DNA of 64,000 nt, taken from the NCBI GenBank assembly GCA_049322215.1, contig JBMORU010000001.1, positions 772,023 to 836,022 of the forward strand, written 5' to 3'. This document shows positions 1-64,000 of the stretch, in pieces. The notes under the pieces were generated by a model, which had not been told where the DNA came from, did no database searches, and saw only the letters and a program-made list of their open reading frames with translations. Position 1 is the stretch's first letter; each line of letters begins with the position of its first letter. The translations under genes and the position numbers were made by a program. The stretch comes from Patescibacteria group bacterium (GTDB taxonomy: Bacteria > Patescibacteriota > WWE3 > UBA101185 > UBA10185).

Positions 1-42
1 TTAACCGCGAAATCTATTTTGTAAACTAGCAAAAACTCGATG

Positions 43-72
43 TTGATACTATAGGGCATTTAATGCTATAAT
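43..72 (+). promoter_or_regulatory. promoter TTGATA-18-(TG)TATAAT with CTATAGGGCAT box in spacer
   Basis: read directly; about 35 nt upstream of the RBS of ORF 108-530. Confidence 0.45.
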
Positions 73-107
73 TTTCCCACAAATCTTATACATATAAGGA
101 GGACTAA

Positions 108-530
108 ATGTCCAAAAGTCAATATAATAAGGGTGATGATGCTGAATTGGATGCAATCTGGAAAGAATTACAGGTTGTTATCAGGGCAATGGCCAAACTT
201 AACAAAGGCTTAAACATCGAATCCCTTCGTTTTCGCGCTTATTATCCTGGAAACCCGGGTGGTTTGAGCAGAGGTGAATTCAAAAGCTGGGTAACTGCAA
301 ATGTTTCCTATCGAGAAAAACCCGAGCTTCACAACCGTGCCGATGCAGAACTAGAAAAGCACCATAAGGTACTGAAAAAAATCTGGAAACAACTTAAGAA
401 AAGGTTTCCCAAGTTGGATCACGTTCTTGTCGCTCCACGCTACGGAAATGTTTTCGCAGAAGGTTTCCACATCGAGACCCAGGGTCCTTATGCTGCTAAC
501 TTCTATGCCAAGCCTCGTTTGAAGAAATAA
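108..530 (+). CDS. hypothetical protein (140 aa), GC-richer than flank; preceded by AGGAGG RBS and a sigma70-like promoter carrying the CTATAGGGCAT box
   Basis: ORF with RBS aaggagg 6-8 nt upstream; promoter TTGATA-18-TATAAT at 43-72; T-run hairpin downstream at about 560-590. Confidence 0.4.
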   Translation: MSKSQYNKGDDAELDAIWKELQVVIRAMAKLNKGLNIESLRFRAYYPGNPGGLSRGEFKSWVTANVSYREKPELHNRADAELEKHHKVLKKIWKQLKKRFPKLDHVLVAPRYGNVFAEGFHIETQGPYAANFYAKPRLKK

Positions 531-632
531 CTTCTACACGCTGTTAGTTTAAGAAACTCAACCGTCTTAAACTAGCAGCTTTTTTTTTGCAATGCTACAA
601 TTACCTCCCAAATTTTAATAAGGAGACTGCAA

Positions 633-863
633 ATGGAAACGACCAACAAAAGATACACTTTGGTGTACATACCCGTGTTTGATAGTTGGTATATAAAAGA
701 CAATAATGATGTTGATCCTTTAGCGCTGCTAACCTCTATGTGTTCGGTGACTATTTACATTCCAAATGCAAAGGGGTTTAAGTCGCCTGAGGGGGCAATT
801 AAATTTTTGCAACAAAAAGTTGATCCATATGTTGCCTTAAAGCAAAGCCGCGTTTTAGCTTAA
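633..863 (+). CDS. hypothetical small protein (76 aa)
   Basis: RBS taaggagactgcaaATG; no recognisable motif. Confidence 0.3.
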   Translation: METTNKRYTLVYIPVFDSWYIKDNNDVDPLALLTSMCSVTIYIPNAKGFKSPEGAIKFLQQKVDPYVALKQSRVLA

Positions 864-916
864 ACTCTTAGTTTTGCTATAATGACAAACACAAATCCCA
901 CTGTTAGGAGAGTACA

Positions 917-1159
917 ATGAAAAATCAGCAAAAAGATTCTTGGTTTGACGCCGTGAAGTTTTTGGGTCGTACATGGCTACACTGTCGTGGAGATAGGTTT
1001 TATACCCTTGAGGAAATTTCCAAACGCACAGGTTTCTCAAAGGGTGAAACTACCTATCTTGTAAAAATTCGTTTACAGCATTGGTTCCTTGAGAGTCCTT
1101 TAGGTAACGGACAGTATAAACGTATTAAAAAAGGTAAATACGTTAAACCAAATCATTGA
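917..1159 (+). CDS. hypothetical small basic protein (80 aa)
   Basis: RBS aggagagtacaATG; preferred over the overlapping minus-strand ORF 855-1040, which has no RBS; hairpin terminator about 1168-1207. Confidence 0.3.
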   Translation: MKNQQKDSWFDAVKFLGRTWLHCRGDRFYTLEEISKRTGFSKGETTYLVKIRLQHWFLESPLGNGQYKRIKKGKYVKPNH

Positions 1160-1241
1160 GCAAAAAAAGAAATGAGGTTTTTACTTTTAATAAAAGCCTC
1201 ATTTCTCCTTAATTCCAAAGTATAGTAGTATTCTTGTTGTT

Positions 1242-3242
1242 ATGAACTTCAAACGCTTTATTCCGTTGATTGCCTTGTTTGTTTTAGTTGGTGCTTATAT
1301 TGTTTTCAACTTACCTGCAAGTAATCAATCAACACTTAAAAAAATTACAAATAAAAGTACAAATTCTCCTGTGGTTTTAGTGGGTGAAAGTTGGAGTATT
1401 GGCGAAATCAAGTCTGATTATGAGGTAAGTAGTGAACTGTTACCTTTTAGGTCAAGTGCATGGTGGAAGCACCCTGAAATAAACAATTGTAATACTTATG
1501 TTTATCCCTACCCTTATGTTTTAGAATTAAATAGCAATAAAATAGGTGTTGGTATTTTATCACCATTACCATCAAAAGATTTTGTTGTTGGAAAAAAGGC
1601 AGGATTAATAAACTTTACTTTTAATGGTGAATTCACTAAGTGTGGTGTGACAAGTGCGCAACAATTAAGTGCTGACTTCAATTTAAAAAATGACAGCACC
1701 ACTGTAAATATTTTTGCAGCTAAGGGGTTAGGATATATTTATTTTGATACAAATGCTACAACATTATCACTTGAAGCCGCTGAAATTTCTAAATTAGAAA
1801 ATTTTGACAATAGAGTAATTGCCACTACTAACGAAACTACATTTGGTATAGAGTTTAATTCTTCAGTTAATATTGAAGATAAAAATAAAATTACTTCTAC
1901 TAATAGCGATTCCCTAAAATTTTCAGTATTTTTAATGCCAAATGGTTATACAAATGACCTGTTTGCAAATGTTCCGCAAAATAAAGTTGATTTCATAAGC
2001 ACATTCTCACAATCGGAGGACTCATATATGCAGGAATTCAAATTGAGCGAAGCAGTGCCCGTATATTTAATGCCTCATCACTACATCAATAAAGAAAACC
2101 CAAGCGAAGTTTTTGTTTCAACACTTAGAGGAAACATGCGACTTGAAGTTACCGATTTTTTCACAGCAGAAATTCCAAACTATTTGCAACAAGTTCCTAA
2201 ACAAATAAAACTTACAGAACAACAAAAACAAACTTTAGCTACACAGTTAAGAAAAGATATAGGAACCTTTGAAGACTTAAAAAATGCAGATGGAATTTAC
2301 TGGAAAGGTAAAACTTTAGCAAAGTATGTGAATTTACTATACGTGGCAAATTTGGTAGAAGATAAGACTAGCTATGACTTAATTTTTAATGAAATATCTA
2401 CAGAGTTAGACGATTGGTTTTTATTGAGCTCTTTAAGTGATAAAAAATACTTTTCATACGATAACAATTTGGGTGGTTTAGTAAGCAGTTCTGAAGAGTT
2501 TGGTCATCAAGAATACAATGATCATCATTTTCATTATGGATATTGGGTGTACACAATGGGAATGCTTGCCGAGTTAGAACCAAACTATGCGAAAAAATAT
2601 TCTACATTAGTTGATTATTTAATTAGAGATGTTGCAAGCAATGATATGTACGACCCTAGTTTTCCTTATTTAAGACACTTTGATTTATATGAAGGTCATA
2701 GTTATGCCTCTGGTTTAGTATATTTTGCAGATGGAAATAATCAGGAATCCACATCAGAAGCAGTAAACTTTTGGTATGGAGCACACAAATGGTACAACGC
2801 AATGCAAATGGCAGATAAAGCGGATTGGTATTCTGTTGCCTATAATTTAGAGGCCTTTACTTCTAATGTTTATTATCACAATACCTATAATTTGAGCGAT
2901 GTTTTTCCGCCAGAGTACAAACACGAATTAGCCTCTATAGTTTGGGAAGGAAAATATGACTTTGCAACTTGGTTTAGTGCTGATCCAAATGCAATTCATG
3001 GTATTCAAATACTTCCTGTTACATTTGGTTCATACTATTTAAACAACTCTGAGTATGCTAAGCGTAAAATAACTAGTTTAAACAATGAAGCCTTAGAAAA
3101 GTCTTGGGGTGATATAAATTTAGGTTATGAAATAATTAATGGTTTGGCAAAAGAGCAAGATATAGAAAATGTTGTCATTACAGATTCAGGTATTACAAAA
3201 ACATGGCTTTATATGTTACTATACGCAAAGGATATAGGTTAA
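1242..3242 (+). CDS. secreted or membrane-anchored glycoside hydrolase, GH81-like (endo-beta-1,3-glucanase family)
   Basis: N-terminal TM/signal anchor; motifs YNDHHFHYGYW and NNQESTSEAVNFWYG resemble the conserved GH81 catalytic-region motifs (established family knowledge; no search run). Confidence 0.55.
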   Translation: MNFKRFIPLIALFVLVGAYIVFNLPASNQSTLKKITNKSTNSPVVLVGESWSIGEIKSDYEVSSELLPFRSSAWWKHPEINNCNTYVYPYPYVLELNSNKIGVGILSPLPSKDFVVGKKAGLINFTFNGEFTKCGVTSAQQLSADFNLKNDSTTVNIFAAKGLGYIYFDTNATTLSLEAAEISKLENFDNRVIATTNETTFGIEFNSSVNIEDKNKITSTNSDSLKFSVFLMPNGYTNDLFANVPQNKVDFISTFSQSEDSYMQEFKLSEAVPVYLMPHHYINKENPSEVFVSTLRGNMRLEVTDFFTAEIPNYLQQVPKQIKLTEQQKQTLATQLRKDIGTFEDLKNADGIYWKGKTLAKYVNLLYVANLVEDKTSYDLIFNEISTELDDWFLLSSLSDKKYFSYDNNLGGLVSSSEEFGHQEYNDHHFHYGYWVYTMGMLAELEPNYAKKYSTLVDYLIRDVASNDMYDPSFPYLRHFDLYEGHSYASGLVYFADGNNQESTSEAVNFWYGAHKWYNAMQMADKADWYSVAYNLEAFTSNVYYHNTYNLSDVFPPEYKHELASIVWEGKYDFATWFSADPNAIHGIQILPVTFGSYYLNNSEYAKRKITSLNNEALEKSWGDINLGYEIINGLAKEQDIENVVITDSGITKTWLYMLLYAKDIG

Positions 3243-3289
3243 TTTAATAATTATCTCTAAATTACTCCTATTAATTATAATAGGATTTT

Positions 3290-4816
3290 TTGCGCATGAA
3301 GACTATAAACAAGCTTAATCAAAAGAAGGTGATATCTCCGGCTATTACAACAATAGTCGCACTTTCAATTTTTTCAGGACTTTACTACTTAATATTCCTT
3401 TTTAATTCAGACAATATTAGCGACTTTTTATTTTATTCAGTTGCAGTAATTGTTGAACTTTACGTTATTGTTACAGCAATTTTCACTTGGTGGACAATAA
3501 TCTTTCATGATAAAGGTGTAGAAATTGTAAAAGAATTTAAATCCAGTGGTAAGCCTTTTCAAGGGAATGTGGCAGTAATACTTGCTGTTTATACAGAACC
3601 ATTAAGAATTGTTGAAGAAACACTTAATGCATGTAAAAACTTAACTGTTCCACACACTTTGTACGTTGGCGATGATAGTGGTCGTTATGAAGTAAAAGCT
3701 TTAGCTGAAAAATACGGAGCTATTTACATTTCAAGAGAAAAAAACACATATAATAAGTCAGGTAATATAAACAATGTTTTATCTCAGGTTAAAGAAGATT
3801 TTGTGGTTACATTTGATATAGACCATAAACCTTTACCACAATTTTTAGAAAAAACACTTCCATATTTTAATGATGCTGAGGTTGCCTTTGTGCAAACTCC
3901 GCAATATTACACAAATACAAGTTCTACTATAGCTAAAGGAGCCTCTGGTGCGCAAAACATTTTTTACGAATTAATTATGCCAGGCAAAAACGCATTTAAT
4001 TCTGCAATTTGTGTTGGTACAAATGTTATTTACAGAAAAAAAGCACTAGATGAGGTTTTAAATGGAGGCATATATTTATTAGACCACTCAGAAGATATTT
4101 ACACAGGCTTAACGTTGCATGCCGCAGGCTGGAAATCTGCTTATGTACCCGAAGTATTGGCTGAAGGTTTAGCTCCAACCGAAATAGATTCTTATTTTAG
4201 ACAGCAGTTACGTTGGGCAAGAGGCGGTTTTAGTATTTTATTTAATTTCAATAAACTGTTTAGTAAAAAACTAACTATTGAACAAAAAGCTCAGTACGTT
4301 TTTTCTACGCTACATTATTTTAGTGGTTTTGCCATTTTGTTTTATTTACTAATGCCTATAGTTTATTTATTAACTGGAATAAAACCTTTTGCAGTTGCTG
4401 ATTCCACTACATGGATACTACATTTTATGCCGTTTTTCTTATCAAAATTTTTACTAATTTTGTACTTAATGGAACACTTTGATCCTGCACTTTTGTCTAC
4501 TTCTTTGGGTTTGTTTCCTGTGTACATAAAGGCGTTTTTTATAGAACTATTAGGAAAAAAAGACTACAGCTGGGAAGTAACCAATAGCGAAGAGCTAAGT
4601 AATAACGAAAAACGCTCTGTATATGATTATTTAGTTTCACACGTATTTATAATTTTGTTGTCTCTTGTGGCAATATTTACCGGCTTAATAACTCTTCAGG
4701 ATAAAGTAACTGCATTTATGTTTTCATTTTGGGCAGGAGTAAATGTAATTTTACTTATTCACTTTATTTATGCAGCTTTAGAAAAAAAGACCGAGGTAAA
4801 AATATATGACTTTTAA
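3290..4816 (+). CDS. processive family-2 glycosyltransferase, cellulose/curdlan-synthase-like (BcsA/CrdS-type catalytic subunit, no PilZ domain)
   Basis: N-terminal TMs, DDSG and FDIDH (D,D / DxD), VQTPQYY, CVGTNVIYRKKAL, QQLRWARG (QxxRW) motifs, C-terminal TM cluster. Confidence 0.8.
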   Translation: MRMKTINKLNQKKVISPAITTIVALSIFSGLYYLIFLFNSDNISDFLFYSVAVIVELYVIVTAIFTWWTIIFHDKGVEIVKEFKSSGKPFQGNVAVILAVYTEPLRIVEETLNACKNLTVPHTLYVGDDSGRYEVKALAEKYGAIYISREKNTYNKSGNINNVLSQVKEDFVVTFDIDHKPLPQFLEKTLPYFNDAEVAFVQTPQYYTNTSSTIAKGASGAQNIFYELIMPGKNAFNSAICVGTNVIYRKKALDEVLNGGIYLLDHSEDIYTGLTLHAAGWKSAYVPEVLAEGLAPTEIDSYFRQQLRWARGGFSILFNFNKLFSKKLTIEQKAQYVFSTLHYFSGFAILFYLLMPIVYLLTGIKPFAVADSTTWILHFMPFFLSKFLLILYLMEHFDPALLSTSLGLFPVYIKAFFIELLGKKDYSWEVTNSEELSNNEKRSVYDYLVSHVFIILLSLVAIFTGLITLQDKVTAFMFSFWAGVNVILLIHFIYAALEKKTEVKIYDF

Positions 4817-5585
4817 AAACATAAAAATTTTATTTAAATATTTGTTTATATTTGTTGTTGTTATTAGTATTGGGTATTTCAGGCTATCTAAGGCAAACAC
4901 CGCTCGCAATGATTATTATCAAATAGAAGGTCATTTAGAATATGATGAAGTGCTAATTGGTACTTATGTATCGGGAACTGTTAAAGAGGTTTTGGTTGAT
5001 AAAGGTGATTATATAGAAAAAGGAGATTTATTAATGAAACTTGAGAATGATGTTTTGGTAGAAAAAGTTTCTGGTATGGATCCTTCTAGTCCTTATTTTA
5101 ACGAGCCTGAGTTTAGAGAGCTATACAAAAAAATTCAGTATTTAGACGTTTACGCACCTCAGAGTGGTTATATTATTGAATTAAATTACGAGAAAAACTC
5201 TTTTGTACGAGAAAATGAAATTTTAGCTATATTAGCCCCTCAAGATTCGTTTAAGTATGCTGGAAAAATTGATTATGGAACAAAGTATGGTTCTGGGGTT
5301 GAGCTGCGAGATGCTATAGTTAAAGGTACGCCTGTTCAAATTAAATTTGAGGGTTCTACCGATAAAGTTAGTTCAAAAGTTGTAGATGTAACCCCTGTTA
5401 CAGATGATTTGGGCACAAATTTGGGTGCTGATTTAATACTTTTAGAACAAAGTACTAATGGAACTCTAATTTTAGGTAAAAAGTTTGATATTTTGATAGC
5501 TAAGAAAAACCCTACACAAAAACTAACTGATGCCGCAAAAGAATTTTTTGAGCCAGCATACGTAAGCGGATATGTTAAAAATTAA
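4806..5585 (+). CDS. HlyD-like membrane-fusion/periplasmic adaptor protein (single N-terminal TM, biotin-lipoyl-like hairpin)
   Basis: overlaps upstream GT2 stop by 11 nt; N-terminal TM; LIGTYVSGTVKEVLVDKGDYIEKGDLLMKL resembles the MFP lipoyl-like motif. Confidence 0.5.
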   Translation: MTFKNIKILFKYLFIFVVVISIGYFRLSKANTARNDYYQIEGHLEYDEVLIGTYVSGTVKEVLVDKGDYIEKGDLLMKLENDVLVEKVSGMDPSSPYFNEPEFRELYKKIQYLDVYAPQSGYIIELNYEKNSFVRENEILAILAPQDSFKYAGKIDYGTKYGSGVELRDAIVKGTPVQIKFEGSTDKVSSKVVDVTPVTDDLGTNLGADLILLEQSTNGTLILGKKFDILIAKKNPTQKLTDAAKEFFEPAYVSGYVKN

Positions 5586-7584
5586 ACAACTAATTGCAGA
5601 CATTTTATTTTTACTTTTAATAAGCTCATTTATTGTGAGTGTGTTTTCATTTACTTGGGAAGGTAAATACATAAATACAGGTTATAACGATTGGATTAAT
5701 ATGGCCTATCGAATCTCTTTAGTAAGAGAGTTTGGTTTAACTCATTGGACTCACTTAAGCGGTAATGGTCACAACATTTGGCAGGCCTATCAGTTTATTC
5801 CACAAATTTTAGTAGCTGAATATTCAAAGTTTATGAGCATTTCTGTTACATCTGCTATGTTACGTGTTACATTGGTTGGTTTAATTTTTATGTATTCCAC
5901 TATGTACTTTCTTTTAAGAAAATTCAAAGTCCCCGCATTTTTGGCTTTTGTAACTACTTTCGTTGCCATTGGTGTTCCTCAAATGATGATAAGCATTTGG
6001 GACTTCAGCATTTTCATAGGCTTAGTGTTTGTTCCGTTGTTTTTATACTTAATTTTAAAAAGAGATAAAGAATTTGAAATTGACTTTGTACCTTTTGCGA
6101 TTGGCGTTTCACCCTATATTCATCCAATTTTAAGTTTTAGCACCTTAGCTATACTGGTGCTTTACAACATAATGAATAAAAGATTTAAACAGCTAGCAGC
6201 TGATATGTTTTTTATTATGTTACTGTTTGGCTTTTATATTTCAGGGGCCTTTTTTTATTCAGGTACGTTTTATTATGCAGCTTTCCTGGATAATATGTAT
6301 TTTTTACGTCAAATGACTACTTTTGCTAATTATGGTATTTCTTTATCTACCTTTGCGTTTATTGTTATTTTTTCACTATTGGCATTTTTTAATATATTTA
6401 AGCTTAAAAAATCCGGCAAAAACTTTTTAATGCTTTTTTCATTTTTTATTGTAATTTTAGTTTGGTTAACTGCTACTTATTCATATGAACTGCCGACCAT
6501 CCTCAATAGATTTCAAGTACCACGTTGGATTCCTTTTGCTGTATTGCCCTTACTTTTTGGCATAGGCCTATCTTTAAGTGAATTATCTAAATATACTAAG
6601 TCACCTCGAATGCTAAAAGTTATTGCCTTATTTGTTTTTTGCTTCTTTATTGTTGAAAATACTAGTAACAACTTTTTAACTTCAATTTCACGCTACTCTT
6701 CAATTTCTCAAAACAATTATCAAGATCCTTTAACAGTATTCGAGCAGCAAAACAACATAAAGCTTACTAACTGGGAAAGAGTTTATGCTTTGCACCCCAC
6801 AGAAGTAGCGTTTTATCATTTTAATGACGTTCGAGTAGAGGGTTCGTATTATCACTTTTTATCTAGCCCGATAACATATTTAATTGAAGAAGCTACATTA
6901 ACTCCTAATTATGATAAAGCGCTGTTACAAACGGTTTTAAATTATTATAAGAGTAGGGGAATAAACTACATTATTTTGCCTTCAAACTTATCTGTAACAA
7001 CTGGCTTAGTAAATAATATTAAAGAGTTTCCAGAAATAGAGCTGTTAGATACTGTTGAAAAAATAGATGGAACAGAGTACACAGTTTTTAAAAGTAATTG
7101 GAAATTTACTGATGCTCTTGTATACGATACTACCTATGAGTTTCCCGAATTTGACTACAGCGCATTTGAATACCCCTGGGATCGTGAGTATGTAGATTTG
7201 TACGTAAATGAGTTTGCCAATACTTTATCAAGCGGTGTCCCCTTTAAAGTAACTTATCCTAGCCAGGAGTCAATTTATATTTCGGGGATTCCACCTAAGA
7301 AAGAGGTTTTATTACTTTCTCAATATGATTTTAATTGGTCGGCTAGTGATTCTAACAGTGAAAAAGTTGAAATATTACAAACTGGACCTGGTTATATGCT
7401 TATAAGGAATGACACCAATATAAATAAAAACGTTTTACTAACGCATTTAGAACCAAAATCCGACTATTACGGGAAATTAGTAACTAAAGCAGGTTTATTA
7501 GCATGGCTTATTTCTTTTATTGTTTGGCAATGCTATTTTTATATCAAGCAAAAGAGGACTATAATTACCAATACTAATCCCTAA
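5572..7584 (+). CDS. large polytopic membrane protein with C-terminal extracytoplasmic domain, unknown function (last gene of the glucan operon)
   Basis: 14-nt overlap with upstream gene; many hydrophobic helices in the first 350 aa, hydrophilic C-terminal half, final TM. Confidence 0.45.
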   Translation: MLKIKQLIADILFLLLISSFIVSVFSFTWEGKYINTGYNDWINMAYRISLVREFGLTHWTHLSGNGHNIWQAYQFIPQILVAEYSKFMSISVTSAMLRVTLVGLIFMYSTMYFLLRKFKVPAFLAFVTTFVAIGVPQMMISIWDFSIFIGLVFVPLFLYLILKRDKEFEIDFVPFAIGVSPYIHPILSFSTLAILVLYNIMNKRFKQLAADMFFIMLLFGFYISGAFFYSGTFYYAAFLDNMYFLRQMTTFANYGISLSTFAFIVIFSLLAFFNIFKLKKSGKNFLMLFSFFIVILVWLTATYSYELPTILNRFQVPRWIPFAVLPLLFGIGLSLSELSKYTKSPRMLKVIALFVFCFFIVENTSNNFLTSISRYSSISQNNYQDPLTVFEQQNNIKLTNWERVYALHPTEVAFYHFNDVRVEGSYYHFLSSPITYLIEEATLTPNYDKALLQTVLNYYKSRGINYIILPSNLSVTTGLVNNIKEFPEIELLDTVEKIDGTEYTVFKSNWKFTDALVYDTTYEFPEFDYSAFEYPWDREYVDLYVNEFANTLSSGVPFKVTYPSQESIYISGIPPKKEVLLLSQYDFNWSASDSNSEKVEILQTGPGYMLIRNDTNINKNVLLTHLEPKSDYYGKLVTKAGLLAWLISFIVWQCYFYIKQKRTIITNTNP

Positions 7585-7599
7585 GAAAAGGAGCTAAAT

Positions 7600-7956
7600 A
7601 TGGCATTTATAACAAATTGTCCCAACGGTTTGGATACTTATGTTTATTTGTATTGTTCAGAGTGTGGTTCTTGGAATCCTGTCAAAATTGGAGGTCCTGG
7701 TAAAAAACCTGTGTCCCCCTCAATGTTACTCAACGTACTCGCATTGGTTTTTGATTGTTTGATTCCATTTTCGGTACCGTCTTTATTGGCTCAGTATCTT
7801 CAAACAAGCCCAATTAGTTGGTTTAAATGTACTTGTTGTGGGCATGAGTTTTGTTATGACTCACGTGTGTATTTAGATAACCCACTAAACTACACCATTG
7901 AAGATGCTCGAAAAGCTGGTGCCGATTGTGAACGCTCCCTTACTATGTATGCGTAA
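7600..7956 (+). CDS. small Cys-rich protein, putative zinc ribbon (CSECGSW ... CTCCGHEFC)
   Basis: RBS aaaaggagctaaatATG; two Cys clusters; hairpin terminator 7945-7990. Confidence 0.4.
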   Translation: MAFITNCPNGLDTYVYLYCSECGSWNPVKIGGPGKKPVSPSMLLNVLALVFDCLIPFSVPSLLAQYLQTSPISWFKCTCCGHEFCYDSRVYLDNPLNYTIEDARKAGADCERSLTMYA

Positions 7957-8087
7957 TGAGAAAGGTAAACTGTATTTTTCTCATTACGCTTTTTTTATCC
8001 CTTCGCATCCCAGTAACCCATAGCATTGAACAATTGATGTTTATGTAGTAAAATATCTTAACAAATCAACATAAAAAGGAGAGTCGC

Positions 8088-8519
8088 ATGTTTGACTTTA
8101 GTTGGTTAAGGAAACTTTTTGGTAGTGGAAAAGCAAATAAAATAACTTTTCCCGGGTCCGTTAGTGTTTCGACACAGGTTGGCTTAGGTGCAGAAAAAGC
8201 TCAGCAAATTGCTGGAGTACTGCTAGTAAACCTGCAAATGCATTTTAGCTATACATTGCAAAACCAGCGTGTTATCGCCCAATTACGAAAGGCTTTGGAA
8301 AACCAAGAAAACTACGAGTGGTTACCTCAAAGCTGGTCCCAAATTTACACAACAAAAGATGATCTTGTTTTACTTGGATTTCGCTTGCGTTGGCTTGAAA
8401 GTGGACATCCTTACTTTGATATACGCACTGCACCGAAAGATCGTCTTGCCCTGTCGAGTTGGAACATAAGGCTAAGTTCTGAAATCTACGACCGTTGGAT
8501 TAAAGGACAATTCCGTTAA
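8088..8519 (+). CDS. hypothetical protein (143 aa)
   Basis: RBS aaaaggagagtcgcATG; intrinsic terminator about 8526-8575; GC-richer than backbone. Confidence 0.35.
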   Translation: MFDFSWLRKLFGSGKANKITFPGSVSVSTQVGLGAEKAQQIAGVLLVNLQMHFSYTLQNQRVIAQLRKALENQENYEWLPQSWSQIYTTKDDLVLLGFRLRWLESGHPYFDIRTAPKDRLALSSWNIRLSSEIYDRWIKGQFR

Positions 8520-8626
8520 CATTTCGCCGTATTTAGTACCTAAGCTTTTGTACTAAATGCGGCTTTTTTTTATTTTGCTAATTTTTGGTAAAATCTACTC
8601 ATACAAGCAAAGGAGATTCAAATACA

Positions 8627-9481
8627 ATGAAAAACTTTAACTACTTTTTTGAGCAACCTTTATTTAGGGGAATTTACGGACTGCATGTAATAAGTAATCC
8701 CGAACTCAATTTGGCATTACCTACGGTTTTAATTGTGGTTGGACCCTCTGGTGGAGGTAAAGATACTGTTTTAAGAGACTTGTTTGCAGATGGAACATAT
8801 GTTCATGCTATAACTTCAACAACGAGACGTCGCAGATATGAGTTTGCAGATGATGTTTCTGCGGATAAAAGAGTACAAATTCAGCAGCAACTAGAGAACC
8901 TAACTGACGGTGCCTACCTAGATTGTTTGGACGAGCTGGGCAAAGAGTCTGGTTTGTTTAAGTATCTTGAGTCTCGCGATGCGTACCTATGGCTAAGATC
9001 AAGAAAGCCGGAAGAAGAAGACGATGTTGTTTATCTGCAGCACTTAATTGATGAGTACGACTTAATTGAGTCAGATATACATCACGGAAATATTTACGGA
9101 TTGCCTAAAGCTAACTTGTATGCAGCGGCTCAAAAACCAGGTTTAACAGTTATTAGAACAGAACCTACTGGTGCAAAAACTCTTCTACAAAAACTGTCAG
9201 TGGAGTTTAACGTAGTGGTTTTAGGTGTAGTACCTGATTCACCAGAGGTAGTCAAAGCTAGAATTTTTGCAAGAGTAGAGCAATCAGGTAAGGGTGATGA
9301 AAACCCAGAATTACGTTTTAATGAATCTATGGTTTGGGTAGATGGATTTCCTGCTTTGGTTCATTTGGTGTTGCACAATACCGAAAAAAATGTGAATTAT
9401 CCTGGATTAGATGAACCTATAAAAGGTCTAGAAGCCTCTGTTTTAAGTTTAAGAGCCTTGGCACAGCAACTTAAACCTTAA
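8627..9481 (+). CDS. P-loop nucleoside monophosphate kinase-like protein (guanylate-kinase-like)
   Basis: VVGPSGGGKDTVLRDL P-loop plus AITSTTRRRRYEF resemble the guanylate kinase GPSGxGK...STTRxxR motifs; start moved to the ATG that has the aaggag RBS (ORF track begins 8585). Confidence 0.5.
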   Translation: MKNFNYFFEQPLFRGIYGLHVISNPELNLALPTVLIVVGPSGGGKDTVLRDLFADGTYVHAITSTTRRRRYEFADDVSADKRVQIQQQLENLTDGAYLDCLDELGKESGLFKYLESRDAYLWLRSRKPEEEDDVVYLQHLIDEYDLIESDIHHGNIYGLPKANLYAAAQKPGLTVIRTEPTGAKTLLQKLSVEFNVVVLGVVPDSPEVVKARIFARVEQSGKGDENPELRFNESMVWVDGFPALVHLVLHNTEKNVNYPGLDEPIKGLEASVLSLRALAQQLKP

Positions 9482-9512
9482 AACTAAGCTAATGTAAATA
9501 AAGGAGAAAATC

Positions 9513-9857
9513 ATGAGAGATGAAGTGCCCAATTTAGAGGCAGAGTACGCAGTACATACACAATGTGTTATAGAAATGCCTAGCCCTACTCGCCAAGGTA
9601 GGTTTAGATATTTTTTAATTGCCTATGCACCAGATGCCCCTGACGCCTATGATGATCTAATTGTTCGTAAGGGCTTTCGTGGCGGTTTGAACATTTACAC
9701 TTTAGACGAAGCCGAAGAGCATGGATTGCCCTCGGCTGTTATTACCAGATTAGTCTATTTAAGTGATAAAGACTGGGCAGGTGCGGATGCTATGCGTAAA
9801 AAGCAAAATAGGCGACCAGGAAGCGGTAAACGGTTACCTTCTCGTTTGGTTGCTTAA
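9513..9857 (+). CDS. hypothetical protein (114 aa), basic C-terminus
   Basis: RBS aaaggagaaaatcATG; terminator hairpin about 9866-9911. Confidence 0.35.
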   Translation: MRDEVPNLEAEYAVHTQCVIEMPSPTRQGRFRYFLIAYAPDAPDAYDDLIVRKGFRGGLNIYTLDEAEEHGLPSAVITRLVYLSDKDWAGADAMRKKQNRRPGSGKRLPSRLVA

Positions 9858-9936
9858 AATACAAAGACAGTGAAATTCTACAAAGTATCAAGAATTTCGC
9901 TGTCTATTTTTTTTTCAATAAGTTATTATTAGTTCA

Positions 9937-10950
9937 ATGTTACGTGATAGACTGCTCAATTTAATTGGTCCTCTACCAGAAAAGGTAGACTTGGATCCTA
10001 AAATTCTAGAAGAATCGGATTGTAAGACATTCATACGAAAAAAAGTAGAATATAGTGTAGAAGGTGGAGAACGCGTAAAAGCTTATTTATGCCACCCTAG
10101 AGATGTATCGGTACCTAAACCTGCTATATTTTGTCATCATCAACATGATGGTAATTGGGTAATTGGTAAAAGCGAGCCTGCCGGTTTAATTGGTAGTGCC
10201 GATATGTTTTATGCTAAAGAACTTGCCGAACGAGGTTTTGTAACAATAACACCCGATTCACTCGGCTTTGAAGAAAGAAATACAAACCCGTACGCAGGAA
10301 TTGATATATTAAATGCGTATGCCCACGAAGATGAATTTATTCACCGCCTTTTAGTAGGATATACGCTTTTCGCCAAAGCATGGCACGATATTTCGATAGC
10401 TATTGACTATGTTCAATCCTTAGAATTTGTAGAAAAGGAAAAAGTTGGTTTCATTGGGCATTCCTTTGGTGGCTATATGGCCTTATTTATTCCTGCATTT
10501 GAGCAAAGAATAAAAGCGGCTGTTTCAAATTGCGGTAGCTTCACTTTTAGAAATTCTATAGACGGTGGCTACAGCGTAATTAAAGAGCTATGCATTCCCG
10601 GGATTGCAAACACATGTGATGTAGATGAAGTTGTTGGCTTGATTGCACCACGAAGTTTGTTAATATCTACCACTAAAAATGACTCATGGAGTAATAGTGC
10701 TGAGTTAATTTTTGATACAGCAAAAGACGCGTTTCCGGACTCTAATTTAGAATTAAAAGTTCATGATGCCGATGGGCATGTTTTTACTAAAGAAATGCGA
10801 AACTACGCCTACAACTTTTTAGACACGCATTTGAATAAGCCTAGCTCAATAAAAGAGGGCAGTAGCGCTGAAAACGAAATAAAAAGTTTAGCTCCGGGTA
10901 AGCCCAAGCTGGATGTTCCCCCGCCACCTTCAGTAAGCAGCATAAAATAG
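9937..10950 (+). CDS. alpha/beta-fold hydrolase (dienelactone hydrolase / acetyl-xylan-esterase-like)
   Basis: GHSFGG nucleophile elbow, later conserved D and H; Pro-rich C-terminal tail. Confidence 0.6.
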   Translation: MLRDRLLNLIGPLPEKVDLDPKILEESDCKTFIRKKVEYSVEGGERVKAYLCHPRDVSVPKPAIFCHHQHDGNWVIGKSEPAGLIGSADMFYAKELAERGFVTITPDSLGFEERNTNPYAGIDILNAYAHEDEFIHRLLVGYTLFAKAWHDISIAIDYVQSLEFVEKEKVGFIGHSFGGYMALFIPAFEQRIKAAVSNCGSFTFRNSIDGGYSVIKELCIPGIANTCDVDEVVGLIAPRSLLISTTKNDSWSNSAELIFDTAKDAFPDSNLELKVHDADGHVFTKEMRNYAYNFLDTHLNKPSSIKEGSSAENEIKSLAPGKPKLDVPPPPSVSSIK

Positions 10951-10961
10951 TATTGCCTTTA

Positions 10962-12143
10962 TTACTCGTATCTTAATGCTTCAATTGGATTTTTTTTGCT
11001 TGCTTTAATTGCAGGGTATGTTCCAAAAATTATTCCTACAAATACTGCAAACCCAAAAGCTACAAACACTGCAGATAAAGGTAATGCTGTTTCTACGAAT
11101 TGTTTAGCTGCTACAGAAAGTAGATAGCCAAGTATTAACCCAACAATCCCTCCAACAGAACTTAGCAAAATAGATTCAATTAAAAATTGTACTGCAACAT
11201 CATTATTAGTAGCTCCGAGAGCTTTTCGTAAACCTATTTCTCTTGTACGCTCTGTAACAGAAACCAACATAATATTCATAATTCCTATTCCTCCTACTAA
11301 AAGTGAAATTCCGGCAATTGCACCTAAACCTATGGTCAATATTTGCAATATATTTTGTATTGAACCAAGAATTTCTTCTTGTGAAATTACAGTGAAGTCG
11401 TCGTCATCCAGATCACGCAATAAGGCTAACTCAATTTCTCTTTTTGCAATATTAACTTGTTCATTGCTAATCACTTTTGTTCCAATGTTACTAAAATTGT
11501 CTATTTCTAGCGTTTCCATTATAGATGTGTAAGGCGTCATAACAACGTCATCAAAGTCCATTCCCTTTTCTTTAAAAGTACCTATTACTTCATAGCTTTC
11601 TGTTCCTATTTCAATGGTTTCACCAATTGGATTTTTTGAGCCAAAAAGCTCTTGTTTAGCAGTATTACCCAAAATTGCCACTTTTTCTTTTCCGCTAATG
11701 TCGGCTTTAGTAAACTTTCTACCGGTATTTAACTCGAAATTGAACACATTCAAAGCTTGTTCGTTCCCCCCGTTTATAGTTGCATTGTAACTATTTGTTT
11801 TGAATATCACTTTTTGTCCCACTCTAATTTGAGGAGTAATTCCTGCCAAGTGTTGTGCTCCATGAGTTTCTATTAATTCTATGTGTTTTTCTCCCAGTTT
11901 ATTTTTGGTTAAATATTTTGCAGGGTCGTCTCCTAAATCTACCTGACCGGGAGAAACCATTAATAAATTCGACCCTAATGCGTTAAATCGATCAGTTATG
12001 TAATTTTGCATTCCCTGTCCAATTGACACCAAAGAAACAACCGAAAAGACACCAATGATAACTCCCAATGTAGTCAAAAAAGAGCGTACTTTATTTGCAC
12101 GTAGGGCAACTGTTGCAGTTTTGAATGTTTCTTCATATTTCAC
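10962..12143 (-). CDS. ABC transporter permease, MacB/FtsX family (orphan copy, no adjacent ATPase)
   Basis: N-terminal TM, large periplasmic domain, C-terminal 3-TM FtsX region; about 50 percent identical by eye to 36074-37255, including the shared KK(N/D)PIEALRYE C-terminus. Confidence 0.75.
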   Translation of the reverse strand: MKYEETFKTATVALRANKVRSFLTTLGVIIGVFSVVSLVSIGQGMQNYITDRFNALGSNLLMVSPGQVDLGDDPAKYLTKNKLGEKHIELIETHGAQHLAGITPQIRVGQKVIFKTNSYNATINGGNEQALNVFNFELNTGRKFTKADISGKEKVAILGNTAKQELFGSKNPIGETIEIGTESYEVIGTFKEKGMDFDDVVMTPYTSIMETLEIDNFSNIGTKVISNEQVNIAKREIELALLRDLDDDDFTVISQEEILGSIQNILQILTIGLGAIAGISLLVGGIGIMNIMLVSVTERTREIGLRKALGATNNDVAVQFLIESILLSSVGGIVGLILGYLLSVAAKQFVETALPLSAVFVAFGFAVFVGIIFGTYPAIKASKKNPIEALRYE

Positions 12144-12183
12144 GTTTATAGATTACCAAAGTATTGTATTTATGGGAAATAGC

Positions 12184-13419
12184 TTAATTTTTATCTAAAG
12201 TAATATAGTAAGTTAAATAAGAGCCTATTGCGGCCAATGCAAAAATCCATTTCCAGGATTCTAAAGAAAGAATAGTAAGAAACCCTACTAATGCGGTAAT
12301 AGCAAGAGATAAGTGTATTACAATTTCTCTGTAAATCATAAAATTTGAGGTTCCTGATTTTTTTGCTTTCTCGTAAGATAGTGTTGTCAAAGGTATTCCA
12401 AACATGGGTGCGTTTAAACGATCTGCCGTATCAATAACATATAAAGCTAAGGGAGTAGTTAAAAATATTCTTGGTAAGTATAACGTCCCATTTATAAATG
12501 CGCCTATTGCGTGTATAACCTTTGGACCATGTTTGTCTAAATACTTTCCTACAATTAGTGTGGAAATTATTGATATAAGCATTGTTACTGACTTTAATGA
12601 CCCAATTGCTATGAAGTTTTTTAAGACTACAAATAATAAAATTGGCCAAAATACCTCGTAAACTAGTGCGTCCATGCCTTGTCCGAAATAGGCTATGGTA
12701 GTTTTTTTAAATTTGCCGTTAAGCAAGTAGTTTTCGATTATATCCGTAGGATTATGCTCCCCGTGCTTCCATTCGCTTACATTAAACAGTATGGGTAATC
12801 CTCCAAACAAAAGTAAAATAATACTAGTAATAAAAAGTACACTAAAACCAAACTTAGCAATTATTAGCCCGCCCAATATGGGTCCTAGTCCATTTGCTAT
12901 TTTTACATAAAATTCTCTTTTTCCTACATTTGTTCCGTATTGCCCATCGTCTTCTTTTAGTTTGTTAATTGAAAAAATATGGAAGGGAATCCAATAAAAA
13001 ACTATTGTTACTCCTGTAAGACACGAAGCAAGAAATAACCATCTTATATCATTTTCAGCTAATAGCCAGCAAACAATAATTAGTATTAGCGCTATAAAGC
13101 TTATAAAAATTGATCTATGAAAGTTAATCTTTGTAAAAATTAATTTGCTAAACCAAAGTGTTATGGCAAGGGTACTTAGTGATCTAAAAAAGAAATAAAT
13201 AAGAATCCAGGCGATCCCGTTTAGCGTATTGTCAGTGTGAAACCAGGTGTACCCGAATGAAGTTTCATAAATAAATATAGGTAAAAAAACACCAATTAAA
13301 GCTAAAGCAAAGGCTCTTATACCCTCTGTCAAATATAATGCGGCAGCTTCGCTTATTCGCGTTTCTACTGGATTAATTAAATGATGTGAACTTAGTTTTG
13401 TATTGTGATTTAAAGGCAC
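12184..13419 (-). CDS. polytopic membrane transporter (MFS-like, about 12 TM)
   Basis: hydrophobicity pattern only. Confidence 0.4.
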   Translation of the reverse strand: MPLNHNTKLSSHHLINPVETRISEAAALYLTEGIRAFALALIGVFLPIFIYETSFGYTWFHTDNTLNGIAWILIYFFFRSLSTLAITLWFSKLIFTKINFHRSIFISFIALILIIVCWLLAENDIRWLFLASCLTGVTIVFYWIPFHIFSINKLKEDDGQYGTNVGKREFYVKIANGLGPILGGLIIAKFGFSVLFITSIILLLFGGLPILFNVSEWKHGEHNPTDIIENYLLNGKFKKTTIAYFGQGMDALVYEVFWPILLFVVLKNFIAIGSLKSVTMLISIISTLIVGKYLDKHGPKVIHAIGAFINGTLYLPRIFLTTPLALYVIDTADRLNAPMFGIPLTTLSYEKAKKSGTSNFMIYREIVIHLSLAITALVGFLTILSLESWKWIFALAAIGSYLTYYITLDKN

Positions 13420-13499
13420 AGTAATAAAATTATTGCTTTTTTACGCCTGCTAAACAAGTCTTATTACAAAAAAAACTGGACATGATATAATTTTTTCGC

Positions 13500-14417
13500 A
13501 TGAAAAAACATAGACCTGTAACTAAAGCCGTAATTGCTGCCGCTGGGTATGGTACCCGATTTTTACCTGCAACTAAAAATCAGCCAAAAGAAATGCTTCC
13601 AATTATAGATAAGCCTATAATTCATTACGTGGTAGAGGAAGCCGTTAAATCTGGTATTACAGATATAATATTAGTTTCACGAGCAGGGCAACATGTTATG
13701 GAAGATTATTTTGATAATCATTTAGAACTAGAGCACGCGTTAAGAGAAGCTGGAAAAACTGACCGCTTAAAAATGGTGCAAGAAATACCCCAAATGGCAA
13801 ACTTTGTGTACGTAAGGCAAAAGGGAAATTTACCTTATGGAAATGCCTCACCTTTAATAGCTGCAAAAAAATTAATAGATGATGATGAGGCTTTTGTATA
13901 TATGTTTGCAGACGATATAACCTTAGGTAATCCCCCAATAACAAGGCAGTTAATTGAAGTTTACAACGAGTATCATCCTTCGGCTGTTTTGGCCACCCAA
14001 GAAGTTCCATGGAATCAAGTTTACCGCTATGCTACTTTAGAATTTAAAAAAGACGCTAGTTATGCTTATGCTATGGCCAAGGGCTACGAAAAATTAAATG
14101 AAGCTGAAGCCCCTTCAAATATGATTCAGGTGGGACGTTTTGTGTTTACTCACGATGTAATTAAAGCCGTAGAAACATGTCCTACAGGAAAAGACGGTGA
14201 ATTATGGATGATAGACGTTTTAAATCAAGTTGCACATGAGGGTAAAAAGGTATATGCAGCACCATACGATGGAGAGTGGTTAACTACAGGAGATCCCTTA
14301 AACTTTATGAAAGCTATGTTTCGTGTTTCTATGGAAAGAGAAGATTTAAGAGATGACATACTAGACTACTTAAAACGTGAAATTTTGTCTTATTCTGAGT
14401 ACTACAACTCAAACTAG
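13500..14417 (+). CDS. galU: UTP--glucose-1-phosphate uridylyltransferase-like sugar nucleotidyltransferase
   Basis: KAVIAAAGYGTRFLPATKNQPKEMLPIIDKP N-terminal nucleotidyltransferase motif typical of UGPase. Confidence 0.7.
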   Translation: MKKHRPVTKAVIAAAGYGTRFLPATKNQPKEMLPIIDKPIIHYVVEEAVKSGITDIILVSRAGQHVMEDYFDNHLELEHALREAGKTDRLKMVQEIPQMANFVYVRQKGNLPYGNASPLIAAKKLIDDDEAFVYMFADDITLGNPPITRQLIEVYNEYHPSAVLATQEVPWNQVYRYATLEFKKDASYAYAMAKGYEKLNEAEAPSNMIQVGRFVFTHDVIKAVETCPTGKDGELWMIDVLNQVAHEGKKVYAAPYDGEWLTTGDPLNFMKAMFRVSMEREDLRDDILDYLKREILSYSEYYNSN

Positions 14418-14446
14418 ACACAACTCGTGCTAAAATTCAGTGAACT

Positions 14447-15121
14447 ATGCAAAAGCTTACAAGTTTAAAAAAGCTTGGAGTATCAGCTAACTCTAAAATA
14501 TTATTAGTATTTCCTCATCCTGACGATGAGGCAGTATTTACCGGGGGTTTAATACAATTTAGTTTAAAAGCCCGTGCTGATCTTAAATTGATAGTGCTAA
14601 CAAAGGGTGAATCAAGCACCCTAAGACATGGTTTAAAAGAAACCCAAGATCTTGCTATTGAGCGTGAAAAAGAATTAAAAAAAGCATGTACTTTGTTAGG
14701 ACTAAAAAATTGTACACAATGTTCTTATGCTGATGGCTCTTTAGGCAGCACACAGCATGAGGTTACCGAATTTTTGTATGAGCAAATAAAGAGTTATAAT
14801 CCTGATTTTGTAGTTACATACGAACCTCAAGGGGTATATGGGCACGTAGACCATGTTCTTACATCAAAAATCATAACTAGTTTAAAACATGAGCTAAATT
14901 TTAAAATACTTTATGCCACAATTCATTTGGACTCTGAAGTTACTAAAGAAGTTTTTCCGTTAGAACCTAATATTATGTTGGAATTATCATCCTTGGATTT
15001 GGTAAAAAAACTTTTTGCTGTTTTATCGCATAAAAGCCAGTTTAGAGTTCACAAGCTTGATTCCTGGAAATGGATTAAACTCGCTATTTCAAAAAAAGAA
15101 TACTTTCACTTAATGTATTAG
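14447..15121 (+). CDS. PIG-L/LmbE family N-acetylglucosaminyl deacetylase
   Basis: ILLVFPHPDDEAVFTGG signature and HxDH (GHVDHV) motif. Confidence 0.7.
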   Translation: MQKLTSLKKLGVSANSKILLVFPHPDDEAVFTGGLIQFSLKARADLKLIVLTKGESSTLRHGLKETQDLAIEREKELKKACTLLGLKNCTQCSYADGSLGSTQHEVTEFLYEQIKSYNPDFVVTYEPQGVYGHVDHVLTSKIITSLKHELNFKILYATIHLDSEVTKEVFPLEPNIMLELSSLDLVKKLFAVLSHKSQFRVHKLDSWKWIKLAISKKEYFHLMY

Positions 15122-15130
15122 AATTTATTT

Positions 15131-15403
15131 ATGCAATGTCGTATATATTCAATTCAAGGGCGTGTTCAAGGTGTGGGGTTTAGGTGGTCCACGCTGCAAA
15201 AAGCGCGAGAACTAAAAATTTCGGGTACTGTAAAAAACTTATCAAATGGGGAAGTCGAATTATTTGCTTGTGGTGACACATGGCAACTTGAGCAATTAGA
15301 AAACTGGCTAAATAATGGAGGTCCTAAATTTAGCAAAATAGTCAATATTAGTGCTGAAAATGTAAGTATTGAAGTTTTGCCAATTGGTTTTGAAATTATT
15401 TAG
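15131..15403 (+). CDS. acyP: acylphosphatase
   Basis: RVQGVGFRWST ... GTVKNLSNGEVELFACG matches the acylphosphatase signatures. Confidence 0.7.
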   Translation: MQCRIYSIQGRVQGVGFRWSTLQKARELKISGTVKNLSNGEVELFACGDTWQLEQLENWLNNGGPKFSKIVNISAENVSIEVLPIGFEII

Positions 15404-17093
15404 ACTCAATAGGATCAAGTCTTTTAAACAAAGGCACCGGCTTCACCTTCGTATCAATGTTATCCATAATATTTTGAATATCCCTTATTTCTTGACTTAT
15501 TTCAGGCCAAAAGTTTTGATCTTTTATGTTAAGTAAGTTAAATATATTTTTTGATGCATCAGGTAATAATGGTATTAAAAGAGTTGCAAGTGCAACTACA
15601 ATTGAATATAAAGTTGCTATTTCACTTGAAAACTTTTCTGCATTTGTCTTTTTTGACTCCCAAACAGTGTTTTCGTTTACATATTCATTTCCTTTGGAAG
15701 ATAGTTCAAGTACTACCTGTAAGTAGTCTCTAAATTGCGCTTTTTCTAAATAATCTCGCGCATTAGCAAAAGATTCTTCGATTTTTGTTTTTATATTTGA
15801 GTCCATTTTTGTGGAGTCTAACTTGGTATCTATTCCAAGGGATAAGGTTCTTTGTATAAAATTCCCAAGATTATTTACTAAGTCACCATTTACACGTTCT
15901 ACAAAGTCTTCCCATGAAAAGCTTGAATCTTTTGTTTCAGGCATTATTAGTGTTAAATAAAATCTAACAGCGTCATTTCCGTATTCGTTAACAATGTCTT
16001 CTATTTTAATAGAATGTCCTCGACTTTTTGAAAATTGTTTTCCAGCAAAATTTAAATATTGATTAATTGCTTGTACATCTGGTAGGTGTAGGCTTTTATC
16101 AAATACTTTAAGTTTCGCAGGCCAAAATAGAGTATGAAACACTAGATTGTCTTTTCCCATGAAATAGTAGTGCGTAATTTCGTTGTTATTTTTGTTATCG
16201 TACCAAAACTTTTCCCACGCATTTGGTTCTTTTACTATTTCTTTAGCCCACTCTATAGAGGCAGAGTAGTATCCAATTACTGCGTCAAACCACACATAAA
16301 ATCTTTTATTGTTAATGTTTTCTATTTGTTTATCTTTTGGAATTTGGTCTATAGGTAAGGGCACACCCCAATCTAAATCTCTTGTAATAGCTCTTGATTG
16401 CAGTCCTTCCTTTAGCCATCCCTTTGTTTGTTGATAAACCCAGTTTTTCCAATAGTATTTTTTGCTAGTCTCGTCTATGTATTTTTCTAAATTTAAGTTT
16501 TTTTGTGCCTTTTCCCAGTTTACAAAATAGTGTTCGGTGTCTTTTAATATTACCGGATCTCCGGAAATGTTGCTTTTTGGATTTATAACTTCACCCTGGT
16601 TAATTAATTTTCCGCAGTCATCACATTGATCACTTCTAGCTTCTTCAAAGCCACAAAATGGACATTCACCTACTACATATCTATCAGGCAAAAATCTATT
16701 TTCAGTGGGGGAGAAGTATTGTTTTTGAGTTTTGATTTCTATGTAGTCATTCTCAAGTAAGCTTAAAAAAAATGCCTGTGTTATTTCAGCATGATTTTTT
16801 GTATCAGTTTTTGTGTAATTGTCGTAACTAAGTTTTAAAACATTCTTAAATAAATGTACGTCTTTGGCGTGATATTCTTTAACAATGTCTGGAGGAGTTA
16901 GACCTTTTTTATCTGCCTCTACAGTTATAGGTGTTCCATGGCAGTCTGAACCAGAAACCATTAAAACGTTGTTTCCTATTGCCCGGTGAAAACGCGCACA
17001 AATATCTGCAGGCAACAAATAGCCTGCTAGGTGTCCAATGTGAAGTTCTCCATTTACATATGGCCAGGCAATAGCCACTAGTACGTTTTTGCT
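15396..17093 (-). CDS. metG: methionine--tRNA ligase
   Basis: WPYVNGELHIGHLAGY (HIGH), CPFCG...CDDCG zinc knuckles, QFSKSRG (KMSKS-like); start taken at MSKNV rather than ORF-track 17129. Confidence 0.85.
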   Translation of the reverse strand, partial: SKNVLVAIAWPYVNGELHIGHLAGYLLPADICARFHRAIGNNVLMVSGSDCHGTPITVEADKKGLTPPDIVKEYHAKDVHLFKNVLKLSYDNYTKTDTKNHAEITQAFFLSLLENDYIEIKTQKQYFSPTENRFLPDRYVVGECPFCGFEEARSDQCDDCGKLINQGEVINPKSNISGDPVILKDTEHYFVNWEKAQKNLNLEKYIDETSKKYYWKNWVYQQTKGWLKEGLQSRAITRDLDWGVPLPIDQIPKDKQIENINNKRFYVWFDAVIGYYSASIEWAKEIVKEPNAWEKFWYDNKNNNEITHYYFMGKDNLVFHTLFWPAKLKVFDKSLHLPDVQAINQYLNFAGKQFSKSRGHSIKIEDIVNEYGNDAVRFYLTLIMPETKDSSFSWEDFVERVNGDLVNNLGNFIQRTLSLGIDTKLDSTKMDSNIKTKIEESFANARDYLEKAQFRDYLQVVLELSSKGNEYVNENTVWESKKTNAEKFSSEIATLYSIVVALATLLIPLLPDASKNIFNLLNIKDQNFWPEISQEIRDIQNIMDNIDTKVKPVPLFKRLDPIESK

Positions 17094-17117
17094 CATAGCA
17101 ATGGTATTATACATTTT

Positions 17118-18365
17118 ATGAGCAAACATAAAAGAATTGTAATTTTGGGTGGTGGATTTGGTGGAGTTTATACATTTAAAAATTTAGTTCCCTTAGTTAA
17201 AAATGTTGCCGATATAACACTTATCAATGATACAAACTTTTTTTTGTTTACGCCTATGCTTCATGAAGTAGCTACTGGGGGCTTAGGTACTCATCATATT
17301 ACGCAGCCTTTACGTACAATAACTTCAAATGAAAAAGCAAAACTCATAATAGGTAAGGTAACAAAAATAAACTTAAGTGAAAGAAAAGTTTTTGTAGACT
17401 CACAGGTTATAGAGTACGACTATTTAGTTTTGGCTCTTGGTGCAAATAGTAACTTTTTTGGAATAGAAGGAGCTGAAAGTCATTGCTTTCCCCTTAAAAC
17501 CTTAGAAGATGCAGCTAAGCTAAAAAATCATTTTATAGATATGTTTGACACTGCATGTACTGTGAACTCTGCTGAAGTCAGAAAACGTTTACTTTCCTTT
17601 GTAGTTGTAGGTGGAGGTGCCACAGGTGTAGAACTTGCTGCCGAAATGTCTGAGTTTTTTTATGATACACTCTGCGATTTATATCCTGAAATAGATAAAA
17701 AAGAAGTGCATATAACTCTACTTGATAACGGTAATAGGTTGTTAGCACAGTTTCCAGAATCAATGAGCAATCAAGCTGCTAAAGTGCTATTTGAAAAAAA
17801 TATTGAAGTTAAACTAAATGCACAAGTTGTTAGTGTTGATAAAAATAAAGTAACTTTAAAAGATGGGTTAGTCATGCCAACTGCTACCGTTGTATGGACG
17901 GCAGGAGTTAAACCGTATTTGCCTACCTTTGAAGAAAACTACCCAGTATGCACTAAAGACCGTATACATGTTAACGAATACTTGCAACTTGAAAATTACT
18001 CAAACGTTTATGCTCTTGGAGATATAGCTTGTTGTGTTGATAAAGAAACAGGGAAACCCTACCCTATGTTAGCGCAAGTTGCTACAAAACAGGCTTCCGT
18101 AGTTGCGCACAATATTTATCAAAATATTCTTGAGCAAAATGATAATATGCAGGAATTTTATTTTAAAGAGGCTGGTTTGCTAGTGTCTTTAGGACAATGG
18201 GAAGCCTCAGGAATAGTAAAGGGAATGAAAGTATCTGGTGTGTTTGCCTGGTGGCTTTGGAGAACTGTTTACTTAACCAAATTTATTTCTTGGCCCAAAC
18301 GCTTAAAAATTGCCTTAGATTGGACTATTAACATATTTTCTAATAGAGATATTTCAAAACTTTAG
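17118..18365 (+). CDS. ndh: type II NADH dehydrogenase / FAD-dependent pyridine nucleotide-disulfide oxidoreductase
   Basis: KRIVILGGGFGGVYT and VVVGGGATGVELAAE dinucleotide-binding motifs. Confidence 0.7.
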   Translation: MSKHKRIVILGGGFGGVYTFKNLVPLVKNVADITLINDTNFFLFTPMLHEVATGGLGTHHITQPLRTITSNEKAKLIIGKVTKINLSERKVFVDSQVIEYDYLVLALGANSNFFGIEGAESHCFPLKTLEDAAKLKNHFIDMFDTACTVNSAEVRKRLLSFVVVGGGATGVELAAEMSEFFYDTLCDLYPEIDKKEVHITLLDNGNRLLAQFPESMSNQAAKVLFEKNIEVKLNAQVVSVDKNKVTLKDGLVMPTATVVWTAGVKPYLPTFEENYPVCTKDRIHVNEYLQLENYSNVYALGDIACCVDKETGKPYPMLAQVATKQASVVAHNIYQNILEQNDNMQEFYFKEAGLLVSLGQWEASGIVKGMKVSGVFAWWLWRTVYLTKFISWPKRLKIALDWTINIFSNRDISKL

Positions 18366-18433
18366 CTTTTTATTTGTGTGACCTATCTTCTATTTTTCCG
18401 TTAAACTAGTTATCAAACTAAAAGGAGACAAAA

Positions 18434-19192
18434 ATGACGAATTTTTTTGTGCAAAGTTGCGCAGAAAACTACTGGTTTGTTTTACCGCCTGGAATATCGG
18501 GGACTGAGTGGCATGTTCCTGCAAGGCAGTTGCCCCTGCTAGACGCGATTAGTGTGCCTAAAAACACATCTGTGCTTCATTTAGGTGACATTAGAGGCGA
18601 AAAGGTTGGAGTAAGAACATCCTGGCTAGCAGATGTAATGGCACTTCTAGATGATTTTCTTGGCAAACACCCTTTTATTTCAAAGGTAGTTGTTCACTCA
18701 GAAAGTGCATTAGGATGGAAAGATGGCGAGGCTGCCGCTCGTAAAGAATTCTGGGCAAGGCTAGCCTCACTATCAAAGGCATCCGCTGCTGAAATAGTGA
18801 TTGAAAACAGCATTATTCTCAACCCTAGCAATAGGTACGATTTTGTAAGGTATCCTTTTGTTTTGGCTAAAGAAATTAGCCAATTTGGGTTAAGAATGAC
18901 TTTAGATGTAGGTCATGCATTAGTTTTTCATCCACTATCTGAACTTATGCCATTAGTTGCCAACAATCACAAAGTGGGTCACTTACATTTAGGTGATTGG
19001 CAACCCAGCAAAAAACCAAACGGAAATCATTCTTTACCTTTGGGTACTGGTGTTTTACCGTTACCGGAAATTCTTGATAGGTATGCTGGTGATTCGTGTA
19101 CTTTAGAAGTAGGATGGGGAAAACTAAAAACATTACAGTCAGTTTTTGCACTCAATGCAAGTAGGGCAAAAGTTACACTGGGGGTTACTTAA
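18434..19192 (+). CDS. xylose-isomerase-like TIM-barrel protein (sugar phosphate isomerase/epimerase, AP-endonuclease-2 fold)
   Basis: LDVGHA and GHLHLGD metal-site motifs; noticeably GC-richer than neighbours. Confidence 0.45.
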   Translation: MTNFFVQSCAENYWFVLPPGISGTEWHVPARQLPLLDAISVPKNTSVLHLGDIRGEKVGVRTSWLADVMALLDDFLGKHPFISKVVVHSESALGWKDGEAAARKEFWARLASLSKASAAEIVIENSIILNPSNRYDFVRYPFVLAKEISQFGLRMTLDVGHALVFHPLSELMPLVANNHKVGHLHLGDWQPSKKPNGNHSLPLGTGVLPLPEILDRYAGDSCTLEVGWGKLKTLQSVFALNASRAKVTLGVT

Positions 19193-19204
19193 GCTAAATA
19201 GCTT

Positions 19205-19945
19205 TTAAGTAACTTCCAGTATTTTTTTTATTCTCTCCAACCTTTCAGAGGTACCAACATCTTCCCAAAGGGTGTTTTGAGGATAAATAAAGGCTTTTAC
19301 ATCTTCTTTATTTGTTAAAAGAGTAGTATATAAATCATCATCCCCAAAAAGTCCCCAAAATACATTTTCTGGAATTAACTTTAAATGTGCTTTGTTTATT
19401 ATATGTTGAGACGCAAACACAAGTTTTGTTTTGGTATTTCCGTACTTGTTTCGGGCGGCTTCTGTAATATTGAAGTTATCATCTATACCTATGCTCTTTG
19501 CATAGGCGTCTTCGTTTTTATTAACTAATGCTAGCGTAGCTACTTGGGTGCCGTTTTTATGAAAATTAAGTAGTTTACTAAAATCTAAATTGGTTACTAT
19601 ATCAGCGTTGCAAACTAAAATGTCTTCGTTTTCATGTATAAAGTTTTCAGTTTTTTTTAAATCGCCTCCTGTTCCTAAAAGGTTATTTTCGGGTAGTTCT
19701 ATAAATTTTACTTTTAAGTGTTTGTAGTTATTTTTATATCTATCATAAAATTTTTCTGGGAAGTATCTTACTGTAATGATAACGTCACTTATTTTAGTGA
19801 GCGATATTCTATCAAGCGTGTATTCAATTAAAGGTTTCCCATTAACTTCTACAAGAGGTTTTGGAAGAGAATATGTAAGAGGACGTAGTCTAGTACCCAA
19901 GCCGCTCGCTAAAATTACTGCTGTTTTTACGTGTTTTTTTATCAT
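19205..19945 (-). CDS. sugar-phosphate nucleotidyltransferase (NDP-sugar pyrophosphorylase)
   Basis: AVILASGLGTRLRPLTYSLPKPLVEVNGKPLIEY; ORF track starts 19981, the internal Met (MIKKH) is more likely. Confidence 0.65.
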   Translation of the reverse strand: MIKKHVKTAVILASGLGTRLRPLTYSLPKPLVEVNGKPLIEYTLDRISLTKISDVIITVRYFPEKFYDRYKNNYKHLKVKFIELPENNLLGTGGDLKKTENFIHENEDILVCNADIVTNLDFSKLLNFHKNGTQVATLALVNKNEDAYAKSIGIDDNFNITEAARNKYGNTKTKLVFASQHIINKAHLKLIPENVFWGLFGDDDLYTTLLTNKEDVKAFIYPQNTLWEDVGTSERLERIKKILEVT

Positions 19946-20066
19946 AGTGCTGTTATAACGAAATTTTACTATATTAATCACTCCTTGACTTATTTATATA
20001 AATATTTTATAAACTTAAGTTATAGTTTGTATACTATAAGTTTCTGCCCAATCTAAAGGAAAAATA

Positions 20067-22478
20067 ATGTCAACAACCAACCGAATTACTACTTTTATTG
20101 TATTTTTTATAAGTCTTTTTTTAGCATCCTCACAAATAAACACTTTAAATGCACAAACAACCTTAAAAATAAATGCTTATAAAGTAGTTTGTGATAGTGA
20201 AAGTGCTTTGCCAAACTGGGGAGATGGTGGAAAACCATCTGTAATTAATGAAACTACAGCTAAAGACTTTATAAACACCCATGAAAATTGCTATTTTGTT
20301 GAGAATTGGGCATTTCAATGGGGTTTTCACGATAAAGATCAAGGAATAACTCAAGGAGTAGACAAGTTAGTTGGTACTCACTTGGGTACAGCAAGCGGTA
20401 CTCCCTCAGTTTGTGACTACAACTGTGGCGTTAACACTAATAGTGGTAATGCATTTAATGAATGGAAACTTTTTGATACTACAACTGGCCCTTTAGGAAC
20501 ACCTGCAACAGTTGAAATAACTAATTTAGAGAATTCTCCTGGTATTTGGGTTAGAGAGGTATTAACGGCAGATTACATTCCTTATACATACCCAAATCAA
20601 GGAAGCACAGAAAATGATGTTACTGCCGAGTTATATTGTCACCAAGACATAGCTAACTTTGATAATTACGATTTAGTAAGTCCTATTTTCCTAGGTTCTA
20701 CATATAACTGTATTGCCTTTAATGTAATAAATGAACAACCTGTAGATTTGTGTCTAAATATTGAGGGTGTGCAAGAAGAAATACCTGAGAGTTTTTATTT
20801 TGACTCTGAGGTCGAAGCTTGTTTGCCTATTGAAGACGAAAAAGAAGAAGCTGTTTTAACAATATCAAAAGTCAATAATGCCAGTGAAAATAACAAAGAA
20901 ACGGGTGATAACGTAACTTATACAATAATTGTTTCTCTAAACGAAGATTCCCAGGAAGTAAAAAATGTAGAAGTAATTGACTTGCCACCTGAGGGTTTCT
21001 CATATGTTTTAGGGTCTTGGACATCCTCATCAGATGTAAGAGGTGACTTAAAAGACGAAGGCATTACAACTGAGCCTACTTATTCTTCTCCTGGTGTGTG
21101 GCAATTAGGCACTATGACTCCAGGTGAAACAGTTACTTTAACTTATGTAGCTAATATTTCAAGTTCTATAGATCCTGGGCTTTACAAAGATGCCGCATGG
21201 TCAAAAGGTATTGTAGGGTTAAATAATGTGTTTGCAAATGCAGACTCTGGGATTTTTGTAGGTACAACGGTAAACGTAGTAAAACCAGTATCTTATTCTG
21301 AAAACGTTGAAGTAGAAAAAGAAGTAAAAGAAGTTGTAGAAGAAGTTTTAGGTGCCTCTTCTCAACGCCTGTTACCTGCAACTGGTGCTAACACAATTTG
21401 GTTAGCCTCTGCAATTTTAGTGTTTGTATTTGGAGTTATCATGATTGGTTATTCTTTAGTTTTAAAAAGTAAAAAACTTAGAGCTTACTTAAGACTGTTT
21501 TCAGTTTTAATTGTTGCTGGATTAATATTTGTTAGTGGTTTTAGTTCAAATGTTTATGCAGCAGAATTGATTGTACGAATAGAAGAACCGAAGTCACCAA
21601 CAAATGATTCTACATTTGATATTAACTTTGTTGCGCTAGATATTAACAATAGACCAGTAACAATTAAATGCTATGGTAGAAATGTTTCTAATTCATTTGT
21701 GCAGCTAGGTTCTGATCAAAACCTTCAAGCAGGCGGAGATTCAGGAAACTGTAGTGTTGGAAACGACTTAATTACGAGAACAGGAGACTACGAATTTTAC
21801 GTTAAAGCTTTTGCCGAAAGTGACGAGGTTTCCTCCTCTATAGTTAAAGTAGTTTATGACGATACCCGCCCTGGGCAACCAAGAAGCTTTTCTAAATCTA
21901 AATTAGACTCTTGTAAGTACGAAATATCTTTTAAAACAGCAAAAGACGGTGGTGATACAACTAGAGTTGAAGTGTATCGTTCTTCTGAAAAGGACTTTGA
22001 CGCAGATTCAGAATCTTCAATAAAAAATATCGATATTGGTTCTGATAAAAAGGTAAAACTTGAAGTTGAACGCCCTGAATGTGGTAAAAAGTATTATTTC
22101 GCTGTTAGGGCATTTGATGCTGCAGGAAACGTGTCTAAGGTATTAGTAGAAACTGTTGAAGAAACAGAGACCACCATAGTAACTATTGAATCAAGTGTTA
22201 ATGCAGGACAGGGTCCAATTCCAGTTTCCGGTGATGTTGGTTTTGTACTATCTTCTTCAACTGGAAGCACTAACAATGGCTTAGAACTTGAAAATGGTGA
22301 TTTGTTAGGAGATAGCGTAGAGTCTACAGAAGCAGTAAGCGACATAGTAACTAACATACCTACTAACCCTGACTCAGACAGCGATGATACAACAAATAGA
22401 TTATTGTTTTGGGTACTAGTTATACTTGTGGCATTAGGAGTACTGTATGATATATACAGGAAAGTGGCTAAAAAGTAA
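20067..22478 (+). CDS. large surface protein with signal peptide and an internal LPATG sorting signal (LPATG 21372-21386 + TM + KSKK) followed in-frame by a second signal-peptide-like segment, an Ig/FN3-like domain and a C-terminal TM anchor
   Basis: N-terminal signal peptide; LPATGAN + hydrophobic stretch + basic tail = classic sortase sorting signal but at aa about 436 of 803; then FSVLIVAGLIFVSGFSSNVYA|AE and final LLFWVLVILVALGVLY TM. Confidence 0.6.
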   Translation: MSTTNRITTFIVFFISLFLASSQINTLNAQTTLKINAYKVVCDSESALPNWGDGGKPSVINETTAKDFINTHENCYFVENWAFQWGFHDKDQGITQGVDKLVGTHLGTASGTPSVCDYNCGVNTNSGNAFNEWKLFDTTTGPLGTPATVEITNLENSPGIWVREVLTADYIPYTYPNQGSTENDVTAELYCHQDIANFDNYDLVSPIFLGSTYNCIAFNVINEQPVDLCLNIEGVQEEIPESFYFDSEVEACLPIEDEKEEAVLTISKVNNASENNKETGDNVTYTIIVSLNEDSQEVKNVEVIDLPPEGFSYVLGSWTSSSDVRGDLKDEGITTEPTYSSPGVWQLGTMTPGETVTLTYVANISSSIDPGLYKDAAWSKGIVGLNNVFANADSGIFVGTTVNVVKPVSYSENVEVEKEVKEVVEEVLGASSQRLLPATGANTIWLASAILVFVFGVIMIGYSLVLKSKKLRAYLRLFSVLIVAGLIFVSGFSSNVYAAELIVRIEEPKSPTNDSTFDINFVALDINNRPVTIKCYGRNVSNSFVQLGSDQNLQAGGDSGNCSVGNDLITRTGDYEFYVKAFAESDEVSSSIVKVVYDDTRPGQPRSFSKSKLDSCKYEISFKTAKDGGDTTRVEVYRSSEKDFDADSESSIKNIDIGSDKKVKLEVERPECGKKYYFAVRAFDAAGNVSKVLVETVEETETTIVTIESSVNAGQGPIPVSGDVGFVLSSSTGSTNNGLELENGDLLGDSVESTEAVSDIVTNIPTNPDSDSDDTTNRLLFWVLVILVALGVLYDIYRKVAKK

Positions 22479-23112
22479 GATTACCCGCTTATCGAAGTCT
22501 GATCTAGCTTTGTTATTTGGTTTAATACTAGTGGGCGTATCTATAGCTTGTATCTTTGTAGTTTTTTATCCAGTATTAAAAGAAGAGTTTAGATATAACT
22601 TTGAAAAACGATACGTAGACCCCAAAGTTTTACTTACTAACCCCAGCATAAAAGTTCCAGGATATATTGTACCTGTTGACACATCGTTTAGCGTTGTTAT
22701 TCCTAAAATTGGAGCTAATTCAAAAGTTGTGGCAAATGTGGATCCCTACAATTCTAATGAATATCAGGTTCAGCTAACAAAAGGGGTAGCACATGCTTTA
22801 GGTACAAGTTTTCCCGGAATGCCCGGGAACACCTTTTTGTTTGCACACTCATCAGGAAATATTTTTGAAGCAAATAAATACAATTCTATCTTTTATCTTT
22901 TAAATAAGTTGGAATACGGCGATGAAATTTTTGTAGCTTATTTTGGGGAGTTATATACATATAAAGTACATACAATTAAAGTTGTTGAAGCAGCAGATGT
23001 AGAATACCTTAAAGATGAAAACTCTGATAAATCAATGCTAACGCTAATGACCTGTTGGCCAGCAGGTACAACATTAAAAAGGTTAATTGTTCAGGCAGAC
23101 GTTATAAATTAA
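22447..23112 (+). CDS. sortase (transpeptidase)
   Basis: N-terminal TM, LFAHSSG (catalytic His), TLMTCWP (TLxTC catalytic Cys), KRLIV (Arg); overlaps the LPXTG gene 3' end. Confidence 0.7.
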   Translation: MIYTGKWLKSKITRLSKSDLALLFGLILVGVSIACIFVVFYPVLKEEFRYNFEKRYVDPKVLLTNPSIKVPGYIVPVDTSFSVVIPKIGANSKVVANVDPYNSNEYQVQLTKGVAHALGTSFPGMPGNTFLFAHSSGNIFEANKYNSIFYLLNKLEYGDEIFVAYFGELYTYKVHTIKVVEAADVEYLKDENSDKSMLTLMTCWPAGTTLKRLIVQADVIN

Positions 23113-24602
23113 AGATATTCTGCTTGGTAAACGTGTACCCATAAGTATTTAGAAAACTGCTTTTTCTCAAGTTTTGTGAAGTGATTATCAAAATAGTTTC
23201 TCACTAATGCTGCATTTTCTAAATCTTCCGAAATTAAAAGGTACATTTTTTGATGTCCTTGTCTCAAAAATTCTGTATCTTTTTCAATAGTTTCTGCAGT
23301 TGCTGCTGGTATACCAGATTTTCTTCTATCCCAAAAAGGAATAGTTACCATACGCGCTTTTGAAGAGTAATAATACTGAACAGGATATATGTTGTAAGGT
23401 GGACTTAACAGTACTAAATCTCTAGGAGATGCGTTTTCATTTATATATTGAGTAGCAGCTCTATAATCTTCTACCTTAGGGTTATAACTGCTGGTTCTTT
23501 GGTTGTGGAGGGATATTAACATTAGCCCAAACAATAACACTAAAACACCATACTTCAATTTCCCTCTTATTTCATCGATATACCAGGCAATTAAAATGAA
23601 ATATAACGGTGTAGCAGATACCAAGTATCTTGTTAAATATACAGGCTTAGCTAAAACACTTACACCAAAGGTTAAAACTACAGGTAGTACAGTACCTAGT
23701 AAAAGAAAATATATCCAATAAGTAAAGGGGTCCTGTCTTTTGGTTAAAAATATAAAACCAAGTAGTATTATTAGTGGCCATAAACCAATAATAAATGCGG
23801 CATATTCTTCGGGTTGATACCCAAAAGTGAATTCGAAGAAGCTTAAAAACATATTAAAGCTATTTGGGGTGGTTAACGATGGTGCATATGTTCCGGCATT
23901 TGTAGCAGTGGCAAGCATACGTAGCCATGGAATAAAAGCTAAAATCAACGCTAGTGCAGAAATAACAAGTCCCCATAATATATAAATCTTCTTTGTTTCC
24001 TTGTTAATTTGTGTTTTCCATGCAGCTATAAAGAAAATTACTTGAACAAGTAAGACTAAACCAAAATAGTAATGGGTATAAATACCAAGAATGTTAAATA
24101 AAATATAACCTAAGTAATAACCAGGTTTGTGTGTTTTTATGATTTTTACAAAAAAGTAGTATGACATTATTGAGGCAAAGGTAAGTAGGGTATACATTCT
24201 AATTTCTCTGCTATACCAAACCCAAAAAGGGGATACTGCAGCTATTGTTGTAGCTATTAATGCTCGTTCTTTATCTAATACTTCTTTTGCAAGCAAGTAT
24301 ATTGCGGGTAAGCATAGTAGCCCAGGTATTAAGGCTAATGTTCTTACTGCGGTTTCAGAAGTACCAAATGTTTCCATCCAATAGTGTAGTAAGGTGTTAT
24401 GTAAGGGCAAGTGCACATTTTTAGCCATGTAAAAACGTATGTATTCAATAGTATGTGACGCTTGCCATACACTTTGAGCTTCGTCTAAACGTAATCCGCT
24501 ATAACCCAGCTTCCAAATGCGTAATAAAGATCCTATTAGAATAACTGTCACTAATAGTATTTGGTGAGCATATTTTTTATGTAATATACCTTGTTTATTC
24601 AA
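23109..24602 (-). CDS. GT-C fold glycosyltransferase, family 39/ArnT-PMT-like (polytopic membrane)
   Basis: LLRIWKLGYSGLRLDEAQSVW N-terminal loop motif typical of PMT_2/ArnT; about 11 TM. Confidence 0.6.
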   Translation of the reverse strand: MNKQGILHKKYAHQILLVTVILIGSLLRIWKLGYSGLRLDEAQSVWQASHTIEYIRFYMAKNVHLPLHNTLLHYWMETFGTSETAVRTLALIPGLLCLPAIYLLAKEVLDKERALIATTIAAVSPFWVWYSREIRMYTLLTFASIMSYYFFVKIIKTHKPGYYLGYILFNILGIYTHYYFGLVLLVQVIFFIAAWKTQINKETKKIYILWGLVISALALILAFIPWLRMLATATNAGTYAPSLTTPNSFNMFLSFFEFTFGYQPEEYAAFIIGLWPLIILLGFIFLTKRQDPFTYWIYFLLLGTVLPVVLTFGVSVLAKPVYLTRYLVSATPLYFILIAWYIDEIRGKLKYGVLVLLFGLMLISLHNQRTSSYNPKVEDYRAATQYINENASPRDLVLLSPPYNIYPVQYYYSSKARMVTIPFWDRRKSGIPAATAETIEKDTEFLRQGHQKMYLLISEDLENAALVRNYFDNHFTKLEKKQFSKYLWVHVYQAEYL

Positions 24603-26235
24603 TTTCTAATTCTCCTGTAGTTTCTTCATTAGACGCAAAAATTAATGCTTTATTAGATTCTTTTTGAGTAGCATGTTTTTCTTTAACTCTGAATAAAAAC
24701 TTTGATTTAGAATAGCTATATACTGGGTTTAAAAGTTTATTCCAATTGTAGCCAGCACGAATAAATCCAAAAAAGAATATGCTATTAAAAATAATCCATG
24801 CAATATTTGTTACAACCGATGGAATTAGTCCTTCCCTGGCAATTCCAATTCCAATTGCTATAACCCCCACAGTTATATAAGTTATATGGGGTATTGCAAG
24901 CTTTAAGAAATTACCTTCCTGAGCATCTTTTGGTGTTACATCAAAGGAGTCTTTTTTATTAAACAACACAGCTACCACGGCTTTTATCATTATGTAAAAG
25001 CTACTCATAGACATTTGAATTGCTCTAAAAGTTATTGTGTTATGAGTAGACATCATTAAAAGGTAAAGTGTAGAAAACATGAAAGGGAAGAAGTAAATCA
25101 TAAAATTGGTAGAGTTTTGATTTACAGGCATTAGTCCAGTACTTAAGGCAATTACTGGTATAAGTGCGTCTATTAAAATTACAATACCGTTTAGCCAGTA
25201 ACCAGATGAATACAAATACTGCACTTTTTGCCCCCAAGTTAGTTTTCTGTTAAGTAACGGATTATGTTTTAGTATTATTTCGAGTGAACCTCTTGCCCAT
25301 CTATATTGTTGTTTTGCGTAATCTTGCAGGTTATGAGGTGCCATACCTTCGGCTAATACTTCAGGCCAGTAAATAGACTTCCATCCATTTGAATGCAGGT
25401 AGTAAGACATTATAAAGTCTTCTGCAATATTGTCTTCTGGAAATCCTCCAACCTCTTCAACTGCAGACTTTCTTGCAACAAAATTTGTACCACAACAAAA
25501 TGTGGCATTCATTCTTACTTTTCCTCTACAAATTGGTCCAAAAAACAATTCCTGTTGTTCCCAGGCAGCTGTAGTTAAAAAGCTATTGTCTTTGTTTTGG
25601 TAATATTGAGGAGTTTGAACAAATGCTACTTTTTCATCTTTAAAAAAGCCCATTGTTTTTGTTAAAAAGTCTGCTCTAGGTACATGATCGGTATCAAATA
25701 AGGCTATAAAAGGTGCATCCACAAGATTTAATGCATTATTTACATTACCTGATTTTGCCCCTCCAGGTTCCTGTCTTGTAACTGCGGTAACGCCATATTT
25801 TTTTGCTACTTCATTATTTTCTTGCCATGGTGTTTTTATTTTTTTTGTCTTTTCAAAAACATATCCATCATTTAAAAAGTAAACCTCATAATTGGGGTAA
25901 TCTAGCTCAGTTGCAGCCTTTAAAATATTTTCTACAACCTCAGGGGGTTCTATACTTCCTACAATCATTATGGCAACTTTTGGGAATTCTTTTAGTTTAG
26001 CCAAACGTGGCTTTTTCTGATCCCAGATTGTATATGCGTAACCCAATGCTAAAAGCACATGATAAACCTCGCCAATAAATAATAACGAGTATAAAAGTAT
26101 GTTTCCTGCATTATTAAAATCAAGCCACCAGGTAAAGTAAATAAGTGTAAATACTACTGATAAAGAAATAATAAACTTTGGTACTTCAGTTGGTTTAGAA
26201 ATTATTTCATGCGGTGTTCTATTATCAATCTTCAT
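24595..26235 (-). CDS. processive family-2 glycosyltransferase, cellulose-synthase-like (paralog of 3290-4816)
   Basis: FDTDH (DxD), VQTPQYYQNKD, FCCGTNFVARKSAV, QQYRWARG (QxxRW). Confidence 0.8.
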   Translation of the reverse strand: MKIDNRTPHEIISKPTEVPKFIISLSVVFTLIYFTWWLDFNNAGNILLYSLLFIGEVYHVLLALGYAYTIWDQKKPRLAKLKEFPKVAIMIVGSIEPPEVVENILKAATELDYPNYEVYFLNDGYVFEKTKKIKTPWQENNEVAKKYGVTAVTRQEPGGAKSGNVNNALNLVDAPFIALFDTDHVPRADFLTKTMGFFKDEKVAFVQTPQYYQNKDNSFLTTAAWEQQELFFGPICRGKVRMNATFCCGTNFVARKSAVEEVGGFPEDNIAEDFIMSYYLHSNGWKSIYWPEVLAEGMAPHNLQDYAKQQYRWARGSLEIILKHNPLLNRKLTWGQKVQYLYSSGYWLNGIVILIDALIPVIALSTGLMPVNQNSTNFMIYFFPFMFSTLYLLMMSTHNTITFRAIQMSMSSFYIMIKAVVAVLFNKKDSFDVTPKDAQEGNFLKLAIPHITYITVGVIAIGIGIAREGLIPSVVTNIAWIIFNSIFFFGFIRAGYNWNKLLNPVYSYSKSKFLFRVKEKHATQKESNKALIFASNEETTGELEIE

Positions 26236-27448
26236 AGTCAGTTATCCCTTCTATATTATTTAAGTTAAGTAATTTATTTTCATATAAGGCCATTCCAAAC
26301 CACACCCAATTTTGTGAGTAATAACCTAAGTCTTTATTTTCATGGAATTTTTCTAAATCTTTATCATATAAAGAAGCAATTTTTGTTACGTAAATTTCTT
26401 TGGCTAGGTCTTCGTTTACTATTTGCATAGCAGGCAATATTGCTCCATATAAACTATTACTTTGATACGTAACCAAAGGGGTTCCGTTTTCAGCATAGCG
26501 GGCTAGTATTTTTCCTTCTTTAGTCCATTCATTTTGCAAAAAGGTTAATGATTCAAGATATTCTTTAGCTTGGGGATTGCGGTGCCATTTCCAATCAAGG
26601 GCAACTCGCCAGGGTACCCGTATTGCATCGTCAGAAAAGGCAACTGTTTTATCAAAATGCGAGGCCTTTAAAATTTCACCAGATGTTGGGTCAATACTTA
26701 CCCAGTCAGGAGGTAGTCCAACAGTGTTTTCTTTTTCCAACGGGTTTTCTTGTATTGTTTTTAAAACTTTGTATGAAGTGTCTCTTAACGCTAACCAATC
26801 GTGTTCTGGATCAACTTCTGCAAAAATTGGATATGCAGCAAAAGAGAAGTATGAAGGGTTTATTGTAGGAAAAGCTTCGCTTTTTGCCCAATTACCTGCA
26901 AGTAAGTATGGTTCGCCTTGTATCTCAATTACTTCTATTTCCCATATATCCGCAAGTATTTCCCGAGCTTGTTTTATATACCTTTCTTCGTTCCATCTTT
27001 TAGAAGCAAAAATTAAAGCTAGTGCTATGTCTTGATCTGCATCAGTAGCTGTGTTTAAGCCTCCTTCATCAAAAATTATTCCCCAGCTTCCATTTTTACT
27101 TTGTCCCCACATCCACGCGAATAGTTTATCTGTTTCTCTTTTTCTTAAGTTATTATTTGTCCAGGTTAATACTTTATCAAAGGTTGCTTTGTCGTCCATC
27201 CAAACAGCCCTAAGTAAAGAATAGGATTGTCCTTCAGAGGTAGTTAAATAATTTCTTTCTCTATCAATTGTTCTACCATCTTTTTGTATTTTATCTCTGT
27301 ATTCAAACCACAAGTTTTCTATTACTACATTGGGGTAAGTTTCTATAAAAATGTTTCTTTCAGGTGCTACAGGACTAATCATTGTTTGAGTTCCTATTAA
27401 GAAAGTTGTTATTAAATATTTAATTGTATTAACAATAGACTCGATCAT
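26225..27448 (-). CDS. glycoside hydrolase family 8 (endoglucanase, BcsZ-like), secreted
   Basis: TSEGQSYSLLRA and ATDADQDIALALIFASKRW match the GH8 signature A-[ST]-D-[AG]-D-x2-[IM]-A-x-[SA]-[LIVM]-[LIVMG]-x-A-x3-[FW]. Confidence 0.75.
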   Translation of the reverse strand: MIESIVNTIKYLITTFLIGTQTMISPVAPERNIFIETYPNVVIENLWFEYRDKIQKDGRTIDRERNYLTTSEGQSYSLLRAVWMDDKATFDKVLTWTNNNLRKRETDKLFAWMWGQSKNGSWGIIFDEGGLNTATDADQDIALALIFASKRWNEERYIKQAREILADIWEIEVIEIQGEPYLLAGNWAKSEAFPTINPSYFSFAAYPIFAEVDPEHDWLALRDTSYKVLKTIQENPLEKENTVGLPPDWVSIDPTSGEILKASHFDKTVAFSDDAIRVPWRVALDWKWHRNPQAKEYLESLTFLQNEWTKEGKILARYAENGTPLVTYQSNSLYGAILPAMQIVNEDLAKEIYVTKIASLYDKDLEKFHENKDLGYYSQNWVWFGMALYENKLLNLNNIEGITDYED

Positions 27449-27700
27449 TTTACCTTTTTAACGCAAAAAAAAGCACAGCAAGTAGCGTTAGTACATGTTA
27501 TGGGTTTAAAAAATCGTAAGTTTGTAACTGTCTAGAAAAACCCATAAATAAATAAAAATACATGGGGATTCCATGTATTTGAGTGGTAGCTATTACCTTA
27601 TAACTTCAACTTTATTGAAATTAACGATACGACAGTTCCATGCAGTGATAAATTATACAGAAAATAACACAAAATTCAAATATATATAGGATTAATTTTT

Positions 27701-28753
27701 TTGAAGAAGACTAGTGTTTACCTTGATTTACTTTTGCACTCTTATATACTTACAAATATGCAATTCATTTCAAATACAACCTATGATGATACTGCAACAG
27801 TTCAAAGATTCATAAGAACACTTGCCGGTGCTGTTTCACTTATATTGTTAATATTTATTCTTGTTTTGCCTGCTAGTGCTTTATCTACCGCTACTTTTGA
27901 TAATCCCTTTATATTTGGTTTACCTGCATTACTTTTAGGTTTTTGGGTAGCAAGTGTTGTTTCAAAAATGTTTTATATTTTACCTGAATGGCAAAAACTT
28001 GTTTTGTTGCGTTTAGGTAAATTTGTTGGCGTACGTGGTGCAGGGTTTTTTATAATTCCTCCCTTTATTTTTTCTGTTGCTTCTATAGTTGATATGCGCA
28101 TAGTTACGCAGCAGGTGGAAGCTACTGCCACATTAACTAAAGACAATGTACCTATCAAGGTAACAGCTGCGATAGAATATAAAGTAGAAGATCCGCGAAA
28201 AGCAGTTATTGACGTGCAAAATTATAGAACATCTGTAACCTGGCTCTCAACAGAAGCCCTTAAAAATACAATTGGTAGTTTAGACTTAAAAGAATTGCTA
28301 AGCGAACGTGAACAAATAGCTGAATCTTTAAGAAAACAAATAGATGAAGGCGCCGCAAGTTATGGAGTTGATGTTAAGGCGGTTCGAATTACCGATGTTG
28401 ATACTCCTCAATCGTTAATTGAAGAACTTGCAGTTATAGCTAGAGCTAGACGTGCATCTGAAGCTAAACAAATTCAGGCTGCAGCAGAAGTTCAAGTTGC
28501 TCAAAAAATGGTAGAAGCTAGTCGCTTGCTTAATACTTCCTCAAGTGGCATGAAGTTACGCGAGTTACAAGTATTAAGTGAAATGAGTAAGGAAGAAAGT
28601 TCTATGATAATAGTGTATCCTTACGGAGATGTAGATGGAAAAAGTTTAGCTCAAGCATCTGCAGGCAATATAAGCATGACAAAGCACAAAGACACACAGG
28701 AAAAAATTGAGGAATCAAGTGGAGAAATCTCAATCCCAACACAATACAACTAA
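27701..28753 (+). CDS. SPFH/band-7 (stomatin/prohibitin-like) membrane protein
   Basis: TM then the SPFH core (VDMRIVTQQVEA...KDNVPIKVTAAIEYKVEDPRKAV) and coiled-coil; the ORF-track start is TTG, the true start may be the ATG at 27760. Confidence 0.7.
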   Translation: MKKTSVYLDLLLHSYILTNMQFISNTTYDDTATVQRFIRTLAGAVSLILLIFILVLPASALSTATFDNPFIFGLPALLLGFWVASVVSKMFYILPEWQKLVLLRLGKFVGVRGAGFFIIPPFIFSVASIVDMRIVTQQVEATATLTKDNVPIKVTAAIEYKVEDPRKAVIDVQNYRTSVTWLSTEALKNTIGSLDLKELLSEREQIAESLRKQIDEGAASYGVDVKAVRITDVDTPQSLIEELAVIARARRASEAKQIQAAAEVQVAQKMVEASRLLNTSSSGMKLRELQVLSEMSKEESSMIIVYPYGDVDGKSLAQASAGNISMTKHKDTQEKIEESSGEISIPTQYN

Positions 28754-29486
28754 AAAAGAACTAAAGGGAACTAATTTAGTGATAATTATAACAGTGATAG
28801 TTTCTTTGCTTGGAGCTTATTTTGTTGGCTCTAAAATAAGTTCTTTTAAATTCTCGTCAAAGTTTACATCTTCTTTAAACTCTGAAGAGTCTGTAGTAGT
28901 ACCCGACTTTGAACCTACTCAATCTGTAACTTTAGCTGTTGTTACTGGAGAAGATCATATTTATGGTGATGAATTCGCACCAATAGCAATTGTGGAATAT
29001 TCTGATTTAGAATGTTCTTTTTGTGGGACGTACAACAATACTATAAAGGAGTTTGTTGATAAAAATGAAGGCAAAGTTATGTGGGTATATAGGCATTTTC
29101 CTATAGAGAATTTGCACCAAAATGCACGACTTGCCGCTGAGGCTACTGAATGTGCCTACTCTATAGGTGGAGAAGATGTTTTTTGGAAAATGCTAGCTTC
29201 AATTCATGAAAGCGCCGATGAAGAAGGTAATATAGAAAAAGAAAAGCTTCCAGAGATAGCAAAAAATTTAAATATACATATAGGTGACTTTGAGGAATGT
29301 TTAGACACCAAAAAATTTGAACTTAAAGTAGAGAGTATATTTAATACAGGTCTTGTAGCTGGCGTAGAAAGCGTACCTACAACTTTTGTAATGCATATGG
29401 AAACAGGAGCACTAATTCCAATTGAAGGCTCAATTAGTGATAAAGTATTGCAGGCAGCAGTAAACGAAATGATGTCATACAAGTAA
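28707..29486 (+). CDS. DsbA-like thioredoxin-fold thiol:disulfide oxidoreductase, membrane anchored
   Basis: TM + CSFC (CxxC) active site in a thioredoxin-like context; start uncertain (TTG 28707, GTG 28719 or GTG about 28776 after RBS aaggga). Confidence 0.6.
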   Translation: MRNQVEKSQSQHNTTKKELKGTNLVIIITVIVSLLGAYFVGSKISSFKFSSKFTSSLNSEESVVVPDFEPTQSVTLAVVTGEDHIYGDEFAPIAIVEYSDLECSFCGTYNNTIKEFVDKNEGKVMWVYRHFPIENLHQNARLAAEATECAYSIGGEDVFWKMLASIHESADEEGNIEKEKLPEIAKNLNIHIGDFEECLDTKKFELKVESIFNTGLVAGVESVPTTFVMHMETGALIPIEGSISDKVLQAAVNEMMSYK

Positions 29487-29533
29487 TTTTGTAACTATTC
29501 TACTTTTTCCTCTAGGCATGCTAAAATGCTCGA

Positions 29534-30223
29534 ATGGACTGCGGAAAGCTATTTATCGTGCCTACACCAATAGGCAATTTGGGAGATATTTCTCAAAGAG
29601 CACTTAAAGTTTTGTCCGAAGTATCTGTTATTCTTTCTGAAGATACAAGGGAAACGAAGAAATTACTAGATAAATACAACATAAATACCTCTCAAATATC
29701 ATATAGGGATCAAAACCATTCTAAAGTTTTAAATCAAATACTTACACTACTTAGTAGTGGACAAGATGCGGCCTTAGTTTCAGATAGTGGTGCACCTTTA
29801 GTATCAGATCCTGGATTTAAACTTATATCTCACTTGAGAACAGAAAACTACGAAATTATTTCGATACCAGGACCGTCTGCAGCTATATCTGCGCTTATTG
29901 CTTCGGGGTTGCCCACAGATAAATTTAGTTTTTTAGGTTTTTTGCCCAAGAGTAAAGGCAAGAAAAAAGAAATTTTAACCTCTTTTGGTTCTTTAGATTC
30001 TACATTGATAATATATGAATCACCCTATAGAATAGGAAGGTTATTGCTGGATGTTGAAGAAATTTTAGGAAATCGCTTTGTTTGTATTGCGTCAGAAATT
30101 AGTAAAATTCATGAGCAATATTTGTACGGTTCAATTAGTGATGTAACTAAGGAGCTAAGCAACACAAAAGTAAAAGGTGAATATGTTTTATTAATAGCAA
30201 AAAAAGGATTTAAACATGCTTGA
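29534..30223 (+). CDS. rsmI: 16S rRNA (cytidine1402-2'-O)-methyltransferase, tetrapyrrole-methylase fold
   Basis: LFIVPTPIGNLGDISQRALKVL...ILSEDTRETKKLL N-terminal signature of RsmI. Confidence 0.8.
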   Translation: MDCGKLFIVPTPIGNLGDISQRALKVLSEVSVILSEDTRETKKLLDKYNINTSQISYRDQNHSKVLNQILTLLSSGQDAALVSDSGAPLVSDPGFKLISHLRTENYEIISIPGPSAAISALIASGLPTDKFSFLGFLPKSKGKKKEILTSFGSLDSTLIIYESPYRIGRLLLDVEEILGNRFVCIASEISKIHEQYLYGSISDVTKELSNTKVKGEYVLLIAKKGFKHA

Positions 30224-32261
30224 TTTTATAAAAAAAGAAGAAGAAATACACTTAAATAATACAATAAACGAATTAATTGATGGGAAACGTGCCTTGGATC
30301 AGTCTCTTAAAGAAATGGGTGCCGGGAATTTAAGTAAGCTTGAAAAAATGAGAAAAGATGTTGATACAGATCCTCATGATTTGCTTATTTTTATGGAACA
30401 AATGCATCATCAAAACGTAGCATTTAATTTTAAAGATAAATTTGCTCGACTAGAAGAATTAGAATCTTTATTGAAAGAACCTTACTTTGCAAGAATTGAT
30501 TTACAAAATACGTCAGAAAAAACAAAAAAAGTTTATATTGGTAAATTTGGCTACAATGACGGACAAAACAGCATAGTAACAGATTGGCGAGCTAAAATAG
30601 CTTCTGTTTTTTACAGATACAGATATCCTCAAAAAAACGTTGAATATAATACTCCAGACGGAACTGTTGTAGAAAACTTAAAACTTAAGCGTACCTTTGA
30701 AATAGACGAAGGTAAGCTTATAAAATACTATAACAATGATTTGCAGCTCGACGAAAACGAAATAATTCAAAAAAAGATAGAAGAACGATCTGGGGGAGTT
30801 TTAGAAGATATTATAGAAACAATTCAAGAATCGCAGCTCGACATTATAGAGGCTGATCCACGTCAAATTTGCATAGTTCAGGGGTGTGTAGGCAGCGGAA
30901 AAAGCACTGTAGCTATTCACAAGCTTTCTCACATATTTTTTAATTACCCCGAACTTATTCATGCAGAAAGATCTATTTTAATTGCTAAAAACCAAATACT
31001 TGTAGGCTATTTATCTACATTATTTCCCAAACTTGGAATTTTTAACTTAGGTTACGGTACCGTTAGAGATTTACTTGTACGATTGTTATTTCAAGAAGAA
31101 CTTCCTATAAACGTTGATTTAGGAGTTAATTTAGACACCTCTGACTTTTCTTTAGCACGTGTTAAGGCTCTTGATAGCGTTTTGCATGAAGTTCACTCAG
31201 AATTTGAGCAAAAAATAGACGAGTTGTTTAGTAAAGAAGAATATGTAAGTTTTGGCGGTTTTGTATACGATTCATCAGTTTCAGTTTACGAAAACTTAAC
31301 AGAGTTAATAGACGAATTAGAGGAAGAAGCAACCTACCAGCAAGAATCTGCCGAAACTACTACAAATCCTTCAAGAAGGCTACTTTTTAAAGCAAATGCC
31401 ATAAGTATAAAAAAAATATTAAGACAACTGCGTAAACTTAGAACATCTGTTAAAACTACTTACCTACCTAGTTATGTTAAAAAATTAATTGGCCAAAATA
31501 TAAATGAGTACGGCTATTTAGAAACTATTTTATATGTGCTAATTGTTAAGCAATTACTTGGATTTTCAAAGTTTAGAAAATTTGAGTACTGTGTTATAGA
31601 TGAAGGTCAGGATTTTAGTCCTTTAGAATACTGTCTTTTAGGCAAATTAGTTATTAACGGAAGATTTTGTATTTTAGGTGATTTGAACCAATCTTACACA
31701 AAAGACGGTTTAACAAATTGGGAAGTTATTGCAGAAGTAATTGATGCTGCTAAAAGTGCCGCTACTTTTGAATTAGACACTAACTATAGAAGCACAAAAC
31801 CTATAATTGATTTGGCAAACAGTGTTATAGGATCATATACTGATCAGTATTTACCAAAGTCTATCGACAGAGCCGGAGAGCCTCCAAAAATATTAACTAC
31901 AACAAACACTAATGAACTTTTATCTACATTTAAAACTAGCCTTGAAGAAGACATAAAAGATTTAAATAAGAGTATAGGTGTTATTTGTATGACTTCAAAC
32001 CTTATGCATGACGCAGAAAATATAATAAACTCACTAAATCTTCCTGAAGGAAAGTTTATAAAACTTGATAGCTCTAAAAGGGTCCACTACATTCCTCAGG
32101 GTGTTTACTTAACTGATTTTTCTAATTGCAAGGGCTTAGAGTTTGCTAAGGTTTACGTTTTAGGGTTATCGCTTGAGGATGATGTTAAATCTTTTGTTGA
32201 TGCAAAACGCGCTTTTGTTGCAATTACGCGTGCAATGAATGAATTAACTTTGTTGTGCTAA
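30216..32261 (+). CDS. UvrD/HelD-like superfamily-1 DNA helicase
   Basis: VQGCVGSGKSTVAIH (Walker A), CVIDEGQDFSPLEY (motif II), C-terminal helicase motifs; 8-nt overlap with rsmI. Confidence 0.65.
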   Translation: MLDFIKKEEEIHLNNTINELIDGKRALDQSLKEMGAGNLSKLEKMRKDVDTDPHDLLIFMEQMHHQNVAFNFKDKFARLEELESLLKEPYFARIDLQNTSEKTKKVYIGKFGYNDGQNSIVTDWRAKIASVFYRYRYPQKNVEYNTPDGTVVENLKLKRTFEIDEGKLIKYYNNDLQLDENEIIQKKIEERSGGVLEDIIETIQESQLDIIEADPRQICIVQGCVGSGKSTVAIHKLSHIFFNYPELIHAERSILIAKNQILVGYLSTLFPKLGIFNLGYGTVRDLLVRLLFQEELPINVDLGVNLDTSDFSLARVKALDSVLHEVHSEFEQKIDELFSKEEYVSFGGFVYDSSVSVYENLTELIDELEEEATYQQESAETTTNPSRRLLFKANAISIKKILRQLRKLRTSVKTTYLPSYVKKLIGQNINEYGYLETILYVLIVKQLLGFSKFRKFEYCVIDEGQDFSPLEYCLLGKLVINGRFCILGDLNQSYTKDGLTNWEVIAEVIDAAKSAATFELDTNYRSTKPIIDLANSVIGSYTDQYLPKSIDRAGEPPKILTTTNTNELLSTFKTSLEEDIKDLNKSIGVICMTSNLMHDAENIINSLNLPEGKFIKLDSSKRVHYIPQGVYLTDFSNCKGLEFAKVYVLGLSLEDDVKSFVDAKRAFVAITRAMNELTLLC

Positions 32262-32311
32262 AGCAAACAGCACTTATCTGCAGAATACTGTAGAATCAAC
32301 ACTAACAGGTA

Positions 32312-33913
32312 TTGCCTACCAAAATTTCCTGCTATACTTTTTTTATGTTACGAAAATGGAACATATTTGCATACATATCGTTGGCCGTTGTAGCTACCTG
32401 GCTTAGGTTAATGAATTTAGGCTATTCTGATTATCAAGGTGATGAAATAAAAGCTTTGTTTTTAATAGATCCCAATGAGTCTGTATCTGAATTTTTGCTT
32501 TCTCAAAGAAAAGGTCCTATTCAATTTTTAATTACATTTTTACTAAAGTTTTTAGACCCAGAATACATGAATAGGTTTTTAATTAGACTTCCTTTTGCTT
32601 TTGCAGGTATTTTTGCTGTCTACTTTTTTTATAAGTTTTTACAACTTCATTTCAACAAAAAAGTATCATTTTATGCCACCTTCTTTTTTGCTACAAATGG
32701 GTTTTTAATTGCTTTTGCACGTATAGTTCAATATCAATCTTTTGTAATACTTTTTATGGTACTTGCGCTTTATACATTTAGTTTGGCTGCAAAAAAAGAA
32801 AATTGGAGTAAGAAAGGTATTTACTTAGGCTTTATTTTTTGGGCGTTATCTATTTTGTCACATTATGATGGTGTATTCATTTTTCCTTTTGTTGTATACA
32901 TTCTTGTTGAGTGGGGAAAAAAGTATGTATTTGATGTAGATGAAAAGTTTGAGCATTTAAAACATTTATTCCTTTCCCTTTTTATTAGTGGTGTACTTAT
33001 GGCTCTATTTTATATTCCATTTATTTTTGCAATTACCGATGCAACTGCAAGTTATTGGCAGGGGAGAATAGTAGGTACAGGGGGCAAAATTGCAAGTTCC
33101 ATAGTTTTGTTTAGGGTATATCAACCTATATATGTTTTTCATATTTATACTTTACTTTCAGTATTTGGTTTAGGTGTTTTGATAAAAGATTATTTAAACC
33201 TAAAAGAGTATAAATCTATAGCGCTGATTACCTGGGCTTTGTTGCCTTTTTTGTTTCTTGAAGTTTTTGTAAGTATTCCGGGAACACATATATATACATA
33301 TTTAATTCCTTTAATGGTACTAATGGGAATAGGTGTAAAGGGCATAGAACGTTTTATGTACTATGTTTCTGGACGACTTGCTCCTATTGCGAAACCTATT
33401 GTGCGCTATATTAATATTGCAGGAATTTTAGTTATTTTTACTTTTATATTTTTACAGGTAAATGCCATATTTGTTGACCATACAGCAGAGTATCCCTGGG
33501 AGCCTGAAAAGTTTTTACTTTGGGAGTTTCACCAACCATCTCCAGCTTTTCATTTAAGTATGTTTGGGTTTCCATATTACAGGCATTGGGATGAAATTGG
33601 CCAATATGTTACCTCTACCGAAAACAATGGCTATTACTCAACTAATGAGCGGAGTTCTATTTCTAGATATCATATTCCATTTAACAAAGATACTGATAGT
33701 GCTGGGCACTTTGTTCACATAATTAACCCGCAAAGCTTCACGCCGAATCCTACACAGGAAAAGGCACAATATTGGGAAGAAAATTACGACCCTGTTAAGG
33801 TTTTTTATAGTGAAGATCCTAATACTCCAGGTAGATTAAGAGAAATTGTGAAGATATATTATATGAAGGTAGGTTCTTTAGATGATTTATTGAAGCAAAA
33901 CCAAATAGAGTAG
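32312..33913 (+). CDS. polytopic membrane protein, GT-C/GT39-like glycosyltransferase candidate
   Basis: WLRLMNLGYSDYQGDEIKALF N-terminal loop similar to 23109-24602; multiple TMs. Confidence 0.45.
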   Translation: MPTKISCYTFFMLRKWNIFAYISLAVVATWLRLMNLGYSDYQGDEIKALFLIDPNESVSEFLLSQRKGPIQFLITFLLKFLDPEYMNRFLIRLPFAFAGIFAVYFFYKFLQLHFNKKVSFYATFFFATNGFLIAFARIVQYQSFVILFMVLALYTFSLAAKKENWSKKGIYLGFIFWALSILSHYDGVFIFPFVVYILVEWGKKYVFDVDEKFEHLKHLFLSLFISGVLMALFYIPFIFAITDATASYWQGRIVGTGGKIASSIVLFRVYQPIYVFHIYTLLSVFGLGVLIKDYLNLKEYKSIALITWALLPFLFLEVFVSIPGTHIYTYLIPLMVLMGIGVKGIERFMYYVSGRLAPIAKPIVRYINIAGILVIFTFIFLQVNAIFVDHTAEYPWEPEKFLLWEFHQPSPAFHLSMFGFPYYRHWDEIGQYVTSTENNGYYSTNERSSISRYHIPFNKDTDSAGHFVHIINPQSFTPNPTQEKAQYWEENYDPVKVFYSEDPNTPGRLREIVKIYYMKVGSLDDLLKQNQIE

Positions 33914-33917
33914 TTTT

Positions 33918-34301
33918 TTATAGTAAGGCCATTATTTTAGGTGCAAAAATTAAAAGAGAAATTGCTAGTGTAGTAAAAGCTGCAGTTAAAACAAATCCTG
34001 CTGAAACGTCTTTTATAATTCTTGCCCCTTCGTGATATTCTTTAATTAAGTGATCAATTAACTCTTCTACCACAGTGTTTACCATTTCTGCCGATAATAA
34101 AAACCCCAGTGAAAGTATTAGGAGTCCCCATTCTATTGGTGATATTTGTAAAGAAAATCCAATTACAACTACTAAAACCGAATATGCAACTTGAATTCTA
34201 AAGTTTGCTTCGTTTAAAAGAGCATGAAACAAGCCTTGAAAAGCATGTTTAAAACTTTTTGCGTGTCGAGCAGGATGATGACTGTTAAAAATCCTCAACA
34301 T
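33918..34301 (-). CDS. dgkA: diacylglycerol/undecaprenol kinase
   Basis: 127 aa, 3 TM, FKHAFQGL...NFRIQ motif typical of prokaryotic DgkA. Confidence 0.7.
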   Translation of the reverse strand: MLRIFNSHHPARHAKSFKHAFQGLFHALLNEANFRIQVAYSVLVVVIGFSLQISPIEWGLLILSLGFLLSAEMVNTVVEELIDHLIKEYHEGARIIKDVSAGFVLTAAFTTLAISLLIFAPKIMALL

Positions 34302-34345
34302 ATCTTTGATAATACCTTTTTTGAAATGTATAATCTACCGGTAAT

Positions 34346-35395
34346 ATGCGCAAAAGAAAAAAACTAATTATAATTATAATAATTATTGTTCTCGGGGTTG
34401 GTGGGTTTTTTTATTCAAAAAGAAATTCCGGGAATGCCGTAAATGTACGTGAAGCTGAGGTTTATACCGATGAAGTAACAAAAACAGTATCTGCTAGTGG
34501 TGTTATTAAATCAATTAATCAGGCTAATTTGGCTACTATAACTCCAGGAACGTTAGAAAAATTAAATGTAAAAGAAACGGAAGAGGTAAAAAAAGGTCAA
34601 ATTTTAGGAAATGTCTCTAATTACGATTTGTATAAAGGGTCGGAAGCAAAAAAGCAGGCTCGAGATATTGCATTAATTGATAGAGATTTGTATGTAGAAA
34701 ACTACAGCACAAATTTAAGTGCTATTGGCGGTGAAGATGAGTATAACATTGGGTTGCGACGCCATAACGAGCTTGTTGCACAGGCAGAAGATGCTTACCA
34801 AGCATCTTTAGGTTCGTTGACTGATTCGTACTTAATTGCGCCTTTTGATGGAACTGTAGTAGACGTTTTAATTGATCAAGGCGAACTTGTAACAGCAGGC
34901 GCAAGTGTTTTAACTGTAGCTGATTTAAACCAAATAGTTTTTGAGGCTTCAATAGACCAAGAAGACTTTGGCTTAGTTAAACTAAATCAGGAAGTAGAAG
35001 TTCAACTTGATTCTTTCTCTAACAAAACTTTTACTGGAACTGTTTACAAGCTGCCTTTAGTTGTAGATTCTGCATCTAATGAGCTTACTGTTTTAATAAA
35101 AATCAACGATGTCTCAGATAACCCCGTTTTAATTGGCATGGAAGGCGATGCAGATATAGTTATAGAAAAAAACACCGTTGGTGGAACTGCACTTACTTTT
35201 GATGCAGTATTTGGTGAAGATAGCACACACTACGTATGGTTAAACGAAGAAGGAAAACTTGTGAAACAACCCGTAGAAATTGGACTAGAAGGTGATTTAT
35301 ATACAATTATTTTATCAGATATTGATTTTGATAAGGTTGTAGTTCCATTAGATGATGAATTTGAAGAGGGTGCTTCGGTTAAGTTAGAGGAGTAA
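34346..35395 (+). CDS. efflux/ABC periplasmic adaptor (MacA/HlyD family)
   Basis: N-terminal TM, lipoyl-hairpin motifs, first gene of the MFP-ATPase-permease operon. Confidence 0.6.
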   Translation: MRKRKKLIIIIIIIVLGVGGFFYSKRNSGNAVNVREAEVYTDEVTKTVSASGVIKSINQANLATITPGTLEKLNVKETEEVKKGQILGNVSNYDLYKGSEAKKQARDIALIDRDLYVENYSTNLSAIGGEDEYNIGLRRHNELVAQAEDAYQASLGSLTDSYLIAPFDGTVVDVLIDQGELVTAGASVLTVADLNQIVFEASIDQEDFGLVKLNQEVEVQLDSFSNKTFTGTVYKLPLVVDSASNELTVLIKINDVSDNPVLIGMEGDADIVIEKNTVGGTALTFDAVFGEDSTHYVWLNEEGKLVKQPVEIGLEGDLYTIILSDIDFDKVVVPLDDEFEEGASVKLEE

Positions 35396-35399
35396 CCTC

Positions 35400-36077
35400 A
35401 TGTCTTCTGAAAAAGTTTTAGTTGCAGAAAATTTAGTAAAAACATACACACTTGGCAATACCACTATAAATGCAGTAAATGATGTTTCCCTTTATATAAA
35501 CAGAGGCGAGTTTGTATCTATATTAGGGAAATCAGGGTCAGGTAAATCAACCTTAATGCATATTTTAGGTCTTTTAGATACGCCAACATCTGGAAAAATA
35601 TACTTAAACGGCAAAGACACAACAGATTTAAGCGAAAATCAACTAGCACAAATTAGAAATCAGGAAATAGGCTTTGTATTTCAGTCATTTAACTTACTAG
35701 CACGTACATCTGCTTTAGATAACGTTATTTTACCCTTAAAATATAGTAAAGTTCCAAAAAATGAATGGGAATCACGTGCTCGAGAAATGCTTGAACTCGT
35801 TCAACTTGGAGATCGCTTAAATAATAAGTCGAATGAGCTATCTGGTGGTCAGAAACAACGTGTAGCTATTGCACGTGCGTTAGTCACTAGACCTGCAGTT
35901 ATTTTTGCAGATGAGCCTACCGGAAATTTAGATTCAAAAACCGGAGACGAAATAACAGCTCTATTTAAAAACTTAAATGAACAAGGAAGAACAATAGTAC
36001 TGGTAACTCATGATGATGACCTTGCAAAAATTACTGAAAGAAAAATAGTACTTAAAGACGGCAAAGTTGTGTCATGA
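35400..36077 (+). CDS. ABC transporter ATP-binding protein (MacB/LolD-type)
   Basis: GKSGSGKSTLMHILG Walker A, LSGGQKQRVAIARAL signature, IFADEPTGNLD Walker B. Confidence 0.85.
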   Translation: MSSEKVLVAENLVKTYTLGNTTINAVNDVSLYINRGEFVSILGKSGSGKSTLMHILGLLDTPTSGKIYLNGKDTTDLSENQLAQIRNQEIGFVFQSFNLLARTSALDNVILPLKYSKVPKNEWESRAREMLELVQLGDRLNNKSNELSGGQKQRVAIARALVTRPAVIFADEPTGNLDSKTGDEITALFKNLNEQGRTIVLVTHDDDLAKITERKIVLKDGKVVS

Positions 36078-37255
36078 ACATAAACGAATTATTTCACTCA
36101 GCTATAAAATCTTTAAGCTCTAATAAAGCACGTTCTATTTTAACCATGCTTGGCGTAATAATTGGCGTGTTTTCAGTTGTTACACTTGTTTCTTTAGGAC
36201 GCGGAATTCAAAACTATATAACAGACGAATTTGATCAAATTGGAACTAATTTACTATTTATATCTCCAGGGGAATCTGACATTGGAGATGATCCCGGGAA
36301 AGCATTTACTGCAAACAAGTTAAACCAAAAGCACATAGACTTAATAAATACATATGCGCGCGAATATGTTACTGCAGTTACTCCATTTTTACTTGTTGGA
36401 GAAAATGTTTCATATAAAAACAAAACTTACGCAGGAGAACTAATTGGAATTAATGCCGATTCTTTAGATATATTCAATTACCAAATACATGACGGTAGAA
36501 ACTTCACTCAGTCAGAAGAGTCTTCTAAGGCTAAAGTTGCAATAATTGGGCCATTAATTATTAATGAGCTATTTGGAGCTAAACCTGCGGTAGGTGAAAG
36601 AATTAAAATGGGAGATGAATCTTATTTAGTTATAGGAACTTTTAAAGAAAAAGGGGCAAACTATGATGATCAAATTATTATTCCATATACTTCATTGTTA
36701 GAATCGTTTGATATAGAAAATTACTCAAGCATAATTGCTAAAATAAAAAACCCTGACGAAATAAATTTGGCAACAAGGCAAATTGAAATTGCATTACTTC
36801 GTGACCTAAAAGAAGATGAGTTTACAGTACTTTCACAAAAAGATTTGCTTGAATCGATTCAAGAAATATTAGGTATGCTAACTTTAGGCTTAGGGGCAAT
36901 TGCAGGAATTTCACTTATAGTTGGCGGAATAGGAATTATGAATATTATGTTGGTTTCTGTAACTGAGCGTATTCGTGAAATTGGACTACGAAAGGCTGTA
37001 GGCGCAACGTCAGGGGCAATAGGAATTCAATTTATGTTAGAAGCAGTTTTAATTAGTGTTTTTGGGGGGGCAGTTGGCCTTGGTTTGGGCTATTTAGCTA
37101 CATTGGTAGCACAACAATTTATTAGGGCTGAAATACCGCTGTCTGCAGTTTTCTTGGCTTTTGGCTTCTCATTACTTGTGGGTGTTTTATTTGGTACTTA
37201 TCCGGCTGTAAGTGCAAGTAAAAAAGATCCAATTGAGGCTTTAAGGTACGAGTAG
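36074..37255 (+). CDS. ABC transporter permease, MacB/FtsX family
   Basis: 4-nt overlap with ATPase; same architecture as 10962-12143. Confidence 0.8.
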   Translation: MNINELFHSAIKSLSSNKARSILTMLGVIIGVFSVVTLVSLGRGIQNYITDEFDQIGTNLLFISPGESDIGDDPGKAFTANKLNQKHIDLINTYAREYVTAVTPFLLVGENVSYKNKTYAGELIGINADSLDIFNYQIHDGRNFTQSEESSKAKVAIIGPLIINELFGAKPAVGERIKMGDESYLVIGTFKEKGANYDDQIIIPYTSLLESFDIENYSSIIAKIKNPDEINLATRQIEIALLRDLKEDEFTVLSQKDLLESIQEILGMLTLGLGAIAGISLIVGGIGIMNIMLVSVTERIREIGLRKAVGATSGAIGIQFMLEAVLISVFGGAVGLGLGYLATLVAQQFIRAEIPLSAVFLAFGFSLLVGVLFGTYPAVSASKKDPIEALRYE

Positions 37256-37711
37256 CTATTCTTCAGTATCTTTTTCTAAAACTACTTTAACATTTAATTC
37301 GTCTGTGCCTTCTTGTGGAATTAAGTTGAGTTGAGAAATGTTTGCTTGTTCTTTTTTATTTTCTATATAGAGTGACCAAACGTATCCTTCTGCAGGGACT
37401 TCGCCGTTTATGCTTTGAAGTTCAGTTCCATAGGTGTAGTGTGTTGTTTCAAAAGAAAAACCCTCTTCTTTATTCAAGTATTCAAACAAATCTTCAATGC
37501 TATCTTTAGTTTCTAGCCTAACTCTGTAACTTTTAACGCTTTTTCCATTATCTACTTCTAAAAATGCAACCACGGGTTTAACTTCTTCTACAAGTTCTGT
37601 TTGTTCCTCTACAACATCTATTGTTGCCCCTTGTTTTAATGCAGACGTAATAAAAAAATAGCCAAAGCTAAGTATAAGTAATGTTACTAATAATAATTTT
37701 TTGTCGCTCAT
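37256..37711 (-). CDS. secreted hypothetical protein (151 aa)
   Basis: signal anchor then acidic domain; no motif. Confidence 0.35.
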   Translation of the reverse strand: MSDKKLLLVTLLILSFGYFFITSALKQGATIDVVEEQTELVEEVKPVVAFLEVDNGKSVKSYRVRLETKDSIEDLFEYLNKEEGFSFETTHYTYGTELQSINGEVPAEGYVWSLYIENKKEQANISQLNLIPQEGTDELNVKVVLEKDTEE

Positions 37712-37760
37712 ACTAAATTAGTTTAGCACATAAGCATGTAGTATAATTACATGAAATTAT

Positions 37761-37837
37761 GCCTCCATAGCTCAGTGGATCAGAGCGCTCGGCTTCGGAC
37801 CGAGAGGACGGGGGTTCGAATCCCTCTGGGGGCTCCA
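37761..37837 (+). tRNA. tRNA-Arg (anticodon UCG)
   Basis: cloverleaf folded by hand: acceptor GCCTCCA/TGGGGGC, anticodon loop CUUCGGA, T-loop GGTTCGAATCC, encoded CCA. Confidence 0.85.
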
Positions 37838-37893
37838 GTAAAAAATAAGGGCGTTCCCAAGTAAAATTAAATACTTAAGAACACCCAGTTAGG

Positions 37894-38304
37894 TTAAGCT
37901 GGTTCAATTAAAGTAGCAAAAGGTAGTTCAATTGGTTGAGCATTTTTACCTTTTGGTATTACTGTTGCCAGTGTACCGTTTTCCCCAGATTTAACTGCAC
38001 GAATTGTTACAGTAAAGGTATTAGGTTGTAACCCTCTTCCCGGAATAAACTTTCGATACACAATTTTTACTCTTCTTCCAACCACTAAGGCTTTTTTGGC
38101 ACTTTGTGGGCAAAAAAGAATGTTTATTGCTCCACTTGTCACCTTCGCAATAAAATCACCGCACTGTTGAGGTGACCCACGAAAAAGAGGTATTTGCTTG
38201 CGATTAGTAGGGGCAAAGGAAAGTACCGTTTTTAGCTTCCACTTACCTTTGGCTGCTTCTTCTGGACTCTCACTTAATAGAATTACCTTGTGTGTAAAAC
38301 CCAT
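37894..38304 (-). CDS. hypothetical protein (136 aa)
   Basis: strong RBS aaggagacaaacaATG on the minus strand. Confidence 0.4.
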   Translation of the reverse strand: MGFTHKVILLSESPEEAAKGKWKLKTVLSFAPTNRKQIPLFRGSPQQCGDFIAKVTSGAINILFCPQSAKKALVVGRRVKIVYRKFIPGRGLQPNTFTVTIRAVKSGENGTLATVIPKGKNAQPIELPFATLIEPA

Positions 38305-38395
38305 TGTTTGTCTCCTTACTTCAATGTTTTTGGATCGTAATTATACCTATAGTGTTGGTAAAAATAAAGTAACCAAAAGTGTTACACTATTAAGT

Positions 38396-38785
38396 ATGGA
38401 AATGAGTGAACTAGTAAGTAAATTAAAAAATTTTAATACAGAACGAAATTGGGATGCTGACTTGCAGCCTCAAGACGTTGCTAAATCAATAATTATAGAG
38501 GCAGCCGAACTTTTAGAGCACTTTCAGTGGACTGCAACACGAAAAGAAAGAAATCAAGTAGAAATGCTTGAAATTAATAAAACCGAAATTGGTGAAGAAA
38601 TAGCTGATGTTTTTATTTACCTTGCTCGTTTGGCGTACATTTTGAATATAAATATTGAGGAAGCTGTTTTAGATAAAATTGTTAAAAACGCAAAAAAGTA
38701 CCCTGTTGAGGTTTTTAAAAGTAACAAAACTGGGATTGCTAAAAAAATTCATGAAGAACATCGAAAAACAAGGAAGAATAAATAA
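38396..38785 (+). CDS. MazG-like nucleoside triphosphate pyrophosphohydrolase
   Basis: EAAELLEHFQW ... EIGEEIADVFIYLARLA (EExxE...D motifs of MazG/dCTPase); start moved to the ATG at 38396 to avoid overlapping the minus-strand gene. Confidence 0.6.
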   Translation: MEMSELVSKLKNFNTERNWDADLQPQDVAKSIIIEAAELLEHFQWTATRKERNQVEMLEINKTEIGEEIADVFIYLARLAYILNINIEEAVLDKIVKNAKKYPVEVFKSNKTGIAKKIHEEHRKTRKNK

Positions 38786-38825
38786 TTTTATGCTAAAATC
38801 CTTATGCCTTTAACCTTTTTTATGT

Positions 38826-38900
38826 GGGGACGTAGCTCAGTGGTAGAGCACTCGGCTCTTAACCGATTTGTCGTGGGTTCGAATCCCACCGTCCTCACCA
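38826..38900 (+). tRNA. tRNA-Lys (anticodon CUU)
   Basis: acceptor GGGGACG/CGTCCTC, anticodon loop CUCUUAA, T-loop GGTTCGAATCC, encoded CCA. Confidence 0.85.
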
Positions 38901-38996
38901 TCTAAACTTATGTTAGTCCCATAGTTTACAGCACACGAACTTAACATTATAATGCTACATACCTGAAAAACACGTTTTATATAAAAGGAGATAGTA

Positions 38997-39275
38997 ATGT
39001 TATTTCAAGTACCAAATGCTGTTGAGTTACAAGAACCGCTTAAAAAGGTTTTTCCTGTCGGTAACGGCTATCTAAGCTTAGCTTACACTTTAGGTAAGCA
39101 AGCTGGTCAAGAATTGGAACCTGAAGGAGTGCTTCGATGGCTTCTTTTAGGCATAGAGACAGAAGGCATGGGTTTTGGTTTACGATTTACTATACCCAAA
39201 ATCATAAAATATCTGATTTCCAATGAAGAGATGTACGTTGCGGTATTGACCTTATTTAACCAACAAACAAAGTAA
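38997..39275 (+). CDS. hypothetical protein (92 aa)
   Basis: RBS aaaaggagatagtaATG. Confidence 0.35.
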   Translation: MLFQVPNAVELQEPLKKVFPVGNGYLSLAYTLGKQAGQELEPEGVLRWLLLGIETEGMGFGLRFTIPKIIKYLISNEEMYVAVLTLFNQQTK

Positions 39276-39416
39276 TATTCAAAAAGCATAAAAAAAGCAC
39301 CTTAAGGTTTTTTGTGAGTCTTAAGGTGCTTAATACTACCGGCTTTACATCTTTACAAAACTATAGGTCATAGGTTATAATTTTAAAAATCCAATATCAC
39401 AAATAAGGAGTGTGAA

Positions 39417-39818
39417 ATGACCACAAAAAAAGGCCCATTTTACGATGATTATATGCTTAAAGCTGCACACGAATCGGCAACCGGCAATAACTCGTTTTTC
39501 GGCATGCTAGGTAGTATCGGTTTTGCCGGAATGCTTATTGTTTCAGTGCGCAGTATTGGTAGCGAATTGGAAGACATGCTCCCGCACCCAGATAGCATTT
39601 CTGCAGCACAGCTTGTAGACTACTTGCTATTTGAGGGGTTGGAAAATGGCTTTGGGAACGAGCGCTTTGCTGCCTGGTTAGCACATTCAAAGGAGTGTGA
39701 AGCCTGCGAAGTAATGCGCAAAGCTTACGAACGGCATGTTCCAAAACATTATCGCCCCAGCCCGTACATGAATTTCATGGACGCAGTGGACGATATTCGA
39801 GATTACCTCGACGAATAG
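39417..39818 (+). CDS. small HxxxCxxC (ZAS/zf-HC2-like) protein, paralog A of a 7-member family
   Basis: LVDYLLFEGLENG...WLAHSKECEAC; RBS aaataaggag; hairpin terminator 39825-39872. Confidence 0.5.
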   Translation: MTTKKGPFYDDYMLKAAHESATGNNSFFGMLGSIGFAGMLIVSVRSIGSELEDMLPHPDSISAAQLVDYLLFEGLENGFGNERFAAWLAHSKECEACEVMRKAYERHVPKHYRPSPYMNFMDAVDDIRDYLDE

Positions 39819-39824
39819 CACTTA

Positions 39825-39872
39825 GGGTATTTACTGTAGATCAAAAAATCCGCAGTAAATACCCCTTTTTTT
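39825..39872 (+). terminator. intrinsic terminator after paralog A (GGGTATTTACTG ... CAGTAAATACCC + T7); stem begins with the same GGTATTT as the repeat terminators
   Basis: 12-bp perfect stem + T-run. Confidence 0.65.
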
Positions 39873-40197
39873 ATTTTGCTATCATTAGCGAAACATCTTT
39901 CATTCTTTCAAGAAGTATCACTTCAAGTTTAAAGTCATTTGGTTGCTGGTGATTAGGGTAAACTCGTAGAAAAATTATCTGATATGTTCCAAGATCCAGT
40001 TGCTCAAGTCTTTCAATTTCTTGCTGTAATATTGCTGAAACCACAGGAAGCATTTCAATACCTGATTTTTTACCGCAAGTATGTATTGAAAGCCAATCGG
40101 CTAAACGCGCCTGCATTTTAAGCTTTTTTCTTTTTAAATCTCCAATACCAAATGCCATATACCATGTGACATTATTTTTTAGTATGTCTTCTCTCAT
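39871..40197 (-). CDS. hypothetical protein (108 aa)
   Basis: minus-strand RBS aaggagaaacaaATG. Confidence 0.4.
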   Translation of the reverse strand: MREDILKNNVTWYMAFGIGDLKRKKLKMQARLADWLSIHTCGKKSGIEMLPVVSAILQQEIERLEQLDLGTYQIIFLRVYPNHQQPNDFKLEVILLERMKDVSLMIAK

Positions 40198-40291
40198 GTT
40201 GTTTCTCCTTATTTTATTTGAATTGGGACACCATTTTAATACAAAAATGCTTTTTTTTCTTTCCTAAACCTAATAAATTTGAAATAATAAA

Positions 40292-41947
40292 TTGGTGATG
40301 GATAAGTGCCCAAACACAAAATATGTTTTTGTTACCGGAGGAGTAATTTCTGGTTTAGGAAAAGGTACTGCAACTTCCTCCATAGCACTTCTTTTAAAGT
40401 CCGCAGGATATAACGTTTCAGCCCTAAAAGCTGATATGTATTTAAATATTGATGCAGGAACAATGAACCCGGTAGAACACGGAGAAGTTTTTGTAACTGA
40501 TGATGGAATGGAAACCGACCAAGACATAGGTAACTACGAAAGATTTTTAAATAGAGATTTGTCTAAACATAACTACATGACCATGGGACAAATTTACTAC
40601 GATTTAATTACTCGAGAGCGTGCTTTTGAATTTGAAGGAAAAACAGTACAAGGTCATGTGCACGTTCCTGAAGAAATTATAAATAGATTAGAGTTGGCAG
40701 CCAACAAAGATAGGGCAGATATTATGATGGTAGAAGTTGGAGGCACTGTAGGAGAATATCAGAATATTTTATTTTTTGAAGCTGTAAGGCGTTTAAAGCA
40801 AAAGTGTCCAAACAATGTTTACATAATACATTTAGTTTACTTATTAACTCCAAATCATATAGGTGAAATGAAAAGTAAGCCAGCACAAGCTTCAATTTAT
40901 GATTTATACAAGTTGGGCTTAAGCCCGGATATTGTTTTATGCCGAAGTGGTGAATCTATAGATGAAAAAAGAAAAAATACCCTTTCATTTAATACCGGGG
41001 TTCCCCAACATCATATATTTGCGGCTCCAAACATTTCTAGCATATACAAAATACCACAAGTTTATGCTGCACAAGGGCTAGATGACACTTTACTAGACAT
41101 AATGAAACTTGAAAGAAAATCAAATGATTTAATAAAATGGGATGCACAAGTAAAAAAAATGGAAGAGTCTACGAAAAAAGTAAAAATAGGAATTTTGGGT
41201 AAATATTTTGCATCTGGCAGTTTTTCATTAGCGGATGCCTATTTATGCGTTATCGAGGCTTTAAAACATGCGGGGGCTGAGTTGGGGGTAATACCGGAAA
41301 TAGAAGCAATTAATGTAGAAGAATATACAGACGAAGAATTGTCACAACTCGATGGAGTAATAGTTCCTCAAGGGTGGGGAAGCAGAGGCGTAGAAGACAA
41401 AGTTAGGGCAATTAAATATGTTAGAGAAAACAAAGTTCCATTTTTAGGTTTATGCTTTGGCATGCAAATGGCAGTAATTGAATACGCACGTGATATTTTA
41501 GGTTTATCAGAAGCAAACACCCTAGAGGCTAATCCAGATACTCCTGACCCAGTTATTTATATAATGCCCGACCAAGAAAAATACTTAAAAGAAAAAAATT
41601 ATGGCGGAACTATAAGACTAGGTGCCTGGCCATGTAAATTAAGTGAAAATTCTACAATATTAGAGTCTTACAAAAAATATGCCCCAAATATGTTAGAAGA
41701 AAATATAGTTAACGAAAGACACCGCCATAGATACGAAGTTAACAATGATTACAAAGAGAAACTACAAGCAGCCGGGCTGATTATTAGTGGAACTTCTCCC
41801 GATGATAAGCTAGCAGAAGCTATTGAATTGCCAAAAGATAAGCACCCATTTTTTGTAGCTACTCAATTTCACCCTGAGTATAAATCAAGACCCTTGCGTC
41901 CACATCCTTTGTTTTGCTCATTTTTAGAAGCCTGTACAAGTAAATAA
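40292..41947 (+). CDS. pyrG: CTP synthase
   Basis: KYVFVTGGVISGLGKG N-terminus, glutamine amidotransferase GLCFGMQ (catalytic Cys) and HPEY...R C-terminal motifs. Confidence 0.9.
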   Translation: MVMDKCPNTKYVFVTGGVISGLGKGTATSSIALLLKSAGYNVSALKADMYLNIDAGTMNPVEHGEVFVTDDGMETDQDIGNYERFLNRDLSKHNYMTMGQIYYDLITRERAFEFEGKTVQGHVHVPEEIINRLELAANKDRADIMMVEVGGTVGEYQNILFFEAVRRLKQKCPNNVYIIHLVYLLTPNHIGEMKSKPAQASIYDLYKLGLSPDIVLCRSGESIDEKRKNTLSFNTGVPQHHIFAAPNISSIYKIPQVYAAQGLDDTLLDIMKLERKSNDLIKWDAQVKKMEESTKKVKIGILGKYFASGSFSLADAYLCVIEALKHAGAELGVIPEIEAINVEEYTDEELSQLDGVIVPQGWGSRGVEDKVRAIKYVRENKVPFLGLCFGMQMAVIEYARDILGLSEANTLEANPDTPDPVIYIMPDQEKYLKEKNYGGTIRLGAWPCKLSENSTILESYKKYAPNMLEENIVNERHRHRYEVNNDYKEKLQAAGLIISGTSPDDKLAEAIELPKDKHPFFVATQFHPEYKSRPLRPHPLFCSFLEACTSK

Positions 41948-42024
41948 CTACAAGTCTTCAGTTTGGCCTTTAAAAATGTTATTATTCCTTACTTAAACAA
42001 ATAACCTATAAGGAGAGAAACAAA

Positions 42025-42390
42025 ATGTCACTTACCATTAAAGTTATTGTTCCGAAGCAGTTAGTAATGTCACTGCTAGAAAGTCAGGGGCCTTTAAGCC
42101 CATTAGCTGAGTTTATTGTATTCGAGCTTTTTCCTCAGTCTGTTTTAAACGAATTTGCCGAAGGGTTTACTGGGGAAGAGCTTTTGATGTACCTTAAGCT
42201 CGATCATGATTTGGAAGGCCACCGCGATGACACTTGGGATGATTGGTTAAAACACACTGAAGATTGCAAGGTGTGTAAAGCAGTACTGCATGCAATTGAA
42301 GTTAAAGTTGCAGCAAAAAACATGCCTAAAAAGACCATGACTATTGATGAGGCAATTGCTAGATTACGCCCTTTTTTGGAAAATAATTAG
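42025..42390 (+). CDS. small HxxxCxxC protein, paralog B
   Basis: LLMYLKLDHDLEG...WLKHTEDCKVC. Confidence 0.5.
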   Translation: MSLTIKVIVPKQLVMSLLESQGPLSPLAEFIVFELFPQSVLNEFAEGFTGEELLMYLKLDHDLEGHRDDTWDDWLKHTEDCKVCKAVLHAIEVKVAAKNMPKKTMTIDEAIARLRPFLENN

Positions 42391-42415
42391 CAGAAATTTA
42401 GGCGAAGTTATTTTA

Positions 42416-42444
42416 TTGACACACTATAGGGTATGTTATATAAT
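42416..42444 (+). promoter_or_regulatory. consensus sigma70 promoter TTGACA-17-TATAAT for paralog C; spacer contains CACTATAGGGTATG box
   Basis: exact hexamers with 17-nt spacer read directly from sequence. Confidence 0.6.
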
Positions 42445-42495
42445 TCTCGCACCTAAATTGGTAAATCAAATAAACACACAAATAAGGAGATAACC

Positions 42496-42834
42496 ATGTT
42501 TATGCAACTTGGTGGAAACGACGATGAAGGTGGTTTTTTTGAAGAGCTTATGAGAATGGTTACTTTGCGGCGTTTGATGTCCCTGGTATCCCAGACTGAT
42601 CCCAGTTCGATTGAACCAGAAAGAATCGCCCGGCATCTTGCTGTCGAGAAAGAGCTGTTTGGTGATGAAACTTTTGGTGACTGGGTTGCTCACGCAACGG
42701 TCAGAGGCTGCCCCGGCTGTGCTCCCATGTACAAAGCACTGTTGTTGCACATCCCTGCTGAAAAGTTGCCCAAAAATAATATGCCGTACAGCCAGGCTGC
42801 CGACCAGCTCATTGCTCAGTTGAATAAGCTGTAA
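42496..42834 (+). CDS. small H-x5-C-x2-C protein, paralog C
   Basis: WVAHATVRGCPGC; perfect TTGACA-17-TATAAT promoter upstream; repeat terminator downstream. Confidence 0.5.
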   Translation: MFMQLGGNDDEGGFFEELMRMVTLRRLMSLVSQTDPSSIEPERIARHLAVEKELFGDETFGDWVAHATVRGCPGCAPMYKALLLHIPAEKLPKNNMPYSQAADQLIAQLNKL

Positions 42835-42845
42835 TTTCGGACCCA

Positions 42846-42896
42846 GGTATTTGTTATTAGTCACTAAACTATACTAATAGCAAATACCTTTTTTTT
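42846..42896 (+). terminator. intrinsic terminator, repeat copy 1: GGTATTTGTTATTAGT-loop-ACTAATAGCAAATACC + T8
   Basis: 16-bp stem (one G.U) then T-run; 41/43 identical to copy 2. Confidence 0.7.
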
Positions 42897-42986
42897 GTTT
42901 TAAAAGCTTTACTTACCGCTATAGGGCATGGTATTATCCAACAACAAATTCCGCTTTTCAAATAAAAAAATAAGGAGTAGACACAA

Positions 42987-43370
42987 ATGTCAATTTTTAA
43001 ATCACTTCTTGGTGATGATGACGACGAAGAAATTGGTGGTATGACCGTGCATATTATTGGTTTTGGTGAGTCAGATGATGACGCTCCAGGCGGGTTGTTT
43101 GGGCTACTATCGCTGTTAGCCGGAGCCATTGGCCCAAATCCAGAAAACCTTCCAAATCAAAAAATCATTGACCACCTCAATGGCAAGCGCGAAGACTTTG
43201 CTGATAAAAAGGTTGGACATTGGTATTCTCATGCGCTACTTTGCCCCATGTGTCACAGCATGATGGAAGCTTTGGTCGAGCGTCTTGATAGTGAGCAAAT
43301 GCCCGAAGGAGATGAACCTTTTGGCGTTGGTGCTGACATGATCATTAAGGCCCTTAAAGCCCTCAAGTAG
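42987..43370 (+). CDS. small HxxxCxxC protein, paralog D
   Basis: HWYSHALLCPMC; own promoter/RBS; repeat terminator downstream. Confidence 0.5.
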   Translation: MSIFKSLLGDDDDEEIGGMTVHIIGFGESDDDAPGGLFGLLSLLAGAIGPNPENLPNQKIIDHLNGKREDFADKKVGHWYSHALLCPMCHSMMEALVERLDSEQMPEGDEPFGVGADMIIKALKALK

Positions 43371-43384
43371 CTTTCGCCCATAAA

Positions 43385-43434
43385 GGTATTTGTTATTAGT
43401 CACTAAACTATACTAATAGCAAGTACCTTTTTTT
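43385..43434 (+). terminator. intrinsic terminator, repeat copy 2 (GGTATTTGTTATTAGTCACTAAACTATACTAATAGCAAGTACC + T7)
   Basis: near-identical to 42846-42888. Confidence 0.65.
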
Positions 43435-43509
43435 ATCTCAATTTACAGAATGCTATGGGGCATGTTAAAATGTTGAAACAAATACAGATCTAAAAAGGAG
43501 TAGTAAATT

Positions 43510-43911
43510 ATGTGGCGGAAAATTTTGAAGCTACTGAAGATAGAAGCAATACTAGAGCGAAATAATGCAAAAAAAGCAACGTTTCGCGCAGAAGTTACGG
43601 TGCCCGCTAACATGAGTTCTCAGGATTTAGCCTTACTAAAATACATTATGGAAGCTTTGGCGCCAAAACCTGACGACATTACCATTGACGAAATCATTGA
43701 GCACCTTAACGATAAACGAAAATTGTTTAAAGGACAGCAAATGCGCCATTGGTATAGCCATGCAATTGCATGCCCTGTGTGCCGTGCTATGGGAGAAGCG
43801 ATGAGTCGTTTTGTACCTGAAAGCAGTAGACCTGCTGGCCGTATGACGTTTGATGCTGGGGCTGATTTGCTTATTGCACAATTAGAATTGGCAAAAGCTA
43901 AAAACAGCTAA
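43510..43911 (+). CDS. small HxxxCxxC protein, paralog E
   Basis: HWYSHAIACPVC; long hairpin terminator 43920-43969. Confidence 0.5.
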   Translation: MWRKILKLLKIEAILERNNAKKATFRAEVTVPANMSSQDLALLKYIMEALAPKPDDITIDEIIEHLNDKRKLFKGQQMRHWYSHAIACPVCRAMGEAMSRFVPESSRPAGRMTFDAGADLLIAQLELAKAKNS

Positions 43912-43919
43912 TTTAGTAA

Positions 43920-43969
43920 TAAGCATTTACTGTTAATTTCTTAGGCAATTAATAGTAGATGCTTTTTTT
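43920..43969 (+). terminator. intrinsic terminator after paralog E (19-bp imperfect stem + T7)
   Basis: TAAGCATTTACTGTTAATT / AATTAATAGTAGATGCTT then TTTTTTT. Confidence 0.6.
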
Positions 43970-44034
43970 ATATTTGCGTTACTCAGTACCCTATAGTATA
44001 ATAAGCGTAATTTACAACTAAATAAGGAGTTGGT

Positions 44035-44343
44035 ATGAGAGAGTTAATAGACAAACTTGACTCCCCGGTGGTAAGAATAATAACAACATTAAGGACAGAG
44101 CTGTTTGGTTCCCCATCACTTGAAAAAATTATAGCTAACATGGAACCAAACGAAGAGCACTATGGCTCTATGCCTTTATTGTTTTGGCTTATTCACTCCT
44201 TGGGGTGTGTAAACTGCAACTATTACGCAAATTTTGTTTTAAGTCATTTCGAAAAAACCAGTCACAAAGAAATCATGTCAACTAACTTTAGTGTGGTTTT
44301 AGAAATGCTAAGACAAAAAGCTAAAAAAACAAAGGTGAGGTAA
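44035..44343 (+). CDS. small HxxxCxxC protein, paralog F
   Basis: FWLIHSLGCVNC. Confidence 0.45.
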   Translation: MRELIDKLDSPVVRIITTLRTELFGSPSLEKIIANMEPNEEHYGSMPLLFWLIHSLGCVNCNYYANFVLSHFEKTSHKEIMSTNFSVVLEMLRQKAKKTKVR

Positions 44344-44345
44344 AA

Positions 44346-44639
44346 ATGGACGAATCCCGGTTAGAAGCAGTTAAGTTTCGAGTAGCAAATTTTGCTATCG
44401 AAACATTGGCAAAATTGTTTCCCCCAACGTTAGAACGAATTATTAAGCACATGGAAACGTTGCGTGAAAAATACAACGACCGCTTTGTGTTACTTTGGGA
44501 AACAGAAGCCCGAGGCCTTAGTATGTTTTATGCCCGCGCCTTAGAAAACTACCTTGATGCTCATGGGCTCGTAGAACTAGAGGTTGAAGACTTCAACGTA
44601 GCAATAGCCCAGTTAAAAAAGCGAAACAAAACCAGCTAA
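44346..44639 (+). CDS. divergent family member G (motif Cys/His lost), translationally coupled to F
   Basis: similar length and helix pattern, retains the W but lacks the H/C; RBS ggtgaggtaaaaATG; hairpin terminator about 44650-44700. Confidence 0.35.
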   Translation: MDESRLEAVKFRVANFAIETLAKLFPPTLERIIKHMETLREKYNDRFVLLWETEARGLSMFYARALENYLDAHGLVELEVEDFNVAIAQLKKRNKTS

Positions 44640-44726
44640 GTGCCAAGGACACCTGTAATTTGATTTAAACCAAATTGCATGTGTCCTTTTTTTTTGCACT
44701 TATTTGTTATAATCAAACAGTTATTT

Positions 44727-44816
44727 GGGCGGGTGGCGGAAATGGTATACGCGCAACGTTGAGGACGTTGTGGGCTGTTAAAGCCCTTGCAGGTTCAAGT
44801 CCTGTTCCGCCCACCA
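44727..44816 (+). tRNA. tRNA-Leu (anticodon GAG), type II long variable arm
   Basis: acceptor GGGCGGG/TCCGCCC, anticodon stem CAACG/CGTTG, loop UUGAGGA, variable-arm stem GGGC/GCCC, encoded CCA. Confidence 0.8.
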
Positions 44817-44944
44817 AGCTGTTGCTTTGTTTGCAAAGCTTACAGATTGGGGTGCATTAAGAGCGCTAACGATGAATTGCCACCAACGTTATATTCCAAA
44901 CTTTACACATACAAACCCATAACATATAATCATCACATTCCGCT

Positions 44945-46021
44945 ATGAAGCTAATAATATTCGCAGGGGGAACCGGCACAAGATTTTGGCCATTTTCCCG
45001 AAAAAATTATCCGAAGCAGTTTAAAAAAATATTTAATGGTGAATCTACGCTTCAGCTTGCTGTTTCACGTTTAGAAAAAACTTTTGGTACAGACAATATT
45101 TATATAAGTACAAATGAAAACTATGTTTCTATAGTTAAAGAACAGTTGCCTCAAATTTCTTTAGCAAATGTTTTTGCAGAGCCAGAAAAGCGCAATGTAG
45201 GCCCTGCTGTGGGATACTGTTTAACTAGACTTAAAAAGGTTGGCTACAAAGGACCCGTTGCAATTTTGTGGGCAGATCACTTAATAGAAAACGTAGCTGA
45301 ATTTATTCATGCGTTAAAAAAGGGCAAAGATTTAATATACGAAAATCCAAAACGACTTGTGTTTATAAGCGAAGAACCTCGCTACGCTGAAAACAATTTA
45401 GGTTGGATTCACATTGGTAAAAAAATTCAAAAAGGCGTGTATGAGTTTAAAGAGTGGCACTATAAACCACCTTTAGAAAAGTGCAAAGAAATGTTTGACT
45501 CCGGAGAGTGGAAGTGGAACCCTGGGTATTTTATTGTCGACCTTGAATTTACGTTAAGTTTATATGAAAAGCATGTTCCTGAAATATTTAAGGGTCTTCA
45601 AAAAATTGAAAAAGCATTAGGAACTGTTGAAGAAAATAAGGCGATAAAAAGGATTTATCCAAAATTTGAAGCAATTCATTTTGATAGGGCAATTGCAGAA
45701 AGAATTCCTAATAACATGGCTGTTGTGGTAACTGTAAATATGGGCTGGGCTGACCCGGGAACCTTATATGCCTTAAAGGAAGCCAAGGTAAAAAGCAAAG
45801 AGGAAAACTTACAGGAGGGGCTAGTTGTACTACATGAAACCAAAGATTCAGTAGTAATAAATGAAGACAAACACAAATTAGTTGCCGCAGTAAAGTTAAA
45901 CGGAATGGTAGTAGTAAACACGCAAGACGCATTGATAGTTGTGCATAAAGATAATGTTTTAGAAACAACAGACTTGCTGAAAAAGCTGGAAAAAAATAAA
46001 AAGTTTGCAAAGTTTGTTTAG
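44945..46021 (+). CDS. manC: mannose-1-phosphate guanylyltransferase-like nucleotidyltransferase
   Basis: MKLIIFAGGTGTRFWPFSRKNYPKQF N-terminus typical of GDP-mannose pyrophosphorylase. Confidence 0.65.
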   Translation: MKLIIFAGGTGTRFWPFSRKNYPKQFKKIFNGESTLQLAVSRLEKTFGTDNIYISTNENYVSIVKEQLPQISLANVFAEPEKRNVGPAVGYCLTRLKKVGYKGPVAILWADHLIENVAEFIHALKKGKDLIYENPKRLVFISEEPRYAENNLGWIHIGKKIQKGVYEFKEWHYKPPLEKCKEMFDSGEWKWNPGYFIVDLEFTLSLYEKHVPEIFKGLQKIEKALGTVEENKAIKRIYPKFEAIHFDRAIAERIPNNMAVVVTVNMGWADPGTLYALKEAKVKSKEENLQEGLVVLHETKDSVVINEDKHKLVAAVKLNGMVVVNTQDALIVVHKDNVLETTDLLKKLEKNKKFAKFV

Positions 46022-46119
46022 GTTGAATTAAAAGAAACGACTGCTATAATAGCTTTGCTGTTTGTATATAGCACGCGAGAGTGACGCAACTGCGTTGCTA
46101 CCTCTCGCTCACTACGTTT

Positions 46120-46194
46120 GCGAGAGTAGCTCAGTGGTAGAGCGCCTCCTTGCCAAGGAGGAGGCCGCGGGTTCAAATCCCGTCTCTCGCTCCA
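46120..46194 (+). tRNA. tRNA-Gly (anticodon GCC)
   Basis: acceptor GCGAGAG/CTCTCGC, anticodon stem CCTCC/GGAGG, loop UUGCCAA, encoded CCA. Confidence 0.85.
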
Positions 46195-46197
46195 ATA

Positions 46198-46650
46198 CTA
46201 TTGCTTAAAGCTTTTAATAAAATTTTTAAAAAACTTCGCTACTGGAATAGGTCTTATCACTAAATTTTCAACCAAATCTAACGAAACCCATTGCGGTTTA
46301 TAAATATTGCTTGGATTATTAGCCATTTTCTTCATTTCTACAGAATTACCTAGGGTAACTTCACCACTAATATATTCACATAAAAATAGGTTTTGTTCTT
46401 TTCCACTGGTGTGTGTAAATGTGCCTAAAAGTTTTAAGGGTTTAACTTTAATGCAGGTTTCTTCTAAAAGTTCTCTAATTACTGTGTTTTCAAGCGTTTC
46501 GTTTGGTTCAACTTTCCCGCCTGGTATCGAATAGTACTTAGCGCCCTTTTTTTCTCTATACATTAATAAAACTGCATTATCTTTAATAACTATTCCTCGT
46601 GCTGATATTTTTTTCATTGGTAGATTATAACTTAAAGGGAGAGCAACCAC
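46198..46650 (-). CDS. NUDIX hydrolase
   Basis: [24 protein letters not shown] Nudix box. Confidence 0.7.
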
Positions 46651-47327
46651 ACATTATTGTCTTTATCCTCTATAGCGTAGTCTGTAATGCCAACTTTTTT
46701 GAAACCGTTTTTTTCTAAAACTTTTTCCGATGCAATATTACCCCTTTCTGTGTATGCAGTTATACAAATTGGCATAGAAGCCGATATATTTAAAGCTTTG
46801 AAGTAAGCTATTGATTCTCTTAATCCATGGTAAGCAACACCTAGGTTTTCTTTTTGTAAAAAATGTGTACGCGCGTCTATAAAGGAATTACTATCAGACC
46901 AGGCTTTAAAAAGCTTGCAGTAACTTGTTTCAAGTATAAGTGCATGTTTAGGTATGCTTAATTCATTTTTAATACTTTCAGGTAATATTTCATCTTCATA
47001 AAACTGAATCCAACCAACTAATTTATTTTCGGTATCAACAATTGCCCAAATTAATCTAGGATCTTCTTCATGAAAAGGCTTTACATTTAATAAGTAGTCA
47101 ATATCTTCTGCAGAAGAGGGGTCACCTCCCATAAACTTAAGCACGTTTGGGTTTTTGTCCATATCAGTTAGTCTTTGAGTATCTTCTGAGTTAGAGGGAT
47201 TAAACTGTCTTAAAGAATATGGGGAACTAGGGTCACTCTTCCACGGTGTATCTAAATTACCAAAAACTGCATAATTATTGGCAAAATCGTGGAGATTTTG
47301 TTCACTTTGGTTATTGTTAATTTGCAT
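46632..47327 (-). CDS. GNAT-family N-acetyltransferase (C-terminal domain)
   Basis: C-terminal ASEKVLEKNGFKKVG motif typical of GNAT/RimJ-like enzymes; 19-nt overlap with nudix gene. Confidence 0.5.
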   Translation of the reverse strand: MQINNNQSEQNLHDFANNYAVFGNLDTPWKSDPSSPYSLRQFNPSNSEDTQRLTDMDKNPNVLKFMGGDPSSAEDIDYLLNVKPFHEEDPRLIWAIVDTENKLVGWIQFYEDEILPESIKNELSIPKHALILETSYCKLFKAWSDSNSFIDARTHFLQKENLGVAYHGLRESIAYFKALNISASMPICITAYTERGNIASEKVLEKNGFKKVGITDYAIEDKDNNVWLLSL

Positions 47328-47344
47328 ACTACTGTAATAAACCC

Positions 47345-47420
47345 TGGTGGGGAGGGAGGGACTCGAACCCTCATAGCCGGTTTTTCAGACCGGTGCCGTG
47401 ACCATCTTGGCTACCGCCCC
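47345..47420 (-). tRNA. tRNA-Phe (anticodon GAA)
   Basis: reverse complement folds as GGGGCGG...anticodon stem CCGGT/ACCGG, loop CUGAAAA, T-loop GGTTCGAGTCC...CCA; one acceptor-stem mismatch in my hand fold. Confidence 0.75.
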
Positions 47421-47554
47421 TTAGCGAAAACATTTTATCAAGAACCAAAGTATAATACCACACTAAGTAAGTTTAAGACCTATAGCACTAGGAGGAATAA
47501 GACATTTGGTGTATAATTACAAAAGTCAATTTTGATATATCACAAAAGGAGTAC

Positions 47555-47809
47555 GTGATGAAAGATTCTAGAAAAAAACTACTTAGTCAGGTAGTTGGCA
47601 CCACTGGGTTTGAAAAAATCACTCTCAGAGGAAATGCAACTACGGATGAAAGTCGTGAAGCTCAGCTGCAAGAACTTGATAGGCGCGTTCTCAATTGGGC
47701 GGCAGTATTAGGTATGTTTAGGCAACCAAAACCTGCACCCAAACAGAAAGGCGTTAAACCCGGCCCCAATGCACAAAAGCTAGCGCAAGAATTCATGAAT
47801 AGCGTCTAG
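47555..47809 (+). CDS. hypothetical small protein (84 aa), GC-richer
   Basis: RBS aaaaggagtacgtgATG; CCTATAGCACTAGG box and TGTATAAT -10 upstream. Confidence 0.35.
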   Translation: MMKDSRKKLLSQVVGTTGFEKITLRGNATTDESREAQLQELDRRVLNWAAVLGMFRQPKPAPKQKGVKPGPNAQKLAQEFMNSV

Positions 47810-47894
47810 CAACAAAAAGATAGAGGGTAGAAGTACGCAAATCCTCAAATAAAAGCAAGGTGTAACTGCTTTTATCCTCTATCTTTATCTTTTT

Positions 47895-48236
47895 TTACAA
47901 ACTTAACGCAATAGTAAAAAGAATTACTACAAACAAAGCTAAAAATCCAACAGTATGAAAAACAAGCTTAATAGCTTCCTCTACTTTTTTATCAAGGTAT
48001 AACTTGAAAGGATTATAAAACATAATTAGTCCACAAATCATGGCTGAGGTAGAAAATAATGTTAAAAACATAACTGGACCCAAATAACGTGGTGGTTCTG
48101 CCATAACTTCGTTTCCCTTCCAAAATAGCAAACTTATAAATGATATATAAGCTAAAATTCCTAGGGCTTGCATTAAGGCTAGTTTAGTTATTTCAGTTTT
48201 ATTTTTCTTTTTAAAAAACATGGAGATTGAACACAT
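47895..48236 (-). CDS. small membrane protein (3 TM)
   Basis: hydrophobicity only. Confidence 0.35.
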   Translation of the reverse strand: MCSISMFFKKKNKTEITKLALMQALGILAYISFISLLFWKGNEVMAEPPRYLGPVMFLTLFSTSAMICGLIMFYNPFKLYLDKKVEEAIKLVFHTVGFLALFVVILFTIALSL

Positions 48237-48273
48237 TATATATTTTTAAAGGTAAATTGTATACTTAGCATGT

Positions 48274-49041
48274 ATGTACAGCTTTAATTCTTTGCAAGTA
48301 GATTTAAAAAATGAAGTAAGTAAAATTAATGGTCAGGTAGCATTAAAGGTTAAATTTCTCAATAGTGATGAAACGTTTGAATATAATGCATACGCGCAAG
48401 TTTGGGCGGCAAGTGTTATTAAAATTCCTTTGGTTTGCACAGTTTACAAACAAATAAACGAAAAGCAAATATATGACCAAGAACGCCATATTATAAAGCA
48501 AGAAAACAGAGTAGATGGGTCAGGAATTGCAAAATTGTTTTCTACAAGTACCGAATTTACTATACATGACTTAATTGTGATGACACTAACCATATCTGAT
48601 AATTCTGCTACCAACGAATTAATAGATATAGTAGGGGTTGGCGCGACAGAAACTTACATGCATAAGTTAGGTCTAGTTAATACAACTTTAAGACATAAAA
48701 TGATGGTTAAGGCAGGAAAAGGTCCAAACTTAACAACTGCAACAGACATTACGACATTGCTTGAGAAGCTTTATAAAAAAGTAATTCCAGGTAAAGATGA
48801 AGTATTAAATTTTATGAAACATACCCGTTTACGAGACAGATTGCCAAGAAAAATTCCTAACACGGTTGAAGTTGCAAATAAGCCAGGATCTTTACCTGAA
48901 GCAATGCATGATGTAGGCGTAGTTTTTTCAGCAAATCCTTTTATATTTTCATTTTTATCGGATGATCAAAAAGACAAAGAAATTACAAGAGAAGTTATTT
49001 CTAACTGTGCGAAAAGTTGTTTTGATTACTCAAACCAATAA
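48274..49041 (+). CDS. class-A beta-lactamase-like serine hydrolase
   Basis: SVIK (SxxK), ISDNSATN (SDN), NKPGS (KxG) in the canonical order. Confidence 0.6.
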   Translation: MYSFNSLQVDLKNEVSKINGQVALKVKFLNSDETFEYNAYAQVWAASVIKIPLVCTVYKQINEKQIYDQERHIIKQENRVDGSGIAKLFSTSTEFTIHDLIVMTLTISDNSATNELIDIVGVGATETYMHKLGLVNTTLRHKMMVKAGKGPNLTTATDITTLLEKLYKKVIPGKDEVLNFMKHTRLRDRLPRKIPNTVEVANKPGSLPEAMHDVGVVFSANPFIFSFLSDDQKDKEITREVISNCAKSCFDYSNQ

Positions 49042-49047
49042 AATATA

Positions 49048-49255
49048 TTTATTGACATGACATATCAAATTTGCTATAAGTTTACTGTATAGAAATATGC
49101 AATGACAAAAACGCCTTGACTCTGTTGGAGCAATGCTTAGATGGTCAACTTAGGTTGCTAAGCTAGCTGTGATGATGGGGTACTTACAACCGGCCAGTCA
49201 ACCGGTTGGCGTAAAATTAATGTTATACCGGTTTTGTAGCCGGATTTTTTTTGCA
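49048..49255 (+). ncRNA. candidate small RNA or cis-regulatory leader: consensus promoter TTGACA-17-TATAAG about 49051-49079, structured region, intrinsic terminator about 49218-49250
   Basis: hairpins GCTTAG...CTAAGC, AACCGG...CCGGTT, and CCGGTTTTGTAGCCGG followed by a T8 run immediately before the RBS of 49270. Confidence 0.3.
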
Positions 49256-49269
49256 TATTTTTATGCAAC

Positions 49270-49596
49270 TTGAAAACTAAACCTAATCACAAATATGGAG
49301 GTAATATGTTGAAAAAACTTGAAGCCGTAAGAATGCAACGTAAAAAAGCTGTGTTTTGGACTATTGTTACAACTACCTTATACTTTCTGTTTCGCTTTGT
49401 TCACGACTCACAAACGGTTATTGACAAAGCACAAGCGGCAGTATCGCAAGTACAAAACAGCAATGAAGCTTTTGTTCAAGCTCAGCAAGTAATGCAAGAC
49501 CCATTATTGATAATTGTAACTGCTGTGTATGCAGTAGTTTTGATCGCATTGTGGTTACCAATTTTGGTGCATGCAATTGACCAACTAGACATTTAA
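49270..49596 (+). CDS. small 2-TM membrane protein
   Basis: RBS atatggaggtaatATG. Confidence 0.35.
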   Translation: MKTKPNHKYGGNMLKKLEAVRMQRKKAVFWTIVTTTLYFLFRFVHDSQTVIDKAQAAVSQVQNSNEAFVQAQQVMQDPLLIIVTAVYAVVLIALWLPILVHAIDQLDI

Positions 49597-49627
49597 CAAA
49601 AACAAAAAATAGGAGATAACACAAAAA

Positions 49628-50776
49628 ATGAAAAAAAATAAAACATCAAAGCTATTCACGCTAGGTCTACTTCTACTGTTAGCAACTTTAATTGCAGCAT
49701 GCAGGCCCTACCCGGTAAAACAAATTATTGAAATCGAGCCGCATCAAACTGCGTTTGTGGTTCCGTTGGAAGGAGATTCAACCGAGCAAGCTCAGTTTCA
49801 AAGCGTTGCGTTTTTAAAGGAATCTCAGGTAGCCACCAAGCGCATTGTTGTTGACGTTGTAGAGCATAAAATTGGGCGCGGTTGGTGGAATATTGAGTGG
49901 ATTCCTGTTGCCCGGGTTATTGTTGTTGACCGAACTCCTGTTACCCGACAATGGACAGAAGAAGAAGGAACCGGTACGTCAAATTCTAATGAAGCATTTC
50001 AGGTAGAAACAGTAGAAACCATTGGGTTTGCTATTGGTGGTGTTGTATCGGCACTTGTAACAGAAGAAAATGCAGCTAACTTTTTGTACTACTACCACGG
50101 AAAGCCACTCTCTGAGGTGATGGACACTGTTATTCGCGGGTACCTTCAGGCAAATCTGTTTAGTAGGTTTGGTACACTAACTCTTGAAGAGGCTCGTAAT
50201 CAAAAGGCTGAAATATTTACAGCAGTTTGTGACGCGGCGGTGACCGAATTTAAAACGCAGGGAATTACCATTCAAGCCTGTGGTGGTAGTGACGGTATGA
50301 TTTACGAAGACCGTGAGGTGCAAATTGTTGTAAACCAAGCGATTGAAGCCCAACAACAAAGGATTATTGCAGAAGCAGAGGCTACCTCGCAGGCAATTGT
50401 CAACAATACCGACATTGGCATTGCAAACGCGCAAGCTACTGTTGAAGTTATTCAGGCAGAAGCTGAGGCTGACGCATTGCGCGTAGTTGGTGAAGTGTTG
50501 GAACAAAACCCCGAAATTATTGGGTATACCTATGCCGAAGCATACAATGGTACAGTACCAAACACTTTGGTAGTGACTACGTCAACCAATGGATCTAACT
50601 CGCCGTTTATGTTTTTAATTGACGGTGTAGCAGTAACTCCAGCACCATATGCAGCCGGAGGTACCATGGCAACAGCAACCCCAAATGCGCCGGCAACTGA
50701 AACGCCACAGCCCACACAAACACCAACGCCAATGACCATTCCTACGGTAACGGCAACCGCTGAATCAGGTGGGTAA
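49628..50776 (+). CDS. lipoprotein with SPFH/band-7-like domain and Thr/Pro-rich C-terminal tail
   Basis: lipobox LIAAC; middle region resembles the SPFH core and AEAEA coiled-coil. Confidence 0.45.
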   Translation: MKKNKTSKLFTLGLLLLLATLIAACRPYPVKQIIEIEPHQTAFVVPLEGDSTEQAQFQSVAFLKESQVATKRIVVDVVEHKIGRGWWNIEWIPVARVIVVDRTPVTRQWTEEEGTGTSNSNEAFQVETVETIGFAIGGVVSALVTEENAANFLYYYHGKPLSEVMDTVIRGYLQANLFSRFGTLTLEEARNQKAEIFTAVCDAAVTEFKTQGITIQACGGSDGMIYEDREVQIVVNQAIEAQQQRIIAEAEATSQAIVNNTDIGIANAQATVEVIQAEAEADALRVVGEVLEQNPEIIGYTYAEAYNGTVPNTLVVTTSTNGSNSPFMFLIDGVAVTPAPYAAGGTMATATPNAPATETPQPTQTPTPMTIPTVTATAESGG

Positions 50777-50892
50777 TAAAACAAACAAAGATTAGGTTAG
50801 TTAATTAGTTAACTGGGTGTGCAAATTTCTTATGAAATCTGTACACCCTTTTTTTTCGGATTTTTTATAAACCTAAATGCTATACTTTTTTT

Positions 50893-51312
50893 ATGGCTAA
50901 AGCTGAAAACTGTGTAATTTGCTGTATAGATTTTAGATTTCAAGAAAAAACATACAATTGGTTATCCCAAAAACACATGTTAGGAAATACTGATGTAATA
51001 AGCATAGCTGGAACCATTAGAGATTTAGTGTTACCAATTGCAGAAAACGATAGAGAAGCACTAATTAAAGAAATTGATATATCAATTAATTTGCACAATC
51101 CTAACAATATATTTGTACTCGACCACCAAGATTGCGGAGGTTATGCACAAGACGACACAATCCCCACAGGCTTAACTTTTAAACAAGATATAGAACAGCA
51201 TAAAAAATTTGCAGTAGAAGGTAAAAAAATATTACAACAACGCTATCCTGACAAAAATATTGAATTTTATTACGAGCCTTTAAATGGAGAAATTATAAAA
51301 CTGGATTTGTAG
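50893..51312 (+). CDS. beta-carbonic-anhydrase-like mini-protein
   Basis: CIDFRF (CxDxR) and DHQDCGGY (HxxCG) zinc-ligand motifs in the beta-CA order; unusually short (139 aa). Confidence 0.4.
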   Translation: MAKAENCVICCIDFRFQEKTYNWLSQKHMLGNTDVISIAGTIRDLVLPIAENDREALIKEIDISINLHNPNNIFVLDHQDCGGYAQDDTIPTGLTFKQDIEQHKKFAVEGKKILQQRYPDKNIEFYYEPLNGEIIKLDL

Positions 51313-52258
51313 GTTGCTGCAACAATTTTTTTGCTTGTGTAATAGATTTTGTTTCCATTAACTTATCTTTTAGTTCTTTACTGCCATCAAAATCTTTTAT
51401 GTAAATTTTGAAGTACTTTTTCATTACATTGTAGTTTCTATTTTTGTAAAGTTCTGCGTATAAGTCTAAATGCTTAACTAAAAGATTTTTCAAAATATTT
51501 AGCTTGTCACCAGGTGCTACATTACTTTCTCTTGCAAACGCCCACATATCTAAAAATATACCTCTACCAATCATTACTCCGTCAGTTTTATACTTTTTAC
51601 AGTATTCCTCTGCCTGTGTTCTATTTAAAACGTCTCCGTTTCCTAAAATTACAGTTTCTTTTTTCATTGAGTTGCGTAATTCAACTGCTTTTTTAATTTC
51701 GCCCCAGTTTGCCAAAACTTTAGACATGTCTTTTACAGTTCTACCGTGAATAGTTAGCGCATTTAAATTATGCTCAAGTAAAAACCCTATCCAATCTTTT
51801 GTTTGATATTCATTAATACCTAAACGTGTTTTCACACTAACAGGCATATTTTTTGCACCTTCTTTAGTTGCTGAAATTATTTCGTGTGCCAATGTTCTGT
51901 CATTAATTAATCCTGCACATAAGCCTAATTTCATAACACTTTTTTGAGGACAACCCATATTTAAATCAACACCGGCAAAACCCATTTCATTTAGCTCGGC
52001 TGCAGCTTTTTCAAAGTTTTCAGGCTTAGTTCCCCAAACCTGAGCTATAACAGGGCTTTGTTTAGCACTGAATTTGAGTTTTTTAAGCACAACTTCACGC
52101 CCTTTTGAATAAAGAGCTTCTACGTTAACAAACTCTGTAAAAAGCACATCTGGTTTTGCTGTTTCGCAAACAATTTCTCTAAAAGCGAAATCTGTTACGT
52201 CGTACATAGGTGCTAATACAACTATTGGTTTTTTTAATTCTGACCATACATTTTTCAT
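51293..52258 (-). CDS. dus: tRNA-dihydrouridine synthase
   Basis: VLAPMYDVTDFAFREI, catalytic C in NMGCPQ, TIHGRT motifs. Confidence 0.8.
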   Translation of the reverse strand: MKNVWSELKKPIVVLAPMYDVTDFAFREIVCETAKPDVLFTEFVNVEALYSKGREVVLKKLKFSAKQSPVIAQVWGTKPENFEKAAAELNEMGFAGVDLNMGCPQKSVMKLGLCAGLINDRTLAHEIISATKEGAKNMPVSVKTRLGINEYQTKDWIGFLLEHNLNALTIHGRTVKDMSKVLANWGEIKKAVELRNSMKKETVILGNGDVLNRTQAEEYCKKYKTDGVMIGRGIFLDMWAFARESNVAPGDKLNILKNLLVKHLDLYAELYKNRNYNVMKKYFKIYIKDFDGSKELKDKLMETKSITQAKKLLQQPTNPVL

Positions 52259-52403
52259 GTCAAGCTATCATAACAATGTATTTTGAAATTTGTAAGACCT
52301 CTAGCAAAACAGCTTGTTGGTGATATGAAAAAATCTAGTAGAATGAAGAGGAACGAACCCAAAGGCGACTGAAAAGTCGCCTTCTTTAACGTATAATAAC
52401 CCA

Positions 52404-53027
52404 ATGTTTAGAGGATCTAAAACCCTAATTGCAATTACCACCCTTTTTGCTTTTATAGTAGTTTATGTGTTAACTTACTTTCCTTTTTTGTTTACTCCAG
52501 AAAATTTAGTTACTTTTTTAGTTTTGCTATTTGTTGTAACAATTTTTTCTATTTGGTTTAGTTTTTTCTTTCACAAAAAAATTATTAAGGGAGCGCCTTA
52601 TTTACCAAGTACAGATAAATGTATAGAAAACATGCTGTCGGTACTAAACCTAAACAAAAACATGATTGGTGCAGATTTAGGCTTTGGTGATGGTAGGGTA
52701 CTAAGTTTAGTATCTTCAAGAGTAAAAAATTTAGATGGTTACGAAATTAATCCTTTATTGTTTGTTATTGCAAAGTTTAAGCTTTTTATTGCAGACAAAA
52801 AAAATGTTAGTTTGTTTTTAAAAAGTTACTGGAGTGTTGATTTATCAAAATACGATTTTATTATTGTTTTTGGAATTCCACACATTATGGGTGATTTAGA
52901 AGAAAAACTAAAAAAAGAAGCAAAACCTAACTTGCAGGTTGTTTCAAACAGATTCGAATTTCCAAATACCAAAGAAGTAAAAAAAGTAGAGGACATTTAT
53001 TACTACGTTTTTAATTCGCAACATTAA
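52404..53027 (+). CDS. membrane-anchored class-I SAM-dependent methyltransferase (putative)
   Basis: 2 N-terminal TMs then GADLGFGDGRVL (GxGxG) motif. Confidence 0.45.
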   Translation: MFRGSKTLIAITTLFAFIVVYVLTYFPFLFTPENLVTFLVLLFVVTIFSIWFSFFFHKKIIKGAPYLPSTDKCIENMLSVLNLNKNMIGADLGFGDGRVLSLVSSRVKNLDGYEINPLLFVIAKFKLFIADKKNVSLFLKSYWSVDLSKYDFIIVFGIPHIMGDLEEKLKKEAKPNLQVVSNRFEFPNTKEVKKVEDIYYYVFNSQH

Positions 53028-53031
53028 CATA

Positions 53032-53958
53032 CTAAAGCATAAATGCTTTAATAAATTTACCGGTTTCTTCAGAAACTTCTACAAAATCTTCGTAAGTAGT
53101 GCCACTAGACATTACGCATACTAATACAATTTTTTCGTTTAAAACTATTCCACAGTCGTGCCAACTGCCTTCATTACCCCAGTTGCCTATTTTGTGACTA
53201 AAAGTAACGTCTTCACCTAAACCTACATTTATTCTGTCGTCAAACGAGGTTTGAGAAAGCATATTTATAATTAAGTTAGAATTTTCAGCAGCCAAATATG
53301 AATAAGTGGCTAACTTTTCTAAAAGTTCTATCATTTCACTGGGTGTTATATTAAGCGTGTTAGGAAAACGTGTTACAGAAGCATATGGAAAGTAATTGCC
53401 CACAGGCATTGATATTGAACGAGTAAGCATGTTTTGCGCGGTATTATCAGATTCTTTTAGTAATTTTTCTAAGGTTTGCTTAACAGTTAGCTTTGACCCT
53501 GTTTTGTAACCCTGCAAAGACCCAGAACCCGACTCTTTGTCAAATAGTGTTAGTGTAAGCTCATTTTCTAAAGATATTTTGTTTGCCTCTACATCACGCA
53601 GTACTGCAATTGCAACCGGTACCTTATACAATGAGGCGCTGTAATAGTTTGTATCTTTGTTTAAAGTTTTTTCTACCCCTGTTTTTAGATCTTTAATATA
53701 TATTGAGTAAGTACCAGGTTTTGAATTAGCAAAGTCTTGCAAAATACTAAATTGGTAATCAACTTGAGAGTTAAATTTATAATCTAGGCCAAGTTGTATG
53801 TTTAAAGGCAAATCAATAGATGAAGATGCAAGAGACGTTGTAGCTTTTGCGATATTTGTAGATTTAGAATCAAGATCGGCAAGCACAAAAGTGCCAATAA
53901 TTAACATGCCTAGTAGTATTCCCGCCAATGTTGGATATGCTTTTTCCTTCATAAACAT
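53032..53958 (-). CDS. secreted class-A beta-lactamase-like serine hydrolase (paralog of 48274-49041)
   Basis: signal peptide, SLYK (SxxK), ESDNTAQN (SDN), HKIGNWG (KxG). Confidence 0.55.
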   Translation of the reverse strand: MFMKEKAYPTLAGILLGMLIIGTFVLADLDSKSTNIAKATTSLASSSIDLPLNIQLGLDYKFNSQVDYQFSILQDFANSKPGTYSIYIKDLKTGVEKTLNKDTNYYSASLYKVPVAIAVLRDVEANKISLENELTLTLFDKESGSGSLQGYKTGSKLTVKQTLEKLLKESDNTAQNMLTRSISMPVGNYFPYASVTRFPNTLNITPSEMIELLEKLATYSYLAAENSNLIINMLSQTSFDDRINVGLGEDVTFSHKIGNWGNEGSWHDCGIVLNEKIVLVCVMSSGTTYEDFVEVSEETGKFIKAFML

Positions 53959-54016
53959 AATATTTCAAATTCTATTGTAATTAACAACCTTTTCTTGGTA
54001 AAATGCTCATACTAAT

Positions 54017-54093
54017 GGGTCCTTAGCTCAGCTGGTTAGAGCATCCGGCTTACATCCGGAAGGTCCGGGGTTCGAATCCCTGAGGGCCCACCA
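54017..54093 (+). tRNA. tRNA-Val (anticodon UAC)
   Basis: acceptor GGGTCCT/AGGGCCC, anticodon stem TCCGG/CCGGA, loop CUUACAU, encoded CCA. Confidence 0.85.
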
Positions 54094-54115
54094 CTAATAA
54101 TTAACTTTTTAAATT

Positions 54116-54835
54116 TCAATTGGCAGAAAAGGTAAATCTTTCAAAAAATAAGTTTTCAGCAGATAAACCCTGCTTTATTAAACTTTCGGTTATTTCAGTA
54201 ATCATTTTTGGGTTACCACATAAATAAACATCAGTTTTTTTAGTGTCAGGTATTTGTACGTGCTGTGTAACTCTACCAGAAACACTTTTTGGTAAACGCC
54301 CATTTTTTGATATACATATTTGATAATCAAAGTTAGGAATATTATTTACGCATTCGTTTAGGTAATCTAAATATAAAGCTTCATCGGCATTTCTTATTCC
54401 AAAGTATAAAAATACATTTGCGTTTGGTTTTTGGTGTTCTAGCGCATGAAACATTGAAATAAAAGGAGCAATGCCTGTTCCGGTGGCTATAAAAACCAAA
54501 TTTTTATTAAAAGGTTCTACAAGTAAAAACCTGCCCGAGGGGCCAATAAAAGTAACTTCATCACTAAGTTTTAAACTACGTGCATAATTTGATCCTAAAC
54601 CTTCGTGTGCAATGTCTATTGCTAGTTTAATGGTGCGATGTTCGTGAGGGTTTGATGCAATTGAATACGACCTGTACTTTGAATCATTTACCTTTAAGTT
54701 AACAAACTGGCCTGGAATAAAAGCAATTTCCCACGGTTGTACCAAAGCTAAAACTAATTCTATAGTTTTTGGACTAAGTTGTATTTTATCTTTTACTTGT
54801 GCCTTAAATAACTGAGGCTTTATAAACATGAGCAA
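54116..54835 (-). CDS. ferredoxin-NADP reductase-family FAD/NAD(P)-binding oxidoreductase
   Basis: RSYSIAS (RxYS FAD-binding) and FIATGTGIAPF (NAD-binding) motifs. Confidence 0.65.
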   Translation of the reverse strand: MLMFIKPQLFKAQVKDKIQLSPKTIELVLALVQPWEIAFIPGQFVNLKVNDSKYRSYSIASNPHEHRTIKLAIDIAHEGLGSNYARSLKLSDEVTFIGPSGRFLLVEPFNKNLVFIATGTGIAPFISMFHALEHQKPNANVFLYFGIRNADEALYLDYLNECVNNIPNFDYQICISKNGRLPKSVSGRVTQHVQIPDTKKTDVYLCGNPKMITEITESLIKQGLSAENLFFERFTFSAN

Positions 54836-55005
54836 ATTGTATTGGGTTATTGTGGTTTAGGCAAATGTGTATAATTTGTTACTATAGTTTTTAAATTGTT
54901 TAGGTTTTATAGTTGTATTTGTTGCAAGTGTAATAAATACTAAGCTCAACAAAAAACAACTAAACTGATATAATGCATTGGCTTACATTTGTAAGCTGGT
55001 TTTAA

Positions 55006-55079
55006 TGGGGGATGGTGTAAGGGTAGCACACTGGGTTTTGGTCCCAGGAATTGGGGTTCGAATCCCTGTCCCCCAGCCA
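55006..55079 (+). tRNA. tRNA-Gln (anticodon UUG)
   Basis: U1:A72 acceptor TGGGGGA/TCCCCCA, anticodon stem CTGGG/CCCAG, loop UUUUGGU, discriminator G + CCA, as in bacterial tRNA-Gln. Confidence 0.8.
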
Positions 55080-55174
55080 AAAGGAGCACCCCTAGTGACC
55101 CACTTCTCTCGATTATCCTTTAAGGGCTTGATAAATTCCTAGTTAAAATTCAATAGATTCGAACTAAAGCAAAA

Positions 55175-55558
55175 CTAGAGCTCTAAAACTTCATATTCTC
55201 TATATCCGCGTTGTATTATGGCTTTATCTTTACCTAACTCAATACTCTTTTTTAACAAATACAGCGTATTATCTAATTCTTCTTTACATGTAACATTGGC
55301 AGTATCAAAATTTACACGGTCTTCAGTGTTATAGAAGTAATAAACTTCTCCAGTAGAATTCTCATCAATACATTTTTTATAATCAATATAGGCACCATCG
55401 AGGTGTTCATAAAAAACAGACCAATCTTTAGCAGTGAAACTTTTGTAGTTTGAGTAATACTTACCTGAATAAAATGAACCCAATCCTGTAATAAGTAATA
55501 AAATGGCAAATAGAATAATAGTTTGTTTATTTAGCTTTAATTCCTTTTCGAAAGTCAC
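55175..55558 (-). CDS. membrane-anchored hypothetical protein
   Basis: N-terminal TM; no motif. Confidence 0.3.
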   Translation of the reverse strand: MTFEKELKLNKQTIILFAILLLITGLGSFYSGKYYSNYKSFTAKDWSVFYEHLDGAYIDYKKCIDENSTGEVYYFYNTEDRVNFDTANVTCKEELDNTLYLLKKSIELGKDKAIIQRGYREYEVLEL

Positions 55559-55580
55559 TAGCTAACATGTTACATTAAAT

Positions 55581-56027
55581 ATGCGAAATGTTTATGGGTA
55601 TATTAAACGTATGAACAAAAAAATTTTAAACAAGCTAATCATTGGAATAGTAATTACACTGCTAGTTTTACACACATTAAATGTAGATCTTGTAGTTATT
55701 GATACTACAAGTATATGGTTACTTATAATACTTATTTTCACATTAGTGTTAGATAGAGTTAAAACGATAAATTATAAAGAGCTTGGTATTGAGTTTTTTG
55801 AAGCAAAAGAGGAATTAAACAAACGCAGCGAAAAACTTACAGCAGACATTGAAAATAAAGACTTAAAAATGGATAAAGAAAAAAGAATACAAGAGGAAAT
55901 TGACTTTGCATTTAAAACAGGGCTCAGAATAGGAGGTTATTTTGAAGGCAAACCAATTTATGATATTAGTAACTTTACAAAATACAAAGCTGCCGATAGG
56001 GAAACCGTGCAGTGGGATGAATCATAA
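55581..56027 (+). CDS. membrane hypothetical protein with coiled-coil
   Basis: 2 TM; intrinsic terminator 56047-56071. Confidence 0.3.
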   Translation: MRNVYGYIKRMNKKILNKLIIGIVITLLVLHTLNVDLVVIDTTSIWLLIILIFTLVLDRVKTINYKELGIEFFEAKEELNKRSEKLTADIENKDLKMDKEKRIQEEIDFAFKTGLRIGGYFEGKPIYDISNFTKYKAADRETVQWDES

Positions 56028-56046
56028 AAAAACAACGTTGCAAAGA

Positions 56047-56071
56047 AAAAGCCACCCGAAGGTGGCTTTTT
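56047..56071 (+). terminator. intrinsic terminator AAAAGCCACC-CGAA-GGTGGCTTTTT upstream of the RM operon leader
   Basis: perfect 10-bp GC-rich stem, tetraloop, T-run. Confidence 0.75.
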
Positions 56072-56326
56072 CAAGTACCCTGATGAGATAAATCTCATTA
56101 GGGTATGAGTGAATATACATAAACTTTTAAAATACGTCAACTATTTTAGATGTCTTTAATAAAGGAAACTTGCTTTTTGTTTTTGGATCTAAGTATCTTG
56201 CCTAATAAATGGCGCTATGAAATGCTTCTAACATTTTGTTACAGTAACACACTATAAATGATTTAATGTGTCCTAATATGATGTAAAATACAACTATAGT
56301 ACTTATGCAAAAATGAGGATAAAAAT

Positions 56327-58195
56327 ATGAATGAAGATAATAAGGTTGATGGGTTTTCGTTTAATCCACAACACGATTTAGTAGAGTTCTTAAAAGAAAA
56401 AGCACCTGAGGTATTTACCGAAGGAAAAATAGATGCAGATAAGTTAAACGCAACACTTGGAAATGTTGTATCTGTAGGTAGTGAGAAATATGGGCTAAAT
56501 TGGGCGGGAAAAAGCGACTGCTTTGCAGAAATTCAAAAAACTACAACAAATACTTTAAAGCCATTAAAAGATAAATCAATACGCTTTGACGAAACAGAAA
56601 ACATTTTTATTGAGGGTGAAAACCTAGAAGTTCTTAAAATATTGCAACGCTCTTATTTTAATAAAGTGAAAATGATTTATATTGACCCGCCTTATAACAC
56701 TGGGAGCGACAGCTTTATTTATGATGACAAGTTTAAGTCGAGCAAAGAATATTATGAGAAAGAGGCTGGTGTAAGGGATGGGAATGGAGATTTGAACAAA
56801 GACTCGCTATTTAGAAAAAATACAGCAGATTCTGGACGCTACCACTCTAATTGGTTGAATATGATGTATCCCCGCCTATTCCTGGCAAGAAACTTACTCC
56901 GCGAAGATGGGGTTATTTTTGTAAGTATAGATGGGTATGAGATGCACAATCTACGACTATTATTAGATGAAATTTTCGGAGAAGAGAACAAAGTAGGAGA
57001 ATTCATTTGGAAAAGCAAACACGGTGGAGGGGGTGACAACCCCTTTATGGTGCAAGAACATGAGTACATTCTTTTCTATGCCAAAAACATTAATGCACTT
57101 GAGCCTCTTTTTGTTACTCCTCCAGACAAGTATTTTGATATGTTCAGATACGAGGATTCTAAAGGTAAATATTATCTGGATAGACTAGATAAGAAGGGTA
57201 TAGACCAGAATCGACCCAACCTTATTTATCCAATTAAATGTCCAGATGGGACAACAAAAGATATCAGTCCCCAAATATGGCGATTGTCTGAAGAGGAATT
57301 TAATAAAAGGAAATCTGAGGGATTAGTAGAATTCAAGAAAGATAAAAACGGAGAATGGCAAATATATACAAAGACATATCTTAGGGACGAGGATGGAAAC
57401 AAGCGAAGAGTGAAACCTAGAAGTGTTCTAAAACAAGAAATTGTTGGATTTACACAAAATGGTAATAAGGAGATGGTAGAAATTTTCGGTACTAAGTTAT
57501 TTGATAATCCGAAGCCTGTATCACTAATTAAATTCTTTTCAGACATTGCACTTTATGACCATAAGGATGCCTTAACTTTAGATTTTTTTGCGGGTTCTGG
57601 TACTACCGCCCAAGCTGTAATGGAACTAAACAAAGAGGATGGGGGTAATAGAAAATTCATATTAGTACAGCTTCCTGAGTTAACAGAGGAAAAATCCGAA
57701 GCATACAAAGCAGGTTACAAAAACATTGCAGATATAACACTAGCCCGTATACAAAAAGTCTCAGAAAAGTTATCCAGGGAAGGTACAAAGACAGATTTGG
57801 GCGTTAAAACCTACAAACTGGACAAATCTAATTTCAAAATATGGCAGTCTGATAAAATCAAAGATGCAAAAGACCTGCAGCAGCAGATGCTTTCATTTAC
57901 TGATATCATCCAGCCTCACTCCACCAAAGAATCAATGCTCTACGAGATAATGTTGAAGTCAGGATACCCATTGACCTCAAAAGTTGAAAACAAAGGGAAA
58001 TACTACTCTATTGATAGTAATGCCGCTGTTATTTGTCTGGAAGAAAAGACTAATGGCGATATTGTAGAGGATGTTTTGAACCTACAACCCCAACTATTTA
58101 TCTGCTTAGATAGCGGATTTTCCAGAAACGACCAACTAAAAACAAATGCAAAGTTGCAATTTAAGGACAAAGGAATTGAATTTAAGGTTATATGA
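56327..58195 (+). CDS. mod: Type III restriction-modification DNA N6-adenine methyltransferase (Mod)
   Basis: IYIDPPYNTGSD (motif IV, DPPY) preceding FFAGSGTTAQA (motif I) = beta-class order typical of Type III Mod. Confidence 0.85.
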   Translation: MNEDNKVDGFSFNPQHDLVEFLKEKAPEVFTEGKIDADKLNATLGNVVSVGSEKYGLNWAGKSDCFAEIQKTTTNTLKPLKDKSIRFDETENIFIEGENLEVLKILQRSYFNKVKMIYIDPPYNTGSDSFIYDDKFKSSKEYYEKEAGVRDGNGDLNKDSLFRKNTADSGRYHSNWLNMMYPRLFLARNLLREDGVIFVSIDGYEMHNLRLLLDEIFGEENKVGEFIWKSKHGGGGDNPFMVQEHEYILFYAKNINALEPLFVTPPDKYFDMFRYEDSKGKYYLDRLDKKGIDQNRPNLIYPIKCPDGTTKDISPQIWRLSEEEFNKRKSEGLVEFKKDKNGEWQIYTKTYLRDEDGNKRRVKPRSVLKQEIVGFTQNGNKEMVEIFGTKLFDNPKPVSLIKFFSDIALYDHKDALTLDFFAGSGTTAQAVMELNKEDGGNRKFILVQLPELTEEKSEAYKAGYKNIADITLARIQKVSEKLSREGTKTDLGVKTYKLDKSNFKIWQSDKIKDAKDLQQQMLSFTDIIQPHSTKESMLYEIMLKSGYPLTSKVENKGKYYSIDSNAAVICLEEKTNGDIVEDVLNLQPQLFICLDSGFSRNDQLKTNAKLQFKDKGIEFKVI

Positions 58196-59793
58196 AAATA
58201 GAAAAGGTAACTATCAAGAATTTCAAATCAATCCAATACCAAGAAATTGATTTATATAACTACAATGTCTTTGTTGGCGAAAATAATTCTGGCAAATCCA
58301 ATTTTATTGCCGCCTTGAGAGCTTTCTATGACGAATACAAGCCCACTACAGAAGACTTTTGTATACATGCAACAGATAACGAGATGTATATAGAACTCAA
58401 ATTTGATTTGATTGGAGACGATATCACTAAAGCATTTTTTGAGGAAAAGAAAGGTAGCAAATACCTTTTAGAAGATGACAAGCTAGTGGTAAGAAGGGAT
58501 TATGTAAAAGATTCCTCAGGTTTGTTACAAGACAACAGTTATCATGGGTTTTTGCAGGAAGAACAGGCTTTTGATACCGACAACCAATTTTTTGGTACTA
58601 GAAGAGTCTCCAAGAGCATGCTCGGAGAAATTATATATATCCCCCCATTAACAGAAATTGGGGAGGCGTTAAAGACCTCAAGTAAATACAGTACCATAAT
58701 GAAACTTGTTAATAAGATTGTACAGCCTAAGTTAAAAGACAATAAAAATCTCCAAATAATAAACAATGAGATACAGCAGCTAAATGAAACATCTCCCTTT
58801 GAAGAAATAGAACAAAACATCAACACCTACATGCTAAGCTATTCCTGTGAAGTACAAATGTCCTTTGACAGTTTGAGTGTAGACAACATCTTTTCTAATA
58901 TATTTATGTCTGTAAAGGACTCAGAAACGGATTTCTTGCCTGTTGCCAACAAGGGAATGGGATTGCAAAGAGCATTGCTCATGAGCTTGTTGAAATATTG
59001 GGCTGCTGTAGAGAAAGAATCTAAACCCGACACTCCCACACAACCCCCGTCACTTTTAATAGTTGAAGAACCTGAAGTGCATCAACACCCGCAAAAGCAG
59101 TCCATGTTGTTCGACGAGTTGAAGAACATCGCCAAAGACTCCAACCAGGTTTTTATAACAACCCATTCTTCAAATTTTGTTAGCGAAGCGGACGATGACC
59201 TAAGATATGTTTTTAGAACAATGAAAAATGTCAACGATTGTACGGAATATTTACAAGTAAAAGAAGAGACAATAGATAAGTCGAAAGAAGCTGACAGGTT
59301 TAAGTTTTGGAAATATCTAGATGCTGAAAAGAATAAAATCTTTTTCTCAAATAAGACTGTGCTTTGTGAAGGTAATACAGAAAGATTACTTGCTAACTAC
59401 ATAATAAAGTCTGATGCCTATGTAGATGATTTTGGCACACAATCCGCAGTTACACTGATAGATTGTTGTGGAAAATACAATTTAGTGCATTTTATTCGCA
59501 TATGTGAGGATTTACATATCAATTACTCAATATTTTATGACCTTGATACCAACAAAAAAGATAAGAAACAACTAAATGAGGATGTTAATGAAGCTATTAA
59601 GAATTTATTAGATTCTGCTCAGTATCTAGTATCGAAACATGTGTGTGACGATAACCTAGATATATCTTTGTTCCAGGAAAACATAAGCAACGACCAAAAG
59701 ATGAATATCATAGAGAGAATTGAGGAAGGCAATTATGATACTGAAGTTTACGATAAATTGAAGTCATGCATAAAGGAGCTAGTGGAAGCATGA
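58192..59793 (+). CDS. OLD-family ATP-dependent nuclease (N-terminal ABC-type ATPase + C-terminal Toprim)
   Basis: MKIEKVTIKNFKSI...VFVGENNSGKSNFIAAL (Walker A), GMGLQRAL (signature-like), LLIVEEPEVHQHPQ (Walker B/D-loop), VFITTHS (H-loop), then TVLCEGNTE and DLD Toprim-like acidic motifs; ATGA overlaps at both ends. Confidence 0.7.
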   Translation: MKIEKVTIKNFKSIQYQEIDLYNYNVFVGENNSGKSNFIAALRAFYDEYKPTTEDFCIHATDNEMYIELKFDLIGDDITKAFFEEKKGSKYLLEDDKLVVRRDYVKDSSGLLQDNSYHGFLQEEQAFDTDNQFFGTRRVSKSMLGEIIYIPPLTEIGEALKTSSKYSTIMKLVNKIVQPKLKDNKNLQIINNEIQQLNETSPFEEIEQNINTYMLSYSCEVQMSFDSLSVDNIFSNIFMSVKDSETDFLPVANKGMGLQRALLMSLLKYWAAVEKESKPDTPTQPPSLLIVEEPEVHQHPQKQSMLFDELKNIAKDSNQVFITTHSSNFVSEADDDLRYVFRTMKNVNDCTEYLQVKEETIDKSKEADRFKFWKYLDAEKNKIFFSNKTVLCEGNTERLLANYIIKSDAYVDDFGTQSAVTLIDCCGKYNLVHFIRICEDLHINYSIFYDLDTNKKDKKQLNEDVNEAIKNLLDSAQYLVSKHVCDDNLDISLFQENISNDQKMNIIERIEEGNYDTEVYDKLKSCIKELVEA

Positions 59794-62507
59794 AACTAAA
59801 ATTTGACGCGAATCAAGAATACCAACTAAAAGCCATAGAATCTGTAGTTAACATATTCGAAGGACAACCATTAGCACAATCAGATTTTGAATTTTCAATT
59901 TCCACAGCTGCAGGAAGCTTGAGATTAACTGAAAATGGCATTGGTAATCAGTTATTACTTCCCCAAGATAAACTAATAGAGAATTTGCACCGCATACAAG
60001 AACTAAATAATTTACCAAAATCCGAAACAGAGCTTGTTGGTGGGGTTGGTCATGATTTAGTGGGAAGTGCCTTGGTTGGAGACACACACCACACAAAGGT
60101 ATTAAAAGAAGGCAGTAACTTTGCTATTGAAATGGAAACAGGAACAGGAAAAACCTATGTTTATCTACGAACAATTTATGAACTTAATCAAAAATATGGC
60201 TTTAAGAAATTCATAATAGTTGTGCCAAGCGTAGCAATCCGACAAGGTGTAATAAAAAACATTGAAATAACAAAGGAGCATTTCGATTCAATTTATGGCA
60301 AAGTTCCCGTTACAGCATCGGTTTATAACTCTAAAGATTTAGGAAAAATCCGTAGCTTTGCAACTAATAACAACTTGCAAATTTTGATACTAAATATAGA
60401 TTCATTTAATAAAGACATAAACAAAATTAACAACCCTCAAGATAAACTTTCAGGTAAACGCCCAATGGAATTTATCGCATCTACAAAACCAATTGTGATT
60501 GTTGATGAACCGCAAAACATGGAAACAAAGACTGCAAAGGATGCTATATCGATGCTAAACCCATTGTGTACGCTGAGATATTCGGCAACACATAGAAACA
60601 CTTATAACCTTGTATATAAACTCACCCCAGTCGATGCCTACGAGATGAACTTGGTTAAAAAGATAGAAGTAGATTCCGTTTTAACAGAAAATAACTTTAA
60701 TCAAGCCTATGTTGAACTTATATCTATAGATAACACTTCTAAAAATAAAATTGAGGCAAAAATAAAAATACTTGTGCAGGAAAAATCTGGCACCGCTACA
60801 AAACAGATTAAGGTAACAAGAGGTGACGATTTGTTTGAAAAGTCTGGTGGTGTTGAGGTATATCGTGAGGGCTATGTTGTGGACTCTCTTGACCGTCTAA
60901 ACCAGGAAATCGAATTTACAGGAGGTACAATTTTATCTGTGGGTAAAAGTATAGGAGACTTTTCCGAAGACATAATGAAAGTTCAGGTGCGGGAAACCAT
61001 CAAAGAACATTTAGAAAAGGAATTGATACTTAAAGAAAAGGGCATCAAAGTTCTATCTCTGTTTTTTATTGACCGTGTTGATAATTACCGAAAGTATGAA
61101 GACGGGATCTCCGTGAAAGGCAAACTAGCCATATGGTTTGAGGAAATATACGAGGAGTTGATTAAAATGCCTAAATACAATGTAATGGAACACCCCACCG
61201 CTGAAAAAGTACATAATGGCTACTTCTCTAAAGACAGAAAGGGCTTGTGGACTGATACACAGGGAGAAAGCCTTAAGGATATAGACACATACAAACTAAT
61301 CATGAGGGACAAAGAACGGTTACTGTCTATAGATGAGCCTCTTAAATTCATATTTTCACATTCAGCTTTAAGAGAAGGTTGGGATAATCCCAATGTTTTT
61401 CAAATCTGCACACTAAATGAGACTAGGTCGGAACTTAAAAAACGCCAAGAGATAGGGAGGGGTTTAAGAATTCCTGTAAACCAAAATGGAGAACGAGTTT
61501 TTGAAAATAATCTTAATATATTAACAGTTGTTGCAAATGAAAGTTACGAATCTTTTGCAAAATCTTTGCAGACAGAGATTGAACAAGACTTTGGTGTTGA
61601 ATTTAAAAATAAAATAAAAAACAAGAAAGAAAGAACAAGAGTAAAACTCAGAAAAGAATACAAACTTGATGAAAATTTTCTTGCTCTTTGGGAGAGAATT
61701 AAACACAGAACAAGGTATCAGGTAAATTTTGATACCGAGAAACTTATTCAAGATGCTGCAGCTGCAATTAACCAGATGGGAAAAACTCAAGAGGCAAAGA
61801 TTTTAACCAGCAAAGCTAAGGTTAAAATTGATGAAGAAGGAGTATCTTCACTTGTTCTAAGAGAAAAATCAGATGTAGTTTATTCTGCAATTTCTTATGT
61901 ACCAGATATTCTTGGGTATGTTCAGAGCCGCACGGGTTTAACACGTAGTACAATTGCGACTATTTTGGAGAAGTCTGAAAGACTGGATGACTTTTTAATA
62001 AACCCCCAGCTGTTCTTGGATGATGTCACCAAAATAATAAATAAAGTACTTGGTAAGCTTTCCGTTGATGGAATTAAATACGAAAAAATCTCCGGCGAGG
62101 AATACAAAATGGTGCTATTTGAATCTGAAGAGATTGAGTCATACTTGAAGAATATGTATAAAGTTCAAAATGAAGGAAAAACTTTATACGACCATGTCAT
62201 CTGGGACTCTGAAGTAGAAAATAAGTTTGCCCAAGAGTTGGATAGCAGAGAAGACATATCTTTTTACATTAAACTTCCTGCGTGGTTTAAAATAGATACG
62301 CCTGTAGGTACATATAACCCCGATTGGGCATTAGTATTTGAAGGTGATAAAAAGCTGTATTTTGTAGCAGAAACTAAGTCCGAAAATGAGGAATTGCGCG
62401 AAACCGAACAACTAAAGATTGAGTGCGGAAAACGCCATTTTGACAACTTTGATGGGATTGTTTTCAAAGCGCCTGTAAGTAAAGTTAGAGATGTAGTAGA
62501 AGAATAA
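59790..62507 (+). CDS. res: Type III restriction enzyme Res subunit (SF2 helicase + PD-ExK nuclease)
   Basis: AIEMETGTGKTYV (motif I), VIVDEPQNM (motif II), SALREGWDNPNVF and QEIGRGLRIP (motif VI), C-terminal NPDW...VAETK nuclease motif; start set to the ATG overlapping the OLD stop (ATGA). Confidence 0.85.
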   Translation: MKLKFDANQEYQLKAIESVVNIFEGQPLAQSDFEFSISTAAGSLRLTENGIGNQLLLPQDKLIENLHRIQELNNLPKSETELVGGVGHDLVGSALVGDTHHTKVLKEGSNFAIEMETGTGKTYVYLRTIYELNQKYGFKKFIIVVPSVAIRQGVIKNIEITKEHFDSIYGKVPVTASVYNSKDLGKIRSFATNNNLQILILNIDSFNKDINKINNPQDKLSGKRPMEFIASTKPIVIVDEPQNMETKTAKDAISMLNPLCTLRYSATHRNTYNLVYKLTPVDAYEMNLVKKIEVDSVLTENNFNQAYVELISIDNTSKNKIEAKIKILVQEKSGTATKQIKVTRGDDLFEKSGGVEVYREGYVVDSLDRLNQEIEFTGGTILSVGKSIGDFSEDIMKVQVRETIKEHLEKELILKEKGIKVLSLFFIDRVDNYRKYEDGISVKGKLAIWFEEIYEELIKMPKYNVMEHPTAEKVHNGYFSKDRKGLWTDTQGESLKDIDTYKLIMRDKERLLSIDEPLKFIFSHSALREGWDNPNVFQICTLNETRSELKKRQEIGRGLRIPVNQNGERVFENNLNILTVVANESYESFAKSLQTEIEQDFGVEFKNKIKNKKERTRVKLRKEYKLDENFLALWERIKHRTRYQVNFDTEKLIQDAAAAINQMGKTQEAKILTSKAKVKIDEEGVSSLVLREKSDVVYSAISYVPDILGYVQSRTGLTRSTIATILEKSERLDDFLINPQLFLDDVTKIINKVLGKLSVDGIKYEKISGEEYKMVLFESEEIESYLKNMYKVQNEGKTLYDHVIWDSEVENKFAQELDSREDISFYIKLPAWFKIDTPVGTYNPDWALVFEGDKKLYFVAETKSENEELRETEQLKIECGKRHFDNFDGIVFKAPVSKVRDVVEE

Positions 62508-62649
62508 TTAGAACTGTTATGTAAACTCTATATGAAGGTTTTAATCTCTACACTATGCGCAACCCCCTGAAGACCACACATATAGAATAATATCCAAAAC
62601 ATTAGCTTTCCCCAAAATACGTCAACTACTTTTGATACAATAAATATAT

Positions 62650-62814
62650 GCATAAAACAGCAAAAATTACTTTAATTATCATAGGAGTTCTATTATTTAT
62701 GAATGGAATTCTAAACATTATCGATGATACAAAAATATTAACCTACGATATCGCTTCTATTTTGTCAGGAATCGGATTTATCATTGTAAGTTTTTCAAAA
62801 AAAAATAACTAGCA
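62650..62814 (+). CDS. possible small 2-TM membrane peptide (54 aa), below the ORF-track cutoff
   Basis: ATG...TAG frame read by eye (MHKTAKITLIIIGVLLFMNG...); no clear RBS. Confidence 0.2.
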
Positions 62815-63321
62815 TCACGTATTCCAATGAATCCCAACCCTAGTTAGCAAGTACTTAAACAATGCCCATGGGTGTAGTAATCCTTTTAGCCAAAATGACA
62901 CTGCATAACCATACATCTCCTTTTTAATAATACTTTCCTCGTTATTCAACGCATCTTTTATATAAATCGAAATATGCGGTGAAATCATATTAGGTAAATT
63001 TTTCACTTCAAACTGTTCAATAGCTTTACTTTCGTTTGATAAAGTTTTCTCACCACTTATAATCTCGCAAATGAAAGTGTGGTTAATTTTACTTTTCTGT
63101 GAATAAAAATACTCACCAACTTTTTTTACTAATAAAACATTAAACCCTGTTTCTTCAAACACTTCGCGCACCACTGCCTGCTCAGGTGTTTCACCAGTTT
63201 CAATACGACCGCCGGGTAATACCCATATAGGAATATCCCGTCTTTTTACTAATAAAACCTTTTTGCTTTTTTCAAAAAATATAATCCCAAAGCTTCCATC
63301 CATATATAAATTATATCTCAA
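62815..63321 (-). CDS. NUDIX hydrolase
   Basis: GGRIETGETPEQAVVREVFEETGF Nudix box. Confidence 0.7.
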   Translation of the reverse strand: MRYNLYMDGSFGIIFFEKSKKVLLVKRRDIPIWVLPGGRIETGETPEQAVVREVFEETGFNVLLVKKVGEYFYSQKSKINHTFICEIISGEKTLSNESKAIEQFEVKNLPNMISPHISIYIKDALNNEESIIKKEMYGYAVSFWLKGLLHPWALFKYLLTRVGIHWNT

Positions 63322-63371
63322 TGACTAACACTGTTGTGCACCCACATACTCGCCAAAGCATCTTTTATAAA

Positions 63372-63956
63372 TTAACTCCTTGGTAACAACTTAGAATCTT
63401 CGATAATAGGTTTAAACTCTTCCCAAATTTCAGCGGGTAACTTAGATAATGATATTTTTTTGTCCTTATTAGGAACTAAAACTTCCCAAGTCATACCTTC
63501 TTCGCGCCAAGTTATACCGTTATCGAGGTAAATATTTATAACTGGGATAAGTTTTTCTGTAGCATTAACAAACCTGGCTTCAGCGTCAGCCTTTTCATTA
63601 TAGTCATGCAACAAAGTTACTAATTCTTTAAAGTTTGGAAATTGCTCACTAATTTGAGTAATTGCTTTTTTTTCAGCTTCATCCTTTTCTTTTTTTATTT
63701 TTTCGTTTATTTCAAAGTAATAGTCTCCCGTGATTGCCTCTGGTAAATCATGAACAATAGCGTATTTCAAAACTTTAGTTAAATCTAAATTTAAATTGTA
63801 TTCTGAAACTAAAAACCAACAGGTTAAAGCAACTTGAAAACTGTGTTCGGCGTCGTTTTCTTTGCGATTTTCACCTACGACACGAATCATTCTTTTTGTT
63901 TGCTGAAACTGATTACAAAATTTTGTAAATTCTAAAAGGGTTTCAATTTTACTCAT
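63372..63956 (-). CDS. HD-domain phosphohydrolase (YfbR-like 5'-deoxynucleotidase family)
   Basis: NDAEHSFQVA ... AIVHDLPEAITGD (H...HD...D metal motifs). Confidence 0.65.
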   Translation of the reverse strand: MSKIETLLEFTKFCNQFQQTKRMIRVVGENRKENDAEHSFQVALTCWFLVSEYNLNLDLTKVLKYAIVHDLPEAITGDYYFEINEKIKKEKDEAEKKAITQISEQFPNFKELVTLLHDYNEKADAEARFVNATEKLIPVINIYLDNGITWREEGMTWEVLVPNKDKKISLSKLPAEIWEEFKPIIEDSKLLPRS

Positions 63957-64000
63957 GAGTATAGTTTAACAGAACTGCCACCTTAAGTAACCATTGCATA

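Follow-up and report, generated by a model that had tools for sequence, protein, structure and literature searches.

A short asymmetric sequence with the consensus RCTATRGGKY (R-CTATRGG-K-Y, derived from 12 oriented sites and holding ~8-11 informative bases) recurs in or beside the promoters of approximately ten small, lineage-specific genes in the genome of an uncultured member of the Patescibacteria (CPR). The best explanation for this box, to which we assign a probability of roughly 0.5, is that it constitutes the recognition site of a sequence-specific DNA-binding protein co-regulating these small orphan genes, probably by repression; the binding, the repression and the identity of the protein are what we infer from the arrangement of the DNA. 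The box is considered a candidate regulator site because it lies in the promoters of orphan genes and recurs beside the only relative of those genes that was detected outside this genome. A promoter-overlapping, operator-like motif is an ordinary kind of feature; the motif itself is new.

The Patescibacteria (CPR) are uncultured and have tiny genomes. To our knowledge they carry few recognisable regulators, and we know of almost no described case of transcriptional regulation within the group, a literature search having returned nothing directly relevant. The DNA considered here (the window) is a 64-kb stretch of chromosome from a MAG of ~1.1 Mb, located on a parent contig of 1,112,869 bp. The box was surveyed over ~73 kb of the 1.11-Mb genome, comprising the window and the 9.3 kb to its right, and no promoter-type box was found in those 9.3 kb. 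The GC content is ~0.35 across the window and climbs to 0.40 at 42-44 kb. The housekeeping content of the window includes pyrG (40298-41947), glycosyltransferases, a UvrD-like helicase and a type III restriction-modification system, and seven tRNA genes are present.

Listing the upstream sequences of all ORFs in the window revealed two promoter/leader architectures. A Shine-Dalgarno sequence is absent from most housekeeping genes, which possess a TAnnnT -10 hexamer, often in the form ATGnTAnAAT, that ends 7-9 nt before the ATG; judged from these upstream regions, most housekeeping genes appear to be leaderless. Examples of the leaderless type are located at 13486-13502, 29522-29536, 32333-32347, 50881-50895, 52392-52406 and 63309-63315(-). 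The second class comprises small ORFs, mostly without a Pfam match, with a -35/-10 promoter, a leader of 25-50 nt and a strong (A)AAGGAG. The box copies, their promoters and the associated genes are listed in Table 1.

Table 1. Window positions of the paralogous orphan genes, of the box copies with their promoter elements, and of the ACAAAT element in leaders.
Feature	Position	Strand	Sequence and context
Paralog A	39417-39818	+	Orphan paralog
Paralog B	42025-42390	+	Orphan paralog
Paralog C	42496-42834	+	Orphan paralog
Paralog D	42987-43370	+	Orphan paralog
Paralog E	43510-43911	+	Orphan paralog
Paralog F	44035-44343	+	Orphan paralog
ORF108 box	49-59	+	CTATAGGGCAT; -35 TTGATA 43-48, -10 TATAAT 67-72; ORF 108-530
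ORF8088 box	8013-8023	-	CTATGGGTTAC, reversed, 2 nt upstream of -35 TTGAAC (8026-8031); ORF 8088-8519
ORF37894 box	38340-38354 (core 38346-38352)	-	CACTATAGG, followed directly by -10 TATAAT (38345-38340)
ORF38997 copy	38918-38924	-	CCCATAG on the + strand, weaker core-only match, abuts -35 TTTACA (38925-38930); ORF 38997-39275
Paralog A promoter	39352-39381	+	TTTACA, 18-nt spacer, TATAAT; box CTATAGGTCAT 39361-39371
Paralog C promoter	42416-42444	+	TTGACA, 17-nt spacer, TATAAT; box CTATAGGGTAT 42424-42434
Paralog D promoter	42908-42937	+	TTTACT, 18-nt spacer, TATTAT, TGG extended -10; box CTATAGGGCAT 42919-42929
Paralog E promoter	43442-43471	+	TTTACA, 18-nt spacer, TAAAAT, TGT extended -10; box CTATGGGGCAT 43453-43463
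Paralog F box	43986-43996	-	CTATAGGGTAC, reversed, abuts + strand -10 TATAAT (43997-44002)
tRNA-Phe/ORF47555 box	47475-47485	-	CTATAGGTCTT, divergent region between tRNA-Phe(-) and ORF47555(+)
ACAAAT, ORF108 leader	79-84		
ACAAAT, ORF8088 leader	8061-8066		
ACAAAT, paralog D leader	42944-42949		
ACAAAT, paralog E leader	43478-43483		
ACAAAT, ORF917 leader			

All eight instances of the box that were listed in a first-pass annotation of this DNA are present in the sequence, and the box proved to be more frequent than base composition predicts. The exact heptamer CTATAGG occurs 12 times in the whole window (5.5 +/- 2.6 expected), and seven of the 12 fall in intergenic DNA, which makes up 17% of the window and for which 0.85 would be expected. 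Five copies of the longer form CTATRGGKYAT were found (0.21 expected), in every case on the + strand and within the spacer of a sigma-70-type promoter (ORF108 and paralogs A, C, D and E); these counts refer to a motif that was defined after the data were seen, and four or five of its best copies belong to tandem paralogs and are thus not independent events. Additionally, in an unbiased scan of intergenic k-mers, CTATAGG/ACTATAG ranked directly behind the Shine-Dalgarno k-mers. The box is therefore over-represented in the way anticipated for an operator or regulon motif.

The suggested tie between the box and small orphan genes was also upheld. When a core CTATAGG-type match was sought within 110 nt upstream of gene starts, 10 of the 26 genes with a Shine-Dalgarno sequence were positive vs. 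1 of the 22 others (Fisher p = 0.006). The sole box-positive gene without a Shine-Dalgarno sequence is a MazG-like gene (38396-38785; Pfam MazG-like, 1.7e-13), which shares a divergent intergenic region with ORF37894. The site near 38350 had been described as lying before this MazG-like gene, which was mistaken; on the minus strand it reads CACTATAGG followed by TATAAT, and it belongs to ORF 37894-38304(-). The box is missing from the leaderless housekeeping promoters and from most tRNA promoters of the same genome. At the leaderless rsmI-like gene, a degenerate look-alike of the paralog D box with an extended -10 was observed at 29510-29527 (CTCTAGGCATGC followed by TAAAAT), which may represent chance or a weak site.

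Genes outside the paralog family carry the box as well, in agreement with the first-pass annotation: alignment showed no homology of ORF108 or ORF37894 to the family, and ORF8088 lacks the HxxxCxxC motif and has no similarity to the family that is evident by eye. The identity between copies extends beyond the core at these unrelated genes. The ORF108 box is identical to the paralog D box at 11 of 11 positions, the ORF37894 box has ACACTATAGG in common with the paralog C box, and 13 of 16 nt are common to the reverse boxes of ORF8088 and paralog F. The paralog F box in turn matches the paralog C box at 10 of 11 positions, and the copy at 47475-47485 has CTATAGGTC in common with that of paralog A.

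The paralogs themselves correspond to the NCBI proteins ACOZAO_04300 to ACOZAO_04335 at 100% identity, with pyrG separating A from B; the promoter of paralog B is without a box. The proteins share 16-35% identity with paralog D and an invariant W..H-x3-C-x2-C across A-F (H82, C86 and C89 in paralog D numbering), with a 2-residue insertion in paralog C noted against the HxxxCxxC motif. A profile of the family searched against 1.8 billion representative proteins recovered the copies from its own genome and one outside member, P0007 (E = 3.5e-5), and protein homolog searches found no further relatives of ORF108 or P0007. The paralog is confidently modelled as a helical bundle (pLDDT 83), and this predicted fold had no significant PDB match in Foldseek. 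The H-x3-C-x2-C motif is the zinc-binding signature of ZAS (zf-HC2) anti-sigma factors; it is found in A-F, and P0007 has HAKSCESC. The assignment of the paralogs to the ZAS anti-sigma factors found no support from profile, fold or neighbourhood: Pfam and NCBIfam searches with a cut-off as permissive as E <= 10, a PDB profile search and Foldseek returned no zf-HC2 or anti-sigma match, and no sigma gene adjoins the paralog cluster. The motif stands as a lead.

The outside member P0007 is encoded at positions 96-446 of a 504-bp ENA contig (L081), on which the box recurs. The promoter of P0007 itself contains a reversed copy with one mismatch (TTATAGGTCTT), and the next downstream promoter reads TAGACA-GAG-CTATAGGCTGTGG-TAAAAT, with the box positioned 13 nt ahead of an extended -10, in the same register as in paralogs D and E. 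The box is thus conserved across organisms on this one 504-bp contig, and the 2.35 Mb of other loci that were retrieved contained just 3 instances of the composite of box, TGn and -10. Among 160 pyrG-anchored loci from genome and metagenome collections, with a best pyrG identity of 65%, none had the paralogs or the box.

The alternative that survives best, although we regard it as unlikely, is that the box is a functionless relic that was copied together with its promoter during duplication of the paralog cassette and kept alike by gene conversion. Paralogs A, C, D, E and F do form a family that is mostly in tandem, and C (with an alternative -10), D and E hold the box in one 13-nt register. 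Recent homogenisation of the intergenic DNA is also evident in a 51-nt terminator hairpin with a T-run, which follows C (42845-42895) and D (43384-43434) and is 98% identical between the two, whereas the proteins flanking the C-D and D-E intergenic regions share only 33-35% identity; on sequence grounds this points to gene conversion or a small repeated element. A Logan contig covering F starts at ~43393, inside the second hairpin copy, and displayed no variant arrangement. Directly downstream of the hairpin, however, the C-D and D-E intergenic regions have diverged, and conservation in their alignment is limited to the two promoter hexamers (-35 and -10), the box and the ACAAAT of the leader. 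A relic would also not account for a box at the non-homologous ORF108, ORF37894 and ORF8088 with different offsets, for its inversion at F, or for its persistence next to so distant a homolog as P0007. Its conservation across such large protein divergence (among the paralogs and on L081) speaks in favour of a functional box.

The upstream regions of the unrelated genes ORF8088 and F (7988-8026 and 43961-43999) also resemble each other, with 72% identity across a 39-nt stretch that spans the T-run of the terminator and the reverse box; the genes flanking the two regions have no evident similarity. The combination of terminator and box at the unrelated gene pairs 7600/8088 and E/F might represent portable regulatory cassettes.

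The promoters of the box genes are of the sigma-70 type, with -35 and -10 hexamers near TTGACA/TATAAT that are 16-18 nt apart and that match the consensus at 12/12 positions for C, 11/12 for A, 10/12 for E and 9/12 for D. The -10 has the form TAnnnT, frequently with a TGn extension, and every -10 hexamer sits 33-52 nt ahead of a start codon preceded by AAGGAG. As reported in the first-pass annotation, the box overlaps these promoters, lying in the spacer or abutting the -35 or -10 at most copies. The more precise location given there, in the spacer or just upstream of the -10, applies to ORF108 and paralogs A, C, D and E, where the box is in the spacer, and fails for the copy assigned to 47490, which is really at 47479-47485 and outside any spacer. 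That copy is ~27-33 nt upstream of the ORF 47555 -10 in reversed orientation, or, read forward, 28 nt upstream of a TATTAT preceding tRNA-Phe(-).

The position of the box relative to the -10 had been put forward as a check and turned out not to be conserved, with offsets of 6, 7, 13, 13, 15, 15, 18 and 28 nt. At ORF108 the box begins 0 nt after the -35 and 18 nt ahead of the -10; the corresponding distances are 3 and 15 nt for paralog A, 2 and 15 nt for C, and 5 and 13 nt for D and E, and the ORF37894 box starts 7 nt before its -10. The box thus shifts between 0 and 5 nt from the -35 and between 6 and 18 nt from the -10 of these promoters, while the -35/-10 spacing stays at 16-18 nt. Reversed copies are found at paralog F, ORF8088, ORF38997 and P0007 on L081; as a group, reverse copies are only weakly above chance (~4 vs. 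1 expected), and those of ORF8088 and ORF38997 were chosen by their core match.

This geometry bears on a second alternative, somewhat less probable than a relic of duplication, in which the box would be an intrinsic promoter element marking leader-bearing accessory genes, read as a spacer contact by the housekeeping holoenzyme, by an alternative sigma factor or by a sigma-appropriating co-factor. Such an element would fit the confinement of the box to one promoter class, its placement exactly 13 nt before the -10 and beside TGn at D, E, the next-gene promoter on L081 and C (if the -10 of C is TATATA), and the merging of its 3' part, CATGK, with the ATGn extended -10 frequently seen in this genome. 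The full range of offsets described above argues against it, as do the three to five copies that are inverted or upstream of the -35 and the presence of sigma-70 hexamers that are already complete, including the perfect pair at C. A trans-acting factor is preferred over a polymerase contact because the box shifts in position against the fixed polymerase elements and occurs in both orientations within one gene class, and because neither the leaderless housekeeping promoters of this genome nor the pyrG loci of its nearest relatives contain it; the absence of the box from most tRNA promoters likewise disagrees with an intrinsic element.

For the preferred reading of a regulator site, which makes the common regulator suggested in the first-pass annotation plausible, a factor would bind the box and thereby co-regulate the small orphan genes of the class with leaders and strong ribosome-binding sites. 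The bound protein would compete with RNA polymerase, and repression by occlusion would be the most likely outcome because most copies are located within the spacer or directly next to the -10 or -35. The form of the site counts against an operator, since it is short and has no dyad or direct-repeat symmetry of the kind usual for bacterial operators: across the 12 oriented sites the only symmetry is the 6-bp palindrome CTATAG, and the base before the core is R, whereas a CCTATAGG dyad requires C, which leaves the flanks asymmetric. No DNA-binding domain (HTH or other) was detected in the neighbouring small ORFs, which also have no Pfam or PHROG function. ORF 917-1159 (80 aa), which is beside ORF108 and looks HTH-like by eye, can speculatively be named as a candidate regulator.

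Operators of the LacI, LexA and phage CI type are usually dyads of 14-20 bp that overlap sigma-70 core promoters. The box resembles these classical repressor operators in its location in or beside the -35/-10 of several promoters and in its flexible placement, but it differs from them in that its dyad symmetry is limited to the 6-bp CTATAG and a second half-site is not evident. MerR promoters have over-long spacers of 19-20 bp and palindromic sites; the box is similarly positioned between the -35 and -10, and a MerR-type spacer operator was nevertheless excluded by spacers of 16-18 bp and an asymmetric site. The closest working analogy is provided by the stoperators of L5 gp71/TipsytheTRex (cluster A mycobacteriophage), a non-palindromic 13-mer that is repeated many times in promoters and in the short gaps between genes, at which a monomeric repressor silences small genes (PMC9283540). 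The box is likewise short, asymmetric and present in many copies in promoters and intergenic gaps. Unlike the L5 sites, which are strictly oriented relative to transcription and lose their function when reversed (PMC9283540), at least three copies of the box are reversed; its informative core is shorter (~8-11 nt), it has no phage context, and no repressor gene was found with it.

A product of chance or base composition is improbable to a far greater degree than either alternative above. The resemblance of CTATAG to a -10 hexamer (TATAGT, TATAAT) means that TATA-rich promoter DNA will yield such strings, and some intergenic CTATAG occurrences are in fact plain -10 hexamers of the form cTATAGT (54882, 56294); the post hoc definition of the motif and the weak significance of the reverse core-only matches also fit with this account. 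The GG(G/T)YAT extension, however, is unlike a -10, and 0 of 100 dinucleotide-preserving shuffles reached the five copies of CTATRGGKYAT that were observed. The recurrence on L081 would be very unlikely by chance, given the rarity of the composite pattern in the other fetched loci.

Phage-type promoters conserve ~17-23 bp, including a specificity region at -12 to -8. The box has the string (CA)CTATAGG(G) in common with T7, K11 and SP6 promoters (cf. CACTATAGG(G)), CACTATAGGG being the 3' end of the T7 promoter, and CACACTATAGGG of paralog C matches 12 consecutive bases of what we take to be the K11/T7-type consensus. A promoter read by a single-subunit RNA polymerase of the T7, K11 or SP6 type is still practically discounted, and the resemblance is coincidental, as the first-pass annotation thought probable: the 12-17 bp upstream of CTATRGG are unconserved between copies (information content is near zero upstream of box position -1, where only a -35-like hexamer recurs at variable distance), the box is embedded among genuine -35 and -10 hexamers, the orientation of some copies is opposite to that of their gene, no single-subunit polymerase domain was found among the window proteins scanned, and no phage similarity was detected. 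Several other candidates were rejected: a sigma-B-like GGGTAT -10 has no properly spaced GTTTAA, a phase-variable G tract would comprise only 2-4 G, an invertible promoter or integron attC disagrees with cassettes that each have their own promoter and T-run terminator and no flanking inverted repeats, and a restriction-modification site would leave the confinement to promoters unexplained.

Regarding origin, no phage similarity was found by megablast of the window, by DNA and protein searches of phage collections or by a scan of viral contigs, and a phage or plasmid-like origin of the orphan genes was not found. The description of these genes as acquired is tentative; it is based only on their GC of 0.40 vs. 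~0.35 and on their orphan status. Five tRNA genes (tRNA-Arg, Lys, Leu, Gly and Phe) are scattered among the orphan genes at 37761-47420, and the ORF38997 promoter begins 25 nt after tRNA-Lys. This layout recalls tRNA-linked insertion sites, but no integrase was seen.

Other features of the window were observed in passing. The type III restriction-modification operon (56327-62507) encodes an N6/N4 methylase, an OLD-like ATPase/TOPRIM protein and a Res helicase-endonuclease, and past the right end of the window (L082) are a MerR-domain-fused C5 DNA methylase and an Mrr-like nuclease; the operon and these genes together form a defence cluster. Positions 11209-11463 and 36754-37008 are inverted copies (255 nt, 75%), and ORF 10962-11279(-) appears to be a truncated version of the C-terminal portion of the ABC-transporter permease encoded at 36074-37255. 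Confident coding sequence is sparse in the surrounding 11.3-13.5 kb, where pseudogenes may be present. Additionally, 17831-17854 and 38350-38373 are 96% identical over 24 nt, the former in a NADH-dehydrogenase-like ORF fragment (~17.8 kb) and the latter in the divergent intergenic region with the ORF37894 box.

The leaders of the orphan genes have a further element in common. ACAAAT follows the -10 by 6-7 nt in ORF108, D, E, ORF8088 and ORF917, and ACAAATA is over-represented in intergenic DNA (17 vs. 5.7 expected). From its position in these leaders, ACAAAT probably represents a conserved start site of transcription or the first bases to be transcribed.

Combined, the leaderless core genes and the box-bearing orphan genes with leaders suggest two expression regimes within one minimal genome. 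A more far-reaching possibility, which we consider doubtful, is a dedicated CPR programme, separate from the leaderless core, in which a possibly monomeric factor reads an asymmetric 8-11 bp site and switches orphan genes on and off. If this is true, the programme would include the tandem HxxxCxxC proteins, which are zinc- or redox-sensor-like, and could serve, for example, host attachment or stress. The box defines a candidate regulon of orphan genes, provides a bait for capture of a putative regulator, and allows proteins of unknown function to be grouped by shared control.

Follow-up and report, generated by a model that had tools for sequence, protein, structure and literature searches.

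An OLD-family ATPase-nuclease gene nested between mod and res of a Type III restriction-modification operon, probably as autonomous defence cargo

Class 1 OLD proteins, such as P2 Old and the Thermus scotoductus OLD (6p74), are described as the products of single genes that do not stand beside other defence genes (PMC10568477). P2 OLD is an autoinhibited tetramer whose tRNA cleavage is triggered by DNA structures (10.64898/2026.07.10.737580). An ATPase-Toprim toolkit is also found in PARIS (AriA/AriB), where the two parts are separate proteins, and in Gabija (GajA/GajB), which depends on a UvrD-like helicase encoded next to it and whose Toprim domain contains a helical insert. Our first-pass annotation still took OLD genes to be known from three settings only (single genes, genes beside UvrD helicases, PARIS-like pairs). 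This view is out of date, as ABC-ATPase/TOPRIM genes embedded in modification-based systems have been published. [quoted passage not shown] HEC-04 (fused) and HEC-01 (split), described by Payne et al. 2024, are co-oriented ABC ATPase and Toprim modules inside DNA-modification-based operons; fused HEC-04 defends alone, provided that its Walker A and its acidic Toprim residues are intact (10.1101/2024.01.29.577857).

Other systems are nested in a similar way. TgvAB (GmrSD-like, in the Vibrio cholerae VPI-2 Type I R-M operon) and BrxU in BREX are second restriction-type systems that work without the nuclease activity of their host system, HsdR in the case of TgvAB (PMC11411939). PrrC of EcoprrI (Type Ic) is an NTPase-nuclease encoded between the modification (hsdM/S) and restriction (hsdR) genes of an R-M system that depends on ATP; the T4 Stp peptide releases the nuclease (PMC12707154). 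PrrC acts as a back-up when restriction is blocked. Nearly all prrC genes are in Type I loci, and the protein has been proven to associate physically with its R-M enzyme.

In the 64,000-nucleotide stretch of DNA that we analysed (the window), three plus-strand ORFs, mod, an OLD-family gene and res, are joined end to end by two ATGA overlaps (Table 1), in agreement with the single operon proposed at first pass. Terminator-like matches within the operon are as frequent as in shuffled sequence (5 versus 4.9) and reveal no internal terminator, while promoter-like matches (21 versus 32.7 in shuffles) give no operon-breaking signal. Because of the overlap packing and the lack of an internal terminator, a single transcript almost certainly covers all three genes. 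The leader, conserved from 51 nt upstream of the mod ATG, probably holds a GAGGA ribosome-binding site and the presumed operon promoter. Starting res at an earlier ATG (59766) would lengthen the ORF, but this start was rejected, as the alignment of the Res family begins at MKL, the start given in Table 1. Two positional claims of the first-pass annotation did not hold: the locus is not AT-rich relative to its surroundings (GC 0.35-0.36 versus 0.347 across the whole window), and the tRNA-Gln gene said to be next to it (55006-55079) lies 1.25 kb upstream with two ORFs between. The cassette is bracketed by 23-nt direct repeats, 21 of 23 positions being identical; their 15-mer core occurs at only these two sites in the 64 kb, with 0.02 expected by chance.

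Table 1. Features of the mod-OLD-res locus, in window coordinates
Feature	Position	Strand	Basis or remark
Left 23-nt direct repeat, AAAATACGTCAACTATTTTAGAT	56129-56151	+	Family D4; 21/23 identical to right copy
Upstream leader	56276-56326	+	Conserved with sister locus L007 (blastn)
mod, Type III beta-class N6-adenine DNA methyltransferase	56327-58195	+	622 aa
Variable middle of mod, presumed target-recognition domain	56990-57563	+	No blastn homology to L007; both flanks homologous
ATGA overlap, OLD start codon over mod stop codon	58192-58195	+	Read in sequence
OLD-family (class 1-like) ABC ATPase-Toprim nuclease, probable embedded cargo	58192-59793	+	533 aa
OLD ABC ATPase domain (aa 1-330)	58192-59181	+	AAA_15; invariant or near-invariant columns
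OLD Toprim nuclease domain (aa 384-452)	59341-59547	+	OLD-like_TOPRIM; catalytic E393, D450xD452
ATGA overlap, res start codon over OLD stop codon	59790-59793	+	Read in sequence
res, Type III restriction subunit	59790-62507	+	905 aa from ATG at 59790
Right 23-nt direct repeat	62614-62636	+	107 nt past res stop codon
YfbR-like HD phosphohydrolase gene, outside the system	63372-63956	-	Pfam; anchors synteny with L007

Every motif cited at first pass is present in the three proteins, and the annotation of all three genes is confirmed by Pfam and PADLOC matches, for OLD also by the predicted fold. Mod has DPPY (120-123) before FAGSG (421-425) and matches N6_N4_Mtase (1e-30) and, over its full length, the PADLOC model MTase_III (PDLC03634, 1e-184). 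Res is an SF2 helicase-like ATPase with a C-terminal PD-(D/E)xK nuclease (TGTGKT 117-122, DEPQ 239-242, REGWDNP 528-534, PDWA 844-847, ETK 861-863) that matches ResIII, RE_endonuc (3e-37) and PADLOC REase_III (1e-303). All of the roughly 250 invariant residues of its family are present. Judged from its genes, the Type III R-M operon looks like a working one.

The OLD protein matches both AAA_15 (2e-38, aa 1-330) and OLD-like_TOPRIM (7e-13, aa 384-452). The ATPase motifs GENNSGKS (29-36, Walker A K35), signature-like GMGLQRAL (255-262, with GMGLQR at 255-260), IVEEPE (290-295, Walker B E292/E293) and TTHS (323-326, H-loop H325) are followed by CEGNTE (392-397) and YDLD (449-452). E393 aligns with E377, and D450/D452 with D431/D433, of the Thermus OLD (TsOLD); E393 and D450 are invariant. 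Both the ABC ATPase (K35, E292/E293, H325) and the Toprim site (E393, D450, D452) are intact. The fold is predicted with confidence (pLDDT 85.7) and is of OLD type, closest to stand-alone class 1 OLD (6p74; E 7e-25, TM 0.66/0.69), with GajA second; 6p74 is also the best sequence match (5e-17). Among PADLOC models 'Old' (PDLC02358) scores best (3.8e-66, aa 1-513), ahead of AriA (6e-43) and GajA models (about 1e-40), and no HEC model is among the best 25 matches. Like class 1 OLD, the protein has no UvrD helicase or reverse-transcriptase partner; the helical insert of Gabija is likewise missing, and its ATPase and Toprim are one protein, unlike those of PARIS. Identity is only about 17 % to class 1 OLD and about 17-22 % to characterised OLD proteins as a whole. 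The gene differs from class 1 OLD genes in being nested and coupled in an R-M operon, from PrrC in having a Toprim instead of an anticodon-nuclease domain, from TgvAB and BrxU in protein family and host system type, and from the published HEC modules in its Type III host.

We surveyed 80 genome loci of the Res family, 64 of which have both mod and res. In 20 of these mod abuts res, while the other 44 carry co-oriented cargo in a gap of 241-6957 bp (78 of the 88 ORFs in such gaps are co-oriented). Known self-sufficient systems are among the cargo, which includes SIR2-HerA, GmrSD (L012, L037), Shedu, a KAP/QueC/TatD Qat-like set, short pAgo (pAgo class I), PDC-M11A and HEC-01A/B, the last as ATPase/DUF4276 pairs in L034, L039 and L047, as well as AlbA_2, Fic, YhcG, KilA-N and Bro-N. 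Whatever the cargo, the most frequent spacing at its junctions is a -4 overlap. A fused ATPase-Toprim OLD is absent from the slot in the other 63 loci with both genes. The closest Res homologue (82 % identical) is that of the sister locus L007 and of L008, where two small genes unrelated to OLD fill the slot (mod-87aa-174aa-res); L009 has mod-108aa-213aa-res. Blastn homology to L007 covers 56276-56989, 57564-58191 and 59790-62481 and therefore breaks exactly at the two ends of the OLD gene (58192 and 59789). Mod is only 61 % identical overall, compared to 82 % for Res, and the HD gene downstream is 72.5 % identical to L007 14411-15019. The mod-res position is a slot in which different defence genes are swapped, as expected from one of the two first-pass readings, that of a defence gene inserted into the R-M operon.

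The OLD protein itself is a singleton at 90 % identity, and its arrangement was seen once in a collection of 5.8 billion proteins. Relatives with 47-48 % identity adjoin AlwI-type R-M genes and GmrSD/DpnI; among distant relatives one lies inside a Type I operon and others adjoin HindIII, TdeIII, MmeI-like, Type III-like and PglZ genes. Restriction or modification genes are neighbours in most contexts examined, more than other defence genes. For some relatives the context is phage replication or a recombinase, with no adjoining restriction enzyme. The lineage moves between partners. Its bias to restriction neighbours could reflect a functional tie to restriction. R-M systems are the commonest defence genes, so the adjacency may alternatively reflect base rates.

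Taken together, we think it rather probable that the OLD gene in the mod-res slot of this Type III R-M operon is cargo encoding a class 1-like nuclease that acts autonomously. Since the slot holds many different defence genes in related loci, OLD most likely serves as a back-up defence of its own instead of forming part of a new three-part enzyme.

Another, distinctly less likely explanation is that OLD guards the restriction system as a sentinel of the PrrC or PARIS type. Such a protein would stay inactive for as long as the Type III enzyme works, or would directly sense anti-restriction proteins such as DNA mimics; on the loss of restriction to a phage it would fire, probably as a tRNase. 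The layout parallels that of prrC, anti-restriction proteins trigger ABC ATPase/Toprim systems (Ocr for PARIS and Gabija, Stp for PARIS), P2 OLD and AriB cut tRNA like PrrC, and translational coupling would tie the dosage of OLD to that of Mod and Res. OLD relatives are also found beside or inside Types I, II, IIG, III-like and IV and BREX, often as overlapping or nearly abutting genes. However, this variety of partners makes a conserved, specific protein-protein lock with Res or Mod unlikely, and the relatives without a restriction neighbour and the base rate of R-M genes weaken the association. Moreover, GmrSD, pAgo, Shedu and SIR2-HerA occupy the same slot without a plausible guardian logic.

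It is very improbable that OLD has no part in immunity, being either a selfish or decaying hitch-hiker kept only by its linkage to an addictive R-M cassette or a DNA repair or recombination gene. The flanking repeats do make the cassette look mobile, class 1 OLD defence has been demonstrated for P2 Old alone (PMC10568477), and a selfish linkage benefit for embedded genes is discussed by Payne et al. (10.1101/2024.01.29.577857). On the other hand, the ORF is full length with all catalytic residues intact and a confident fold, defence genes make up the overwhelming majority of the cargo, both here and in other embedding hosts, and a reduced genome of 1.1 Mb is unlikely to retain 1.6 kb of useless coding sequence.

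Least credible of all is the composite machine suggested at first pass, in which OLD would be a nuclease or sensor using the SF2 motor of Res as GajA uses GajB: the ATGA coupling of all three genes, the work of OLD-family proteins with helicases in Gabija (PMC10568477), an OLD gene between Mod-like and ResIII-type genes in the unrelated locus L144 and the order OLD-mod-res in L096 speak for it, but the coupling is no evidence of a shared complex as -4 overlaps are commonest for all slot cargo, Res and Mod are complete without OLD given the 20 abutting loci and the conserved Res residues, and the single occurrence, the unrelated genes in its exact place in L007, the varied cargo and OLD neighbours, and a fold nearest stand-alone OLD leave it unsupported. 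In L140, a Type III R-M system of the same Res family is followed downstream by a true Gabija pair.

Under the autonomous cargo reading, Type III restriction would be the first line of defence. From what is known of the families, a Mod dimer with Res would methylate one strand of an asymmetric site, and Res would slide along DNA with ATP and cut on engagement of two unmodified sites in inverse orientation. OLD, probably an embedded abortive-infection module, would form an autoinhibited homo-oligomer whose ATPase domain senses an infection cue such as a phage protein or phage DNA that is aberrant or replicating. Sensing would open the Toprim site, which may cut tRNA, as in P2 OLD and PARIS AriB, or alternatively DNA, the in vitro substrate of Thermus OLD and GajA. 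The infected cell would be arrested, so that phages which get past restriction meet a second line of defence. Nesting would provide co-inheritance and co-expression with the R-M system and would not require a physical complex. Type III hosts were not part of the published analysis of embedding, and an OLD gene in a Type III operon fits the pattern it described.

The mod, OLD and res genes form one compact operon in which ATGA overlaps were read in the sequence at both junctions (see table). A longer res ORF is possible from an ATG at 59766; we set the start at 59790 because the alignment of 24 Res homologues begins with the conserved MKL..FD..Q that maps to this position. Scans for promoters and terminators inside the operon gave no signals above chance, a weak indication in a host whose promoters may not be sigma-70-like. 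The first-pass annotation had placed the operon in an AT-rich stretch, but the locus does not stand out in this way, with a GC content of 0.36 in mod, 0.35 in OLD and 0.35 in res versus 0.347 for the whole window. OLD is also not distinguishable from mod and res in base composition or GC3.

All motifs cited in the first-pass annotation were found in the three proteins, and its assignment of the genes was right. Mod matches N6_N4_Mtase (1e-30) and, over its full length, the PADLOC model MTase_III (1e-184). Its DPPY (residues 120-123) precedes FAGSG (421-425) with a variable region between them, the order of beta-class N6-adenine methyltransferases (motif IV DPPY before motif I FxGxG). Res matches ResIII, RE_endonuc (3e-37) and PADLOC REase_III (1e-303), with SF2 helicase-like ATPase motifs (TGTGKT 117-122, DEPQ 239-242, REGWDNP 528-534) and a C-terminal PD-(D/E)xK nuclease (PDWA 844-847, ETK 861-863), and keeps every residue that is invariant in the family alignment.

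The middle protein combines an N-terminal ABC ATPase (AAA_15, 2e-38, residues 1-330) with a C-terminal Toprim domain (OLD-like_TOPRIM, 7e-13, residues 384-452) and carries GENNSGKS (29-36), GMGLQRAL (255-262), IVEEPE (290-295), TTHS (323-326), CEGNTE (392-397) and YDLD (449-452). In an alignment of 35 homologues the ATPase residues are present and conserved: the Walker A lysine K35, the signature-like GMGLQR (255-260), the Walker B acidic pair E292/E293 and the H-loop histidine H325. Invariant or near-invariant positions are K35, E292/E293, P294, E295, H299, H325, S326, E393, G394, D450 and D452, with E393 and D450 invariant. Aligned with the Thermus scotoductus class 1 OLD protein (TsOLD, 6p74), the catalytic glutamate E393 corresponds to E377, and D450/D452 of the metal-binding DxD motif to D431/D433. 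The best PADLOC model is 'Old' (3.8e-66, residues 1-513), followed by AriA (6e-43) and the GajA models (about 1e-40), and a sequence search of solved structures likewise ranks 6p74 first (5e-17) and GajA next (about 1e-14). An AlphaFold model built from the 35-homologue alignment (pLDDT 85.7, pTM 0.85) matched the OLD fold when compared to the PDB with Foldseek, again with 6p74 at the top (E 7e-25, TM 0.66/0.69), then GajA (about 1e-21) and the retron Eco8 effector (about 1e-18). The profile, alignment and fold evidence and the intact residues thus point to a complete class 1-like OLD-family ATPase-Toprim nuclease that is predicted to be active.

OLD classes are set by genomic context, with class 1 solitary, class 2 accompanied by GajB and class 3 found in retrons (PMC10568477). 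We found no UvrD-family gene in the 52-64 kb part of the window and no retron reverse transcriptase or ncRNA beside OLD, whose only neighbours are Mod and Res, the latter an SF2 ResIII protein and not a UvrD. The window OLD is like class 1 in lacking both the UvrD/PcrA-type helicase of class 2 and the retron components of class 3. It differs from Gabija, where GajA has an adjacent UvrD-like GajB, and from PARIS, where the AriA ATPase and the AriB Toprim protein are separate, both domains being fused here in one ORF. Class 1 OLD has been described as a single gene away from defence genes (PMC10568477), whereas the window OLD is nested and its relatives adjoin R-M genes.

Coordinates of features in the window and in the fetched loci (L-numbers)
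Source	Feature	Position	Strand	Detail
window	mod ORF	56327-58195	+	622 aa
window	mod/OLD overlap	58192-58195		ATGA
window	OLD ORF	58192-59793	+	533 aa
window	OLD/res overlap	59790-59793		ATGA
window	res ORF	59790-62507	+	start supported by Res family alignment
window	blastn block with L007	56276-56989		76%
window	mod middle	56990-57563		no DNA homology to L007, both flanks homologous
window	blastn block with L007	57564-58191		68%
window	blastn block with L007	59790-62481		75%
window	23-nt direct repeat, left copy	56129-56151		21/23 identical to right copy
window	23-nt direct repeat, right copy	62614-62636		
window	promoter-like site	56140-56112	-	TTGACG...TATATT
window	small hydrophobic ORF	62650-62812	+	about 54 aa (MHKTAKITLIIIGVLLF...)
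window	HD phosphohydrolase gene	63372-63956	-	YfbR-like
L007	large serine recombinase	2420-4204		594 aa, upstream of R-M genes
L007	slot ORF	8420-8998		within 8214-8998; no Pfam match
L007	extra genes 3' of res	11712-13816		PDDEXK_1 (overlaps res stop), AAA_14/DUF4143
L018	SIR2 + HerA cargo	7236-10004		
L026	class I short pAgo cargo	5887-9995		with upstream 387-aa partner
L028	slot ORF	6115-6780		no Pfam match
L037	Shedu + GmrSD cargo	7026-9969		
L046	KAP NTPase / QueC-like / TatD cargo	5071-9747		set resembling Qat
L046	slot ORF	6934-7698		no Pfam match
L059	slot ORF	9253-10011		no Pfam match
L061	slot ORF	8787-10001		no Pfam match
L063	slot ORF	9282-10004		no Pfam match
L066	res in two adjacent ORFs	1023-3745		
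L071	slot ORF	7497-8489		no match in Pfam or PADLOC
L090	hsdM to hsdR with five nested genes	1855-14291		Tepidiphilus succinatimandens
L096	OLD, mod, res	868-6835		metagenome; 5-nt spacers
L140	mod in two adjacent ORFs	935-2943		
L144	Mod-like gene, 495-aa unknown gene, OLD (662 aa), ResIII-type gene	1490-9364		metagenome

The closest Res homologue (P0122, 82% identical) lies in locus L007, where mod is followed by an 87-aa gene, a 174-aa gene, res and then a PDDEXK_1 gene. An HD gene downstream is common to both (72.5% identity), so L007 comes from a related genome in which this R-M family has the same surroundings. Homology to L007 starts 51 nt 5' of mod, leaves out mod's central part, which is presumably the target-recognition domain, breaks off precisely where the OLD gene begins and resumes precisely where it ends. 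The two loci appear to differ by a precise cassette between conserved arms. The mod middle fits a swapped target-recognition domain, which would give a different methylation specificity. Beyond the slot, the mod|res junction, the islands also differ on either flank: L007 has a large serine recombinase gene upstream of its R-M genes, and its extra genes 3' of res are absent from the window. A Patescibacteria hotspot beside the HD gene holds for the window versus L007 only. We also considered OLD as a resident gene with R-M systems swapping around it and dropped this idea; the HD genes close to the OLD relatives in L001 and L003 are either only distantly related (32%) or not related at all.

To see what occupies the slot more widely, an alignment-based Res scan of species-representative genomes was carried out and gave 588 confirmed relatives, of which the best 80 were fetched (L010-L089; Res 45-56% identical, many phyla). 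In 64 loci both mod and res could be found, namely in 60 of the fetched 80, in L007-L009 and in the window. The window has mod and res on the same strand and in the same order with the 1.6-kb OLD gene between them. Counting the window, the pair is interrupted by 241-6957 bp in 44 of the 64 loci (69%); mod abuts res in the other 20. Two more loci, cut by contig ends, also appear gapped. Most gap ORFs (78/88) are co-oriented with mod and res, and the 10 on the opposite strand (57-141 aa) are probably spurious. At both slot junctions genes most often overlap by 4 nt (spacing -4), so the ATGA coupling in the window is the norm for any cargo and no sign of a shared complex.

The slot holds diverse cargo. 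AlbA_2/Schlafen-like proteins account for 9 ORFs in 8 loci, and a 57% identical Res homologue has a 108-aa and a 213-aa gene between mod and res. ABC ATPases are paired with DUF4276 proteins in L039, L034 and L047 (PADLOC HEC-01A/B, down to 1e-140), stand without the partner in L021, and are of other kinds in L053 (Ppl-like) and L071. YhcG nuclease and Fic cargo were each found 4 times, KilA-N, Bro-N, PDDEXK_3 and DUF5677 in 2 loci each, GmrSD in L012 and L037, PDC-M11A in L029, and MORC-like GHKL ATPases with extra methylases in L061 and L070; further sets are in the table, and the cargo of several loci has no family match. By embedding logic, the cargo genes without a match in L007, L059, L063, L071, L061, L046 and L028 are candidates for new defence genes. 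The one in L071 adjoins an AriA/PtuA-like ATPase in the genome of another Patescibacteria (Nomurabacteria). Taken together, roughly two in three of the loci sampled from this widespread Type III family use the mod|res junction as a slot for defence genes, which include the known systems SIR2-HerA, Shedu, GmrSD, pAgo, a Qat-like set and HEC-01 beside several compact genes of no recognised family. Within the 64-locus sample, no fused ATPase-Toprim protein other than the window OLD occurs. The mod-OLD-res order is not a conserved synteny. Separately, the mod gene of L140 and the res gene of L066 are broken into two adjacent ORFs apiece, which may reflect frameshifts, phase variation or assembly errors.

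OLD itself, from a 1.11-Mb Patescibacteria contig, is a singleton cluster. A scan of species-representative genome contigs with the OLD protein alone gave no relative, so the lineage is rare among such genomes. Only two relatives exceed 30% identity: P0002 (47%), behind a pair of Dam-like methylase genes and a gene for an endonuclease of the AlwI type, and P0003 (48%), upstream of a GmrSD/HNH gene and a DpnI-like gene. In the next tier (25-29%), P0006 lies behind two genes, one HsdR-like and the other a methylase-specificity fusion, P0012 adjoins a serine recombinase gene and N6_N4 methylase genes, and P0014 (Tepidiphilus) is in a Type I operon with the order hsdM, AlbA_2, Fic, hsdS, OLD, HSDR_N, RhuM/Fic, hsdR. 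The five genes nested between Type I hsdM and hsdR in L090 are AlbA_2, Fic, an OLD gene of full length that overlaps hsdS at its end, a fragment of HSDR_N and RhuM/Fic, and cargo families of this locus also turn up in the Type III slot.

A metagenome scan with OLD added 80 loci, and flanks were described for the 28 most similar to the window OLD. These include PglZ, methylases (N6_N4, D12, Eco57I, MmeI, EcoRI), HindIII and TdeIII endonucleases, Methylase_S and ResIII. OLD follows a HindIII endonuclease and a methylase in L099, a TdeIII endonuclease in L100 and an MmeI-like enzyme in L105, and precedes a 78-aa ORF and PglZ in L095; L098 is a phage-replication context. L140 has mod and res of the window's Res family followed by GajA and GajB. 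L144 is a second case of an OLD between Mod-like and ResIII-type genes, made of different lineages, and together with L096 it is an OLD/Type III-like pairing in other lineages, independent of the window's. OLD homologues occur outside a Type III host too and are not an obligate subunit. The variety of neighbours shows that the OLD lineage travels with many restriction types and is not tied to Type III.

A 23-nt direct repeat brackets mod-OLD-res. Its 15-nt core has just two sites in the 64-kb window against 0.02 expected by chance, and the repeat is absent from all 174 fetched loci, L007 included. It would be consistent with mod-OLD-res having arrived in one piece as a mobile cassette, and may be a target duplication or mark where a mobile R-M unit recombines. 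A promoter-like site on the minus strand overlaps the left copy, and directly 3' of the right copy is a small hydrophobic ORF, below the ORF list cut-off, between the cassette and a NUDIX gene. The first-pass annotation put the locus next to tRNA-Gln; the tRNA gene is indeed upstream, but 1.25 kb away with two ORFs between. We found no downstream repeat of the tRNA 3' end that would mark integration there, and the sole tRNA-related repeat is the T-arm common to tRNA-Val and tRNA-Gln.

The Mod, OLD and Res proteins are intact, and the slot is variable with precise exchange boundaries. We consider the locus to be probably a Type III R-M operon with an embedded, independent OLD defence module, that is, two layered defences on one transcript. 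The comparative data support the insertion of a defence gene into the R-M operon, which the first-pass annotation had offered as its alternative. Judging from their families, Mod and Res would form a standard Type III enzyme, in which Mod would methylate one strand of an asymmetric site and Res, switched by ATP to sliding along DNA, would cut between two unmodified inverted sites. OLD would be an autoinhibited homo-oligomer whose ATPase domain senses an infection cue, whereupon its Toprim domain would cut tRNA or DNA and cause abortive infection. The OLD protein of P2 is reported to form an autoinhibited tetramer, which on sensing ssDNA hairpins or unresolved DNA ends opens into dimers and cuts tRNA (2026 preprint 10.64898/2026.07.10.737580). 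Nesting would provide co-transfer and co-expression.

Embedding of defence genes in operons for modification-based defence is a known kind of arrangement. Embedded genes are frequent in the operons of Hma, BREX, DISARM and Type I R-M; 96.7% of them are co-oriented and most are defensive, the commonest family being ABC ATPases paired with TOPRIM, NERD or PIN domains (Payne, Hughes, Fineran, Jackson; 10.1101/2024.01.29.577857). The window OLD, nested on the same strand between the genes of a defence operon, resembles the systems of Payne et al. 2024. In that study the fused ATPase-TOPRIM protein HEC-04 protects alone and requires its Walker A and Toprim acidic residues. The protection given by TgvAB, which is nested in a Type I operon, does not depend on HsdR activity (PMC11411939). 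For Type III neighbourhoods, accessory genes have been reported in Cas4 phylogenomics (PMC5704561). MORC genes have been noted in operons that are Type III-like (PMC2292703), and m4C Type III systems have an additional helicase-like gene 5' of mod (PMC8259958); our literature search found no paper on embedding between Type III mod and res.

The main rival reading, conceivable if unlikely, is a guardian role in which OLD is tied to the state of restriction. The layout is PrrC-like, OLD sharing with PrrC the embedded position within an R-M operon, related ATPase-Toprim systems have known anti-restriction triggers, and the OLD lineage habitually adjoins restriction genes of all types; PrrC and PARIS have been reviewed as 'R-M guardians' (PMC12707154). 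In a more specific and somewhat more doubtful form, OLD would be a latent Toprim tRNase checked by or tuned to the Mod/Res complex with which it is co-translated, and freed when a phage blocks the Type III system and, more broadly, the whole OLD lineage of ~530-600 aa would be a general sensor of 'restriction failure'. If true, this would explain its presence beside every restriction type. That OLD is a passenger without a defence role seems very improbable to us. The composite machine favoured by the first-pass annotation, with OLD borrowing the Res motor, is not supported and about as improbable, as the gene order lacks conservation, many relatives have complete Res and Mod proteins but no OLD, and L007 swaps OLD for unrelated genes.

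In place of an appealing 'new three-component restriction machine', the embedded-module reading offers a plainer picture with better support. The locus further shows that OLD genes of the class 1-like sort do not always stand alone, and it is a small-genome (Patescibacteria) example of layered immunity. The window and L007 constitute a natural cassette-swap pair with which to ask whether embedding gives functional synergy. What extends existing knowledge is a busy cargo slot between mod and res in a Type III family, seemingly not described before for Type III. Because the published 'guilt-by-embedding' survey did not have Type III systems among the hosts analysed (10.1101/2024.01.29.577857), this slot is an unexploited place to seek new defence genes.
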